DNA from: an uncultured Planctomycetia bacterium
GTDB taxonomy: Bacteria; Omnitrophota; Gorgyraeia; Duberdicusellales; 4484-171
NCBI GenBank assembly: GCA_964536865.1
Contig: CAZHYN010000011.1
Location: 1-32,000 of the forward strand
Direction: 5' to 3'
DNA: 32,000 nucleotides
How positions within the stretch are numbered: position 1 is the stretch's first letter; the number at the start of each line of letters is the position of its first letter. Shown here piece after piece: positions 1 to 32,000 of this stretch. The notes beneath the pieces are model-generated. The model was not told where the DNA came from. It saw nothing but the letters and a program-made list of their open reading frames with translations, and did not search any database. Both the position numbers and the translations under genes were made by a program.

Positions 1-70
1 GTATTAAAACAGAATATGGTTTCTTTAGAATTTGCGAAAAAATGTTGGCAGTACTCTCCTCTAAAAATTC

Positions 71-98
71 TTGACAGGTTTAAAAACTTTGCTATTTT
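71..98 (+). promoter_or_regulatory. Putative sigma70-type promoter for the riboswitch-led cob operon
   Basis: TTGACA at 71-76, a 16-nt spacer, and an extended -10 TGcTATTTT at 90-98. It lies just upstream of the riboswitch. Confidence 0.4.
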
Positions 99-127
99 AT
101 TAAATAGCTCTTTATAAAATTAAAGAA

Positions 128-453
128 ATCTTTTAGGTCTATCCGCTAAAAGCGGATCTGCCTCAGGCAGAAGGGAATGCCGTGGCTTCGACGTTACGTC
201 GGAGGAATCGGCAGCTGTCCCGCAGCTGTAATCCCGCCCTTTTTAGGAACTCCTAAAAAGGGAACCCTTTTAGCCCGTTTGTGCCACTGTCCACAATAGA
301 AGGATGGGAAGGCTGCTAAAAGGGCGGGAGAGCCAGAAGACCTGGCCTAAAAGGAAATTCTTTAGGTTATCGAGGAAATAGCCTGAAGATTTTTTATTAA
401 GAAGGGCCAAGTAAATCAGGGTGCAACCCCGACGTAACGTCGGGGGTTTTTTT
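128..453 (+). promoter_or_regulatory. Cobalamin riboswitch (with P6 extension) plus expression platform
   Basis: Conserved elements read directly: AAGGGAAUGCCGUG at 171-184, GCAGCUGUCCCGCAGCUGUAA at 211-231, GUGCCACUG at 281-289, GGGAAGGC at 306-313, and the B12 box GAGCCAGAAGACCUGGCC at 330-347. The P1 candidate UUUUAGGUC (131-139) can pair with GACCU..CCUAAAA (339-352). The element ends in an intrinsic terminator. Confidence 0.85.
427..453 (+). terminator. Intrinsic terminator of riboswitch 1 expression platform
   Basis: Hairpin CCCCGACG-uaa-CGUCGGGG (427-445) followed by a T7 run (447-453). It ends 8 nt before the cobC ATG, and no separate SD lies between them. Confidence 0.7.
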
Positions 454-460
454 ATTTAAG

Positions 461-1075
461 ATGAAGCAATTAATTCTTATAAGACATGCAGAAACAGATT
501 ATAATCTTAAGGCTAAATATTGTGGATTTAGCAACCCTCCTTTAAATAGTAAAGGAATACTCCAAGCAAAGAAATTAAAAGCTAAGCTGATCAGATTAAA
601 CCTTAAAGTTGATAAAATCTATTCAAGTGATCTAAAAAGAGCTGTGGAGACTGCTAAGATTATTTTTAAAAATAAATCCTTTGAGCTAAATTCAGATTTT
701 CGAGAGATGAATTTTGGAATTTTTGAAGGATTAAACTATCAGGAGATTATGCAAAAATATCCCCAAATTTATATAAGATGGATAGACGAACCATTGAACA
801 TCAGGCTTCCTAAGGGTGAAGGGTTGGTGGATTTATTCAGAAGAGTTAAAAGGGGCTTATCTAAAATTTTTACTCAGGATACAGCCAAAACAATAGCCAT
901 AGTAACTCATGCCGGACCAATAAGAATTATTTTATGTGAGATATTAAATTATAAGTTGGAGCATTTCTGGAAGATAAAACAGGATATTTCTGCATTAAAT
1001 ATTATTAATTATCCGAAAAATTCAGCCCCCGTAATAGGTAAGGTGAACGATACTTCTCATTTGATGCTAATATGA
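461..1075 (+). CDS. cobC: Alpha-ribazole phosphatase (histidine phosphatase family)
   Basis: N-terminal RHAETDYN motif and a second His in VTHAGPIR. It is the first gene after the cobalamin riboswitch. Its stop overlaps the cobU start by 4 nt. Confidence 0.85.
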   Translation: MKQLILIRHAETDYNLKAKYCGFSNPPLNSKGILQAKKLKAKLIRLNLKVDKIYSSDLKRAVETAKIIFKNKSFELNSDFREMNFGIFEGLNYQEIMQKYPQIYIRWIDEPLNIRLPKGEGLVDLFRRVKRGLSKIFTQDTAKTIAIVTHAGPIRIILCEILNYKLEHFWKIKQDISALNIINYPKNSAPVIGKVNDTSHLMLI

Positions 1076-1629
1076 AGAAAGTTGTTTTTATCTTAGGTGG
1101 AGCAAGGAGTGGTAAAAGTAGTTATGCTGTAGAATTAGCAAAAGAATTAAATAAAAGAACTGTTTTTATTGCTACCTGTATTTTTTTTGATGACCAGATG
1201 AAGGAGAGGATAAAAATGCATAAAGCACAAAGGCCTAAGAAATGGAAGTTAATTGAAGAAGGCAAAGATATTAATTCAGTTTTAGCAAGTTTTAAAAATA
1301 AATACGAGATAATTTTAATTGATTGCTTAGGAATGTGGATTTCAAACCTTCTTTTAGATGGTTTAAAAGATAAACAGATAGAAAAAGAAATCTTTAGATT
1401 AATTAAATCCATATCTAAATTTAAAGGTGTTACCATTCTGGTTTCCAATGAAGTAGGAATGGGGATAGTTCCTGATAATCCTTTGGCAAGGAGATTTAGA
1501 GATTTATTGGGAAGGGCTAATCAGATAATAGCAAGAAATGCTGATGAGGTTATTTTTATGCACTCAGGGATACCAAGAGTTTTAAAAGAGGGAGGAAAAA
1601 ATGCAAAAGCTAAAGGAGACAATAAATAA
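1072..1629 (+). CDS. cobU: Adenosylcobinamide kinase / adenosylcobinamide-phosphate guanylyltransferase
   Basis: P-loop GGARSGKS at the N-terminus. The 185-aa length and overall pattern are typical of CobU/CobP. Operon context supports the call. Confidence 0.9.
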   Translation: MKKVVFILGGARSGKSSYAVELAKELNKRTVFIATCIFFDDQMKERIKMHKAQRPKKWKLIEEGKDINSVLASFKNKYEIILIDCLGMWISNLLLDGLKDKQIEKEIFRLIKSISKFKGVTILVSNEVGMGIVPDNPLARRFRDLLGRANQIIARNADEVIFMHSGIPRVLKEGGKNAKAKGDNK

Positions 1630-2674
1630 AATTGAGAAACTGGATTTTTCTTTAATGGAAGAGACTCAAAAAAAGCTGGATAATCTTACCAAACCAAAAG
1701 GAAGTCTTGGTAGATTGGAAGAGATTGCAAAGCAGGTTGTAGGGATTACAAAGAAAAGAAATCCTCTATTTAAAAATAAAGTTATATTTGTGATGGCTGC
1801 AGATCATGGAGTTACAGAAGAAGGGGTAAGTGCCTACCCTAAGGAGGTTACTTCTCAGATGGTCTATAACTTTATGAAGGGGAAAGCAGCAATTAATGTG
1901 CTGGCAAAACATGTTGGAGCAAGAGTCTTAGTAGTTGATATGGGAGTAACCAGGAGATTGCAGATTACAAATTACAAATTGCAAAATTTTAGAGATAGAA
2001 AGATAAATTATGGAACGAAAAATATAGTAAGAGGACCAGCGATGACTAAAGAGGAAGCAGTAAGAGCTATTGAGGCAGGGATTGAGGTATTTGAGGAGGA
2101 GCTATCAAGAGGGATTGATATTGTTGCTACAGGTGATATGGGTATTGGAAATACTACTTCCTCTTCAGCAATAGCTTCGTGTTTGGCAGGCAGAAGCATA
2201 AAGGATTTAACAGGAAGAGGCACAGGTGTTAGCGATGAGGTATTTTTAAGAAAAGTAGAGATAATTGAGAAAGCAATCAGGATTAATCAACCAAATCCTT
2301 CTGATCCTGTGGATGTATTATCAAAAGTGGGTGGATTTGAGATAGGTGGGCTTGTAGGAATAATTTTGGCTTCTGCATCAAAAAGAGTTCCTGTGGTAAT
2401 TGATGGATTTATTTCTGGGGCAGCAGCATTGATAGCCTATTCTCTAAAAAAGGAGGTAAAGGATTTTTTAATTGCTGGACACTGTTCAGCAGAAAAAGGA
2501 CATAAACTTATCCTTGAATATTTAGGTCTTAGCCCCCTTTTAAACCTTGATATGCGGCTTGGAGAAGGAACAGGTGCAGCCTTAGGGATAAGTATTGTTG
2601 AGGCAAGTATTAAACTTTTAACCCAGATGGCAACATTTGAGGAGGCAGGAGTTTCAACAAAAATTGGCGAATGA
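1601..2674 (+). CDS. cobT: Nicotinate-nucleotide--dimethylbenzimidazole phosphoribosyltransferase
   Basis: Motifs KPKGSLGRLEE and GDMGIGNTT. SD GGAGG at 1591-1595. The start overlaps the cobU 3' end by 29 nt. Confidence 0.92.
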   Translation: MQKLKETINKIEKLDFSLMEETQKKLDNLTKPKGSLGRLEEIAKQVVGITKKRNPLFKNKVIFVMAADHGVTEEGVSAYPKEVTSQMVYNFMKGKAAINVLAKHVGARVLVVDMGVTRRLQITNYKLQNFRDRKINYGTKNIVRGPAMTKEEAVRAIEAGIEVFEEELSRGIDIVATGDMGIGNTTSSSAIASCLAGRSIKDLTGRGTGVSDEVFLRKVEIIEKAIRINQPNPSDPVDVLSKVGGFEIGGLVGIILASASKRVPVVIDGFISGAAALIAYSLKKEVKDFLIAGHCSAEKGHKLILEYLGLSPLLNLDMRLGEGTGAALGISIVEASIKLLTQMATFEEAGVSTKIGE

Positions 2675-3414
2675 AGGGGTTTTTAATTGCTTTACAGTTT
2701 TTAACCATATTTCCTGTAAGAATTAAATCCATAAAGGAGAAGGATTTTGGCGACTCCCTTTTATATTTTCCTTTAATTGGTTTATTAATAGGTTTACTGT
2801 TAACTTTAAGTAGTTTTTTGTTTTCTTTCTTACCCCCATTTTTAAAAGCTACCCTTATCTTACTTACCTCTATTATTATCACCGGAGGAATCCACTTAGA
2901 TGGATTTGTCGATACCTGTGATGGGTTTTATGGCAGAAAAGAAAAGGAGGAAATTTTAGAAATTATGCGAGACAGTCACCTCGGGGTAATGGGAGTGATA
3001 GGTTTGATTTCTAACTTCCTTTTAAAGATAGGCTTTATAATGGCTTTATCCCAAGCAATACTCTGGAAGGCATTGATTTTGATGGCTGTATTTTCAAGAT
3101 GGGTTCAGGTTCTGGTCTGTAATACCTCTTCTTATGTGCGCAAAGAAGGTAAAGCAAAGTATTTTATAGAGTATGCTTTTAAAAAAAGTCTTTATTTAGG
3201 AGGAGGTTTTTGTTTGGCTTTATTCTTATTCTTAATCCAGCTTAAGGGGATTATTTTGTTCTTTTTTTCTTTACTACCAGTATTTCTGTTTTCATCTTAT
3301 GTAAAGAGAAAGATTGGAGGAATGACAGGAGATACAATTGGAGCAGTAAGTGAACTTAGCGAAATATTTTTGCTTTGTGGATGCCTGTTATTATATGGAA
3401 TCAATAGGTATTAG
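2671..3414 (+). CDS. cobS: Adenosylcobinamide-GDP ribazoletransferase (cobalamin synthase)
   Basis: N-terminal ALQFLTIFP motif, HLDGFVDTCDG motif, and a polytopic membrane profile. ATGA overlap with cobT. Confidence 0.9.
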   Translation: MKGFLIALQFLTIFPVRIKSIKEKDFGDSLLYFPLIGLLIGLLLTLSSFLFSFLPPFLKATLILLTSIIITGGIHLDGFVDTCDGFYGRKEKEEILEIMRDSHLGVMGVIGLISNFLLKIGFIMALSQAILWKALILMAVFSRWVQVLVCNTSSYVRKEGKAKYFIEYAFKKSLYLGGGFCLALFLFLIQLKGIILFFFSLLPVFLFSSYVKRKIGGMTGDTIGAVSELSEIFLLCGCLLLYGINRY

Positions 3415-4339
3415 CTTATCTTATCTATTAGATTTAATTATAGGGGATCCCTGCTGGTTTCCTCATCCTGTAAAAGGGCTGGGAAGATTGATAATTTTTC
3501 TGGAAAAGAAATTAAAGAATAGCAAGAAAGGGTATATTCTACGTATGAAAGGGGTTTTACTTGCGGTTATTGTAGTAGGAGTCTCGGTAACAGCTACCTA
3601 TATGGTTTTATATTTTGCTGGAAGAATTGATTATATTTTAAAATTTATCTTCTGGATTATCTTAGGCTATATAAGTTTAGCTACCAAGGATTTATTTCTC
3701 CATGTAAAAAGAATTTTAGAAAAGATTAAGAATGAAGATATAAAAGGGGCAAGAAAAAATCTCTCCTTTATTGTGGGAAGGGATACGCAAGATTTATCGA
3801 GAAAAGAGATTATTTGTGCCTGTATAGAAAGCATTGCTGAGAATACAAATGATGGAATAATTGCCCCTTTATTTTACCTTATTTTAGGAGGACCAACTTT
3901 GGCTGTAGGCTATAAAGCGATAAATACTCTTGATTCCATGGTAGGATATAAAAATGAGGACTACAGAGATTTTGGTTGGTTTTCCGCAAGGTTAGATGAT
4001 TTTGTAAATTTTATTCCTGCCCGTATTACAGGAATACTGATTGTTGTATCTTCTTTTCTTTTAAGATATAACTTTAGAGATTCTTTCCGTATAATGTGTA
4101 GAGATAAAAGAAAGCATCTTTCTCCAAATAGTGGTATCCCAGAAGCAGCTATGGCAGGAGCTTTAGGTATAAGAGTGGGAGGATCTGCAAAATATAAAGG
4201 AAAATTAGTTATAAAACCTTATATTGGGGAAGATAAAACTTTTATAGAGCCTGGTTTGATTAATAAAGCAATAAAGGTGATGTTTCTTACATCATTTCTT
4301 ATGGCTCTTGGAGGAGTTATTTTAAGATGGATAATTTAA
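3395..4339 (+). CDS. cbiB: Adenosylcobinamide-phosphate synthase
   Basis: N-terminal LLDLIIGDPCWFPHPV motif and the multi-TM CbiB/CobD family pattern. I prefer the ATG at 3395 (MESIGISL...) over the track start at 3350, which would run deep into cobS. Confidence 0.87.
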   Translation: MESIGISLSYLLDLIIGDPCWFPHPVKGLGRLIIFLEKKLKNSKKGYILRMKGVLLAVIVVGVSVTATYMVLYFAGRIDYILKFIFWIILGYISLATKDLFLHVKRILEKIKNEDIKGARKNLSFIVGRDTQDLSRKEIICACIESIAENTNDGIIAPLFYLILGGPTLAVGYKAINTLDSMVGYKNEDYRDFGWFSARLDDFVNFIPARITGILIVVSSFLLRYNFRDSFRIMCRDKRKHLSPNSGIPEAAMAGALGIRVGGSAKYKGKLVIKPYIGEDKTFIEPGLINKAIKVMFLTSFLMALGGVILRWII

Positions 4340-5379
4340 TCTTTGAACACGGTGGCAATATTTATGAAATTAAAAGAAATTACAGAAGAGATGTTATTGA
4401 TTTCAGTGCAAATATTAATCCTTTAGGTTTTCCTCCAAAGATAAAAAGCAGGTTATGTAAAAATCTTCAATACATTCTTCATTATCCGGATATAAAAGCA
4501 GAATCCCTTATAAAAAGGATTGCTAAATACTGGTCTATAAAGGAAGAAAACATTTTGGTTGGTAATGGTTCTGTTGACCTTTTATACTTTCTAATTTATA
4601 CCTTTAAACCCAGGAAGGTATGTATCCCTTTTCCAACATTTTCTGAATATGAACGTGCAGCCCGTTGTATAGAAGCTAAAATTAATTTTCTGAAATTGCA
4701 GGAAGATAAAGATTTTAAATTTCAGGGTTTAAAATCAATGGATGCAGAAGTCTTATTTCTGTGCAATCCCAACAATCCTACAGGGAATCTCATCCTTGAA
4801 GAAGAAGATTTTATAGAAAGGTTACCTGTAGAATTAGTCATTATTGATGAAGCCTTTATGGATTTTCTACCAGATGAGAAGAAGTATACCTTAATTTGGA
4901 AGGCTCAAAAGAGTAAAAAAATTATAGTTTTAAGGACATTTACCAAATTTTTTGCTCTTGCAGGATTAAGGCTTGGTTATCTTGTTGCTCAAAAAGATAC
5001 CATTGGTGAACTTAAAAAAAGACAGGTTCCCTGGTGTGTAAACTCTTTCGCTCAACTTCTGGGAGAATCAATCTTAGATGAGAAGGAGTATATAGAGAAA
5101 ACACGGCAATTCATAGAAAGGGAGCGGAGATTCTTATTTACTGAACTTACTGAAATTAGAGAACTAAAACCTTATCCTTCAGTAACTAATTTTCTCTTAA
5201 TTAAAATAGAGAAGAAAAAACTTACCTCCTCTTTATTAAAAACAAAATTGATTCAGGAAGGGATTCTTATCCGAGATTGTTCAAATTTTAGAGGATTAAA
5301 TAATAAATTTATCCGCATTGCTGTACGCAGACACAATGAAAATCTTAAATTGATAGAGGCATTAAAAAAAGTAGTATGA
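4327..5379 (+). CDS. cobD: L-threonine-O-3-phosphate decarboxylase (class I/II aminotransferase fold)
   Basis: NPNNPTG motif and the PLP-lysine region RTFTKFFALAGLRLGY. It is adjacent to cbiB and overlaps it by 13 nt. Confidence 0.85.
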   Translation: MDNLIFEHGGNIYEIKRNYRRDVIDFSANINPLGFPPKIKSRLCKNLQYILHYPDIKAESLIKRIAKYWSIKEENILVGNGSVDLLYFLIYTFKPRKVCIPFPTFSEYERAARCIEAKINFLKLQEDKDFKFQGLKSMDAEVLFLCNPNNPTGNLILEEEDFIERLPVELVIIDEAFMDFLPDEKKYTLIWKAQKSKKIIVLRTFTKFFALAGLRLGYLVAQKDTIGELKKRQVPWCVNSFAQLLGESILDEKEYIEKTRQFIERERRFLFTELTEIRELKPYPSVTNFLLIKIEKKKLTSSLLKTKLIQEGILIRDCSNFRGLNNKFIRIAVRRHNENLKLIEALKKVV

Positions 5380-6296
5380 GAAGAGTAATTGAAGATTTAA
5401 GGAGTATTTTAAAAGAAGTTGTAGAAAGAAATTCTTACGAGGCGCTGCTTTTCTCAGGAGGACTTGATACCTCAATTTTAGCTTACCTTAATGCTTCTTG
5501 CGTAGCTATCACGGTAAGTTTGGAATCTTTCTCAGAAGATTTACATTATTCTGAAATTTTAGCAAAATTCCTTAATATGGAGCATTATCACAGAAAAGTA
5601 AAGATTGATGAAGCAATGGAGGCTATACCTCATCTAATAAGAATTCTTAAATCCTTTGACCCTGCTCTTCCTAATGATCTTGTTGTATATTTTGGACTTA
5701 AATCGGCTGGGGAGCTGGGGATAGAGAGGGTAGTAACTGGCGATGGTGCAGATGAATTATTTTGTGGATATTCCTATATGAAGGATTTAGATGATTTAGA
5801 GACTCATATTAAAAGAATTTCCCGGAATATGAGTTTTAGTTCCAATATTATTGGTAAATTTTACCGGATAAAGATAATTCAGCCTTTCTGTGATATCGTT
5901 GATTTTGCTTTAAAGATTCCTGTTAAGTTAAAAATAAAAGAGTCTGGTGGCAAAATCTGGGGTAAGTGGATATTGAGGAAGGCATTTGAAGGTTTGTTGC
6001 CACAAGAGGTTATCTGGCAGGATAAAAGACCCTTGGAATATGGTTCAGGGATGACTAAGTTAAGAGAAATTATCAGAGCAAAAATTTCTGATGAAGAGTT
6101 TGAGGAAAAAAAGAGATTTTATTCCTTAAAGTTTTTAAATAAAGAGCATCTCTATTTTTATGAAATCTATCAAAAAGAAGTAGGAAAAATCCCTGAGCCT
6201 TCTGAAGGAGAAAAGTGCTGTCCTAATTGTGGAGCAGGGATAAAACAGGATTCTTTTCACTGTAGGATTTGTGGATATGTTTTAGGAGATAAATGA
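5376..6296 (+). CDS. Asparagine-synthetase-type PP-loop ATP pyrophosphatase domain protein with C-terminal zinc ribbon; no glutaminase domain
   Basis: PP-loop FSGGLDTS (nt 5451-5474), TGDGADELFCGY, and WILRKAF..LP..VIWQDKRP, which are motifs of the AsnB C-terminal domain. C-terminal CPNCG..x9..CRICG. ATGA overlap with cobD. Confidence 0.75.
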   Translation: MRRVIEDLRSILKEVVERNSYEALLFSGGLDTSILAYLNASCVAITVSLESFSEDLHYSEILAKFLNMEHYHRKVKIDEAMEAIPHLIRILKSFDPALPNDLVVYFGLKSAGELGIERVVTGDGADELFCGYSYMKDLDDLETHIKRISRNMSFSSNIIGKFYRIKIIQPFCDIVDFALKIPVKLKIKESGGKIWGKWILRKAFEGLLPQEVIWQDKRPLEYGSGMTKLREIIRAKISDEEFEEKKRFYSLKFLNKEHLYFYEIYQKEVGKIPEPSEGEKCCPNCGAGIKQDSFHCRICGYVLGDK

Positions 6297-6958
6297 AAGC
6301 ATTTGTTTCCTGGAGTGGAGGTAAAGAAAGTTCCTTAGCCTGTTGGAAAGTTATAAAAAGAGGTTTTGAAGTTAAATATCTTTTAAATATGGTATCAGAA
6401 GGTGGCAGGTATTCTCATTCACATGGAATAAGTTTGCCCCTATTAAAGAAACAGGCTGAGGCAATAAAGATTCCTATAGTGCAGGTAAAAACCACATGGA
6501 AGAGTTACGAAGAGAATTTTAAAAAAGCAGTTTTAAAACTTAAAGAAGAAGGAATTGAGGCAGGAGTATTTGGAGATATAGACTTAAGAGAACATAGAGA
6601 TTGGATAGAAAGGGTATGTAGAGAATTGAAGATTAAAGCAATTCTTCCTTTATGGGGACAAGAAAGAGAAAAGTTACTTAAGGAATTTATAGAGGTAAAG
6701 TTTGAAGCTATTGTTGTAGCTATTGATACCAACTACTTAGATAAAGAATTGCTGGGAGAAAGGATAAATGAAGAATTTATTCAGAAGCTAAAGGAGAGAA
6801 AAAATATTGATCTTTGTGGAGAGAAGGGTGAATATCATACTTTTGTTTATGGAGGGCCTATTTTTAAGAAGCCTTTAGAGTTTATTACAGGTAAAAGGAT
6901 ATTAAGAGATAAAAGATGTTTTTTGGAGGTTAAACCCAAAATTTGCATTAGAGATTGA
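6293..6958 (+). CDS. MJ0570/Dph6-type PP-loop ATP-binding domain protein (diphthine-ammonia-ligase-like)
   Basis: N-terminal SWSGGKESS PP-loop (nt 6314-6331), GFEVKYLLNMVSE, and the GEKGEYHTFV motif characteristic of the MJ0570 family. ATGA overlap with the preceding gene. Confidence 0.8.
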   Translation: MKAFVSWSGGKESSLACWKVIKRGFEVKYLLNMVSEGGRYSHSHGISLPLLKKQAEAIKIPIVQVKTTWKSYEENFKKAVLKLKEEGIEAGVFGDIDLREHRDWIERVCRELKIKAILPLWGQEREKLLKEFIEVKFEAIVVAIDTNYLDKELLGERINEEFIQKLKERKNIDLCGEKGEYHTFVYGGPIFKKPLEFITGKRILRDKRCFLEVKPKICIRD

Positions 6959-7032
6959 AAAGCTTCCTAACTATTCAAAATGTTACAGTTATACAGTAAA
7001 GCTTTACACCAAAAAGATACAAAGGCAAATCT

Positions 7033-7188
7033 CAGCCCCGCCCTTTCTGCTACGAAGAAAATCTACGATGTAGAAAGGGCGGGGCTGTGGTTTTGCCTTC
7101 GGCAGCCCTTTATTTTTCATAGGAAGAAATTCATTCGTAGAAATAAAGGGCTGGGTCCTTCGGACAAATTTTTCTAATGAAAAATTTG
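7033..7188 (+). other. Tandemly duplicated structured RNA/DNA element (two long perfect hairpins, each followed by a CCUUCGG mini-hairpin, plus an AT hairpin)
   Basis: Hairpin A: arms 7033-7048 and 7072-7087, 16 bp perfect. Mini-hairpin at 7094-7104. Hairpin B: arms 7103-7115 and 7141-7153, 13 bp perfect. Mini-hairpin at 7155-7165. AT hairpin at 7165-7188. Units A and B align with each other. Confidence 0.55.
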
Positions 7189-7202
7189 GGTTAAATTAAA
7201 AA

Positions 7203-7934
7203 ATGAATAGAAAAGAGATTGCTTTAAATTTGGAAGGTGTAAAGGCAGAGATAATTTATCATTATTTTGAAAGTGTTAAAGTAAAGACTTTTCTTCTTTC
7301 TTTTTCAAAAAGAAGAAAAGTTTTATCAACTCTGGAAGGATTTAAGGAAGTGAAGTTTGTTGGCAATCATTACAATCCTCCCAAGCTTTGGGATTTTGTT
7401 CATAAAAATAAGAAGGAATATGAAGAAAGAATTTATTCTGATTTAGGAATAAATCCTAAGGATATAGCCATGTTATTTACTGGAGTGGATATGGATAATA
7501 TTTGTTTTAAAAAGGGAGGATTTAAAGATATTCAAGTCTGTGCCTGTGTTACCGCTGGTGTTAAATCCAATGCTCAAAGAATAGGAGTTGATGAAGCAAA
7601 AAGTGTAGAAATCAGAGAAGGAGTATTTGAATCACTGGGAACAGTTAACATAATAGTTCTTTTAAATTCATCTTTAACTGAGGGAGCAATGGCAAGAAGC
7701 ATAATTACGATAACTGAAGCAAAAACAATTACCTTTCAAGATTTGGATATAAGGAGTTCATATAATCCCAGGATTCAGGCTACAGGAACGGGAACAGATA
7801 ATATTATGGTAGTTTCAGGTTTTGGGAAAGAGATAACCTATGTGGGTGGGCATGCAAAGATGGGAGAGATAATGGCAAGGGCAGTAAGTTATGCAGTAAG
7901 AGAAGCAATCTTAAAACAAGATAAAATGAAATGA
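7203..7934 (+). CDS. cbiZ: Adenosylcobinamide amidohydrolase
   Basis: The pattern TAGVKSNAQRIG ... GTVNIIVLLNSSLTEGAMARSIITITEAKT ... ATGTGTDNIMVV matches my recollection of the CbiZ family. It sits between cob genes and a BtuF-like gene. Confidence 0.75.
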   Translation: MNRKEIALNLEGVKAEIIYHYFESVKVKTFLLSFSKRRKVLSTLEGFKEVKFVGNHYNPPKLWDFVHKNKKEYEERIYSDLGINPKDIAMLFTGVDMDNICFKKGGFKDIQVCACVTAGVKSNAQRIGVDEAKSVEIREGVFESLGTVNIIVLLNSSLTEGAMARSIITITEAKTITFQDLDIRSSYNPRIQATGTGTDNIMVVSGFGKEITYVGGHAKMGEIMARAVSYAVREAILKQDKMK

Positions 7935-8689
7935 AGGTAATTTCCTTAGCGCCTTCTATCACTGAGACTATATTTGTTTTAGGGTGTGGGGATAAACTTG
8001 TGGGAGTAACTGAATTTTGCAATTGGCCTCCTGAGGCTAAATTGATAGATAAAATTGGAGGTTTCTCCACCCCGGATATAAAGAGAATAATTTCTCTAAA
8101 TCCTGATTTGGTATTAGCCACAGATTTTCATTTAAAAATTGTTAACTATTTGAAAGAAAGGGGAATAAATACATATGTTATAGAAGCCAAAACAATTTTA
8201 GATGCTCCTCAAAGTATAATTCAGGTAGGTAAAGCCATTGATTGTAAAGATGAGGCAGTTAAATTAGCAAAAGAATTGAAAAATGAAATGGATACTTTTT
8301 TAGAAAAAATAAAAAGGATACCCAAAAAGGTGCGTGTATGTTATCTCTGTGATATCTTTTGTGTTGCTTGGAGGTCCTGTGCAATGAGTAGGTTGATTGA
8401 AACATTAGGAGGGATAAATATTGGGAAAAATATTAAATCAAATCAGCAAGGAACTGTTCTTAAAGAGATTGCTGAGAAGGATCCTGAAGTGATAATTACA
8501 GCTAAGGGGCACAGGGAAAGTGTAGATTTATTATCTTTTGTTAAAGAAACTTCTTATTTTAAGAAAACCAAAGCCTACAAAAACAATAGAATTTATCAAA
8601 TTCAGGCAGAATTAGTCTGCCGTCCTGGACCAAGAGCAATGATAGGATTAAAAAGATTGGCTAAATTTATTCATCCTGAGGTATTTTGA
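7931..8689 (+). CDS. BtuF-like (class III periplasmic-binding-protein fold) corrinoid-binding protein lacking a signal peptide
   Basis: It starts directly with MKVISLAPSITETIFVLG..DKLVGVT, the typical first strand and helix of BtuF/FhuD-type binders. No hydrophobic leader is present. NPDLVLA motif. ATGA overlap with cbiZ. Confidence 0.75.
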   Translation: MKVISLAPSITETIFVLGCGDKLVGVTEFCNWPPEAKLIDKIGGFSTPDIKRIISLNPDLVLATDFHLKIVNYLKERGINTYVIEAKTILDAPQSIIQVGKAIDCKDEAVKLAKELKNEMDTFLEKIKRIPKKVRVCYLCDIFCVAWRSCAMSRLIETLGGINIGKNIKSNQQGTVLKEIAEKDPEVIITAKGHRESVDLLSFVKETSYFKKTKAYKNNRIYQIQAELVCRPGPRAMIGLKRLAKFIHPEVF

Positions 8690-8692
8690 GAA

Positions 8693-9571
8693 ATGGAAAA
8701 AAGGAAGGTTCTACTTTTGACCTTTGCTGAGCATCCAGACCAGGAAGAAAAATGCTGGATAAGCCTTTCGGGATGTAATTTTAATTGTAAAGGGTGTGCT
8801 GCTTTAAGTAGAAAGGAAGTAGGCAAGTTTATCTCAAGCAGAGATTTAGCGAGATTGGTATTTAAATCTTCTCAATATTTTTGGGGTAAAATGGTAAAAA
8901 GAGCAGTAATTACCGGAGGCGAGCCCACATTAGATCCTGAATATCTATTATCTTTAATTTCTGATTTAAAAGATTACTCAGTTAGATATTTTGAACTCTC
9001 CACAAATGGTTTTATGATTGATGAAGATTTATTGAAAGAACTTCTTAAGTTGAAATTACCTGTATTGGTAAAACTGGATTTAAAGGCTTATGATGAAAAG
9101 ATTCATAAAGAATATACAGGTAAAAGCAATGTTAATGTATTAAGGGCAATAGAACTTCTAAGTAAGTTCGGTCCCAGGTTATATAAAGTGAGTTATCCTT
9201 TTGTAGTGCGCACCGTTTATATACCAAATATTATTGATATAGATCAGATTGAAAAGATTGCAAAATTTATAGCAGGAATAAACAAAAATGTCTGTTATCG
9301 TATAGAACAATTTTCTCCTATCCATGGTGGATATATATCCAGAAGACCTAATTTTAATGAGATGATGGAAGCATATAACATTGCAAAAAAATACTTAGAA
9401 AACGCTGTTATCACTACTTATTTGCCCACAAGACCTGAATATAACTATTGGGAAGTTCGTGCAGATGAGGCTTTAAGTCTCTTTGAGGAGATTGATAAAA
9501 AATCAAAATCGGTTATCAAAAGCTGGAAGCCAAAATTTCTTACAATGAACCAAATTTTAAACTCTGAATAG
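8693..9571 (+). CDS. Radical SAM protein (small, PflA/NrdG-like architecture), paralog 1
   Basis: CX3CX2C motif CNFNCKGC at nt 8774-8797 and the GGEPTLDPEYL motif. The C-terminal IEKIAKFIAGINKNVCYRIEQF is shared with the next gene. Confidence 0.8.
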   Translation: MEKRKVLLLTFAEHPDQEEKCWISLSGCNFNCKGCAALSRKEVGKFISSRDLARLVFKSSQYFWGKMVKRAVITGGEPTLDPEYLLSLISDLKDYSVRYFELSTNGFMIDEDLLKELLKLKLPVLVKLDLKAYDEKIHKEYTGKSNVNVLRAIELLSKFGPRLYKVSYPFVVRTVYIPNIIDIDQIEKIAKFIAGINKNVCYRIEQFSPIHGGYISRRPNFNEMMEAYNIAKKYLENAVITTYLPTRPEYNYWEVRADEALSLFEEIDKKSKSVIKSWKPKFLTMNQILNSE

Positions 9572-9573
9572 AA

Positions 9574-10293
9574 ATGGGAGTATACCATATTACTTATACA
9601 CCAGATTTAAGACAGGTTTGTCTCTATATGAATGGGGGATGTAGTTTTTCTTGCCATGGTTGTATCACTGATTGGCATCCTGAGGATTGTCATATAAAAG
9701 ATGCAAAAAAGAAAAAGAATAGAACTTTAAAAATTGAAGAAGTTATATCTTTTTTAAAATCCCTTGATTTTAAAAAAGTTATCTTTCTGGGGAAAGAACC
9801 AACAGAAGATGTAGATTTTTTACCACTGGCAAGATTATTGAAGGAAAGATTTTTTAGTTTTAACATTTTACTTACCAATGGATACAGATTTATAGAAGAA
9901 GAAGTAATTGATGAGGTCTGTGTAAGTATTAAAGCTATATCAAAAAAGTTATTTAAGGATTTTACAGGGAAAGATGACCCAGAAAGCGTCTTAAAAAACT
10001 TTAAAAGATATGTGGATAAATCCAAAGTTAAAGCGCGGGCAGAAAGTATTTTTATTCCTGATTATATTGAGAGTAAAGAGATAGAAAAGATTGCTCAATT
10101 TATTGCTAATATAAATCCCGAAATCCCTTATCGTATCGATGGATATATACCCTATTCAAGTAAGGATAGATTCAGGCGACCAACTAAGAACCAAATGGAA
10201 GAAGCCAAAAAAATAAGTAAGAGATATTTAAAAAATGTTTCCATTTTACACTCTAAGATGAAGGTAAGGTATAAAGTGGAGAGGGTATATTAA
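9574..10293 (+). CDS. Radical SAM protein, paralog 2
   Basis: CX3CX2C motif CSFSCHGC at nt 9640-9663, GKEPTEDVDFL, and C-terminal IEKIAQFIANINPEIPYRIDGY. It starts 2 nt after paralog 1. Confidence 0.75.
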   Translation: MGVYHITYTPDLRQVCLYMNGGCSFSCHGCITDWHPEDCHIKDAKKKKNRTLKIEEVISFLKSLDFKKVIFLGKEPTEDVDFLPLARLLKERFFSFNILLTNGYRFIEEEVIDEVCVSIKAISKKLFKDFTGKDDPESVLKNFKRYVDKSKVKARAESIFIPDYIESKEIEKIAQFIANINPEIPYRIDGYIPYSSKDRFRRPTKNQMEEAKKISKRYLKNVSILHSKMKVRYKVERVY

Positions 10294-10304
10294 GGGTATA
10301 TTAA

Positions 10305-11141
10305 ATGAAAAAGAGAATCTTATTTTTTGCTTGCTTTCTTCTACTTTCATATAATAGTGTTTTGGTTGAATGTGCCAGTAGGGTGTATCCTCAAAGAATT
10401 ATCTCCTTAGGCCCTTCCTTAACAGAGGAGTTATATCTTTTAGGAGTAGAAGATAGAGTTATTGGATGCACAATCTATGCGCCTGAATGTGCCAAAAATA
10501 AGGAGAAAGTTGGGACAGTTATTGATATAAATTTGGAAAAGATAATAAAACTTAAGCCCGATTTAGTATTGGCTACGTCTCTAGTCAACCCCAAACAGAT
10601 AGAGAAGCTAAGAAAGCTAAAAATAAAAGTTGTTGTTTTCCATCAGGCAAGAAGTTTTCAAGAATTATGTGACCAATTTTGGGAATTGTCAAAGCTTGTA
10701 GGAAAGCAAGATAAGGCAAGCCAGATACTTAAAGAAGTGAGAGAAAAAGTAAAGAGTATAAGAGATAAGACAAAAGGCTTAAAAAAGACAAAAGTATTTA
10801 TTCAAATAGGAGCAAAGCCCTTATTTACTGCTGGAAAAAATTCTTTTGTGAATGATTTTATAGAATTTGCAGGAGGAATAAATATCGCTAAGGATACAGA
10901 ATTTGGTATTTACTCTCGAGAGAAAGTCTTAAAAAAAAATCCTGATGTAATTATCATTGTAACAATGGGAATTAGAGGAATAAAAGAGAAAGAAATCTGG
11001 CAGAGATATAAAAATATAAATGCAGTTAAAAACAAAAGAATATATATTATTGATTCTTACAAGATTTGCAGCCCTACGCCAACCAGTTTCGTAGAGACAT
11101 TAAAAGAATTGGTTAAGATTTTACATCCGGAAATAGAATGA
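10305..11141 (+). CDS. btuF: Periplasmic corrinoid-binding protein of ABC transporter
   Basis: N-terminal signal sequence MKKRILFFACFLLLSYNSVLVEC, then RIISLGPSLTEELYLLG..DRVIG and KPDLVLA. It lies directly upstream of the permease and ATPase genes. Confidence 0.8.
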   Translation: MKKRILFFACFLLLSYNSVLVECASRVYPQRIISLGPSLTEELYLLGVEDRVIGCTIYAPECAKNKEKVGTVIDINLEKIIKLKPDLVLATSLVNPKQIEKLRKLKIKVVVFHQARSFQELCDQFWELSKLVGKQDKASQILKEVREKVKSIRDKTKGLKKTKVFIQIGAKPLFTAGKNSFVNDFIEFAGGINIAKDTEFGIYSREKVLKKNPDVIIIVTMGIRGIKEKEIWQRYKNINAVKNKRIYIIDSYKICSPTPTSFVETLKELVKILHPEIE

Positions 11142-12127
11142 ATAAGAAATTAATAAACTGGCTTAGTTGGTCGTTAATTCTAATATTGGTTGTATTTATT
11201 GTAATGATTTTCTCATTATGTATCGGTTCTGTAAAAGTCCCTTTAAGTCAGATTTTTAATCCCTCTGATGAGATAACCAGTGAAATTTTATTTAAAATCC
11301 GTCTTCCCCGCATTATTTTAGGTTTTGCAGTTGGAGGAGCACTTGCTATTTCAGGAGTTATCTTGCAGGGACTGTTTAGAAACCCTTTAGTGGAACCGTA
11401 TACTTTAGGAATTTCTGGAGGAGCAGGAGTTTTTGTCTGTTTAAACATTGTTTTGAAGATCTATCAGAAATTTGGGGTAATAACTTTTCCCATTTCAGGT
11501 TTTTTAGGTGCAGGATTAGTAATTATTTTAGTTTATATTTTAAGCACCAAAAAAGGTAAGTTAAGGATTCAGGGGCTTTTGCTCACCGGGGTTATGATAA
11601 GCTTTATCTCATCTTCCATTATAATGCTTATTATGGCTATGACTAAAAGCGAAAATTTACATGGAATAGTTTTCTGGATAATGGGTTCTTTAGAGGAGCC
11701 AAATATATTTCTTGTAAAAATAACTCTTTTAATATCAATTTTAGGGCTTTTAATTTCCTATATATTCTGTTTGGATTTAAACGCCTTTTCCTGCGGTGAG
11801 GAGGAAGCACATCATCTGGGAATAGATGTTGAGAAAGCAAAAAAGTTACTTTTTATTCTGGCATCTGTTCTTACAGGCGTATGCGTATCAGTTGCTGGGA
11901 TAATTGGATTTGTTGGGCTCCTGGTCCCTCACCTTATGCGCATATTTACAGGAGAAGACCACAGAATATTACTTTTAAGTTCTTATTTATGCGGCGCAAG
12001 CTTTTTAATTTTTTCTGATACCTTAGCAAGAACAATTATTTCACCCTTAGAGCTTCCTGTAGGGGTTATTACCGGGGTTATAGGAGGAAGTTTATTTATT
12101 TATGTGCTTACTAAAAGGGGAAGATAA
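11138..12127 (+). CDS. btuC: FecCD-family ABC permease (vitamin B12 import)
   Basis: Polytopic protein with the RLPRIILGFAVGGALAISGVILQG motif typical of BtuC/FecCD. ATGA overlap with btuF. Confidence 0.88.
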   Translation: MNKKLINWLSWSLILILVVFIVMIFSLCIGSVKVPLSQIFNPSDEITSEILFKIRLPRIILGFAVGGALAISGVILQGLFRNPLVEPYTLGISGGAGVFVCLNIVLKIYQKFGVITFPISGFLGAGLVIILVYILSTKKGKLRIQGLLLTGVMISFISSSIIMLIMAMTKSENLHGIVFWIMGSLEEPNIFLVKITLLISILGLLISYIFCLDLNAFSCGEEEAHHLGIDVEKAKKLLFILASVLTGVCVSVAGIIGFVGLLVPHLMRIFTGEDHRILLLSSYLCGASFLIFSDTLARTIISPLELPVGVITGVIGGSLFIYVLTKRGR

Positions 12128-12924
12128 TGCTAAAGATAAGAAACTTGGTGTGCGGTTATGATAATTTCTTGCTTAAAGATATAAGTTTTAAAGTAAATTC
12201 CTCGGAACTGGTAGGAATAATTGGACCTAATGGTTCGGGTAAAACTACATTGATAAGAGCGATAACTAAATTAGTAAGACCAAAAGAAGGGAAAATAATT
12301 TATCAGGGGAAAGATATAACCAAATTGAGTTTTAAAAAATTAGCAAAAGATATTGCCGTTGTTTCTCAGGATGCATATTTTCCTGAAATGATAAAAGTTA
12401 AAGATTTTGTGCTTTTAGGAAGAATTCCTCATTTTAAAAAATTCCAGTTTTTGGAGACAAACAAAGATTTAGAGATTGCAGAGGGAGTTATGAAGTTGAC
12501 AGGAGTATTAGAAATCAAAGATAGATTTTTAAAGGAAACAAGTGGTGGAGAAAGGCAGCTTGTTTTAATTGCAAAAGCATTGGCTCAGGAGCCAAAATTA
12601 CTTTTATTGGATGAGCCCACAGTCCATCTGGATATAACACACAAAATAAAGATACTGGATTTAATAAGAAGGTTAAATAAAAAATATGGTTTAACTGTGT
12701 TGGTTGTCTTGCATGATTTAAATTTAGCAAGTCAATACTGTGATAGGCTGATTCTGCTTAAGGAAGGAAAAATTTATAAGATTGGTATACCTTCTGAGGT
12801 TTTAACTTATCAAATCATTGAAGAAGTTTACCAAACAGTGGTAATTGTGAAAGAAAATCCCCTTAATTTTAGACCCTATGTATTTTTAGTTTCAGAGGAG
12901 GAAACAAAAAGGAGGAAAAGATGA
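12127..12924 (+). CDS. btuD: ABC transporter ATP-binding protein (vitamin B12 import)
   Basis: Walker A GPNGSGKTT, signature SGGERQ, and Walker B LLLLDEPT. 1-nt overlap with btuC. Confidence 0.88.
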   Translation: MLKIRNLVCGYDNFLLKDISFKVNSSELVGIIGPNGSGKTTLIRAITKLVRPKEGKIIYQGKDITKLSFKKLAKDIAVVSQDAYFPEMIKVKDFVLLGRIPHFKKFQFLETNKDLEIAEGVMKLTGVLEIKDRFLKETSGGERQLVLIAKALAQEPKLLLLDEPTVHLDITHKIKILDLIRRLNKKYGLTVLVVLHDLNLASQYCDRLILLKEGKIYKIGIPSEVLTYQIIEEVYQTVVIVKENPLNFRPYVFLVSEEETKRRKR

Positions 12925-13448
12925 GAAAAGGATTAATTCAGATTTATACCGGTGACGGAAAAGGCAAGACTACGGCAAGTATTGGTCTGGCTATAAGAGC
13001 AAAGGGGCAGAGATTTAGAGTTTGTGTTATCTATTTTCATAAAGAACCCAAAAGGTGGAGATACGGAGAATATAGGATTTTAAAAAAATTGGGAATAGAT
13101 ATATTTGGCTTTGCTAAAAAACATCCCCATTTTTATAAGAATGTAAAGAAAGAGGAGATGAGAAAAGAGTGTTTTAAAGCACTCAAGTTTATTAAGAAGA
13201 TATTTGAGAAAGCAAAATATGACTTACTTATTTTAGATGAGATACTCATCTCTTTACGGGAGGGATACTTAAAAGAAGAAGAAATTTTAGAAATAATGGA
13301 TTTAAAACCAAAAAATTTAGAGTTGGTTTTAACAGGCAGATTTCTGACAAAAAATATAACTGATAAGGCAGATTATGTAACAGAGATGAAGAAGATAAAG
13401 CATCCTTTCGATAAAGGGATAACGGGAAGAAGGGGGGTAGAATATTAA
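12921..13448 (+). CDS. cobO: Cob(I)yrinic acid a,c-diamide / cob(I)alamin adenosyltransferase
   Basis: IQIYTGDGKGKTTASIGLAIRA P-loop of the CobA/CobO/BtuR family and LILDE. 175 aa. Confidence 0.9.
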   Translation: MRKGLIQIYTGDGKGKTTASIGLAIRAKGQRFRVCVIYFHKEPKRWRYGEYRILKKLGIDIFGFAKKHPHFYKNVKKEEMRKECFKALKFIKKIFEKAKYDLLILDEILISLREGYLKEEEILEIMDLKPKNLELVLTGRFLTKNITDKADYVTEMKKIKHPFDKGITGRRGVEY

Positions 13449-13461
13449 AACATCGGAAAAG

Positions 13462-13617
13462 ATGAGTAAATCTATCTATAGGGAATATTTGGATAAGAGG
13501 AATAAAAAGATTGTAGAATTGAGGAAGAAAGGCAGGTCTTTAAAATGGCTGGCGTATGAATTCAAATTGAGCATTCGTCAGATAAGCAGAATTTTAGCAA
13601 AACATTCCAAAAAATAG
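13462..13617 (+). CDS. Small (51 aa) helix-turn-helix protein; not in the supplied ORF track
   Basis: Translated by hand as MSKSIYREYLDKRNKKIVELRKKGRSLKWLAYEFKLSIRQISRILAKHSKK. LKWLAYEFKLSIRQISRIL looks like a classical HTH. Only a weak SD (GGAAAAG) is present. Confidence 0.4.
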   Translation: MSKSIYREYLDKRNKKIVELRKKGRSLKWLAYEFKLSIRQISRILAKHSKK

Positions 13618-13700
13618 ATATGTCCAAAAATGTCTATTGATAGAAGTGAAGTGTAATGAAAAAATTTATTTATCGTTTGCTCTTTAAAGTATTTTGACCG

Positions 13701-13931
13701 GATAGGCAGAGGAAGTGATGGTGACCCGCCTTCGCCAGAGCAAAAACTTCATAGAGGTTAAGCTTTGGTGGGCAGGAATTCCATCCGCTGCCCGGCAACG
13801 GTAATGTCTCCATTTATTAGAAGGAGACGAGCCCGGTCGACTGCCTATCTTGGGAAGTACCTTCTTGGGGAGGGAAGAAAAATAAGTGAAATGTTATTAT
13901 TTAGCCGACCTCAAGAAGGTCGGCTTTTTTA
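13701..13931 (+). promoter_or_regulatory. Cobalamin riboswitch (compact type without the GCCACUG/GGGAAGGC P6 extension) plus terminator/antiterminator platform
   Basis: P1 GGAUAGGCAG (13701-13710) pairs with CUGCCUAUC (13842-13850). Other elements: AGGAAGUGAUGGUGA, CCGCUGCCCGGCAACGGUAA, a GUCUCC...GGAGAC hairpin, and the B12-box-like GAGCCCGGUCGACUGCC. Candidate antiterminator: 13860-13868 pairs with 13913-13921. Confidence 0.75.
13904..13931 (+). terminator. Intrinsic terminator of riboswitch 2
   Basis: Hairpin AGCCGACC-ucaagaa-GGUCGGCU (13904-13926) running into a T6 run (13926-13931). The SD AAGGAGG follows at 13941-13947. Confidence 0.7.
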
Positions 13932-13953
13932 TTAACTGAAAGGAGGTGTTGGA

Positions 13954-15816
13954 ATGAAAAAGTTTGTCTTAAGTCTGGGTATGGCTTTTATTCCTCTATT
14001 AGCTTCTACTCAGGAAATTCCTACTTATCAACTTGGCAAGATTGTGGTTACAGCTACAAGAACAGAGCAATATCAGGCAGAAGTTGGAAGTTCAACTACA
14101 GTGATAACGGATGAGGATTTAAAGAAAAAAGGAAAAACTTATCTTTTAGATGTTTTAAGAGAAACACCTGGGGTATCAGTGACGCAATATGGTGGATTTG
14201 GAGGTGGGACAACTGTATATCTTCGAGGTGCAGAACCAGGGCATACTTTGGTGATGATTGATGGAGTGGAAGTAAATGATCCTATGGGGATGTATGGAGG
14301 ATATTTTGATTTTGCTCATATATTAACTGATGATATTCAAAAAGTAGAAATTGTAAGAGGCCCTCACTCTACATTATATGGTTCTGATGCTATAGGTGGG
14401 GTGGTTAATATTATTACTAAAAAGGGAGAAGGTAGCCCAAAATGGCAGGCATTGTTTGAAGGCGGTTCATATGATACATTTAAAGAATCTTTAAGTTATG
14501 CAGGCTCAAATGAGAGATTTAATTATTATTTTTCTCTGGTTCGGTTAGATTCAGATGGGATTTCTAAGGCAGAAGATGGTTCTGAAGATGATGCTTATAG
14601 AAATACGACCTTCTCCAGTCGTCTTGGCTATAAAATTTCTGAATCATCGGATCTGGATTTAATTTTTCGCTATATAGATGCAAAGACAGATTTAGACGAT
14701 GGGGCATATCAGGATGATCCCAATTATATTGCTTGGTGGAAGAACTTTGTTGGAAAGGCTTCATTCACTCAATGTGTAAACTCTTTCTGGGATTACAATC
14801 TTTCTTTTTCCTATTCCCGAACCAAAAGGATGTATCGGGATGACCCTGATAGTGTGGACACAACCGATAATACTCATAACTGGTATATAGGAGATAACAG
14901 AAAATTAGAATGGCAGAACAATATTTATCCCTTAGAGTGGGATACAATAACATTAGGATTTGAATATGAGAAAATAAGGGGTTATGAGAATGGAAGAAAT
15001 TCCTGGAATAGATTTGATAGAAAGACAATAGATAACAAAGCCTTTTATCTTCAGAATCAAACTAAACTTTGGAATAAACTTTTTATAACTGCTGGAGTCA
15101 GATACGATGACCACGAAATTTTCGGCAATGAAACTACTTACAGAATATCAACTGCTTATATTATCCCTCGTATAGGAGGACGATTTAAAGCCAACTGGGG
15201 AACGGGTTTTAAAGCTCCTTCTTTGTTTCAGCTATATTCTTCAAGTTATGGAGATATAAATTTACAGCCTGAAGAAAGCAGAAGTTTTGATATCGGCTAT
15301 GAACAGAATTTTCTGGATAATAAGTTATCTTTAAATTTAGTTTATTTTCATAATAAAATCAAAAATCTAATTCAATTTGATATGTCTACCTGGAAGTATA
15401 AAAATATTGGAAAGGCAAAGACCAAAGGAGTAGAGACAGGATTTAGTTTTAGCCCTTCTGAAGACTTAAAGGTCGGCATTAACTATACTTACTTAGATTG
15501 TAAGAATGAAATTACAGGGAAAAAATTAGCCCGTAGACCTGAAGATGAAATTTCTTTAAACATAAATTACAGATTTTTAGATAGAGGGAATCTTAATATT
15601 TCCACAAGTTATGTTGGCTGCCGCTGGGATGATAGTGCAAATACAAAGAAATTAAAACGATATGCTAAGGTTGACCTTACAGTTACTTATGATTTGGCAA
15701 AGAATTTTCAAATTTTTGCCAGGGCAGAGAATTTGTTTGATAAGGATTATATGCAAATCCGGGGATACAAAATGCCTAAAGCATCCTTCTATGCTGGAGT
15801 AAAGAGAACTTTTTAA
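13954..15816 (+). CDS. btuB: TonB-dependent outer-membrane corrinoid receptor
   Basis: Signal peptide, TonB box KIVVTATR, plug motifs (LLDVLRETPGV, LRGAEPGHTLVMIDGVEV, IEIVRGP.STLYGSDAIGGVVNIIT), and a terminal aromatic F. It is controlled by a cobalamin riboswitch. Confidence 0.85.
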   Translation: MKKFVLSLGMAFIPLLASTQEIPTYQLGKIVVTATRTEQYQAEVGSSTTVITDEDLKKKGKTYLLDVLRETPGVSVTQYGGFGGGTTVYLRGAEPGHTLVMIDGVEVNDPMGMYGGYFDFAHILTDDIQKVEIVRGPHSTLYGSDAIGGVVNIITKKGEGSPKWQALFEGGSYDTFKESLSYAGSNERFNYYFSLVRLDSDGISKAEDGSEDDAYRNTTFSSRLGYKISESSDLDLIFRYIDAKTDLDDGAYQDDPNYIAWWKNFVGKASFTQCVNSFWDYNLSFSYSRTKRMYRDDPDSVDTTDNTHNWYIGDNRKLEWQNNIYPLEWDTITLGFEYEKIRGYENGRNSWNRFDRKTIDNKAFYLQNQTKLWNKLFITAGVRYDDHEIFGNETTYRISTAYIIPRIGGRFKANWGTGFKAPSLFQLYSSSYGDINLQPEESRSFDIGYEQNFLDNKLSLNLVYFHNKIKNLIQFDMSTWKYKNIGKAKTKGVETGFSFSPSEDLKVGINYTYLDCKNEITGKKLARRPEDEISLNINYRFLDRGNLNISTSYVGCRWDDSANTKKLKRYAKVDLTVTYDLAKNFQIFARAENLFDKDYMQIRGYKMPKASFYAGVKRTF

Positions 15817-15955
15817 ACTCAAGATAAAAAATTATATAGAGCAAGGAGTCTACTTCTGTTAAAGAATCTATAAGGTTTTATTTAATAACAACTTTGTCCG
15901 AGTGTGTAAAGTTTATGCCACATATTCTGGTTTCTCAACAAGAAAGGAGTAATTG

Positions 15956-16576
15956 ATGTTTGAATTCTTCTTAAAAGGTGGCTTTTTAATTTGGCCAATT
16001 CTTTTATGCTCAGTGATAGCTTTTGCTATTGTTTTAGAGAGACTGTGGTATTTTCACCGGATAAACACCAATGTAGGTAATCTAACTGCTCAGGTAAAGA
16101 AATTATTGCTGGAAAGCAAATTAGAGGAAGCAGAAAAGTTATGTAAAGAATCAAGAAGTCCTGTAGCACATATTTTAGGAGTAGGTATTCATATCCATAA
16201 AAGAGCTTATCCTGAGAAAGAAAAGATAGTCTCAAGAGCTGGTTCAAAAGAGTTAAGAAAATTGGAGAAAAATTTAAGGGGTTTAGGAATTATTGCTCAT
16301 ATATCACCTCTTTTAGGTCTTTTAGGCACAGTTACAGGGATGATTAAATGCTTTATGAAGATACAGGAGTTAGGAGGAAGGGTAGATGCACAAGTTTTAG
16401 CAGGAGGAATCTGGGAAGCTTTAATTACTACAGCAGCAGGATTATCTGTAGCAATTCCAGCAATAATTTTTTACCACTATTTTGAAGGAAAGATAGACAA
16501 TTTTTCTCATCAGATGAAGGATGCAGCAGAGGAAATTTTAGAGCACCTGAGCACCAGCACACCAGAGCGCCAGTAG
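15956..16576 (+). CDS. exbB: MotA/TolQ/ExbB proton-channel protein
   Basis: Three TM segments and PLLGLLGTVTGMI, the family signature. SD AAAGGAG at 15943-15949. I use the ATG at 15956; the track begins one codon earlier at a TTG. Confidence 0.85.
   Translation: MFEFFLKGGFLIWPILLCSVIAFAIVLERLWYFHRINTNVGNLTAQVKKLLLESKLEEAEKLCKESRSPVAHILGVGIHIHKRAYPEKEKIVSRAGSKELRKLEKNLRGLGIIAHISPLLGLLGTVTGMIKCFMKIQELGGRVDAQVLAGGIWEALITTAAGLSVAIPAIIFYHYFEGKIDNFSHQMKDAAEEILEHLSTSTPERQ
16543..16574 (+). repeat. Four tandem 8-nt units (GCACCWGN-like) at the exbB 3' end
   Basis: The units are gcacctga, gcaccagc, acaccaga and gcgccagt. They are followed immediately by AGGAAAGT and the exbD ATG. Confidence 0.6.
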
Positions 16577-16582
16577 GAAAGT

Positions 16583-17008
16583 ATGGAATTTGAAAGGGGA
16601 AAGAGAATAAGAATACATTTAGATATTGCTCCTTTAATAGATATAGTCTTATTACTTCTGGTCTTTTTTATGCTCACATCAAACTTTATTATGCAACCAG
16701 GAATAAAGATAACTTTACCTAAAGCAAAAATCTCCAAACCCCAGGAAGAAGAAAATATTATTGTATTTATAACCAAAGACAACAAAATATACCTTAACGA
16801 TAGAGAAATAAGTATTGATGAGTTAAAGGATGCTTTGGAGGAGAAACTAAAAACAGCTCAAAAAAAGATCGTGGTTCTAAAAGCCGATGAGAAGATTAAC
16901 CTTGGTCTGGCGGTAAGAGTGATGGATATTGCAAAAGAAGCAAAAGCAGAAAACTTGATAATTTCAACCGAAATGGAGTACCAGCACAATAGAGCACCAG
17001 AGCACTAG
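16583..17008 (+). CDS. exbD: ExbD/TolR biopolymer transport protein
   Basis: Single N-terminal TM (IAPLIDIVLLLLVFFM) and a periplasmic ExbD-type domain. It lies between exbB and tonB. Confidence 0.85.
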   Translation: MEFERGKRIRIHLDIAPLIDIVLLLLVFFMLTSNFIMQPGIKITLPKAKISKPQEEENIIVFITKDNKIYLNDREISIDELKDALEEKLKTAQKKIVVLKADEKINLGLAVRVMDIAKEAKAENLIISTEMEYQHNRAPEH

Positions 17009-17049
17009 AGCACCAGCGCACCAGTAGGAGAATAACTGGTAACTGGTGC
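16994..17049 (+). repeat. Four tandem 8-nt units (GCACYAGN) across the exbD stop, plus inverted AACTGGT x2 copies before the tonB start
   Basis: The units gcaccaga, gcactaga, gcaccagc and gcaccagt span 16994-17025. AGGAG follows. Then aactggt/aactggtgc at 17034-17049, which is the reverse complement of GCACCAGT. Confidence 0.6.
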
Positions 17050-17052
17050 ACT

Positions 17053-17751
17053 ATGAAGCAACCTGTGTCAGAAGACAGAGTAATAAAAATTACCTTCATA
17101 ATTTCACTTACAGCCCATTGTCTGTTTTTAGGAGCGCCTGGATTTAATTCAAACAGGCGTCAACCTGAGAATTCCGAGAAAATATCTGTTCAGATTGAAA
17201 TAGAAAAGCCACCTCTTTTGCCTAAAATAGATGTAATGGGAGAGGAGAAAAAGCTTCCGCCCGAGGCGGATCCGCCCTCCGTGGAGAAAAAGATAGTGAA
17301 GGAAGAAAAGCTACTCGAGCCAAAATCTCAACCCGAAGAAGAAAAAATTGTGAAAGAGCCAGAGCCACAACCCAAAAAGCAGATAAAAGATATAAAAGTA
17401 GAACAACCCCAGCCAGAACCAGCTCAAGAAATTGTAGAGGTTATAAACCCTCAAAAAGAGGCAATGCTCAGGTATCAGGATATGATTAAACAGAAGATTG
17501 AATCTCATCGTAAATACCCTCCTTGGGCAAAGAAACATGGAATTGAGGGAACAGTCCATCTTAAATTTACAATTTTATCTACAGGTTTTGCCAGAGATAT
17601 TAAAATTATAAAGTCATCAAGTTTTAATATCTTAAATAAAGAAGCAATCTCTACAGTAAAAAGAGCTCAACCTTTTCCACCTATTCCTCCTGACATAAAT
17701 ACCTCTTCTCTTTCAATGGAGGTTTCTATCGTCTTTACATTGCAATATTGA
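17053..17751 (+). CDS. tonB: TonB energy transducer
   Basis: N-terminal anchor, a Pro/Glu/Lys-rich spacer (EPKSQPEEEKIVKEPEPQPKKQ..QPQPEP), and a C-terminal TonB domain (YPPWAKKHGIEGTVHLKFTI...G). Confidence 0.8.
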   Translation: MKQPVSEDRVIKITFIISLTAHCLFLGAPGFNSNRRQPENSEKISVQIEIEKPPLLPKIDVMGEEKKLPPEADPPSVEKKIVKEEKLLEPKSQPEEEKIVKEPEPQPKKQIKDIKVEQPQPEPAQEIVEVINPQKEAMLRYQDMIKQKIESHRKYPPWAKKHGIEGTVHLKFTILSTGFARDIKIIKSSSFNILNKEAISTVKRAQPFPPIPPDINTSSLSMEVSIVFTLQY

Positions 17752-17770
17752 AAAGAAAAAAGCAGGTGGC

Positions 17771-17899
17771 CTTAAAGTAAATGAGCATTTAACTTTGAGC
17801 CCTGATTTGCAGGTTATCTTGAACCCGTATGATGAAGATGCGATAAATGGAGATAAAATCATTGCTATTGTTGGCTTAAGGGCACAGGTTGATTTTTAA
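17771..17899 (+). pseudogene. Possible 3' remnant of an outer-membrane porin gene (OprB-like C-terminus)
   Basis: The frame reads ...LKVNEHLTLSPDLQVILNPYDEDAINGDKIIAIVGLRAQVDF*. It ends in a typical beta-barrel terminal Phe. No in-frame start codon or N-terminal part is present. Confidence 0.3.
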
Positions 17900-18046
17900 A
17901 GATTATTTTGCGGTTTTTCATCACTAAAATTTTGCTTCTCTGTATTATCAAAACGAGCAATTCATATCTTTGTTTTAAAAACAATGAGAATTTTCATATA
18001 TCACCAATAAATGAATATGCAGCGAACTTTTATTTTCTCAAAAAGG

Positions 18047-18075
18047 TTGACAAGAGAATAGTGATTTGGTATTCT
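18047..18075 (+). promoter_or_regulatory. Putative promoter of the Fur-family gene, overlapped by an imperfect palindrome
   Basis: TTGACA at 18047-18052, a 17-nt spacer, and TGgTATTCT at 18067-18075. The inverted repeat TCTAAATGAAA/TTTCTATTTAGA spans 18073-18099. Confidence 0.45.
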
Positions 18076-18113
18076 AAATGAAACAGATTTCTATTTAGAT
18101 TTAAGGTGTTATT

Positions 18114-18530
18114 ATGAAAGATATGAAAGAATCATACTTAAATAAATTAAGAAAGAATAAGCTTAAACTGACTCCTAAACGAAGAGCGATTATAGATTTC
18201 TTTCTATATAAGGACCGATATTTAACTCCTCAAGATCTCTGGAGAGGATTAAGGAAAGAGTTTGTCCACCTTGGTTTGCCCAGTATTTACAGAAATTTGG
18301 AAGCATTTTCTAAATGCGGAATATTGACAAAAATTCAAAGGCCTGATAGAAGGCTCTATTATGGACTATGTAAATCTGAGAATAAGCATCACCACCATAT
18401 AATTTGTATCAGATGTGGTAAGGTTAGAGAATTTTCTGATTGTGATTTATTCAAGAAGAAAACTATTAAAGGGTTTAAGGTAATAAGCCATTCTTTGCAG
18501 ATAGAGGGTATATGCTCTAATTGTAGATAA
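18114..18530 (+). CDS. Fur-family metalloregulator (metal specificity undetermined)
   Basis: Winged-helix N-terminal half (LTPKRRAIIDFF), the HHHHIICIRCGKV motif, and a C-terminal CSNC. Confidence 0.85.
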   Translation: MKDMKESYLNKLRKNKLKLTPKRRAIIDFFLYKDRYLTPQDLWRGLRKEFVHLGLPSIYRNLEAFSKCGILTKIQRPDRRLYYGLCKSENKHHHHIICIRCGKVREFSDCDLFKKKTIKGFKVISHSLQIEGICSNCR

Positions 18531-18559
18531 GCAGCTAATTTTTTTTATTTATTAAATGG

Positions 18560-18574
18560 AAATGATTTTCATTT
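18560..18574 (+). promoter_or_regulatory. Candidate Fur-family operator
   Basis: Perfect inverted repeat AAATGA-ttt-TCATTT, nested in TTAAATG..CATTTAA (18552-18576). It lies 18 nt upstream of the ATG of the membrane-protein gene. Confidence 0.4.
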
Positions 18575-18591
18575 AAGGTGAGGAGGTAAAA

Positions 18592-19182
18592 ATGTTTAAG
18601 CAAATATTGAAAGAATTAAGAAGGCACGCTCCCTTTACCAGTTTAGGAGCCTTTACTGGTATTATTATCATGATAATCTCCTATAAGCTCCCTGCCAGGA
18701 CTTCTTATAATATCTTTTATATACTTCATCCTCTCCATGTTCTTTTAAGCGCATTAGTCACTGCTTCTATGTATAAACTTTATAAAGATAAGGCTAAATT
18801 CTGGAATCTAATCTTAATTGGTTATGGGGGTTCGGTTGGTATAGCTACATTGAGCGATTGTGTAATTCCTTATTTGGGTGAGATATTATTAAATCTGCCT
18901 AATAGAGGTATTCATTTGGGATTTATTGAAAAATGGTGGTTAGTAAATCCTTTGGCATTTATAGGTATTGCTGTAGCTTATTTTAAGCCAACAACCAAAT
19001 TTCCTCATTCCGGTCATGTTCTCTTAAGCACCTGGGCATCCCTATTTCATATTATTATGGCAATAGGGCAGACTCTGAACTGGTTTTCTTATATAGTTGT
19101 CTTTTTATTTTTGTTTCTTGCGGTGTGGTTTCCTTGTTGTTTAAGCGATATCATATTTCCCTTATTGTTTGTGAGAAAATGA
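18592..19182 (+). CDS. Uncharacterised polytopic membrane protein with internal two-fold repeat and His/Asp/Cys motifs (putative metal transporter)
   Basis: SD GAGGAGG lies upstream. H46-P-L-H49-VLLS repeats as H139-S-G-H142-VLLS. LSDCVIP (res 87-93) repeats as LSDIIFP (res 184-190), and a CC pair is present. The protein is hydrophobic throughout. Confidence 0.7.
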   Translation: MFKQILKELRRHAPFTSLGAFTGIIIMIISYKLPARTSYNIFYILHPLHVLLSALVTASMYKLYKDKAKFWNLILIGYGGSVGIATLSDCVIPYLGEILLNLPNRGIHLGFIEKWWLVNPLAFIGIAVAYFKPTTKFPHSGHVLLSTWASLFHIIMAIGQTLNWFSYIVVFLFLFLAVWFPCCLSDIIFPLLFVRK

Positions 19183-19286
19183 AAAGCATTATTAGAATAG
19201 GACGAATTCTAAGTATTACCATATTTATAAGTGGTGTGGCTTTTTATCTTTTGTTTGCCATCATCCACCTCTCGGGTGAATATTAG
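19179..19286 (+). CDS. Possible 35-aa single-TM peptide; not in the supplied ORF track
   Basis: Its ATG overlaps the preceding stop (aATGA). Hand translation is MKSIIRIGRILSITIFISGVAFYLLFAIIHLSGEY, which contains one clear hydrophobic helix. Confidence 0.3.
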   Translation: MKSIIRIGRILSITIFISGVAFYLLFAIIHLSGEY

Positions 19287-19332
19287 GCTTTTTTGCAAAA
19301 TAGCCTTATTCTCTGGAGAGCAAAAGCCTTTT
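19285..19332 (+). terminator. Possible intrinsic terminator (bulged stem, large loop)
   Basis: AGGCTTTT(tt)GC at 19285-19296 pairs with GCAAAAGCCT at 19320-19329, and TTT follows. Confidence 0.3.
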
Positions 19333-19528
19333 AAAATTAAGAGTGTTTTTCCTCACCAAATTTACCTTACACTTCTCTCTTTTATCCCAAAAATTTACCC
19401 CCAACCACAGAAAGCCATCCCTCTTTTAAGGAAAGGGCGGGGTAAGCCCGTGGTTCGGGGTTTACTTAAATTTATTTTGCAATAACATTTAACACTTTAT
19501 TGTTGTAGCAGCAAAGGAAGGAAAAGTA

Positions 19529-19556
19529 TTGACGCATTCTTTTATTATGATATAAG
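19529..19556 (+). promoter_or_regulatory. Putative promoter of the arsR-def-redox operon
   Basis: TTGACG at 19529-19534, a 16-nt spacer, and an extended -10 TGaTATAAG at 19548-19556. Confidence 0.45.
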
Positions 19557-19583
19557 AATATATACATATAATAAGGAAGGAGG

Positions 19584-19874
19584 ATGTCTATGATAGATTA
19601 TAGAAAGATAGCTGATTTTTTTGATGCCCTTTCTCATCCTATTCGGCTAAGAATAGTAGTGGAGTTACTGAGAGGTAGAAGGTGTGTGGGAGATATAAGA
19701 GAGTTAGTAGAGACTAAACAACCAAATGCCTCTCGTCACCTCTTACTTTTGAAGTTTAACGGTATTGTAGACTGGAGACAGGAGGGACGGATGAAGTGTT
19801 ACTTTTTAAGGAGTCCTCAATTAATAAAAGATATTTTAAAAGTATTGGAGAAAAACAAACTAAGTAAGCTTTAG
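19584..19874 (+). CDS. ArsR/SmtB-family transcriptional regulator
   Basis: LSHPIRLRIVVELLRGRRCVGDI followed by QPNASRHLLLLKFNGIV, which is the ArsR-type HTH. SD GGAAGGAGG lies upstream. Confidence 0.85.
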   Translation: MSMIDYRKIADFFDALSHPIRLRIVVELLRGRRCVGDIRELVETKQPNASRHLLLLKFNGIVDWRQEGRMKCYFLRSPQLIKDILKVLEKNKLSKL

Positions 19875-19906
19875 ATAGAAAATACTCGGTATAACTTTAA
19901 CTCAAA

Positions 19907-20401
19907 ATGAAAAAAAACAGAGAGCAGTTCTTAGAGATTAGGAAGTATCCAGACAAGATTTTAAGAGAGAAATGTCAACCTGTGGAGGAGATTACATCGA
20001 GAGAGAAAGATATATTTACAAATATGCTTTTTACTATGAAATATTTTAGAGGAATAGGCTTAGCTGCTCCTCAGGTAGGGATTCTTAGAAATTTAATTGT
20101 AATAGATATTGGAGAGGGAATTATAAAATTAGCAAATCCCAAAGTTATTAAGAGAAAGGGCGAAGAGGAGGAGATGGAGGGTTGCTTAAGTATTCCTGGC
20201 ACAGGGGTTAGTGTAAAGAGATCTTATGAGATTGTGGTAGAGGCTTTAAATCAAGAAGGTAAGCTTATAGAGGTAAAGGCAAAGGGTCTTCTAGCAAGAG
20301 TATTACAACATGAGATAGATCATTTAGAAGGGAAGTTAATTATAGATTATTTACCATTTTTAGAGAAGATAAAATTTAGATTAAAGAGAAGGAATAGATG
20401 A
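19907..20401 (+). CDS. def: Peptide deformylase
   Basis: All three signature motifs are present: GIGLAAPQVG, EGCLSIPG and QHEIDHLEG. Confidence 0.92.
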   Translation: MKKNREQFLEIRKYPDKILREKCQPVEEITSREKDIFTNMLFTMKYFRGIGLAAPQVGILRNLIVIDIGEGIIKLANPKVIKRKGEEEEMEGCLSIPGTGVSVKRSYEIVVEALNQEGKLIEVKAKGLLARVLQHEIDHLEGKLIIDYLPFLEKIKFRLKRRNR

Positions 20402-20431
20402 CTCCTAATAAAAATAACAAAGGAGTAAAAG

Positions 20432-21487
20432 ATGTTAGTGGATGGAAGGACAAGAGATTTATTGAGAGAAAAGTTTGATCAAGAATTGGAAGAGAAAGTA
20501 GATATTAAAGTTTTTACTCGTTCAATTATCATTGATAGTGAAAGCTTAGAGAGTGCTAGATTAGCTGAAAGTTTAGTAAGAGAACTTTCTCAAATTAGTA
20601 GTAAGATAATACCAGAATTTATGAGTTTAGAAGACAATTTAGCTAAAGAGCTAAATCTATCAGTTTCTCCTACAATTCTAATAGGAAGGGATAAAGATTA
20701 TAATATTCAATTTTGGGGAAATTCTTTCATTTGGATACCTCAGGTATTTATTGAAACAATATCTTTGGTATCTCAAGGAAAGAGCAAGTTAGAGTCGAAG
20801 TTAGTTAGTAAGTTAAGGAATATAGATAGGGAACTTCTTGTGGATATATATTTTAATCGTCAATTACTCATTTCTAATTCATTAGGACTATTAGCCATTA
20901 GGATAGCAGTGGAATTTCCTAAAATGATTAAAGTACGGTTTAGAGGGGAACAAAAAACTGAAGATAGAATAGGGAAGCTAGCTTTATTAAAATTACCAGC
21001 TATCTTGATAAACGGTGAAAGAGACTCCTTACTTACACCTCCTATCTCGGAGACTGAGTTTATAAAGAGGCTTATTTTATATGGAGCTCCCCATAGGAAG
21101 GAGCTTATTGTTGAATTAGAGGAAGAGGAGAAGAAGAAGTTTGAATTGGTAGATAATCCAGACTCTCCTATTTTACTTTCTCATAAGAATTTTGATGAGG
21201 CAGTAAGAAGGTATGTTATTCTTGTAGTAGACTTCTGGGCACAGTGGTGTGCTCCCTGTTTGATGTTGGCTCCCATAATAGAGAGATTGGCGAAAAAGTA
21301 TAAAGGGAAGATAGTTTTTGGAAAGTTAAATATAGAAGAGAACCAAGAGATAGCTTCTCGTTTTGGGATAATGTCTATTCCTACCTTAATTATCTTTAAA
21401 AAAGGTAATATTATGGATACTCTTATTGGAGTAATGCCGGAGTCTACATTGGAGGAAAAATTCAATATGTATTTAGAGAAAAGATAA
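20432..21487 (+). CDS. Multi-domain thioredoxin-fold protein: two Cys-less PDO/glutaredoxin-like modules plus a C-terminal active thioredoxin (WCAPC)
   Basis: The C-terminus reads VVDFWAQWCAPCLMLAP...MSIPTLIIFKKG. The N-terminus (LLREKFDQELEEKVDIKVFT...SPTILIG) resembles protein-disulfide-oxidoreductase units but has no CxxC. Confidence 0.75.
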   Translation: MLVDGRTRDLLREKFDQELEEKVDIKVFTRSIIIDSESLESARLAESLVRELSQISSKIIPEFMSLEDNLAKELNLSVSPTILIGRDKDYNIQFWGNSFIWIPQVFIETISLVSQGKSKLESKLVSKLRNIDRELLVDIYFNRQLLISNSLGLLAIRIAVEFPKMIKVRFRGEQKTEDRIGKLALLKLPAILINGERDSLLTPPISETEFIKRLILYGAPHRKELIVELEEEEKKKFELVDNPDSPILLSHKNFDEAVRRYVILVVDFWAQWCAPCLMLAPIIERLAKKYKGKIVFGKLNIEENQEIASRFGIMSIPTLIIFKKGNIMDTLIGVMPESTLEEKFNMYLEKR

Positions 21488-21603
21488 AAACTAGATAAGA
21501 AAATTGATAAGATGAGAAAGGATGAACAAATAGAAAGGATAATTCAAGGAAAGCTGGAGAGGTATTGTTTGATAGATTGTAGAGATTCCAAAGGAGGGAT
21601 GGT

Positions 21604-21900
21604 ATGAAGATGCAGGAGAGGATTGAGAAAGCTCTAAAGAGTATAGAGCATCCTGAAATTGCATATACTCTTTGGGAATTAGGAATGCTTGAAGGGATTG
21701 TTGTTAAAGAAGATAAGGTGTTAGTTACTTTGAAACTTCCTAGAGTAGGTGTGCCCATTCGAGAACAATTGATAGAGAGTATCAAGAGTGCTGTGAAAAA
21801 TGAAAATGTTCATATAGATGTTAAGATAAGTATAAAAGAAATGAGTGATGAGGAACGTATAAGATTTATGAAGATGGCCCAAGAAGCATGGAAAGGATAA
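21604..21900 (+). CDS. DUF59/MIP18-family (SufT-like) Fe-S assembly protein
   Basis: The pattern IEKALKSIEHPEIAYTLWELGMLEGIVVKEDKVLVTLKLP is typical of DUF59. SD GGAGGG lies 5 nt upstream. Confidence 0.75.
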   Translation: MKMQERIEKALKSIEHPEIAYTLWELGMLEGIVVKEDKVLVTLKLPRVGVPIREQLIESIKSAVKNENVHIDVKISIKEMSDEERIRFMKMAQEAWKG

Positions 21901-21901
21901 A

Positions 21902-22858
21902 ATGAGTTCTTTTGAGAAAAATGAAAAAATAGAACGGAAAGAGGTATTAATAATTGGAGGTGGTCCGGCAGGACTTAGTGCAGGAATCTACGCTGGATAT
22001 TTTGGAATTGAGGCATTAATTCTTGAGAAGGGAATCTTGGGAGGCGTAGCGGGAGAAATTCCTCTGTTAGAGAACTATCCTGGGATTGAGAGTAAAATTA
22101 CAGGTAGAGATTTAATAGAAAGAATGGTGAGAAGATGTGATGAGGTAGGAGTAGAGAGGCATCAGTTTGAAGAGGTTGTTAAATTACAACTTAAAGATAC
22201 ACCTAAAGTAGTGGAAACAGATAAGTCTAAATATCTTGCTGATAATGTAATTATTGCCTCAGGAAGAGCTCATAGAACATTGGGGGTAGTAGGAGAGGAG
22301 GAGTTTAGGGGAAGAGGAGTAAGCTACTGTGCTGTGTGTGATGGAGCTTTCTTCAAGAATAGGAAAGTGACAGTAATAGGAGAAAGTTTTCCTGTTGTAG
22401 AAGTTGCTTTATATTTTTCTAATTTAGCATCGGAAGTAGTTCTAGTGTATTTAGGTTCTAAAATAGATATAGAAAAGAGTTTAATCACTAGATTAGAAGA
22501 AAAGAAAGTAAAACTTCTAAAAAACGTAGAGGTGAAGGAGATTAAAGGAGAAGTTAAAGTAAGAAGTGTGGTTGTAGGGGATAAAAAAACACACGTTACT
22601 AAGGAGATAGACACCGATGGTGTATTCTTTCAGGTAGAGGGAATTCCCCAGAGCAGACTAGCGAAAGAGGCAGGGGTGAGGGTAGACAAAGAAGAATATG
22701 TGATTATAGATGAAAAGATGAGAACCAATATTAAAGGAGTGTATGCTATCGGCGATGTTACTAGTTGTGAAGTTAAACGGATAATTACTGGAGTTGCTCA
22801 GGCTTTAGTAGCCATCACGGATATATTTAGGGAGAAAGCCGGATATGTTACAAAATAA
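21902..22858 (+). CDS. Thioredoxin-reductase-like flavoprotein lacking NADPH-binding motifs
   Basis: FAD motif IIGGGPAGLSAG, redox CAVC (nt 22328-22339), and C-terminal GVYAIGDV. The expected GGGNxAxEEA reads GESFPVVEVA, and the expected HRRDxFRA reads YLGSKIDI. Confidence 0.85.
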   Translation: MSSFEKNEKIERKEVLIIGGGPAGLSAGIYAGYFGIEALILEKGILGGVAGEIPLLENYPGIESKITGRDLIERMVRRCDEVGVERHQFEEVVKLQLKDTPKVVETDKSKYLADNVIIASGRAHRTLGVVGEEEFRGRGVSYCAVCDGAFFKNRKVTVIGESFPVVEVALYFSNLASEVVLVYLGSKIDIEKSLITRLEEKKVKLLKNVEVKEIKGEVKVRSVVVGDKKTHVTKEIDTDGVFFQVEGIPQSRLAKEAGVRVDKEEYVIIDEKMRTNIKGVYAIGDVTSCEVKRIITGVAQALVAITDIFREKAGYVTK

Positions 22859-24629
22859 TCCAGAAAAGCGAATAGGTATTTTTGTTTGTCATTGTGGTAA
22901 GAATATCGCAGGAGGAGTAGATGTTCAAGGGTTAGTTGAATTTTCAAAACATCTTGAGGGTGTAACTTTTGCTACAGATAACAAATTCTGTTGTTCCCAA
23001 GAGGGACAGATTATTATTCAAAAAGCGATAAAAGAGAATAATCTAAGTAGATTTATTGTAGCTGCCTGTAGTCCCAATCTTCATTTAGGGACATTTCAGA
23101 GATGTGGTAAAGAAGTAGGGGTAGAGGAAGCATTCGTTGACCTAATTGATATTAGGAAATGGACTATGTCTGGTAGTCCCTACAAAGTCAATCCTCAAGA
23201 AGCTTTTGAGAATTCTAAGAAGCTTATTAGTCAGGCAGTAAAAAGAATGCGTCTTAAGCGATTAATTCCTAAAGTTAATGTGAAAGTTGAACAATCAGTA
23301 TTGGTCATTGGAGGAGGTATAGCAGGTTTAGAGGTAGCTTTGGACTTAGGAGAGAAGGGGTATAAAGTTTACATTGTAGAACGTCTTCCTACCATTGGAG
23401 GCAAGATGGCTTTGCTCTATAAGGTTTTTCCTACAAATGATTGTGCACCTTGTATACTAGCGCCTAAGACTGCTTATGCCAACATTCATCCTAATATAGA
23501 GATCTTTACTAATGCAGAAGTTACCAATGTGAAGGGATATATAGGGAATTTTGAGGTTACAATTACTCAGAATCCTCGCTATGTTGATGAGAGTAAGTGT
23601 ACAGGATGTGGAATATGTGTAGATAAGTGTCCTGTGGAGGTAATAGATAAGGAATTTTCAGGAGGGTTGGGAAAACGGAAAGCAATATATATCCCTTACG
23701 AACAAGCAGTTCCTAAGAAAGCCACTATTGACTCTCAAAATTGTCTCTACTTTAGAAAGGGTATTTGTAAGGTGTGTGAAAAAGTTTGTCCTCAGAATGC
23801 TGTAGATTTTCATCAGCAGACTAAAACAGTAACATTAAAGGTAGGGAGTATAGTTGTGGCTACAGGTTTTGATGAATACGAGCCTACCAAGAAAGTAGAG
23901 TATGGATACACTCGGTATAAGGATGTTATTACCCAGTTTCAATTAGCTCGGCTTTTAGATATAGATGGACCTACAAAGGGGAGACTTATAAGACCCAGCG
24001 ATGGAAAAGAGCCAAAGAGGATTGCTATGATTCAGTGTGTGGGGTCGCGAGATGAAAATGCAAATAAGTATTGTTCTTCTGTTTGCTGTATGTATGCTTT
24101 AAAGCATGCCCAAATAATAAAAGAGATGATTTCCTCTGATATCGAGATTTATATTTGTTATATAGATATGCGAACACCAGGAAAAGGATTTGAGGAATAC
24201 TACCGACAGACAAGAGAGTTAGGAGTTAATTTTATTCATGGTAGACCAGCAGAGGTAATAGAAAACTTTGATAAGAAGAATTTTATTTTAAAAGTTGAAG
24301 ATAAAGATATAGGAGCACTTCTTAACTTGGAAGTAGATCTAGTGGTATTGTCTTGTGCTATAGTTCCTTCAAAAGGAGCTGAGCGTCTTTCGGAAATTTT
24401 GCACATAAATTTGGATGAAAATGGTTTCTTTCAGGAAGTCCATCCTAAACTTAGACCGGTAGAGACAAATATAAGAGGAATCTACATCTGTGGATGTGCC
24501 CAAGGACCAAAGGATATTCCCGACTCTATTACTCAAGCCAAGGCTGTTGCCTCTTGTATAGACAGTGAATTGAGAAAAGGAAGTATAGAACTTCCTGAGT
24601 TTATGATAAAGGCAGAGAGACCAAATTAG
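22845..24629 (+). CDS. hdrA: Heterodisulfide reductase subunit A-like FAD/Fe-S flavoprotein
   Basis: N-terminal IGIFVCHCGKNIAG, VIGGGIAGLE, and FPTNDCAPC. Inserted ferredoxin motifs CTGCGICVDKCP and CKVCEKVCP. QCVGSRD and RGIYICGCAQGPKDI. The start overlaps the TrxR-like gene by 14 nt. Confidence 0.85.
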   Translation: MLQNNPEKRIGIFVCHCGKNIAGGVDVQGLVEFSKHLEGVTFATDNKFCCSQEGQIIIQKAIKENNLSRFIVAACSPNLHLGTFQRCGKEVGVEEAFVDLIDIRKWTMSGSPYKVNPQEAFENSKKLISQAVKRMRLKRLIPKVNVKVEQSVLVIGGGIAGLEVALDLGEKGYKVYIVERLPTIGGKMALLYKVFPTNDCAPCILAPKTAYANIHPNIEIFTNAEVTNVKGYIGNFEVTITQNPRYVDESKCTGCGICVDKCPVEVIDKEFSGGLGKRKAIYIPYEQAVPKKATIDSQNCLYFRKGICKVCEKVCPQNAVDFHQQTKTVTLKVGSIVVATGFDEYEPTKKVEYGYTRYKDVITQFQLARLLDIDGPTKGRLIRPSDGKEPKRIAMIQCVGSRDENANKYCSSVCCMYALKHAQIIKEMISSDIEIYICYIDMRTPGKGFEEYYRQTRELGVNFIHGRPAEVIENFDKKNFILKVEDKDIGALLNLEVDLVVLSCAIVPSKGAERLSEILHINLDENGFFQEVHPKLRPVETNIRGIYICGCAQGPKDIPDSITQAKAVASCIDSELRKGSIELPEFMIKAERPN

Positions 24630-24642
24630 GAGGTGGTAGAGT

Positions 24643-24912
24643 ATGGCTGAGATCTATATAGAAGAATTTATGTCACCAGGATGTGTAGGTTGTCCAGCGG
24701 TAAAACAGATGCTTGAAGAGTTAGTAAAGGAGTTAGATGGGGAGATTACTATAGAGGAGGTGGATATAAGTGTCGATAGTGCAAGAGCTATTCAGTATGG
24801 GGTGATGTCCGTTCCAGCTATAGCTATTAACGGAATATTGAAATTCATAGGTGTCCCAAAGAAAGAAGATTTAAGGAAAGCCTTGGAGGAGGAGTTAAAA
24901 AAGGATGGATAA
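24643..24912 (+). CDS. Small thioredoxin/glutaredoxin-fold protein (CVGC active site)
   Basis: 89 aa. SPGCVGCPAV near the N-terminus and the cis-Pro region MSVPAIAING. Strong SD AGGAGGTGG. It lies between hdrA and hdrC. Confidence 0.75.
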   Translation: MAEIYIEEFMSPGCVGCPAVKQMLEELVKELDGEITIEEVDISVDSARAIQYGVMSVPAIAINGILKFIGVPKKEDLRKALEEELKKDG

Positions 24913-25435
24913 GAAGGAGCTATTTAGCCAACCTATTTCAAACGTTAATTTCGATCCTACTTTTGAAGCTGAAGTTATAGCTCATGAGGAGGCTAAAGAT
25001 TTGAAGGCTTGTTTTAACTGTGGAGCTTGTACAGCAGGATGTCCTATTCATGAAGTATTTCCTGAGTATGATCCTAAGAAGTTAGCTAAGATGGTAAGGT
25101 TAGGAATGAGAAAGGAGGTATTAAGTAGTCCTTATATTTGGTATTGTGCTACTTGTCACAACTGCGAACAACGTTGTCCTCAGAATGTTAAGTTTTTCAA
25201 TGTTTTAAACGTCTTAAAGAATATGGCAGCTAAGGAAGGATATGCTCCTTCTGTATGGGTTGATCAGATAAAACATGTTATTAAGACAGGAATAATATTC
25301 CCCCCCCAAGAGAGTTGGATTAAAAGAAGGGAGAAGCTTTCTCTCCCCCCTTTAAGGTTGGAGGAGAGAGAAGAAATAAAAAAGATAATTGAACTGGAGG
25401 AGATTGATAGGTTAAGTAAGGATAAGAGTGAGTGA
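24905..25435 (+). CDS. hdrC: Heterodisulfide reductase subunit C-like (2x[4Fe-4S])
   Basis: CFNCGACTAGCP and CATCHNCEQRCP with typical HdrC spacing. 8-nt overlaps on both sides. Confidence 0.8.
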   Translation: MDKKELFSQPISNVNFDPTFEAEVIAHEEAKDLKACFNCGACTAGCPIHEVFPEYDPKKLAKMVRLGMRKEVLSSPYIWYCATCHNCEQRCPQNVKFFNVLNVLKNMAAKEGYAPSVWVDQIKHVIKTGIIFPPQESWIKRREKLSLPPLRLEEREEIKKIIELEEIDRLSKDKSE

Positions 25436-26303
25436 GTATGCTTTATTTTTAGGATGTACTACTCCTACAAAAGCTGTTCAATATGAGCTTGCTTCAAGAT
25501 GGGTCTGCAGGCATTTAGAAATTAACCTAGTAGATATTAAAGATTTTTTTTGTTGTGGGATAAATCACGTTAATTTGGATAGAGAGACAGCACTTCTTAT
25601 GGCAGCAGCAAACTTAGCTTATGCTGAAGCCAAAGGATTAGATATACTTACTCTCTGTGCCGCTTGTACAGGAGCGCTTTCCGAAGCAATAGAGAAGTTA
25701 GAGAATTTCCAGATAAGAGAAAGGGTAAATGAAAAGTTACATAGAATAGGCATAGAATATAAAGGAAAAGTTAGAGTAAAACATCTCTCTAGAGTTCTTT
25801 ACGAAGATATAGGAGTAGAGAGATTGAGAAGAAGTATAAAAAGAGATCTTTCTCAGCTCAAAGTAGCTCCCCATTATGGATGCCATTACTTGAAACCAAA
25901 AACTGCCCTAAGAGGAGTCGATGAGCCAGATAATCCTACAACATTACATGCTCTTATATCTGCTATAGGAGCTACTCCCGTAGAATATGAAACACTTAAT
26001 CTTTGTTGTGGGGGTAAGGTATTTCCTGTTTCTGGAGAGTTAGCCCATTCATTAATCCAGAAGAAGCTGGATAATTTGAAGGAGAAGGAAGTAGATGCAA
26101 TGGTTCTTCAATGTCAGACTTGCTATCTTATGTATGGGGAAGAACAAAAGGAAATAGAAGGAAAGAGTGGTAAGAAATACAACCTACCAGTTATTTTTTA
26201 CCCCCAACTCTTAGGAGTGGCTTTAGGAGCAGATCCTATAAAAGATTTAGGGTTTAATTTTCATACTATTTCTGTGGATGGTCTTTTAAGTAAAGTGAGA
26301 TAG
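25428..26303 (+). CDS. hdrB: Heterodisulfide reductase subunit B-like (two CCG domains)
   Basis: LFLGCTTP...FFCCG and APHYGCHYLKP...LCCGG. GTG start overlapping the hdrC stop. Confidence 0.85.
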   Translation: MSEYALFLGCTTPTKAVQYELASRWVCRHLEINLVDIKDFFCCGINHVNLDRETALLMAAANLAYAEAKGLDILTLCAACTGALSEAIEKLENFQIRERVNEKLHRIGIEYKGKVRVKHLSRVLYEDIGVERLRRSIKRDLSQLKVAPHYGCHYLKPKTALRGVDEPDNPTTLHALISAIGATPVEYETLNLCCGGKVFPVSGELAHSLIQKKLDNLKEKEVDAMVLQCQTCYLMYGEEQKEIEGKSGKKYNLPVIFYPQLLGVALGADPIKDLGFNFHTISVDGLLSKVR

Positions 26304-26312
26304 GAAGTTTCG

Positions 26313-26897
26313 ATGTATTCTAAAGTAAGAAAGTGGTTGGAGGAGGATGGAGAAAAATTCTTAAGGAAAGTTGGACTTAGGAGGGGGCAAATAGTGTTAG
26401 ATTTTGGATGTGGAGAAGGACATTATACTATTCCTGCAAGTAAAGTAATTGGGGAAAAAGGTAAGGTCTATGCTTTTGATAAGGATGCTTATATACTAGA
26501 GAGACTAAGAAGATTAGCCGAAGAAGAAGGATTAAGCAACATAGAGATAATTAAAGGGGATACCAAGATTCCTTTAGAAGATAACTCTATTGATGTAGTT
26601 CTCTGTTATGACGTTATCCATTATGAAAAATATAGAGAGAGGATTTATAAAGAAGTCTTTCGTATTTTAAAATCAGAGGGCTTCTTTTCTCTTTATCCTA
26701 AGCACTATAGAGATGATTATCCTCTGATGGAGTTAGCATCTTTAGGATTGGAAGAAGTAATAAAAGAAGTAGAGAAAGTTGGTTTTACTTTACAAGAAAA
26801 ATTGTTCTATCAGTGTCTTCATGATGAATATTACAATGAGTGCTGTATATTAAATTTTATTATTTCTGAAGAGAAAAAGGAGGAAAGTAGTGTTTAA
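26313..26897 (+). CDS. Class I SAM-dependent methyltransferase
   Basis: Motif I VLDFGCGEGHYT, an acidic post-I residue (YAFD), and VDVVLCYDVIHY. Confidence 0.8.
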   Translation: MYSKVRKWLEEDGEKFLRKVGLRRGQIVLDFGCGEGHYTIPASKVIGEKGKVYAFDKDAYILERLRRLAEEEGLSNIEIIKGDTKIPLEDNSIDVVLCYDVIHYEKYRERIYKEVFRILKSEGFFSLYPKHYRDDYPLMELASLGLEEVIKEVEKVGFTLQEKLFYQCLHDEYYNECCILNFIISEEKKEESSV

Positions 26898-27183
26898 AGT
26901 AGATGAGAAAAAGTGTATCGGATGTGGAGCTTGTATAAATGTTTGCCCTGTTGGCGCAATATCAATGAAGGATGGAAAAGCTAAGATTGATGTAAAGAAA
27001 TGTTTAAACTGTGGGAAGTGTGCTCAAGTTTGTCCTCAAGAAGCGATCTATTCTGAGTCAGGTGAATTCCAAAGTAAATTTATTCCTAGACCAGGTTTTA
27101 ATTTCTTTACTTTTAGTAGAGGGAGAGGTATGTCTGGAAGGAGAAAGAAAGGTTTTGGTAGGGGAAGAGGAGGGAGGTGGTGA
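26890..27183 (+). CDS. 2x[4Fe-4S] ferredoxin with Arg/Gly-rich C-terminal tail
   Basis: CIGCGACINVCP and CLNCGKCAQVCP, then the tail SRGRGMSGRRKKGFGRGRGGRW. GTG start overlapping the methyltransferase 3' end. Confidence 0.85.
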   Translation: MFKVDEKKCIGCGACINVCPVGAISMKDGKAKIDVKKCLNCGKCAQVCPQEAIYSESGEFQSKFIPRPGFNFFTFSRGRGMSGRRKKGFGRGRGGRW

Positions 27184-27352
27184 GAGAATTTTTATTAATG
27201 AACTCTCTAAGAGCATAAGAGGGTTATAATTTCCCTCGGAGTTTTCTTAGTAGAGGAGGAGGCCTTATAGAATTATTTAGAAAGGCTTGGAAGGATAATT
27301 TTATTGAATTTAGGTGTGGAGCAAAAATTGAGATTTAATTCTGGAGGTAATT

Positions 27353-27997
27353 ATGAAGATTACAATAATTTCTGATAATACCATTTATAATAAAGAGTTA
27401 AGGAGTGAATGGGGCTTCTCTTGTTTAGTAGAAATAGAAAATTTACCTAAGATTCTATTTGACACAGGAGCAAGTGGAGAGGTTTTATTGGGGAATATGG
27501 AAAAGTTAAAAATTCGTCCTGAGGAGATTACAACTATTTTTATTTCCCACGATCACTGGGATCATACAGGAGGGTTGAGCAGTTTTTTAAAAATTAATAA
27601 CAGAATTAAACTTTATGTTCCTGAGTCATTTTCTTCTCATCCCGAAGTGAAAGAATTTATCAAAGTGAGAGATTCTATAGAAATTTTTGATAATGTTTTT
27701 TCTACGGGAGAATTACTGGGAATAGAACAATCTCTAATAGTAAAATTAAGAAAGGAAGTAGTTGTGATTGTAGGGTGTTCCCACCCAGGAGTAAAAAATA
27801 TTTTAAAGGAAGCTTCTAAGTTTGGAAGAGTTATTGCCTTAATTGGAGGTCTGCATGGATTTAGAGAATTCGATTTGGTTAAGAATTTAGATTTTATATG
27901 TGCTACACATTGTACCCAGTATAGAGAGGAAATAAGAAGATTGTATCCAGGTAAATTTATAGAAGGAGGTTCAGGCAAGCTAATAAAGATAGAATAG
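27353..27997 (+). CDS. MBL-fold metallo-hydrolase family protein
   Basis: ISHDHWDHTGG (HxHxDH motif) and a later GCSHPG. 214 aa. SD GGAGG lies upstream. Confidence 0.8.
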   Translation: MKITIISDNTIYNKELRSEWGFSCLVEIENLPKILFDTGASGEVLLGNMEKLKIRPEEITTIFISHDHWDHTGGLSSFLKINNRIKLYVPESFSSHPEVKEFIKVRDSIEIFDNVFSTGELLGIEQSLIVKLRKEVVVIVGCSHPGVKNILKEASKFGRVIALIGGLHGFREFDLVKNLDFICATHCTQYREEIRRLYPGKFIEGGSGKLIKIE

Positions 27998-28152
27998 AGA
28001 TATATAAGGCAGAAATCAGAAGATTAAAAGAGAGAGGGGAGGGATAGCGTTTAATTTACCCCCGAACTACGCATATGAGTAATCTAGTTTATCTTTATGG
28101 AATTCTTTTTTAATGTCCTTAAAAAATATACTGACAGAGAAGTTATAGCAGT

Positions 28153-28632
28153 ATGGAAAGAGAAGAGGCATTGCGTCTGTTAGAGAGTAATCTCAAAAAT
28201 AAGAACTTGATTAACCATAGTTTAGCAGTGGAAGCCTGTATGGGGAAGTTGGCACAAAGTCTTAACGAAGATGAGAAGAGTTGGGCTTTAGCCGGGCTTC
28301 TCCATGACTTAGATTATCAGGAGACAAGGGGAGATTTTTCTAGACACGGATTTGTTACTGCGGAAATTTTGAAGGAAAAGGAGGTGGATGAAGAGATAAT
28401 CGAAGCTATAAAGGCTCATCCTGGTCATATTGAGAGGAAGACAAAGATGGCTAAGGCTTTATATGCTGTTGATCCTTTAACGGGATTAATCATAGCATCT
28501 GCTTTAATGCATCCTCAGAGGAAATTAGAAGCTTTGGATACTCGGTTTGTTATGAATAGATTTAAAGAAAAAAGTTTTGCTAGAGGAGCTAATCGAGAAC
28601 AGATAAAAAGCTGTGAAGAGTTAGGGCTCTAA
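28153..28632 (+). CDS. HD-domain protein; the reading frame appears interrupted near the 3' end
   Basis: H..LAVE and the LLHDLDY HD motif. The expected C-terminal helix (SLEEFIDICLEAMREIKEDLGL*) continues in another frame at 28632-28700. Confidence 0.8.
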   Translation: MEREEALRLLESNLKNKNLINHSLAVEACMGKLAQSLNEDEKSWALAGLLHDLDYQETRGDFSRHGFVTAEILKEKEVDEEIIEAIKAHPGHIERKTKMAKALYAVDPLTGLIIASALMHPQRKLEALDTRFVMNRFKEKSFARGANREQIKSCEELGL

Positions 28633-28906
28633 GTTTGGAGGAATTTATAGACATTTGCTTGGAGGCAATGAGAGAGATTAAAGAAGATCTTGGATTGTAA
28701 GAATAGAGATTCTGTAATGAAGAGTACAGGTAAGGAGATAAGTGTTAATTTTAAGCAAAAAAGGATTTAGATTCTAAATGTGATGCAAATTATGGATGGG
28801 TAGACACTTTAAAGGGTAACAAAGAGCATCTTCTTCTTCATATTAAAGAAATTCCCCATGATTGTTGAATACTACATTTGTGTTTCTTAAAGGTAAGAAA
28901 GGAGGG

Positions 28907-29227
28907 ATGATGGAGGTTAGAGTGGATGATACAAATTTCCAGCAGGAAGTATTAGAGTCAGATATTCCAGCTTTAGTAGATTTTTGGGCTCCTTGGTGTA
29001 TGCCTTGTCATATAGTTGCTCCTATTCTTTCTGAGATTGCTATAGAGTATGAGGGAAAGTTGAAGGTATGTAAGTTAAATGTTGACGAAGCTCCTAATAT
29101 CGCTTCCCGGTATGAAGTAATGAGTATACCTACCTTGGCACTGTTTAAAAAAGGTGAAATGGTAGACAAAATTATTGGTGCTGTTGGTAAGCCCGAATTA
29201 GAAAATATGGTTAAATATTATATTTGA
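28907..29227 (+). CDS. trxA: Thioredoxin
   Basis: VDFWAPWCMPC active site and MSIPTLALFKKGE. I prefer the ATG at 28907, which is preceded by AAAGGAGGG, over the track TTG at 28862. Confidence 0.88.
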   Translation: MMEVRVDDTNFQQEVLESDIPALVDFWAPWCMPCHIVAPILSEIAIEYEGKLKVCKLNVDEAPNIASRYEVMSIPTLALFKKGEMVDKIIGAVGKPELENMVKYYI

Positions 29228-29278
29228 GGAATAAAAGTGAGATATAGAATTGGAAGATACAATTTATTGATTAATTTG

Positions 29279-29307
29279 TTGACATTTGGGAAAGAGAAAA
29301 ATAAAAT
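29279..29307 (+). promoter_or_regulatory. Near-consensus sigma70 promoter for tRNA-Glu
   Basis: TTGACA at 29279-29284, an exact 17-nt spacer, and TAAAAT at 29302-29307. The tRNA 5' end lies 13 nt downstream. Confidence 0.6.
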
Positions 29308-29319
29308 ATGAGTGCATCT

Positions 29320-29397
29320 GGCCCCATCGTCTAGCCCGGTTAAGGATACGTGGTTCTCAGCCACGAGGCACGGGTTCAAATCCCGTTGGGGCTGCCA
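29320..29397 (+). tRNA. tRNA-Glu (anticodon CUC), CCA encoded
   Basis: Folded by hand. Acceptor GGCCCCA/TGGGGCT. Anticodon stem CGTGG/CCACG with loop TTCTCAG. T arm ACGGG-TTCAAAT-CCCGT. Discriminator G, then CCA, then a T run. Confidence 0.93.
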
Positions 29398-29523
29398 CTT
29401 TTTTATCTTTCTAAAAATTTCCTCTTCTATTTTTTAACCCAGAGAAGGTCTTTTCAGTATTTTTCTCTGAGTGAAGACTTGAAAATTGCATATTTATATG
29501 TTATATCTCAACTGCTGAGCAAG

Positions 29524-29808
29524 ATGGAGGATAGAGGGAATAAGAAAGTTAAAATATGCAAAATATGCAATGAGGAATTTATTCCTGACAAATTTCATCC
29601 TTATCAGGAAGTTTGTTCAAAGCCCCAATGCCAAAAGGTAAGGCAATTAGAAAATCAAAAGAGATGGCGACTTAAAAATCCTGATTATTTTAAATACAAG
29701 AGTAAAAAAACTCCTTGGGAGAGAAGACGTTGGGAATACCTTAAGAGGTGGAGAGAAACCCATAAGGACTATTTTAAATTGTATAGAAGAAAGAAAAAAT
29801 TAAGTTAG
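29524..29808 (+). CDS. Basic zinc-ribbon protein with duplicated RWR-x4-DYFK-x-Y motif (function unknown)
   Basis: CKICN...CSKPQC. KRWRLKNPDYFKYK repeats as KRWRETHKDYFKLYR. The start is set at the first ATG downstream of the tRNA, because the track start at 29350 lies inside the tRNA. Confidence 0.55.
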   Translation: MEDRGNKKVKICKICNEEFIPDKFHPYQEVCSKPQCQKVRQLENQKRWRLKNPDYFKYKSKKTPWERRRWEYLKRWRETHKDYFKLYRRKKKLS

Positions 29809-30092
29809 AGAGAAACGGAAGTTAAATCTAAAGTATCATATCTAGAACCTCCTAAGGAAAAGTAGACAAGACTCCTTAATATACGAGGAGTTTAAATATT
29901 GGAAAGAAAATTCTCTGTAATTAGCTATCTATTTCTCTATAATTTCTTTGAGAACCTAATTCCTCGAGGCTGAAAATTTTGCTCAAGAGTTCCCTTATCT
30001 TCATTATCTTCTCATCAATATAAAATTAAGAAGTAACAAAAATAATAAAAAGATAAATTCTGTTCTCTCATAGTTTAATTATAGGATATTTA

Positions 30093-30101
30093 TGGTATAA
30101 T
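30093..30101 (+). promoter_or_regulatory. Extended -10 element upstream of hisI
   Basis: TGgTATAAT at 30093-30101, 35 nt before the hisI ATG. I found no convincing -35. Confidence 0.35.
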
Positions 30102-30135
30102 CCTATTATATAATGAGAACGTTGGGAGGTATAAT

Positions 30136-30468
30136 ATGAAAGTAAATCTAAGGAGGATACCTAAATTACGGTTTGATAAGAGAGGATTGATCCCAGCAAT
30201 TATTCAGGATAGAAAGACTAAGGAAGTTCTCATGCTTGGTTATATGAGTAAGGAGTCCTTGAAAATTACTCTTAAAGAGGGGAGAACTTGTTTCTACTCT
30301 CGCTCACGAAGAGTTCTATGGCGAAAAGGAGAAACCAGTGGTAATATTCAGAAGGTAAGAGAGATTTACTACGATTGTGATAAAGATGCCTTACTTATTA
30401 AAGTAGAGCAAGTAGGTGTTGCTTGTCATACAGGCAATAGGAGCTGTTTTTATAGAAGATTAATATAG
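30136..30468 (+). CDS. hisI: Phosphoribosyl-AMP cyclohydrolase (monofunctional)
   Basis: [37 protein letters not shown], and [25 protein letters not shown]. Confidence 0.9.
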
Positions 30469-30471
30469 AAA

Positions 30472-31950
30472 ATGATTGTAAATCCTTCCTTAAGCGAATT
30501 TTTAAAACTTCCCCTGAAAAAGAATTTAGTTGTTTTCTCTTATAGGTTCCATTGCGACTGGCTTACTCCCCTTTCTATTTACTATAACTTAAGGGAATAT
30601 ATAAAAGGGGAGAGTTTCCTTCTCGAATCTGTTGAGGGAGAAGAAAAGATTTCTCGTTACTCCTTTTTAGGATTTAAGCCTCTGGCAGTGTTTATGAGTC
30701 AGAAGAATAATGTATGGTATACCTACCATGGTAAGAAGATAAGAAAGATCTTACAGAGAAAAGATCCTTTGGATGAATTGAAAAAGTTAATGTCTAAGTT
30801 TAAGGTATGGCCAAAAAAGAATTTAAGGTTCTTTGGGGGATTTGTGGGTTATTTAGGCTACGACTTTGTAAGATTCTGTGAACCGATAGGGGAAGAGCTA
30901 CCTGACAGGATTGGCACGCCTGATTGTTATTTTATTTTACCTAAATACTTGATTATATTTGACCATCTTAAGAGGGAGATTGAGATACTGTTGTTCTCTT
31001 CTCTAAGAGGTAAACCTACTCCCACCTTCTATTGGAAGGAATTAAAAGAGTTAAAAAAAATAGTAAAACGTATCTCTAGTTTTAAAGCATTACCATTACT
31101 TAATCTGCAAAAGAAGACCCATCTTAAGTTTAAGTCAAATTTCACTAAGAGAGATTTTATAAAAGCAGTAAAAAAAGTAAAAAAGTATATAAGAGAAGGA
31201 GAAATTATCCAAGTGGTTCTTTCTCAACGGTTAGAAATAGAGTTTAAAAAAGACCCTTTTCTGGCCTATCGCTATTTAAGACTACTTAATCCCTCTCCTT
31301 ATATGTACTATTTAGATTTTGGTAGACTAAAGATAGTAGGAGCTTCTCCAGAGATGCTCTTAAGATGTGAAAGGCAAGTTCTTACTACTCGTCCCATTGC
31401 AGGAACAAGAAGAAGAGGGAGGACTGAGGAAGAAGATAAGAGATTAGAAGGAGATTTGCTTTCTGATGCTAAAGAGAGAGCAGAACATTTAATGCTTGTA
31501 GACTTAGCAAGGAACGATTTAGGGAGAGTAGCTTCTTCAGGTAGTGTAGGAGTTCCTATCTTTATGAGTATAGAGAGATTTTCTCATGTCATGCATATTG
31601 TAAGTGAGGTACAAGCAGGATTAGATAGGAGATTTAATATCTTTGATGCATTGAAAGCTTGCTTTCCTGCGGGGACAGTTAGCGGTGCTCCCAAGGTTAG
31701 AGCTATGCAGATAATTAATGAATTAGAACCTGATAGGAGAGGAATTTACGCAGGATGCGTAGGATATTTTTCGTTTACAGGAGCCTTAGATACTTGTATA
31801 ATAATCCGCACCATTGTTTTCAAAGAAGGTCGTGCTTACGTTCAGGCAGGAGCAGGGATTGTCGCTGATTCTAAACCAGAAAGGGAGTTTAAAGAGATAC
31901 TCAATAAAGCTAAAGCCCAAATTTTAGCGTTGAGGATAGCCAATCAGTAG
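30472..31950 (+). CDS. trpE: Anthranilate synthase component I (chorismate-utilising enzyme family)
   Basis: [48 protein letters not shown], and RGIYAG.VGYF. Confidence 0.88.
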
Positions 31951-31966
31951 GAGCCAAGGAGGAGAT

Positions 31967-32000
31967 ATGCTAAAGATTAGGCTAAGGAAGCCAGGAAAGC
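31967..32000 (+). CDS. rpsP: Probable 5' end of 30S ribosomal protein S16 (truncated by the window edge)
   Basis: SD AAGGAGGAG at 31957-31965. MLKIRLRKPGK resembles the conserved S16 N-terminus (M.KIRL.R.G.K). Only 11 codons are visible. Confidence 0.4.
   Translation, partial: MLKIRLRKPGK

Follow-up and report, generated by a model that had tools for sequence, protein, structure and literature searches.

Two radical-SAM paralogs of uncharacterised families in a riboswitch-led corrinoid salvage operon of an Omnitrophota bacterium

The genes at 7203-10293 of a 32-kb stretch of DNA (the window) were found to be part of a riboswitch-led operon for importing and rebuilding corrinoids in an Omnitrophota bacterium. 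They encode two radical-SAM proteins (rSAM-A and rSAM-B), an unusual CbiZ (CbiZ*) and a leaderless binding protein (cBP). These rare, uncharacterised families occur almost only beside B12 uptake genes, and together they suggest an undescribed step in the recycling of B12-like molecules by anaerobes. Judged from sequence, rSAM-A and rSAM-B most likely process imported corrinoids by radical chemistry, a reading that we hold tentatively and at somewhat short of even confidence; all of the functional evidence for the module is guilt by association. A first-pass annotation had proposed a corrinoid-remodelling block of four genes, in which the binder serves the radical-SAM pair. The novelty of the radical-SAM families, the B12 linkage and the leaderless binder were upheld, whereas the fixed block, the dedicated binder and the stated chemistry were not.

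Organisation of the operon

The four genes lie within a 13-kb co-directional operon, 3′ of a cobalamin riboswitch (119..363, + strand; Rfam RF00174, 74 bits versus a gathering score of 31.5), in the order cobC-U-T-S, cbiB, cobD, AsnB-like, Dph6-like, cbiZ, cBP, rSAM-A, rSAM-B, btuFCD, cobO and TonB receptor. The window holds the riboswitch and, all running in one direction, 17 B12 genes; a separate gene prediction for the source contig (ENA ERZ27248455 k141_285398, 47 kb) gave the same genes. Riboswitches occupy equivalent positions upstream of orthologous operons (L001, L013, L016, L017). The nucleotide-loop assembly and linker genes (461..5379, + strand), recognised from their ORFs and translations, comprise a cobC-like phosphatase, cobU, cobT, cobS, cbiB and cobD, with Pfam matches on the identical source contig to His_Phos_1, CobU, DBI_PRT, CobS, CobD_Cbib and Aminotran_1_2. 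The 3′ portion carries btuF (with leader), btuC, btuD and the cobO adenosyltransferase gene (10305..13448, + strand; Pfam, NCBIfam), and then the gene for a TonB-dependent receptor, with exbB, exbD and tonB after it (13954..17751, + strand; Pfam Plug, TonB_dep_Rec, MotA_ExbB, ExbD, TonB_C). CobO, CbiZ, CbiB and CobU already make up a complete textbook salvage route in which no step obviously needs radical chemistry, an observation that counts against a radical role.

Two further genes, which were not part of the first-pass annotation, belong to the same accessory set as the four. The AsnB-like protein (5376..6296, + strand; Pfam Asn_synthase, 116 bits) has an adenylating domain with the PP-loop SGGLDTS and a C-terminal zinc ribbon, is devoid of a glutaminase domain, and scores far under every NCBIfam cut-off. 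As a variable member of the set, it accompanies rSAM-B in 23 of 72 loci and also occurs in a locus with no radical-SAM gene (L092). The Dph6-like PP-loop ATP-pyrophosphatase (6293..6958, + strand; PF01902, Diphthami_syn_2, 192 bits; SGGKES) reaches 140 bits against the NCBIfam Dph6_archaeal cut-off of 197. It is the commonest enzyme partner of rSAM-B: the two genes lie no more than 10 kb apart in 42 of 72 loci, and in 34 they are direct neighbours.

Between the Dph6-like gene and cbiZ is a hairpin-rich spacer of 245 nt (6959..7202, + strand; MFE -91.7 kcal/mol, z -8.6) that contains a pair of highly stable hairpins (7027-7093 and ~7103-7155), the inverted repeats I1 and I4, and a terminator-like site at 7093-7105. 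Neither a promoter-like site on the + strand nor a matching Rfam family was found in it, and it is possibly a terminator, attenuator or processing site. Since the terminator-like spacer sets the four genes apart from the riboswitch-proximal genes, their control by the riboswitch at 119-363 is not certain.

The four genes and their products

Every sequence detail of the first-pass annotation proved correct, including the ORF boundaries (7203-7934, 7931-8689, 8693-9571, 9574-10293 and 10305-11141) and the tight spacing, with a 4-nt overlap of cbiZ and the binder gene followed by gaps of 3, 2 and 11 nt. The radical-SAM motifs were likewise as described: CX3CX2C at 8774-8797 in rSAM-A (8693..9571, + strand, 292 aa) and at 9640-9663 in rSAM-B (9574..10293, + strand, 239 aa), GGEPT or GKEPT, and the C-terminal IEKIA(K/Q)FIAxINxxxxYRI. 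The two proteins align over 230 residues at 30% identity (E 3e-26) and are true paralogs. Pfam detected only Radical_SAM and Fer4_12 in them, with no SPASM, ThiC-like or cobalamin-binding domain, and neither has an auxiliary cluster; in family alignments the three cluster cysteines are the only invariant cysteines. Further invariant residues of rSAM-B are H5, D38-x-H40, G73xE75 and PYRID.

Both proteins fall outside characterised families. The best NCBIfam matches of rSAM-A, YjjW (67 bits, cut-off 250), NrdG2 (60.5 bits, cut-off 131) and PflA (52 bits, cut-off 232), exceed the best match of rSAM-B (33 bits), and no published paper or curated model describing either protein was found in the literature and curated family models. 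The rSAM-B family comprises only 275 clusters at E<=1e-3 among 1.84 billion representatives. Both proteins have the PFL-activase fold: the AF2 model of rSAM-A (pLDDT 91.7) best matches PFL-AE (TM 0.81, 8fo0), a partial TIM barrel, and the paralogs share with PflA/PFL-AE and NrdG the size class, the N-terminal CX3CX2C, a GGE-type SAM motif and the lack of an auxiliary cluster. Unlike the activases, they have no CxxCHN signature and no glycyl-radical enzyme nearby, and rSAM-A departs from PFL-AE in having an additional beta-hairpin at the N terminus and an extension of 55 residues at the C terminus. Identity as glycyl-radical activases was rejected, given scores far under the curated cut-offs and, as first noted, no glycyl-radical enzyme encoded in the 32-kb window. 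Relatives moreover have genuine NrdG as a separate gene, in L062 alongside rSAM-A and in L095 alongside rSAM-B. PFL-AE, the nearest solved fold, is a protein-directed enzyme, which speaks against a corrinoid role. More distant members of the family, a 262-aa form and a ThiS-fused 409-aa form, occur outside B12 contexts in methanogens and ANME, near YcaO/TfuA/ThiF/rhodanese genes or near HMD/CobN/CbiM; their existence, and the fact that the four genes do not stay together as one inherited block, also speak against such a role.

CbiZ* (7203..7934, + strand; PF01955, 175 bits) represents a distinct subfamily linked to radical-SAM genes, and nearly always adjoins rSAM-A or rSAM-B. It is 55-72% identical to copies adjoining either gene in bacteria and archaea, whereas identity to the canonical CbiZ-CobZ (CbiS) of the same archaeal loci is ~32-36%. 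The PF01955 match, the core conserved residues and the btuFCD/cbiB neighbourhood are common to CbiZ* and canonical CbiZ, the adenosylcobinamide amidohydrolase of Methanosarcina, Halobacterium and Rhodobacter sphaeroides; CbiZ* differs from canonical CbiZ/CbiS in forming a separate subfamily, with specific N-terminal and mid-sequence insertions, conservation across domains and radical-SAM neighbours. A search for a solved CbiZ structure found none.

The binder, cBP (7931..8689, + strand; Pfam Peripla_BP_2, 90 bits), is a leaderless class-III paralog of the btuF product at 10305 (31% identity, E 2e-28), which does carry a hydrophobic leader, MKKRILFFACFLLLSYNSVLVECA. An upstream start that adds a leader had been named as one finding that would overturn the first-pass proposal; it is excluded, because the cBP start lies three codons past an in-frame TGA (…KTR*NEMKVISLAPS). 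The whole subfamily is leaderless, with proteins of 250-267 aa that begin M(x0-4)RI[IV]SLAPSxTE, and the absence of the leader coincides family-wide with a VC[YF]xC motif. The subfamily-specific cysteines are C137, C140 and C150 (VCYxC…C), together with C30 and C230. The AF2 model of cBP (pLDDT 92) is closest to the heme binders RhuT, BhuT and ShuT and to BtuF (TM 0.77-0.86), with which it shares the two-lobe class-III fold, Peripla_BP_2 and the btuCD neighbourhood. Unlike BtuF, it has no signal peptide, has its own cysteine motif, and reaches 66 bits with the BtuF equivalog model, for which the cut-off is 234; it also coexists with a normal BtuF. The idea that cBP is dedicated to the two radical-SAM enzymes did not hold, as in some btuFCD operons it accompanies a leader-bearing btuF where there is neither a radical-SAM gene nor cbiZ (L092, L093, L094), and most rSAM-B loci are without it.

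Linkage to B12 genes across genomes

Linkage of both radical-SAM genes to B12 genes is conserved in more than 10 phyla, bacterial and archaeal. Orthologs of rSAM-A (>=42% identity, full length) were located in B12 salvage clusters (btuFCD, cobO, cbiB, cobD or cobS) in 15 of 17 GTDB species loci, drawn from Nitrospirota, Elusimicrobiota, Omnitrophota, Aquificota, Desantisbacteria, Bathyarchaeia, Hecatellales and Methanomethylicia. For rSAM-B, 48 of the 51 metagenome loci with flanking sequence have a B12 gene no more than 10 kb away; in the other three, a DUF4465 B12-binding protein adjoins rSAM-B and the Dph6-like gene. The usual place of rSAM-B is between the Dph6-like or binding-protein gene and btuF or btuC, and a binding-protein gene adjoins it in at least 45 of 72 loci. 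The recurrent core is the Dph6-like gene, then rSAM-B, then btuF/btuC, while rSAM-A, CbiZ* and cBP are optional and found in a minority of loci; the four genes do not form a conserved block, and the exact order cbiZ-binder-rSAM-A-rSAM-B is confined to the window's own lineage. Monoderm-type cassettes have the order BP-rSAM-B-btuC-btuD.

The most frequent neighbour of rSAM-A is CbiZ*, and CbiZ is what we take to be the one known type of loop-removing enzyme. Many operons combine cbiB, cobD, cobU/T/S/C, btuFCD and rSAM-B without any CbiZ in the neighbourhood (L016, L099, L123, L127, L141, L142), so another route must supply the substrate of CbiB or CobU from imported corrinoids there. In the close relative L095 (88-96% identity with the window), the genes nrdD (1057 bits) and nrdG (228 bits) replace cbiZ and rSAM-A between the Dph6-like gene and cBP, and L062 has the order nrdG-cBP-rSAM-A. 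B12-substituting genes can therefore sit in this operon, an observation against a salvage role, and operon membership alone cannot separate salvage enzymes from B12-independent substitutes; the remodelling chemistry first proposed is not supported as stated, and stays conjectural. In its archaeal versions the cluster also includes an AhbD/NirJ2-like radical-SAM/SPASM enzyme, a type that acts on the side chains of tetrapyrroles by modifying them.

Proposed role and alternatives

One alternative is that the radical-SAM enzymes, alone or together with the Dph6-like and AsnB-like proteins, stand in for some B12-dependent process without needing B12, being induced through the riboswitch at B12 scarcity and having no corrinoid contact. 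B12 riboswitches commonly control B12-independent isozymes, metE and nrdDG being switched on in this way when B12 is scarce, and the nrd genes of L095 and L062 and the distant relatives outside B12 loci are consistent with this. However, an isozyme gene should turn up at diverse sites under riboswitch control rather than almost always within transporter operons, and rSAM-B adjoins btuF, a binding-protein gene or btuC in most of the 72 loci, in very different phyla. We know of no B12-dependent reaction replaced by a small radical-SAM enzyme and a PP-loop ligase, and consider this alternative unlikely. Modification, in the manner of PFL-AE, of a protein or peptide target encoded nearby (BtuF, cBP, CbiZ*, or a small peptide, for instance CbpA) appears equally improbable. 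The PFL-AE fold, the frequent binding-protein neighbour and the unusually high conservation of CbiZ* (~70% between bacteria and archaea) argue for it, as do the HxsB/HxsC system, which pairs SPASM and small radical-SAM enzymes (NCBIfam names), and related loci with the CbpA peptide and CbpB maturase between the AsnB-like and Dph6-like genes. This ‘cobopeptide’ system (TIGR04164/TIGR04163) is likewise an uncharacterised radical-SAM component of B12 loci, but CbpB is a SPASM enzyme of 410-470 aa that is no relative of rSAM-A or rSAM-B, and both CbpA and CbpB are absent from the window. Many rSAM-B loci are without CbiZ* or cBP, BtuF sequences are alike with and without rSAM-B in the locus, and the C-terminal SGFG/GG glycines of CbiZ are common to canonical CbiZ and so offer no radical-SAM-specific target site; a glycyl-radical signature is missing, and the scores stay under the activase cut-offs.

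Handling of the upper (beta) ligand is a more doubtful alternative: a 5′-deoxyadenosyl radical and cob(II)amide would combine into the Co-C bond with no passage through Co(I), or alkyl and cyano ligands would be removed by a radical. CbiZ requires adenosylated substrates, and the lone radical-SAM gene of the minimal BP-rSAM-B-btuC-btuD cassettes suggests one-enzyme treatment of the cargo. The conserved cysteines of cBP recall BtuM of Thiobacillus, a B12-handling protein reported to ligate cobalt by a cysteine and to carry out decyanation (PMC6072759); BtuM is a membrane protein of unrelated fold, and cysteine ligation by cBP is hypothetical. Against such handling, CobO is encoded in the window and most bacterial loci, making a second adenosylation route redundant, and both the two paralogs and the Dph6-like partnership are left unexplained. 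That partnership, in 42 of 72 loci, is a point in favour of synthesis of a small-molecule precursor, a lower-ligand base or the aminopropanol linker, by a logic like that of QueE and QueC, where a small PFL-AE-like radical-SAM enzyme is also paired with a PP-loop ATP-pyrophosphatase. The presence of cobT and cobD in the same operons, and of genes for a TrpD-like phosphoribosyltransferase and for a Zn-dependent (threonine-type) dehydrogenase inserted between cBP and rSAM-B in L023, agrees with this, and weak QueE matches point the same way. No family match is significant, though (QueE 25.7 bits versus a cut-off of 260), and the context is B12 uptake rather than queuosine; minimal cassettes consist of transporter and rSAM-B only, with no cobT, in L116 the rSAM-B/Dph6-like pair stands beside a B12-binding protein with no loop-assembly gene, and the known anaerobic benzimidazole synthases are ThiC-like. 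We regard precursor synthesis as very unlikely.

For the preferred reading, direct action of rSAM-A and rSAM-B on the corrinoid, we infer the substrate and all of the chemistry from these associations. In the known part of the route, corrinoids are imported by the TonB receptor and BtuFCD and adenosylated by CobO; an unwanted nucleotide loop is removed by CbiZ and rebuilt by CbiB/CobD and CobU/T/S/C. To this route the accessory set of uncharacterised proteins adds the putative amide ligases of ATP-pyrophosphatase type (AsnB-like and Dph6-like), CbiZ*, the predicted cytoplasmic, Cys-rich BtuF-like protein and the two radical-SAM enzymes. With its 5′-deoxyadenosyl radical, each enzyme may abstract hydrogen at the nucleotide loop, at the linker or at a side chain, and thereby detach or repair a part beyond the reach of hydrolytic enzymes, yielding an intermediate at the level of cobyric acid or cobinamide phosphate that the co-encoded enzymes could finish. 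The AsnB-like and Dph6-like proteins might re-amidate free corrin carboxylates, and leaderless cBP, which has the fold of tetrapyrrole-binding proteins, could hold the corrinoid in the cytoplasm, perhaps by a Cys-cobalt bond, for which BtuM offers a precedent. A 2026 review names only CbiZ, CbiR and CobS as remodelling enzymes. The CbiR phosphodiesterase of Akkermansia and CobS-based remodelling in Vibrio strip or swap the lower ligand by means other than CbiZ, the niche proposed here for rSAM-A and rSAM-B, but they belong to unrelated families and act by hydrolysis or transfer rather than by radical chemistry.

Two radical-SAM families in a corrinoid salvage operon

The locus as a whole is of a known kind, a corrinoid salvage operon under riboswitch control. 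A cobalamin riboswitch (119-363, 74 bits) stands at the head of a co-directional gene series, in which a cobC-like phosphatase, cobU, cobT, cobS, cbiB and cobD are followed by an AsnB-like adenylating domain with a zinc ribbon (5376-6296) and a Dph6-like PP-loop ATP-pyrophosphatase (6293-6958). Beyond a 245-nt hairpin-rich spacer come cbiZ (7203-7934), a leaderless BtuF-like binder (cBP, 7931-8689), two radical-SAM genes (rSAM-A, 8693-9571; rSAM-B, 9574-10293), then btuF, btuC, btuD and cobO, and finally a TonB-dependent receptor with exbB, exbD and tonB. ORF analysis bore out the coordinates from cbiZ to rSAM-B, the 4-nt overlap, and the gaps of 3, 2 and 11 nt leading into btuF, and the gene calls on the 47-kb source contig (ENA ERZ27248455 k141_285398) were identical to the window's genes. 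The nearest database relatives are labelled Omnitrophica or Omnitrophota.

rSAM-A (292 aa) and rSAM-B (239 aa) were found to be paralogs (30% identity, E 3e-26). Both carry the CX3CX2C motif (8774-8797 and 9640-9663), a GGEPT or GKEPT motif and the common C-terminal motif, as the first-pass annotation had reported. Pfam returned Radical_SAM and Fer4_12 for both and nothing else, and the two ORFs belong to the radical SAM superfamily PF04055 with 82.8 and 42.7 bits (gathering score 29.5). In the family alignments CX3CX2C and the GGE-type SAM motif are invariant, with variation at the middle residue of GxE in rSAM-B. Further family motifs are T10, P15, HxxYTGxxN, W278 and the C-terminal FTMNQIL in rSAM-A, and YHIT, D38-x-H40, GxEPT, SIKA and PYRIDGY in rSAM-B. 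The D-x-H past the rSAM-B cluster loop was considered as a B12 'His-on' motif and is not claimed as one; glycyl-radical activases likewise have H and D residues in the cluster loop.

Neither protein could be placed in a curated family, since the NCBIfam and Pfam matches are generic radical-SAM matches only. The best NCBIfam scores of rSAM-A were YjjW 67 (cut-off 250), NrdG2 60.5 (131) and PflA 52 (232), and those of rSAM-B were YjjW 32, PFLA 28 and NrdG 26.5 (cut-off 126), whereas the true NrdG of the close relative L095 scored 228 against a cut-off of 131. A PDB sequence search with rSAM-A found only PflA (E 4e-7), and the same search with rSAM-B gave no match. The AF2 model of rSAM-A (pLDDT 91.7) has a PFL-activating-enzyme (PFL-AE)-type fold whose only cluster is an N-terminal CX3CX2C; the best Foldseek matches were 8fo0 and 3c8f (E 1e-15, TM 0.78-0.81), and the nearest structure was PFL-AE (TM 0.81), followed by NifB, viperin and RiPP-maturase cores. 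The three cluster cysteines are the only invariant cysteines in the family alignments, indicating that there is no auxiliary cluster, and no SPASM or twitch domain was matched. An N-terminal cobalamin-binding domain and a ThiC-like domain (>400 aa) are likewise absent, as had been proposed, the core starting at residue 20-25; the proteins thus fall outside the class-B (B12-dependent) radical-SAM enzymes and the ThiC-like BzaA/B/F. The only domain fusions to turn up in the family were ThiS fusions and multi-radical-SAM proteins.

The absence of a neighbouring glycyl-radical enzyme also held, as no ORF across the 32-kb window contained a PFL-like, Gly_radical or NRDD domain. Service as NrdG or PflA for a distant glycyl-radical enzyme was rejected, because a true NrdG coexists with these genes in L095 and in a second relative, L062. 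rSAM-A and rSAM-B are families of their own, outside the glycyl-radical-enzyme activases, SPASM, class-B and ThiC-like enzymes. The rSAM-B family has very few members: when 1.84 billion cluster representatives were searched exhaustively with phmmer, 275 clusters matched at E<=1e-3, and 25 did so at E<=1e-30.

Linkage to B12 genes and the mosaic make-up of the loci

Co-occurrence was surveyed separately for the two families. The rSAM-A alignment, scanned against one genome per GTDB species, retrieved 17 full-length orthologs, 15 of which lie amid btuFCD, cobO, cbiB, cobD, cobS and TonB-receptor genes. The relatives are all metagenome-assembled, and bins can be wrong; as labelled, the orthologs belong to Nitrospirota, Elusimicrobiota, Omnitrophota, Aquificota, Desantisbacteria and unclassified bacteria, and, among archaea, to Bathyarchaeia/Nitrososphaeria, Hecatellales and Methanomethylicia. 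Metagenomes scanned with the rSAM-B alignment yielded 72 full-length copies. Flanks of 1.5 kb or more were available for 51 of these, and a B12 gene was present within 10 kb in 48 of the 51. Its upstream neighbours include Dph6-like (19), a binding protein (18) and cbiB (6); downstream are btuF (21), btuC (13), an opposite-strand Dph6-like gene (11) and cBP (6). In L001, L013, L016 and L017 the orthologous operon has a cobalamin riboswitch ahead of it.

The three rSAM-B exceptions consist of genes for a DUF4465 protein, a pilin-like protein, rSAM-B, Dph6-like and DUF6580. This order, with a type-IV pilin-like protein and a 187-aa DUF6580 protein, is seen in L116 (6723-11647) and in L115, L117 and L119, and no btuFCD was found in this context. 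DUF4465 is a B12-binding domain, as shown by experiment (PMC13398666), and DUF6580 may represent a corrinoid transporter that has gone unrecognised. Methanogens and ANME have more distant homologs of rSAM-A, outside B12 salvage loci. These share ~40% identity, are without the C-terminal 50 residues, and are proteins of 262 aa or of 409 aa with a C-terminal ThiS domain (L006 7805-9034; L007-L009 10001-10789; L029-L058). They neighbour YcaO/TfuA, ThiF, rhodanese, NifU and MoaE/ThiS, or HMD, CobN and CbiM, and may be linked to sulfur transfer.

As stated, the proposal of a four-gene module of cbiZ, cBP, rSAM-A and rSAM-B was not supported by the comparison, and this order was found only in the window's lineage. 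rSAM-A and CbiZ are present in a minority of rSAM-B loci. L025 and L103 have the order Dph6-cbiZ-rSAM-A-cBP-rSAM-B, L102 has cbiZ-cBP-rSAM-B, and the archaeal order is rSAM/SPASM-BP-DUF4015-rSAM-A-cbiZ-rSAM-B-btuC-btuD, where BP is a binding protein and the additional radical-SAM enzyme is an AhbD/NirJ2-like radical-SAM/SPASM protein. In the bathyarchaeial cluster (L010/L011 7097-10004; also L005, L015 and L019), the AhbD/NirJ2-like and DUF4015 genes lie 5' of rSAM-A, and two CbiZ types occur together, one resembling that of the window (CbiZ*) and a CbiZ-CobZ fusion (CbiS). In L095 (5337-9208), which shares 88-96% identity with the window, two short remnants are all that is left of cbiZ, and an intein-bearing nrdD and nrdG stand in place of cbiZ and rSAM-A. 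The 2.4-kb contig L062 (JAFCFS010000073.1) carries nrdG-cBP-rSAM-A with 73-95% identity to the window; binned as Candidatus Woesearchaeota, it is probably a mis-binned Omnitrophota fragment. Two genes are inserted between cBP and rSAM-B in the Aquificota locus L023 (1849-4025), encoding a TrpD-like phosphoribosyltransferase (Glycos_transf_3) and a Zn-dependent alcohol/threonine-type dehydrogenase, which may provide alternative base activation and aminopropanol.

In several relatives (L003 2984-4574; L012 1271-2855; L016 6706-8271; also L099, L141, L142, L108 and L114), the peptide CbpA (TIGR04164) and the SPASM maturase CbpB (TIGR04163, up to 702 bits) are encoded between the AsnB-like and Dph6-like genes. 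The system is absent from the window, where tblastn with CbpA and CbpB of L012 and L003 gave chance-level matches only. This RiPP-like system is curated, and as far as found, it is unstudied, with no description of CbpB in the literature searched. CbpA has 35 aa and ends in …RKKCKxxGTGLxHYILxDKK; its conserved Cys and His could serve as cobalt ligands.

The cytoplasmic binder, CbiZ* and the PP-loop enzymes

The predicted lack of a leader in cBP was upheld. An in-frame TGA lies three codons 5' of the start at 7931, which makes a hidden leader impossible and disposes of an upstream start that would supply a signal peptide. Its paralog at 10305 (31% identity, E 2e-28) has a classical hydrophobic leader. 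Homologs of cBP (250-267 aa) from Omnitrophota, Dehalococcoidia, Lentisphaerota and others are leaderless throughout, and they contain cysteines that the leader-bearing BtuFs lack (VC137-Y-x-C140 and C150), together with C30 and usually C230. In the full set of retrieved loci, a binder has the VC[YF]xC motif exactly when it lacks a leader. cBP is without the export signal of a periplasmic BtuF, and it scored 65.7 against the BtuF equivalog NF002894 (cut-off 234) and 58.8 against the generic TroA_like subfamily NF038402 (cut-off 30). The cBP model (pLDDT 92.3) has the class-III substrate-binding-protein fold of tetrapyrrole (heme/B12) binders, with RhuT, BhuT, ShuT and BtuF at TM 0.77-0.86. By homology, the Cys motif would face the cleft from the first strand and loop of the C-lobe, and the cysteines might form a metal or Fe-S site or a Cys-cobalt ligand, for which BtuM is a precedent (PMC6072759). 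In L092-L094, cBP adjoins a normal btuF with neither radical-SAM genes nor cbiZ, which rules it out as an obligate or dedicated partner of the radical-SAM pair and makes it an accessory of the transporter.

The CbiZ of the window belongs to PF01955 (175 bits, gathering score 27). It shares 55-72% identity with the copies beside rSAM-A and rSAM-B in bacteria and archaea, as against only 32-36% with the canonical CbiZ-CobZ (CbiS, 265 bits) of the same archaeal loci, and it scores 74 against the CbiS equivalog (cut-off 250). It retains the CbiZ-invariant T117-A-G, E172-A-K, D182xRS and G206/G208, and has insertions of its own. By sequence CbiZ* is thus a CbiZ of a separate subfamily, probably still an amidohydrolase and perhaps with a different substrate range; no solved CbiZ structure was found. 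Its SGFG motif was rejected as a glycyl-radical site, because the glycines are also invariant in canonical CbiZ.

The AsnB-like and Dph6-like genes (5376-6958) overlap by 4 nt, and the AsnB-like protein lacks a glutaminase domain. Both recur in B12 salvage operons even where radical-SAM genes are missing (L092). Among the few complete operons seen, those with CbiP (L114, L137 and the archaeal loci) tend to lack the AsnB-like gene, with L108 as an exception. The two proteins may be corrin-carboxylate amidases.

Possible functions and regulation

Anatomy, folds, motifs, rarity and B12 linkage are matters of observation; the substrate and the chemistry we infer entirely. The reading ranked highest, to which we give a probability somewhat short of even, is that the radical-SAM enzymes act on imported corrinoids. 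They would remove or repair the nucleotide loop, the linker or a side chain by radical chemistry, the PP-loop enzymes would re-amidate carboxylates, and cBP would carry corrinoids in the cytoplasm. This is suggested by the tight embedding of the genes in transporter operons across unrelated phyla, by the preference of rSAM-A for CbiZ* as a neighbour, and by the AhbD/NirJ-like enzymes of the archaeal versions. It is also suggested by the many cbiB, cobD and cobUTSC operons that have rSAM-B and no CbiZ, allowing that CbiZ or other genes may be elsewhere in those genomes. The nrdDG insertion in L095 supports the next-ranked explanation, that the radical-SAM enzymes are B12-independent substitutes, which we consider unlikely. 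Modification of a protein or peptide, ranked after it and about equally improbable, finds support in the PFL-AE fold, the adjoining binding-protein genes and the CbpAB system of relatives. Upper-ligand chemistry, such as radical adenosylation, is weakened by the ubiquitous cobO and appears slightly less probable again, and precursor synthesis in the manner of QueE/QueC is the least probable of the five.

The majority of microbes rely on B12-type cofactors made by others, and the analogues they can use shape communities. To our knowledge, nothing is known in bacteria of the fate of a corrinoid after it leaves BtuCD and before it meets the first cytoplasmic enzyme. Radical-SAM genes in a cbiZ/btuF context, CbpB and cytoplasmic BtuF paralogs are not described in the searched literature, and neither are rSAM-A, rSAM-B, cBP and CbiZ*. 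In a 2026 review, CbiZ, CbiR and CobS are the only remodelling enzymes listed. A more demanding joint reading can be put forward, tentatively. Corrinoids would for the first time be substrates of radical-SAM enzymes, namely rSAM-A and rSAM-B, which would open a third, radical remodelling or repair route beside CbiZ and CbiR. The Dph6-like and AsnB-like proteins would be two new ATP-dependent corrin-carboxylate amidases, and cBP, leaderless and Cys-rich, would take its cargo from BtuCD as the first cytoplasmic chaperone for corrinoids in bacteria. The chance of new enzymology on corrinoids is real, at roughly one in three by our estimate. Action on corrinoids would add a substrate class to radical-SAM chemistry and change the genome-based prediction of salvage capacity. 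Loci of this type occur widely among anaerobes that are uncultured (Omnitrophota, Nitrospirota, Elusimicrobiota, Aquificota, Bathyarchaeia and others), and they supply small, expressible candidates for a radical step, ATP-dependent amidation steps and a cytoplasmic corrinoid carrier.

The spacer between the Dph6-like gene and cbiZ (6959-7202) contains two very stable hairpins, with stems at 7027-7093 and about 7103-7155 (MFE -91.7 kcal/mol, z -8.6), and a terminator-like site at 7093-7105. These features suggest that the four genes may be uncoupled from the riboswitch at 119-363. An Rfam search of the spacer revealed no second riboswitch or known RNA, and the hairpin sequence has no further copy in the window. 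In relatives, the Dph6-like gene directly abuts cbiZ without this spacer. A cobalamin-riboswitch-like match below threshold (13687-13862; 16 bits against a gathering score of 31.5, E 0.06) sits in the 505-nt gap ahead of the TonB-dependent receptor, and bona fide riboswitches precede receptor genes in L001, L017 and L028. Located 3' of the TonB system (18114-26303) are genes for Fur and ArsR regulators, a peptide deformylase and a thioredoxin-domain protein, and then a thioredoxin-reductase-like gene, an HdrA-like FAD/4Fe-4S protein, and HdrB/C-like CCG and ferredoxin subunits; these genes and a tRNA at 29320-29394 are unrelated to the radical-SAM/B12 finding.

Follow-up and report, generated by a model that had tools for sequence, protein, structure and literature searches.

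Why should a flavoprotein of the thioredoxin reductase (TrxR) type be encoded in one operon with a heterodisulfide reductase, and from where would either enzyme draw its electrons? The question is raised by a locus in the 32,000-nt stretch of DNA analysed here (the window), in which a TrxR-like gene is followed by genes for HdrA, a small thioredoxin (Trx), HdrC and HdrB. An initial annotation had called this arrangement a candidate undescribed Hdr-linked thiol-disulfide reductase system, in agreement with which we found no description of such a Trx/Hdr system in the searchable literature. The operon suggests that an undescribed route, probably powered by ferredoxin, keeps cellular thiols reduced.

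Organisation of the locus

Open reading frame (ORF) calls reproduced all the genes, coordinates and overlaps of the initial annotation (Table 1), and its domain assignments were borne out by Pfam and NCBIfam profiles. Its list of upstream genes was correct for the ArsR-type regulator, the three-module Trx-fold protein and the DUF59 protein, but omitted the peptide deformylase. A terminator-like hairpin lies just 5' of the ArsR gene (19440-19467), and cobalamin salvage and uptake genes fill the first 17 kb of the window.

Table 1. Genes of the TrxR-like/Hdr operon; positions refer to the window.
Feature	Position	Strand	Basis and remarks
ArsR/SmtB-family regulator gene	19584..19874	+	Pfam HTH_5, NCBIfam HTH_metalloreg; operon head
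Peptide deformylase gene	19907..20401	+	Pfam Pep_deformylase, TIGR00079; between ArsR and Trx-fold genes
Three-module Trx-fold protein gene	20432..21487	+	TIGR01068, TIGR02187; upstream of TrxR-like gene
DUF59 / FeS_assembly_P gene	21604..21900	+	Pfam PF01883; 1-nt gap to TrxR-like gene
TrxR-like flavoprotein gene	21902..22858	+	ORF call
HdrA gene	22845..24629	+	ORF call; 14-nt overlap with TrxR-like gene
Small Trx gene (89 aa, CVGC)	24643..24912	+	ORF call
HdrC gene	24905..25435	+	ORF call; 8-nt overlap with small Trx gene
HdrB gene	25428..26303	+	ORF call; GTG start; 8-nt overlap with HdrC gene
SAM methyltransferase gene	26313..26897	+	ORF call; 9-nt gap after HdrB gene
2x[4Fe-4S] ferredoxin gene	26890..27183	+	ORF call; GTG start; 8-nt overlap with methyltransferase gene

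The usual partners of Hdr had been reported as missing. Indeed, the whole 32,000-nt window is free of mvhADG, flxABCD, fdh, nuo and lipoate-binding genes, and neither it nor about 65 related loci contain a hydrogenase, a formate dehydrogenase or an NADH module. The accompanying claim that sulfur-carrier genes are absent holds for the window but not for its relatives: when the related loci were dereplicated to 49 groups, 12 had a DsrE-like gene, which in most of the mapped loci carrying one lies directly upstream of the TrxR-like gene.

Conservation of the five-gene core

A neighbourhood survey gave a strongly positive answer when it asked, as had been suggested, whether a motif-less TrxR recurs beside hdrA and a small Trx gene separates hdrA from hdrC. 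The HdrA gene lies directly 3' of the TrxR-like gene in 52/52 subfamily loci long enough to assess, and the full order TrxR-like–HdrA–small Trx–HdrC–HdrB is conserved in all 29 long loci; exact-protein look-ups found the core in 8/8 cases, including 3/3 loci picked by HdrA. In contrast, hdr genes were found near a generic TrxR in none of 80 loci, so the arrangement reflects more than chance. Throughout the loci surveyed, the TrxR-like subfamily never occurs without hdrA, nor the matching HdrA subfamily without the TrxR-like gene. The Trx gene sits between hdrA and hdrC, overlapping the latter, in every one of the 21 dereplicated groups that carry it. Median gaps along the core are 3, 13, -8 and -4 nt, and the five proteins have correlated pairwise distances (r=0.75-0.89). 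No gene fusions were present among the best 120 homologues each of the TrxR-like protein, HdrA and Trx. The hosts belong to Omnitrophota, from a MAG of which the window itself derives, Aminicenantes, WOR-3 and Acidobacteriota.

These results show that the five genes make up a single genetic unit, conserved and tightly coupled, in uncultured anaerobic bacteria. The conserved arrangement is the part of the earlier interpretation that they support; its functional part, in which HdrB might act on the embedded Trx, the TrxR-like protein might be an entry or exit module, and ferredoxin-level electrons might reach the Trx pool, we still infer.

A thioredoxin reductase without its NADPH site

The TrxR-like protein is of the low-Mr thioredoxin reductase type, matching TrxRs in the PDB at up to E=1.4e-53 and TIGR01292 with 278 bits (cutoff 343). 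Its AlphaFold model (pLDDT 85) finds its best fold match in 7JYP (TM 0.87-0.90). The protein carries an FAD site (GGGPAG), a redox-active C143-A-V-C146 with Asp147, and the residues R138, F150 and F151 of the Trx-docking triad (K/R138, F150 and F151) defined in PMC5627308. It has GESFPV where NADPH-dependent TrxRs carry GGGNSA, and YLGSKID at the position of their HRRxxxR. In a motif census of 121 TrxR-like relatives, the FAD motif, the CxxC, Asp147 and the docking triad were kept in every sequence, HRR, the NADPH 2'-phosphate motif, was retained in just two, and the GxGxxA loop survives in 63 sequences but not in the other 58, a pattern consistent with relaxed selection. The closest relative with intact NADPH motifs (P0116) is not Hdr-linked. 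By its motifs, the protein is a complete thioredoxin-disulfide reductase minus the NADPH site, and the proposal of a TrxR homologue lacking these motifs was correct.

Its likely partner, the small Trx, is of the methanogen type (TIGR00411, the MJ0307 family, 84 bits; 1NHO, E=1.4e-21; 1FO5, E=4e-18). The active site FMSPGC(V/T)GCP is invariant in the family alignment, and the best 120 homologues all have 87-91 aa, with none fused. In methanogens, Trxs of the MJ0307/MTH807 type are TrxR substrates.

A heterodisulfide reductase without its input domain

HdrA aligns with 5ODC_A (E=8.5e-180) over residues 3-575 of 654 and shares about 55% of its residues with methanogen HdrA; its best NCBIfam match, HdrA2, scores 701 bits against a cutoff of 1100 and covers positions 1-569 of 777. 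It comprises the N-terminal Fe-S, FAD and inserted 2x[4Fe-4S] domains. The C-terminal ferredoxin domain, which is the usual point of electron entry and is fed by hydrogenase or MvhD, is absent from the window protein and from 31/31 family sequences. The same census found C194, C197 and K409 kept and alanine at the position of Glu356 in all 31 sequences. The roles of K409 and Glu356 were described in PMC12054007, where Glu356 was put forward as a characteristic feature of HdrA proteins that bifurcate, and its loss argues against textbook bifurcation. However, the Fe-S domains of the low-potential branch, at the N terminus and in the insertion, are kept along with K409, which would fit a bifurcating enzyme too.

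HdrC has 2x[4Fe-4S] with eight Cys invariant in 29 sequences (TIGR03290, 100 bits, missing the cutoff of 160). HdrB has two complete CCG motifs, the disulfide-reducing site, with ten Cys invariant in 27 sequences, and matches 5ODC_B over its full length (E=5.4e-62) and TIGR03288 with 248 bits (cutoff 345). By sequence, HdrABC is a complete methanogen-type heterodisulfide reductase except for the lost ferredoxin input domain of HdrA.

Accessory neighbours

The operon ferredoxin has 2x[4Fe-4S], eight invariant Cys and a basic tail rich in Gly and Arg. Its sequence can be aligned with the C-terminal ferredoxin domain found in five HdrA proteins of solved structure (8rvv_A 576-625, E=1.9e-13; 5odc_A 578-634); clostridial ferredoxins match it at 3e-10. 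A stand-alone ferredoxin gene was found in only 15/49 groups, although many loci end early. The protein may substitute for the domain that HdrA has lost, or it may be the electron donor.

The cassette lies among thiol-redox and Fe-S maturation genes, with ArsR and Fur regulators; recurrent neighbours are extra Trx-folds, DsrE-like, CoADR-like, TauE, DUF59, a ParA-type Fe-S NTPase, ArsR and Fur. The ArsR regulator (HTH_metalloreg 69 bits, cutoff 55) is encoded in 14/49 groups, and its conserved C34 and C72 are kept in 92%. The three-module protein (E=1e-38 to PDB thioredoxins) combines a Cys-less PDO/AhpF-N-terminal-like double Trx fold (TIGR02187 PDO, 72 bits, residues 7-195) with a C-terminal canonical thioredoxin bearing WCAPC (TIGR01068, 116 bits, residues 250-345), and its gene occurs in eight related groups, directly 3' of hdrB in all but one of their mapped loci. 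The DUF59 protein (PF01883, E=4.5e-10), likely an Fe-S maturation helper, recurs in six groups. The methyltransferase, found in 12 groups with C98 invariant, is class I SAM-dependent (Pfam Methyltransf_31/11/25) and shows merely generic similarity to ArsM/UbiE. Peptide deformylase (Pfam E=8e-46; TIGR00079 140 bits, above cutoff) is co-oriented within the cluster, with gaps of 32 and 30 nt, and occurs near the cassette in four groups; it is weakly linked to the Trx/Hdr system.

A model for electron transfer and its alternatives

We tentatively favour a model, to which we give somewhat less than an even chance, whereby the two defective halves, the TrxR-like protein and HdrABC, would complement each other in a single complex. 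Independent of NAD(P)H and probably driven by ferredoxin, this complex would reduce thioredoxin together with another disulfide. Reduced ferredoxin, whether a cellular one or the operon-encoded protein with its likeness to the lost HdrA domain, would most likely feed the Fe-S/FAD system of HdrA. From there, one path would lead through the TrxR-like FAD and the CAVC disulfide to the small Trx, and probably to other nearby Trx-fold proteins, and the other through HdrC and the HdrB CCG clusters to a second disulfide or persulfide. Since Glu356 of HdrA is always replaced by Ala, plain downhill transfer is favoured over canonical bifurcation. The net result would be a ferredoxin-powered thiol-reducing hub, independent of NAD(P)H and under ArsR- and Fur-type regulators, that might serve in disulfide, sulfur or oxidative stress. 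Weighing against the model are the lack of gene fusions, the low share of groups with a stand-alone ferredoxin gene, the retained low-potential branch of HdrA and the precedent of FFTR, a motif-less TrxR that can accept electrons straight from free ferredoxin.

The same components could instead carry out Trx-coupled flavin-based bifurcation or confurcation, with the TrxR-like protein at the MvhD/hydrogenase port of HdrA, the Trx couple as mid-potential partner of the HdrA flavin, ferredoxin as the low and the HdrB substrate as the high one. Either Trx(SH)2 oxidation would drive ferredoxin reduction, or ferredoxin and a thiol would jointly reduce Trx. The retained low-potential branch with C197 and K409, the invariable conservation of the redox sites of TrxR-like protein, HdrB and ferredoxin branch, and the loss of exactly the input domain all speak for this, as does the operon ferredoxin, which is similar to this domain and might connect the TrxR-like and HdrA FADs. 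Nevertheless, we consider it unlikely, given the missing Glu356. At textbook potentials (Trx about -270 mV, ferredoxin about -450 mV, CoM-S-S-CoB -140 mV), Trx-driven bifurcation would also be roughly thermoneutral to slightly uphill, and it is hard to see what use a cell would have for the confurcating direction. We regard as slightly less probable two independent, co-transcribed enzymes under shared regulation for thiol homeostasis: an FFTR-like ferredoxin:thioredoxin reductase, made of a TrxR-like dimer with the small Trx, and a ferredoxin:disulfide reductase HdrABC that recycles a low-molecular-weight thiol. Motif-less TrxRs can work as stand-alone dimers, as do FFTR, DFTR and DvTRi (PMC10880999, PMC7278568, PMC5627308), and since FFTR can by itself draw electrons from free ferredoxin, there is no obvious need for Hdr in reducing Trx. 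The lack of fusions and the general thiol-redox island around the cassette also fit. Against this separation stand the embedding of the Trx gene, overlapping hdrC, in 21/21 groups, the TrxR-like and HdrA subfamilies that are never seen apart, the missing input device in both proteins, and the position of the TrxR-like protein outside the FFTR clade by sequence and fold.

We also considered that the embedded Trx is itself the HdrB substrate. Its protein disulfide would be reduced at the CCG clusters, with chemistry like that of ferredoxin:thioredoxin reductase and by analogy with the proposals made for DsrC and DsrK or Flx-Hdr; the TrxR-like protein would then resemble a split AhpF and act on some other Trx-fold protein, for instance the three-module one. 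The Trx gene does adjoin and overlap the hdrC/hdrB genes, the N-terminal half of the three-module protein, whose gene comes after hdrB in eight groups, resembles the AhpF/PDO double Trx fold, and TIGR03143, an AhpF homologue, matches the TrxR-like, small Trx and three-module proteins alike. This seems improbable, however, as the TrxR-like protein keeps its Trx-docking triad, the small Trx is of a type reduced by TrxR in methanogens, and the three-module gene is found in just 8/49 groups. Finally, HdrA, HdrB and the small Trx are closest to methanogen proteins, as would be expected of an ordinary CoM-S-S-CoB heterodisulfide reductase with its partner genes elsewhere in the genome. We give this almost no credence: the peptide deformylase, TonB/ExbBD and an Omnitrophica-annotated match at 98% identity mark the host as a bacterium, every NCBIfam Hdr equivalog cutoff is missed, HdrA lacks the MvhD-docking domain, Mvh or Fdh genes occur in none of the roughly 65 loci, and the cassette spans several non-methanogenic phyla.

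Comparison with known systems

Among Trx-reducing enzymes, FFTR shares with the TrxR-like protein the low-Mr TrxR fold, the CxxC, the lack of NADPH motifs and an occurrence in ferredoxin-reliant anaerobes. However, it is distant (106 bits to 6GNA versus 185 bits to the NTR-type 7JYP) and not among the best 50 fold matches of the model, and no Hdr genes have been reported with it, whereas the TrxR-like gene is obligatorily hdrABC-linked. DvTRi of Desulfovibrio vulgaris, an NAD(P)H-independent TrxR whose physiological donor is unknown (PMC5627308), is likewise a Trx-reducing enzyme of strict anaerobes with a link to oxidative and disulfide stress, but it has TQ/NGK in place of HRRD, a replacement seen in 0/121 TrxR-like members, and no Hdr link has been described for it. 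AhpF and the TIGR03143 homologue also pair a TrxR-type module with a double Trx-fold partner; here the parts are separate genes, all scores are far below cutoff (225 versus 688 bits) and no peroxiredoxin gene adjoins the cassette.

Among Hdr systems, FlxABCD-HdrABC of Desulfovibrio and DsrK/DsrC are bacterial Hdr-type modules with a protein-bound disulfide or trisulfide as proposed substrate. The window system differs in lacking both the NADH-oxidising Flx module and the MvhD-like FlxD, and its associated protein is thioredoxin rather than DsrC. HdrA2B2C2 of Methanosarcina acetivorans, which has ferredoxin:heterodisulfide activity, provides the best NCBIfam match for HdrA and is similarly a soluble, hydrogenase-free Hdr. 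Its HdrA2, however, bears a C-terminal ferredoxin and MvhD-like extension (model 570-777) that the window HdrA lacks, and its donor F420H2 is not expected in cassette-bearing bacteria. With MvhADG-HdrABC of Methanothermococcus thermolithotrophicus (5ODC), the window system shares the N-terminal Fe-S, FAD and inserted ferredoxin domains of HdrA, C194, C197 and K409, both CCG motifs of HdrB and the eight Cys of HdrC. It differs in its bacterial host, in lacking the C-terminal ferredoxin domain, Glu356, MvhD and a hydrogenase, and in an operon that incorporates a TrxR-like flavoprotein and a thioredoxin.

Organisation of the operon

The initial annotation had described a TrxR-like flavoprotein gene leading into hdrA, a small Trx gene, hdrC, hdrB, a methyltransferase and a ferredoxin, with further genes upstream. 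Our ORF list matched this gene description and its coordinates exactly, and the domain labels were all confirmed with Pfam and NCBIfam. We refer to the genes for the TrxR-like protein (a flavoprotein without NADPH motifs), HdrA, the small Trx, HdrC and HdrB as the five-gene core, or cassette. From ArsR to the ferredoxin, consecutive genes are spaced by 32, 30, 116, 1, -14, 13, -8, -8, 9 and -8 nt (negative values being overlaps). A terminator-like hairpin lies directly 5' of ArsR; in scans for promoters and terminators the counts were close or equal to shuffle expectation, and no convincing terminator was seen inside the cluster.

Genes of the operon in the window, from the ORF list with Pfam/NCBIfam labels
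Feature	Coordinates	Strand	Remark
ArsR	19584-19874	+	
Peptide deformylase	19907-20401	+	absent from the initial annotation
Three-module Trx-fold protein	20432-21487	+	
DUF59	21604-21900	+	
TrxR-like	21902-22858	+	
HdrA	22845-24629	+	
89-aa Trx	24643-24912	+	CVGC
HdrC	24905-25435	+	
HdrB	25428-26303	+	
Methyltransferase	26313-26897	+	
2x[4Fe-4S] ferredoxin	26890-27183	+	

The absence of the usual Hdr partners from the window, also claimed at the outset, was borne out: no hydrogenase, formate dehydrogenase, Flx, Nuo or lipoate-binding gene was found there. Nor was a donor module (MvhADG, FdhAB-MvhD or FlxABCD) present in the window or in any gene family that recurs across about 65 related loci.

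More specific names for two of the flanking genes were rejected. As ArsM or TehB the methyltransferase reaches 77 bits (cutoff 263), a generic likeness in the Rossmann region only, and it has no TehB Pfam match. The regulator scores just 43 bits as a BigR-type persulfide sensor (cutoff 155), and its label was therefore kept at 'ArsR family, two conserved Cys'.

Elsewhere in the window, a cobalamin riboswitch (74 bits; 119-363) precedes a cobalamin salvage and uptake cluster (461-16576) that holds CobU/T/S/D, CbiZ, BtuR and two radical-SAM genes together with BtuF-like, FecCD and ABC transport genes, a TonB-dependent receptor and ExbB/ExbD/TonB. Just 5' of the operon lie a Fur/PerR-family regulator gene (18114-18530; Fur is found near the cassette in 5 groups of related loci) and a gene for a 196-aa multi-pass membrane protein (18592-19182). 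The latter recurs near the cassette in 12 of 49 groups and matches nothing in Pfam or NCBIfam; its conserved His and Cys residues lie in the motifs HPxH, FPHxGH and PCCLSD. On the 3' side and on the same strand (27353-29397) are an MBL-fold hydrolase (5 groups), an HD-domain protein, a canonical thioredoxin (WCMPC; 28862-29227) and tRNA-Glu(CTC) (29320-29397), the last directly preceded by a strong promoter-like site (11/12 matches; 29279-29307). The window also contains trp genes downstream of the operon.

The TrxR-like protein

The TrxR-like protein spans positions 2-296 of the 300 in TIGR01292, with a score of 278 bits that falls below the cutoff of 343. Its FAD motif GxGxxG, the pair C143/C146, the acid Asp147 and the Trx-docking residues K/R138, F150 and F151 (the triad as defined in PMC5627308) are invariant in 121/121 sequences. 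The NADPH site of the window protein is degraded, reading GESFPV for GxGxxA and YLGSKID for HRRxxxR. Of the 121 relatives, two retain HRR, and 63 retain GxGxxA against 58 that have lost it, a split that looks like relaxed selection.

An AlphaFold model built from the family alignment (pLDDT 85) has an ordinary two-domain TrxR fold, for which the best match is the Thermosipho TrxR 7JYP (TM 0.87-0.90). The best 50 Foldseek matches of this model include no FFTR or DDOR entry, and these are also far weaker by sequence: FFTR 6GNA gives 106 bits (E=1.9e-29) versus 180-185 bits for the NTR-type proteins 7JYP, 3CTY and 4ZN0. Folding the TrxR-like protein and HdrA as a single chain without an alignment was uninformative (pLDDT 34, pTM 0.27). 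As judged from motifs and fold, the TrxR-like protein is equipped for thioredoxin reduction except at its nucleotide site.

HdrA, HdrB, HdrC and their small partners

HdrA (594 aa) aligns with residues 3-575 of methanogen 5ODC_A (E=8.5e-180) and comprises the N-terminal Fe-S domain, the FAD (TrxR-like) domain and the inserted 2x[4Fe-4S] domain; 6TJR matches residues 332-570 only (E=2e-36). It ends at about position 586 of 654 in 5ODC numbering, so that the C-terminal ferredoxin domain, which takes electrons from MvhD, is missing. This truncated form is general: lengths are 565-612 aa in 31/31 dereplicated family members and 565-599 aa in the best 120 database homologues. In the 31 family members the Cys motifs, C194, C197 (of the dimer-shared cluster) and K409 are invariant, and E356 is Ala in every one. 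K409 and E356 together have been proposed as the mark of a bifurcating HdrA (PMC12054007). The NCBIfam equivalog score of 701 lies below the cutoff of 1100, as do those of HdrB (248 vs 345) and HdrC (100 vs 160).

HdrB has two CCG motifs, with 10 Cys invariant in 27 sequences, and matches 5ODC_B over its full length (E=5.4e-62); in HdrC, 8 Cys are invariant in 29 sequences. By its conserved residues, the Hdr part is complete except for the input domain and the donor. The small Trx has an invariant active site, FMSPGC(V/T)GCP, with a CxxC that reads CVGC and not CPxC. It scores 84 bits against TIGR00411 (cutoff 92.75), the model of the MJ0307/MTH807-type thioredoxins of about 85 aa with a glutaredoxin-like fold and CxxC, and its best PDB matches, both full-length, are the methanogen thioredoxins MTH807 (1NHO, 1.4e-21) and MJ0307 (1FO5, 4e-18).

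In five solved HdrA sequences, the C-terminal ferredoxin domain can be aligned with the operon ferredoxin (for example 8rvv_A 576-625, E=1.9e-13). Since the operon ferredoxin matches this domain better than it matches clostridial ferredoxins, it could be the missing HdrA domain in detached form, an identification that is suggestive, not strong. Its own C-terminal tail (27112-27180; RGRGMSGRRKKGFGRGRGGRW) is Gly/Arg-rich and basic, an uncommon feature among ferredoxins. At related loci, the ferredoxins encoded after the methyltransferase have conserved RG-rich tails like this one; a second subtype, found at other loci, carries a helical C-terminal extension in its place.

Conservation of the five-gene core

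Metagenomes contain abundant homologues of the TrxR-like protein with 49-62% identity; those with a name come from Omnitrophica, Aminicenantes and Ca. Saelkia. The order TrxR-like, HdrA, small Trx, HdrC, HdrB was found in 5/5 exact-protein look-ups (51-59% identity). A metagenome scan seeded with the subfamily-specific peptide TDGVFFQLEEIPNSQ, which avoids the generic CAVCDG, yielded 59 loci. The initial annotation had proposed such a neighbourhood survey, and its outcome upheld the arrangement: by tblastn, HdrA lies directly 3' of the TrxR-like gene at 52/52 subfamily loci extending far enough, and the full core, small Trx included, is present at 29/29 loci that reach 4.6 kb or more downstream. 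The sole exception (L146) was set outside the subfamily because its TrxR is only 38% identical. The reverse approach agreed, in that 3/3 loci picked by way of HdrA homologues, one of them in a WOR-3 genome, carry the TrxR-like gene 5' and Trx-HdrC-HdrB 3'.

Two controls were available. A contig search with the full TrxR alignment matched the generic CAVCDG, and the matches listed were ordinary TrxRs of at most 40% identity; among these, hdrA, hdrB or hdrC occurred within 10 kb at 0/80 loci. The second was P0116, the one close relative (52% identical) that keeps its NADPH motifs (GGGNSA and HRK); it sits in an archaeal context beside NfnAB-like genes, not Hdr.

Dereplication of 65 loci at 97% identity gave 49 groups. 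In the dereplicated loci the median gap between the TrxR-like gene and hdrA is 3 nt (n=40), followed by 13, -8 and -4 nt, and the pairwise-identity matrices of the five core proteins correlate with r=0.75-0.89. The five core genes are inherited as one unit and form an obligatory genetic unit. Natural fusions (TrxR-HdrA, Trx-HdrC or others) were absent among the best 120 homologues of each of the TrxR-like protein, HdrA and Trx.

Individual loci show variants of the layout. At L003 an acyl-carrier-like (PP-binding) gene (12737-12991) lies between hdrA and trx, at L111 and L112 an additional 180-aa ORF separates the TrxR-like gene from hdrA, and L096 has two more divergent HdrA-like genes (36-40% identity) downstream (14601-17368). 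At the P0116 locus (L087:8001-11350) the surroundings look archaeal (RtcB, archease) and the NfnA- and NfnB-like genes come directly after P0116, possibly a different pairing of a TrxR with its partner.

Genes around the cassette

Accessory families were counted as dereplicated groups out of 49, many loci being incomplete at their ends. The most frequent are a stand-alone ferredoxin (15 groups), ArsR with two conserved Cys (14), a DsrE-like protein with CGTCKVRCG, often encoded directly 5' of the TrxR-like gene and absent from the window (12), the methyltransferase (12), the conserved membrane protein that is also encoded in the window (12) and a Trx-like protein with CGRMGPMC (11). These are followed by a Zn-ribbon protein (9), the three-module Trx protein, usually directly 3' of hdrB (8), a ParA/NUBPL-type Fe-S NTPase (8), DUF59, a CoA-disulfide-reductase/NADH-oxidase-like flavoprotein, SLAC1/TehA and radical SAM (6 each), and TauE, Fur, MBL and NUDIX (5 each). 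The surroundings of the cassette are a thiol-redox, sulfur and Fe-S maturation island.

The DsrE/TusD-like protein (117 aa; L084:7635-7988 and 11 other groups) has an invariant CGTCKVRCG and more than 80% column conservation, and its gene is often preceded by those for the CoADR/NADH-oxidase-like flavoprotein and TauE. The 122-aa CGRMGPMC protein (L134:4244-4612 and 10 other groups), usually encoded 3' of hdrB or the ferredoxin, belongs to no database family; its pattern CCGRMGPMC ... GLPFTVYFKNG suggests a thioredoxin fold whose active site is atypical. An OYE/FMN and FAD flavoprotein (2,4-dienoyl-CoA-reductase-like, 616-650 aa) lies 5' of the cassette at some loci (L148:1-4898 and L149:2097-3947); on the same side, L148 also encodes a Fer4 protein and an FAD_binding_2 protein. 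All of these may be NAD(P)H-linked partners, and they are not conserved across the family.

A proposed mechanism and its alternatives

Two long-standing questions meet in this cassette: what HdrABC homologues do in non-methanogenic bacteria and what feeds them, and what reduces the NAD(P)H-independent TrxRs of strict anaerobes. One of the latter is DvTRi, whose electron donor is expressly described as not known (PMC5627308). Because each half of the cassette is without an input device of its own and the halves are never found apart, we put forward the testable proposal that HdrA is the donor of a TrxR and thioredoxin a partner of an Hdr. The TrxR-like and Hdr halves would form one complex, into which reduced ferredoxin, the low-potential carrier on which such fermenters usually rely, would feed electrons via HdrA. 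One output would be the small Trx, by way of the FAD and CAVC of the TrxR-like protein, and the other a second disulfide or persulfide at HdrB.

Since the E356A exchange in HdrA is uniform, we tentatively favour a non-bifurcating, downhill transfer, at somewhat short of an even chance. The same exchange speaks against a Trx-coupled bifurcating or confurcating enzyme, in which the TrxR-like protein would dock at the MvhD/hydrogenase position of methanogens and a protein dithiol would be the mid-potential partner, in energetic coupling with ferredoxin and with another (per)sulfide or disulfide couple, at HdrB. In favour of such an enzyme, the low-potential branch of HdrA is fully retained, but the driving force would be near zero at textbook potentials, and we regard this reading as unlikely. 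Two independent enzymes that are merely co-transcribed, for which FFTRs offer a precedent, seem a little less probable again, given a linkage that is never broken and a Trx gene embedded between hdrA and hdrC. It is improbable, though conceivable, that the small Trx is the substrate of HdrB and that the TrxR-like protein serves the three-module protein (two Cys-less Trx folds and a WCAPC thioredoxin), in the manner of a split AhpF. Ordinary CoM-S-S-CoB reduction is very hard to credit because the host is bacterial.

The cassette is a concrete, readily tested candidate for answering both questions, namely what donates electrons to NAD(P)H-independent TrxRs and which role HdrABC has in bacteria, by a mechanism that we infer. 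Should the complex bifurcate, protein dithiols would be a new substrate class for flavin-based electron bifurcation; the enzyme would be the first of its kind with a protein dithiol as mid-potential partner, and anaerobes would gain a direct energy link among thioredoxin, ferredoxin and low-molecular-weight thiol pools. The favoured downhill transfer would still provide a new ferredoxin-to-thioredoxin route and a new partner for HdrA. The cassette is widespread in candidate phyla without cultured models (Omnitrophota, Aminicenantes and WOR-3); being compact, with five genes for soluble proteins, it is approachable by heterologous expression.

Comparison with known systems

We compared the cassette with the literature on HdrA diversity (PMC12054007, PMC9012536), electron bifurcation (PMC5861303, PMC6085437) and TrxR diversity (PMC10880999, PMC7278568, PMC5627308). 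In the searchable literature we found no report of a TrxR gene tied to hdrA, nor of a thioredoxin acting as partner to Hdr; an earlier mention is possible.

The cassette fails defining tests of each of HdrABC, NTR, FFTR, DvTRi and sHdr. It shares with methanogen HdrABC the N-terminal Fe-S, FAD and inserted 2x[4Fe-4S] domains and Cys197 of HdrA, the 10 Cys of HdrB and the 8 Cys of HdrC, but its HdrA lacks the C-terminal domain and E356, it has no donor module and its scores stay under the equivalog cutoffs. In the sHdr systems of sulfur oxidisers, HdrA has about 350 aa as against 594 here, and hdrC and hdrB are duplicated; the cassette has one of each, and no LbpA was found. Whereas sHdr comes with LbpA and DsrE3/TusA, a DsrE-like gene accompanies the cassette in 12/49 groups and is not in the window. 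On the TrxR side, the two-domain fold, FAD GxGxxG, CxxC with Asp and Trx-docking K/R and FF are those of an NTR, but the NADPH site (GxGxxA, HRRxxxR) is lost. Like an FFTR, the TrxR-like protein keeps its CxxC and has no NADPH motifs; it falls outside the FFTR clade by sequence (6GNA, 106 bits) and fold (best 50 Foldseek matches). In DvTRi a TQ/NGK motif replaces HRRD (PMC5627308), and this motif occurs in 0/121 of our sequences. Taken as a whole, the cassette would work as a cross between the HdrABC of methanogens and a TrxR independent of NAD(P)H.

Follow-up and report, generated by a model that had tools for sequence, protein, structure and literature searches.

Thioredoxin is known to be reduced with electrons from NADPH (NTR), from ferredoxin by way of a flavin (FFTR/DTR) or an iron-sulfur enzyme (FTR), or from F420H2 (DFTR). 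What Hdr-like complexes do outside methanogens and sulfate reducers is a question of long standing. The protein described here, a thioredoxin reductase (TrxR)-like flavoprotein encoded beside hdrABC, bears on both. Like the clostridial FFTR, it has the low-molecular-weight TrxR fold with FAD and a CxxC, lacks the GxGxxA and HRRxxxR motifs, comes from strict anaerobes and is presumed to be fed by iron-sulfur centres (PMC10880999); FFTR, however, is a free-standing homodimer encoded with trxA, whereas the TrxR-like protein is encoded with hdrABC. The cyanobacterial FFTR/DTR (Gloeobacter, 5j60, 6xtf) and DDOR (5n0j, 5jri) are also TrxR-fold flavoenzymes and make no use of pyridine nucleotides; ferredoxin binds in the groove between the two domains and passes its electrons straight to the FAD (PMC8154056). 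DFTR has been described only in Methanococcales (PMC8498797), and the hosts here are bacteria. The TrxRs of T. acidophilum (3cty) and Thermosipho africanus (7jyp), the best structural and sequence matches to our protein, share with it the lack of HRRxxxR but, unlike it, keep the dinucleotide loop as GGGNSG or GGGDSA. The T. acidophilum enzyme was later reportedly found to use NADH, and to our knowledge neither of the two is encoded with Hdr.

Two other systems resemble parts of the locus. In AhpF and its homologues (TIGR03143), a TrxR-like module hands electrons to a dedicated PDO-like double-thioredoxin-fold partner, and at the locus a neighbouring 351-aa protein has a PDO-like domain of this kind. 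The PDO domain of AhpF, an enzyme that draws on NAD(P)H, is joined to the reductase in one protein and bears a CxxC; here, by contrast, the PDO-like domain is Cys-less, fused to a classical thioredoxin and separately encoded. The MvhAGD-HdrABC, FdhAB-, F420-HdrA2B2C2 and FlxABCD-HdrABC complexes share with the locus HdrA, HdrC and HdrB with all cluster ligands, together with a third redox module beside hdrA. In those complexes the third module is a hydrogenase, formate dehydrogenase or NADH dehydrogenase, whereas here it is a CxxC flavoprotein; in addition, HdrA is without the C-terminal ferredoxin domain and Glu356, and a thioredoxin gene lies inside the operon. We know of no link between the host bacteria and CoM/CoB chemistry. 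The C-terminal ferredoxin domain of methanogen HdrA is the electron route from MvhD to the FAD (PMC9012536), and Glu356, like Lys409, is regarded as important around the bifurcating FAD (PMC12054007).

The window, by which we mean the whole stretch of 32,000 nucleotides that was analysed, carries the TrxR-like gene in the middle of a run of genes on one strand, and the coordinates of these genes and of the motifs discussed below are collected in Table 1.

Table 1. Features of the TrxR/Hdr locus, with positions counted from the first nucleotide of the window.
Feature	Position	Strand	Remarks
ArsR-family regulator, two invariant Cys	19584..19874	+	HTH_5
351-aa fusion of a Cys-less PDO/AhpF-N-terminal-like domain and a C-terminal thioredoxin (WCAPC); candidate substrate	20432..21487	+	TIGR02187 over residues 7-195, TIGR01068 over residues 250-345
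DUF59/FeS_assembly_P protein	21604..21900	+	PF01883 E=4.5e-10; 1 nt 5' of the TrxR-like gene
TrxR-like flavoprotein, 318 aa, subject of this study	21902..22858	+	Pfam Pyr_redox_2 E=5e-42
FAD-binding GGGPAG, residues 19-24	21956..21973	+	sole GxGxx[AG] in the TrxR-like protein
Cys79, FAD domain, clade-specific cysteine	22136..22138	+	conservation 100% in clade vs 4% in canonical NTRs
Redox-active CAVC, Cys143/Cys146, residues 143-146	22328..22339	+	C143 and C146 invariant in clade
GESFPV, residues 160-165, at the NAD(P)H dinucleotide loop GxGxxA	22379..22396	+	opposite GGGNSA/GGGDSA of solved TrxRs
YLGSKIDI, residues 183-190, at the HRRxxxR 2'-phosphate site	22448..22471	+	opposite HRRDHLKA of 4zn0 (HMMER)
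HdrA, 594 aa	22845..24629	+	start overlaps TrxR-like stop by 14 nt; E=8.5e-180 to 5odc_A
Small thioredoxin, 89 aa, MJ0307 family, active site GCVGCP	24643..24912	+	Pfam Thioredoxin_3 E=1e-15
HdrC-like subunit, two [4Fe-4S] motifs	24905..25435	+	Fer4_8; TIGR03290 E=8e-29, under model cutoff
HdrB-like subunit, two CCG domains (disulfide-reducing site)	25428..26303	+	CCG x2; TIGR03288 E=1e-73, under model cutoff
SAM-dependent methyltransferase, frequent accessory	26313..26897	+	Methyltransf_31/11/25
2x[4Fe-4S] ferredoxin, 97 aa, Gly/Arg-rich tail	26890..27183	+	Fer4 domains

Both sequence and predicted structure identified the protein as a relative of TrxRs. Its top sequence matches in the PDB were TrxRs (HMMER, E about 1e-53), and an AlphaFold2 model (pLDDT 86.6) superposed on the T. 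acidophilum enzyme in Foldseek with a TM of 0.90, showing the two-domain low-molecular-weight fold with the FAD motif in place. Scored against the NCBIfam thioredoxin-disulfide reductase model TIGR01292, it reached 277.9 bits, under the 343.45 cutoff. Among its closest relatives, referred to here as the clade, G19, G21 and G24 of the FAD site were unchanged across 75 sequences, and the CxxC was kept in all 89 members, as CAVC in 87 and CALC in two, within surroundings (GVSYCAVCDG) that are those of genuine TrxRs. The CAVC had been recognized in an earlier note made from the DNA letters, and its nucleotide position holds.

The same note had read GGGNTA of E. coli TrxB as replaced by GESFPV and HRRDGFRA as replaced by YLGSKIDI. 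GESFPV lies at exactly the nucleotides the note had given, and the second replacement, put within nt 22448-22477, was borne out at 22448-22471; HMMER alignments to solved TrxRs recovered both replacements, and MAFFT against E. coli TrxB returned the same register for both motifs. An intact GxGxxA/G plus HRRxxxR in another register was also looked for and no such copy appeared: a regular-expression scan of the whole protein found no second GxGxx[AG], no HR[RK] and no RRxxxR, and thus no shifted NADPH motif. In the AlphaFold model, residues 155-160 (strand), 163-173 (helix) and 178-183 (strand) still form the beta-alpha-beta unit; the altered stretches sit in the turn right after the first strand and after the second. 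A shifted register was therefore ruled out by the scan together with the secondary structure of the model. We also rejected a decaying pseudogene, because the reading frame is intact, all partners are conserved and many residues are invariant in the clade, among them Cys79, peculiar to the clade, and a Glu that replaces Gly in the hinge strand.

Across the clade, the two nucleotide-binding motifs have fared differently. HRRxxxR was intact in none of the 89 members: His175 and Arg181 were missing from every one, and Arg176 was present in only two. The His is replaced by Cys in 76 of 89 and by Tyr in the window protein, and Arg181 has become Glu or Cys. GxGxxA, on the other hand, was intact in 45 of 89, typically as GEGSPA, so that this first motif is only half lost clade-wide; the window protein belongs with the more degenerate sequences. 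The second position of the loop is Glu in 73 of 89 and the third is variable; the second glycine was retained 49 times and was otherwise D (28), K (5), N (3), E (2), A (1) or S (1). Since the same substitutions recur throughout the clade, the change goes beyond chance and is not a one-off decay. Judging from these alignments, the NAD(P)H site is lost and the rest of the protein is under purifying selection. The protein probably does not use NADPH, which is what the note had proposed; the absent 2'-phosphate residues, the freely varying second loop glycine, the invariant CxxC and FAD site and the score below the family cutoff all point that way. Among TrxR-like proteins at large, loss of NADPH motifs is common, both being kept in 81 of the best 150 representatives at 50% identity.

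Neighbor-joining recovered the clade as monophyletic (bootstrap 98%), with hosts in Omnitrophota, Aminicenantes/Acidobacteriota and WOR-3. Its sister lineage keeps both GGGNSA and HRRxxxR (bootstrap 100% for the grouping), and because the sister group retains both canonical motifs, the tree marks the clade as an independent loss from an NTR-like ancestor, separate from those in clostridial FFTR and cyanobacterial DTR/DDOR. For FFTR and DTR, which lie outside the tree, the case against membership is made by bit scores, by features of the tail and by the sister group with its canonical motifs. The window protein scored 106 bits to the clostridial FFTR structure 6gna vs 185 bits to NTR-type structures, and 131 bits to DTR 5j60; DDOR (Gloeobacter Gll2934/Synechocystis Slr0600 type; 5n0j, 5jri) was absent from the PDB matches at E<=1e-10. 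The clade is also without the extended tail or the conserved aromatic residue after the last helix that mark FFTR/DTR (PMC8154056), the part beyond the GD motif having a median length of 33 residues vs 36 in E. coli TrxB. A motif-less protein from Clostridia proved to be itself NTR-like (229 bits to 4gcm vs 112 to 6gna). The parallel with FFTR, DTR and DDOR drawn in the earlier note thus holds for the missing motifs and the retained CxxC but not for family membership, as the window protein belongs to none of the three.

The genes that follow encode an Hdr-like set. Its HdrA subunit aligns to residues 3-575 of the 654 of 5odc_A and ends there, without the C-terminal 2x[4Fe-4S] ferredoxin domain, and its best 120 homologues are all of similar length (565-599 aa). 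It retains the features of the FAD site, the N-terminal cluster, the TrxR-domain cluster and the inserted ferredoxin domain; all Fe-S cysteines are conserved and Lys409 is kept in 33 of 33 sequences. Glu356 has become Ala in the same 33, and the chemistry of this HdrA may itself therefore differ. Apart from that C-terminal domain, the features expected of HdrABC members were found, namely the clusters of HdrA, the eight Cys of HdrC (all kept in 29/29) and the two CCG motifs of HdrB (all ten motif Cys kept in 28/28), so that across the three subunits the cysteines are conserved in 28-33 of 28-33 sequences. The 89-aa thioredoxin matched TIGR00411 (E=6e-24; 83.9 bits, under the 92.75 cutoff), had its CxxC in 30 of 30 sequences and the full GCVGCP in 29, and always lay between hdrA and hdrC.

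This arrangement is tightly conserved. Wherever clade loci had enough downstream sequence, hdrA lay directly 3' of the TrxR-like gene on the same strand (47/47), and the complete order hdrA, MJ0307-type thioredoxin, hdrC, hdrB was present in all 22 longer loci. In contrast, hdrA was found within 9 kb at none of 80 canonical NTR loci among the matches listed, nor at any of 15 loci of non-clade pattern matches. The 80 control loci came from a genome-contig scan with the clade alignment and the generic patterns CAVCDxxFF and EIPxLENYPG; they encode canonical TrxB at 32-40% identity, mostly from Firmicutes, include no listed clade member and serve only as negative control and outgroup. The contrast between clade and control loci lends weight to the note's suggestion of the neighbouring HdrA, or of ferredoxin, as a possible donor. 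Conversely, loci chosen through HdrA carried the upstream TrxR-like gene in 3 of 3 cases. Within the window the five genes are translationally coupled, with spacings of -14, +13, -8 and -8 nt, and stop and start codons of the TrxR-like gene and hdrA often overlap across clade loci. Pairwise distances of the TrxR-like protein and HdrA correlated with r=0.87 over 21 loci, as tightly as those among the Hdr subunits. Sequence change is faster in the TrxR-like protein than in its partners (p-distance 0.39 vs 0.24 for HdrA), which suits a peripheral component better than a core one. Natural (Rosetta-stone) fusions of the TrxR-like protein and HdrA were not found among the homologue matches; five long matches considered as such proved unrelated, with ankyrin/PH or Trx domains. 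Tight synteny can also reflect a shared regulon rather than physical coupling.

Around this five-gene core, the accessory genes differ from locus to locus. The DUF59 gene occupies the same position at six other loci, and orthologues of the 351-aa fusion lie 3' of hdrB at six loci and others besides. An ArsR gene, with C34 and C72 invariant, is found upstream at about 16 related loci, and its product is the probable operon regulator. In the window, a promoter/terminator scan gave promoter-like sites at chance level, its sole informative item being a terminator-like hairpin at 19440-19467 ahead of arsR. The methyltransferase gene comes next after hdrB at seven loci and is followed by ferredoxin orthologues in at least six, and a small ferredoxin is missing from many. 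The window ferredoxin, which weakly matches positions 573-626 of the HdrA2 model, is a candidate electron carrier or detached stand-in for the missing HdrA ferredoxin domain. A DsrE gene adjoins the unit at one locus, and the methyltransferase in the operon is ArsM-like. The window encodes a further thioredoxin, of 121 aa, at 28862-29227.

On balance, we judge it reasonably probable that the TrxR-like protein reduces thioredoxin independently of NAD(P)H, as a module wired to HdrABC and ferredoxin, a reading drawn from sequence comparison and gene order. Under this model, a TrxR-fold flavoprotein with FAD and the Cys143/Cys146 disulfide would take up no electrons from NAD(P)H and would instead act as the dithiol/disulfide-exchange module of the five-gene unit, docking on, or forming a subunit of, an HdrABC whose HdrA has no C-terminal ferredoxin domain. 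Electrons would travel singly between the FAD of the TrxR-like protein and the Fe-S/FAD chain of Hdr (ultimately reduced ferredoxin), and from that first FAD through the CxxC to the co-encoded MJ0307-type thioredoxin, the 351-aa PDO-Trx fusion or both. The favoured physiological direction would be thioredoxin reduction, within an ArsR-controlled thiol-redox operon. What we infer is that the proteins form a physical complex, which donor serves it, which way the electrons run and that thioredoxin is the substrate. The proposed transfer from Hdr to FAD resembles the ferredoxin feeding of FFTR, and there is precedent in TrxRs without NADPH motifs, whose groove accommodates ferredoxin for direct reduction of the FAD (PMC8154056). 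Counting against the model, Fe-S clusters are lacking in the TrxR-like protein, and the path of electrons from an HdrA cluster to the FAD of this protein is hypothetical. We found no description of a TrxR/Hdr gene cluster in the searchable literature, though an earlier mention is possible, for example in reviews of HdrA(BC) modules.

Other readings of the locus have to be weighed against this one. The TrxR-like protein could be the module by which electrons enter or leave a flavin-based bifurcating or confurcating Hdr at mid potential, with thioredoxin (dithiol/disulfide potential about -290 mV) standing in for H2, formate, F420H2 or NADH, coupled to ferredoxin at low potential and a second disulfide at HdrB at high potential. 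This possibility, which we hold tentatively, overlaps our preferred explanation and differs from it only in energetic coupling and direction. The position of its gene, just 5' of hdrA, marks the protein out as an obvious candidate substitute for the missing C-terminal ferredoxin domain and MvhD path, and since HdrA retains Lys409, the inserted ferredoxin domain and the N-terminal cluster, and HdrB both CCG sites, the unit has one site for disulfides at the CxxC/FAD and a separate one at HdrB, besides a ferredoxin-type exit. Nevertheless, the invariable Ala at position 356 of HdrA (33/33) speaks against bifurcation, it is not evident why the cell would need to reduce ferredoxin with thioredoxin, and ArsR control together with Fe-S maturation accessory genes suggests homeostasis or stress rather than a catabolic role. 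It is unlikely, in our view, that the protein is instead a free-standing ferredoxin-dependent TrxR convergent with clostridial FFTR, its FAD reduced by a soluble ferredoxin such as that at 26890-27183 and HdrABC a separate entity co-regulated only through a shared thiol-redox regulon. The loss of NADPH motifs with retention of the CxxC, as in FFTR (PMC10880999), would fit, as would the ferredoxin gene in the operon at many loci, the adjacent thioredoxin genes and the faster evolution relative to the Hdr subunits. A shared regulon alone, however, leaves unexplained the head-to-tail adjacency to hdrA at 47 of 47 loci with its often overlapping codons, the loss of the input domain in all HdrA homologues and the thioredoxin gene between hdrA and hdrC; moreover, many loci have no small ferredoxin.

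The remaining two readings concern the substrates of the protein itself. It is improbable that it is not a TrxR at all, whether as an FAD/CxxC module acting on a small sulfur compound (persulfide, polysulfide, low-molecular-weight disulfide or metalloid) or as a mainly structural Hdr-like subunit. The score under the NCBIfam cutoff, the clade-specific invariant residues such as Cys79 and the hinge-strand Glu, and the neighbouring DsrE, ArsR and ArsM-like genes could be taken this way, but such accessory genes vary between loci, the CxxC context is that of genuine TrxRs, and alongside it are encoded two to three proteins of thioredoxin fold whose CxxC is intact, one of them extremely conserved inside the core unit. 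We give least credence to a TrxR dependent on NADH or another nucleotide, which, like T. acidophilum TrxR and atypical reductases of Desulfovibrio, would bind a dinucleotide without HRRxxxR. T. acidophilum TrxR is indeed the best structural match (TM 0.90), the two top PDB sequence matches (7jyp and 3cty) combine the absence of HRRxxxR with GGGDSA or GGGNSG, and the retention of GxGxxA in half of the clade (45/89) makes an NADH-type nucleotide possible for those members. In the window protein, however, GESFPV has Ser for the critical second glycine and Val for the final Ala; the replacement of that glycine by D, K, N, E, A or S in 40 of 89 members is incompatible with a conserved dinucleotide site, the conserved acidic residue typical of NADH sites is not found after the second strand, and the strict linkage to Hdr would be left without a reason.

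Returning to our preferred explanation, the loss of the motifs together with the linkage to hdrABC and thioredoxin suggests an undescribed route by which anaerobes join thioredoxin to iron-sulfur/ferredoxin chains. The five-gene module is compact, sharply bounded and widespread in uncultivated anaerobic phyla, making direct synthesis and reconstitution feasible. If energy coupling is involved, flavin-based electron bifurcation would extend to thiol/disulfide donors; were the bifurcating reading true, this would be the first such system with thioredoxin in the role of H2, formate, F420H2 or NAD(P)H, and a bacterial HdrABC would for the first time have a protein disulfide as its assigned substrate. 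If the preferred explanation is true, a reductase wired to HdrABC would add one more route of thioredoxin reduction, and protein disulfides would offer a concrete and testable substrate hypothesis for the Hdr-like complexes of bacteria.

The TrxR-like protein was recognized as a thioredoxin reductase (TrxR) homologue by Pfam (Pyr_redox_2, E=5e-42) and by its top PDB sequence matches, all of which were TrxRs (about 1e-53 to 1e-40), and both its FAD motif GGGPAG and its C-terminal GD motif were intact. The earlier note had proposed that the protein keeps its redox-active CAVC and carries GESFPV and YLGSKIDI in place of both NADPH motifs; all three lie at the positions given there, and HMMER alignment with solved TrxRs bore this out (see the table below). 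We also looked for an intact motif in a shifted register; a regex scan found no second GxGxx[AG] or HRR-like motif in any register of the protein, upholding the loss. The PDB alignments independently give the register seen in our homologue alignment with E. coli TrxB. An AlphaFold model (pLDDT 86.6), predicted in the flavin-reducing (FR) conformation, kept the beta-alpha-beta unit with both replacement segments at its expected turns and was nearest by Foldseek to the T. acidophilum TrxR 3cty (TM 0.90). The protein scored 277.9 bits against the NCBI equivalog model for thioredoxin-disulfide reductase, short of the cutoff of 343.45. These sequence data show an FAD/CxxC protein of the TrxR fold in which no NAD(P)H site is conserved.

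Features of the TrxR-like gene, its operon and the flanking region
Feature	Position (nt)	Strand	Residues	Remarks
TonB-dependent receptor with ExbB/ExbD/TonB	13954-19182			neighbourhood
Fur-family regulator	18114-18530			same neighbourhood
arsR	19584-19874			ArsR-family regulator; upstream end of gene order
def				between arsR and 351-aa fusion gene
PDO-like/Trx fusion	20432-21487			351 aa; between def and DUF59
DUF59 gene				directly before TrxR-like gene
TrxR-like gene	21902-22858	+		318 aa; low-molecular-weight TrxR homologue (Pyr_redox_2, PDB matches)
Cys79	22136-22138		79	FAD domain
CAVC	22328-22339	+	143-146	redox-active pair Cys143/Cys146
GESFPV	22379-22396	+	160-165	opposite GGGNSA/GGGDSA loop of solved enzymes (HMMER)
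YLGSKIDI	22448-22471	+	183-190	opposite HRRDHLKA of solved enzymes (HMMER)
Glu246	22637-22639		246	inter-domain hinge strand
hdrA	22845-24629			start overlaps TrxR-like stop by 14 nt
Small thioredoxin	from 24643			MJ0307-type, 89 aa; between hdrA and hdrC
hdrC	from 24905			followed by hdrB
hdrB	from 25428			followed by SAM methyltransferase
SAM methyltransferase				between hdrB and ferredoxin gene
2x[4Fe-4S] ferredoxin	26890-27183			last in gene order
Canonical thioredoxin	28862-29227			121 aa (WCMPC); about 1.7 kb downstream of operon

The nearest homologues in the database (the best 120) came from MAGs with Omnitrophica/Omnitrophota or Aminicenantes labels and shared 48-62% identity with the window protein, save for one near-identical copy (P0001, 99%). 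Nearly all carried the same substitutions, typically as GEGSPAAE and CLRPRIEAEK, and decay of a single gene is ruled out by their recurrence throughout a conserved clade. Among 89 non-redundant members, CxxC was present in all (CAVC in 87, CALC in 2) and HRRxxxR intact in none: the His175 position was Cys in 76 and never His, Arg176 was kept in two, and the Arg181 position was Glu in 42, Cys in 34 and never Arg. GxGxx[AG] was intact in 45 of the 89, its second glycine varying widely (G 49, D 28, K 5, N 3, E 2, A 1, S 1), with the window protein supplying the lone Ser. This pattern is as would be expected if dinucleotide binding had escaped selection while the CxxC-bearing domain stayed under it. 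Because many residues of the clade's own, rare in NADPH-dependent thioredoxin reductases (NTRs), were 90-100% conserved (Cys79, the EIP triplet 52-54, Lys292 and, in the hinge strand FFQ[LV]E, Glu for Gly), the sequences argue for a new function and not for degeneration. Cys79 occurred in 100% of the clade versus 4% of NTRs. At residue 246, Glu stands where the hinge strand otherwise has a universally conserved Gly, a substitution that could change FO/FR domain rotation.

We placed the clade by neighbour-joining among archaeal relatives, E. coli TrxB, 3cty, 7jyp, 4zn0 and the canonical TrxBs of 80 genomes (165 non-redundant sequences); the motif-less clade was monophyletic (bootstrap 98/100) and enclosed no canonical-motif sequence. 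Its sister group, joined at 100/100, comprised two homologues with GGGNSA and HR[RK]xxxR (P0116, P0120) and a partly degenerate one (P0119), suggesting that the motifs were lost inside an NTR-like lineage. By bit scores, outside the tree, this loss also appears independent of those in the known families: the window protein scored 106 bits against clostridial FFTR (6gna) versus 185 against NTR-type structures, and 131 against Gloeobacter DTR, and DDOR was absent among its PDB matches at E<=1e-10. DTR is marked by a C-terminal tail that bears a stacking aromatic residue (PMC8154056), a feature absent from the clade.

Motif loss by itself is not rare among TrxR-like proteins. Among the 150 best representatives at 50% identity, 81 had both motifs, 46 GxGxxA only and 20 neither; the Hdr-linked clade accounts for about two representatives. 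Other independent motif-less lineages (L111, L121, L123, L128, L144 and L145; L006, L008 and L009; L073) comprise a 'VGEGHEAV...IPGKKGYSG' group, Bathyarchaeia/Thermoproteota proteins and one Clostridia protein that is NTR-like, not FFTR-like. Genes of the 'VGEGHEAV...IPGKKGYSG' group are followed after 6-7 nt by one for a small thioredoxin and have no Hdr beside them. P0268 (representative library), 1427 aa long and apparently eukaryotic, combines two TrxR modules with ankyrin repeats and PH domains; it lacked HRRxxxR and scored unexpectedly high (342 bits) against the clade profile.

We regard gene context as the decisive finding on the clade. In all five diverged members traced to contigs, the TrxR-like gene was followed, in this order, by hdrA (product about 590-597 aa), trx (87-89 aa), hdrC and hdrB. 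A clade-specific DNA pattern recovered 73 metagenome loci, some of them near-duplicates. Among the clade members, hdrA came next on the same strand in 47/47 with at least 400 nt downstream, and the complete hdrA-trx-hdrC-hdrB set was found in 22/22 with at least 3.7 kb. By comparison, hdrA was found at 0/15 non-clade pattern matches and within 9 kb of canonical TrxB in 0/80 among the matches listed. The converse search from HdrA gave a best 120 homologues all of 565-599 aa, and in three of three loci chosen from it blind to TrxR, one of them from a WOR-3 genome, hdrA was preceded by the TrxR-like gene and followed by trx-hdrC-hdrB. Over 21 distinct loci, pairwise distances between TrxR-like proteins correlated with those between the HdrA proteins (r=0.87) as tightly as Hdr subunits did with one another, indicating that these five genes are inherited as one unit. 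Accessory genes were recurrent but variable: two-Cys ArsR, DUF59, PDO-Trx fusion, methyltransferase, ferredoxin and ParA/CbiA-ferredoxin ATPases. One sub-lineage had a gene for an 84-aa acyl-carrier-protein-like product (PP-binding) between hdrA and the small thioredoxin (L003 8737-8991, L165 6808-7062). The sister P0116, the nearest canonical-motif relative (GGGNSA, HRKxxxR; L086 6001-9350), had NfnAB-like neighbours, not Hdr: immediately downstream comes an NfnAB/SudAB-like pair, a DHODB_Fe-S_bind protein and a GltD-like flavoprotein, a locus that would tie a TrxR using NADPH to a bifurcating enzyme that generates it.

The window HdrA matched the solved methanogen HdrA (5odc_A, E=8.5e-180) over residues 3-575 and ended there. 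It has no counterpart of the 2x[4Fe-4S] ferredoxin domain at the C-terminus (about residues 576-654), through which electrons in the methanogen complex pass from MvhD and reach the bifurcating FAD (PMC9012536). All remaining cluster ligands were conserved; Lys409 was kept and Glu356 changed to Ala in 33/33 (significance of both residues in PMC12054007). Cysteines were essentially invariant in HdrB (ten, in the CCG motifs) and in HdrC (eight), as was GCVGCP in the small thioredoxin. The subfamily, window HdrA plus 33 orthologues, uniformly has Gln at the Glu354 position. The sequences show a TrxR-like gene that is genetically inseparable from that of a thioredoxin and from an HdrABC without its usual electron-input domain.

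Several operon proteins had features of their own. The ArsR regulator carries C34 (KCVxDI) and C72 (KCYFL), invariant in operon-linked homologues, which suggests a thiol-based switch, not a classical As(III) CVC site. In the 351-aa protein, a PDO/AhpF-N-terminal-like double thioredoxin fold that has no cysteine is fused to a thioredoxin of the classical kind (WCAPC), and orthologues of this protein lie downstream of hdrB in many loci. At the end of the ferredoxin is a conserved basic tail rich in Gly and Arg (RGRGMSGRRKKGFGRGRGGRW), unusual for a ferredoxin, with RG/GRG repeats longer still in orthologues at L106, L113, L114, L120 and L134.

TrxR-fold enzymes independent of NAD(P)H are known (clostridial FFTR, cyanobacterial FFTR/DTR, DDOR and DFTR; PMC8154056, PMC10880999, PMC8498797), and unlike the clade none is associated with Hdr. 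HdrA complexes are known with hydrogenase, formate dehydrogenase, F420 or NADH modules (PMC12054007, PMC9012536). The full-text literature searched (TrxR or thioredoxin with HdrA/HdrABC or host phyla) held no description of a TrxR-like/Hdr cluster; an HdrA-module review may mention one.

Other readings, each rated singly, overlap with the one we favor, and their confidences do not sum to one. It is tentatively conceivable that the TrxR-like module takes the place that a hydrogenase, formate dehydrogenase or NADH dehydrogenase has in other Hdr complexes, with thioredoxin (about -290 mV) as the mid-potential partner in a bifurcation or confurcation that also involves ferredoxin and, at HdrB, a second disulfide; the uniform absence of Glu356 speaks against this. 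A free-standing FFTR-like enzyme merely co-regulated with Hdr is unlikely, and a sulfur or metalloid reductase acting on something other than thioredoxin is improbable. NADH dependence, contradicted by the variable second glycine, is highly improbable.

We propose that the TrxR-like flavoprotein probably trades electrons with the Hdr Fe-S/FAD chain in place of NAD(P)H. The exchange would be direct or via the co-encoded ferredoxin, by analogy with FFTR/DTR, where ferredoxin docks in the groove between the domains, and electrons would then pass from FAD through Cys143/Cys146 to the co-encoded thioredoxin(s). Because the operon includes an ArsR-type thiol-switch regulator and Fe-S maturation accessory genes, we favor a net direction in which reduced ferredoxin would drive thioredoxin reduction.
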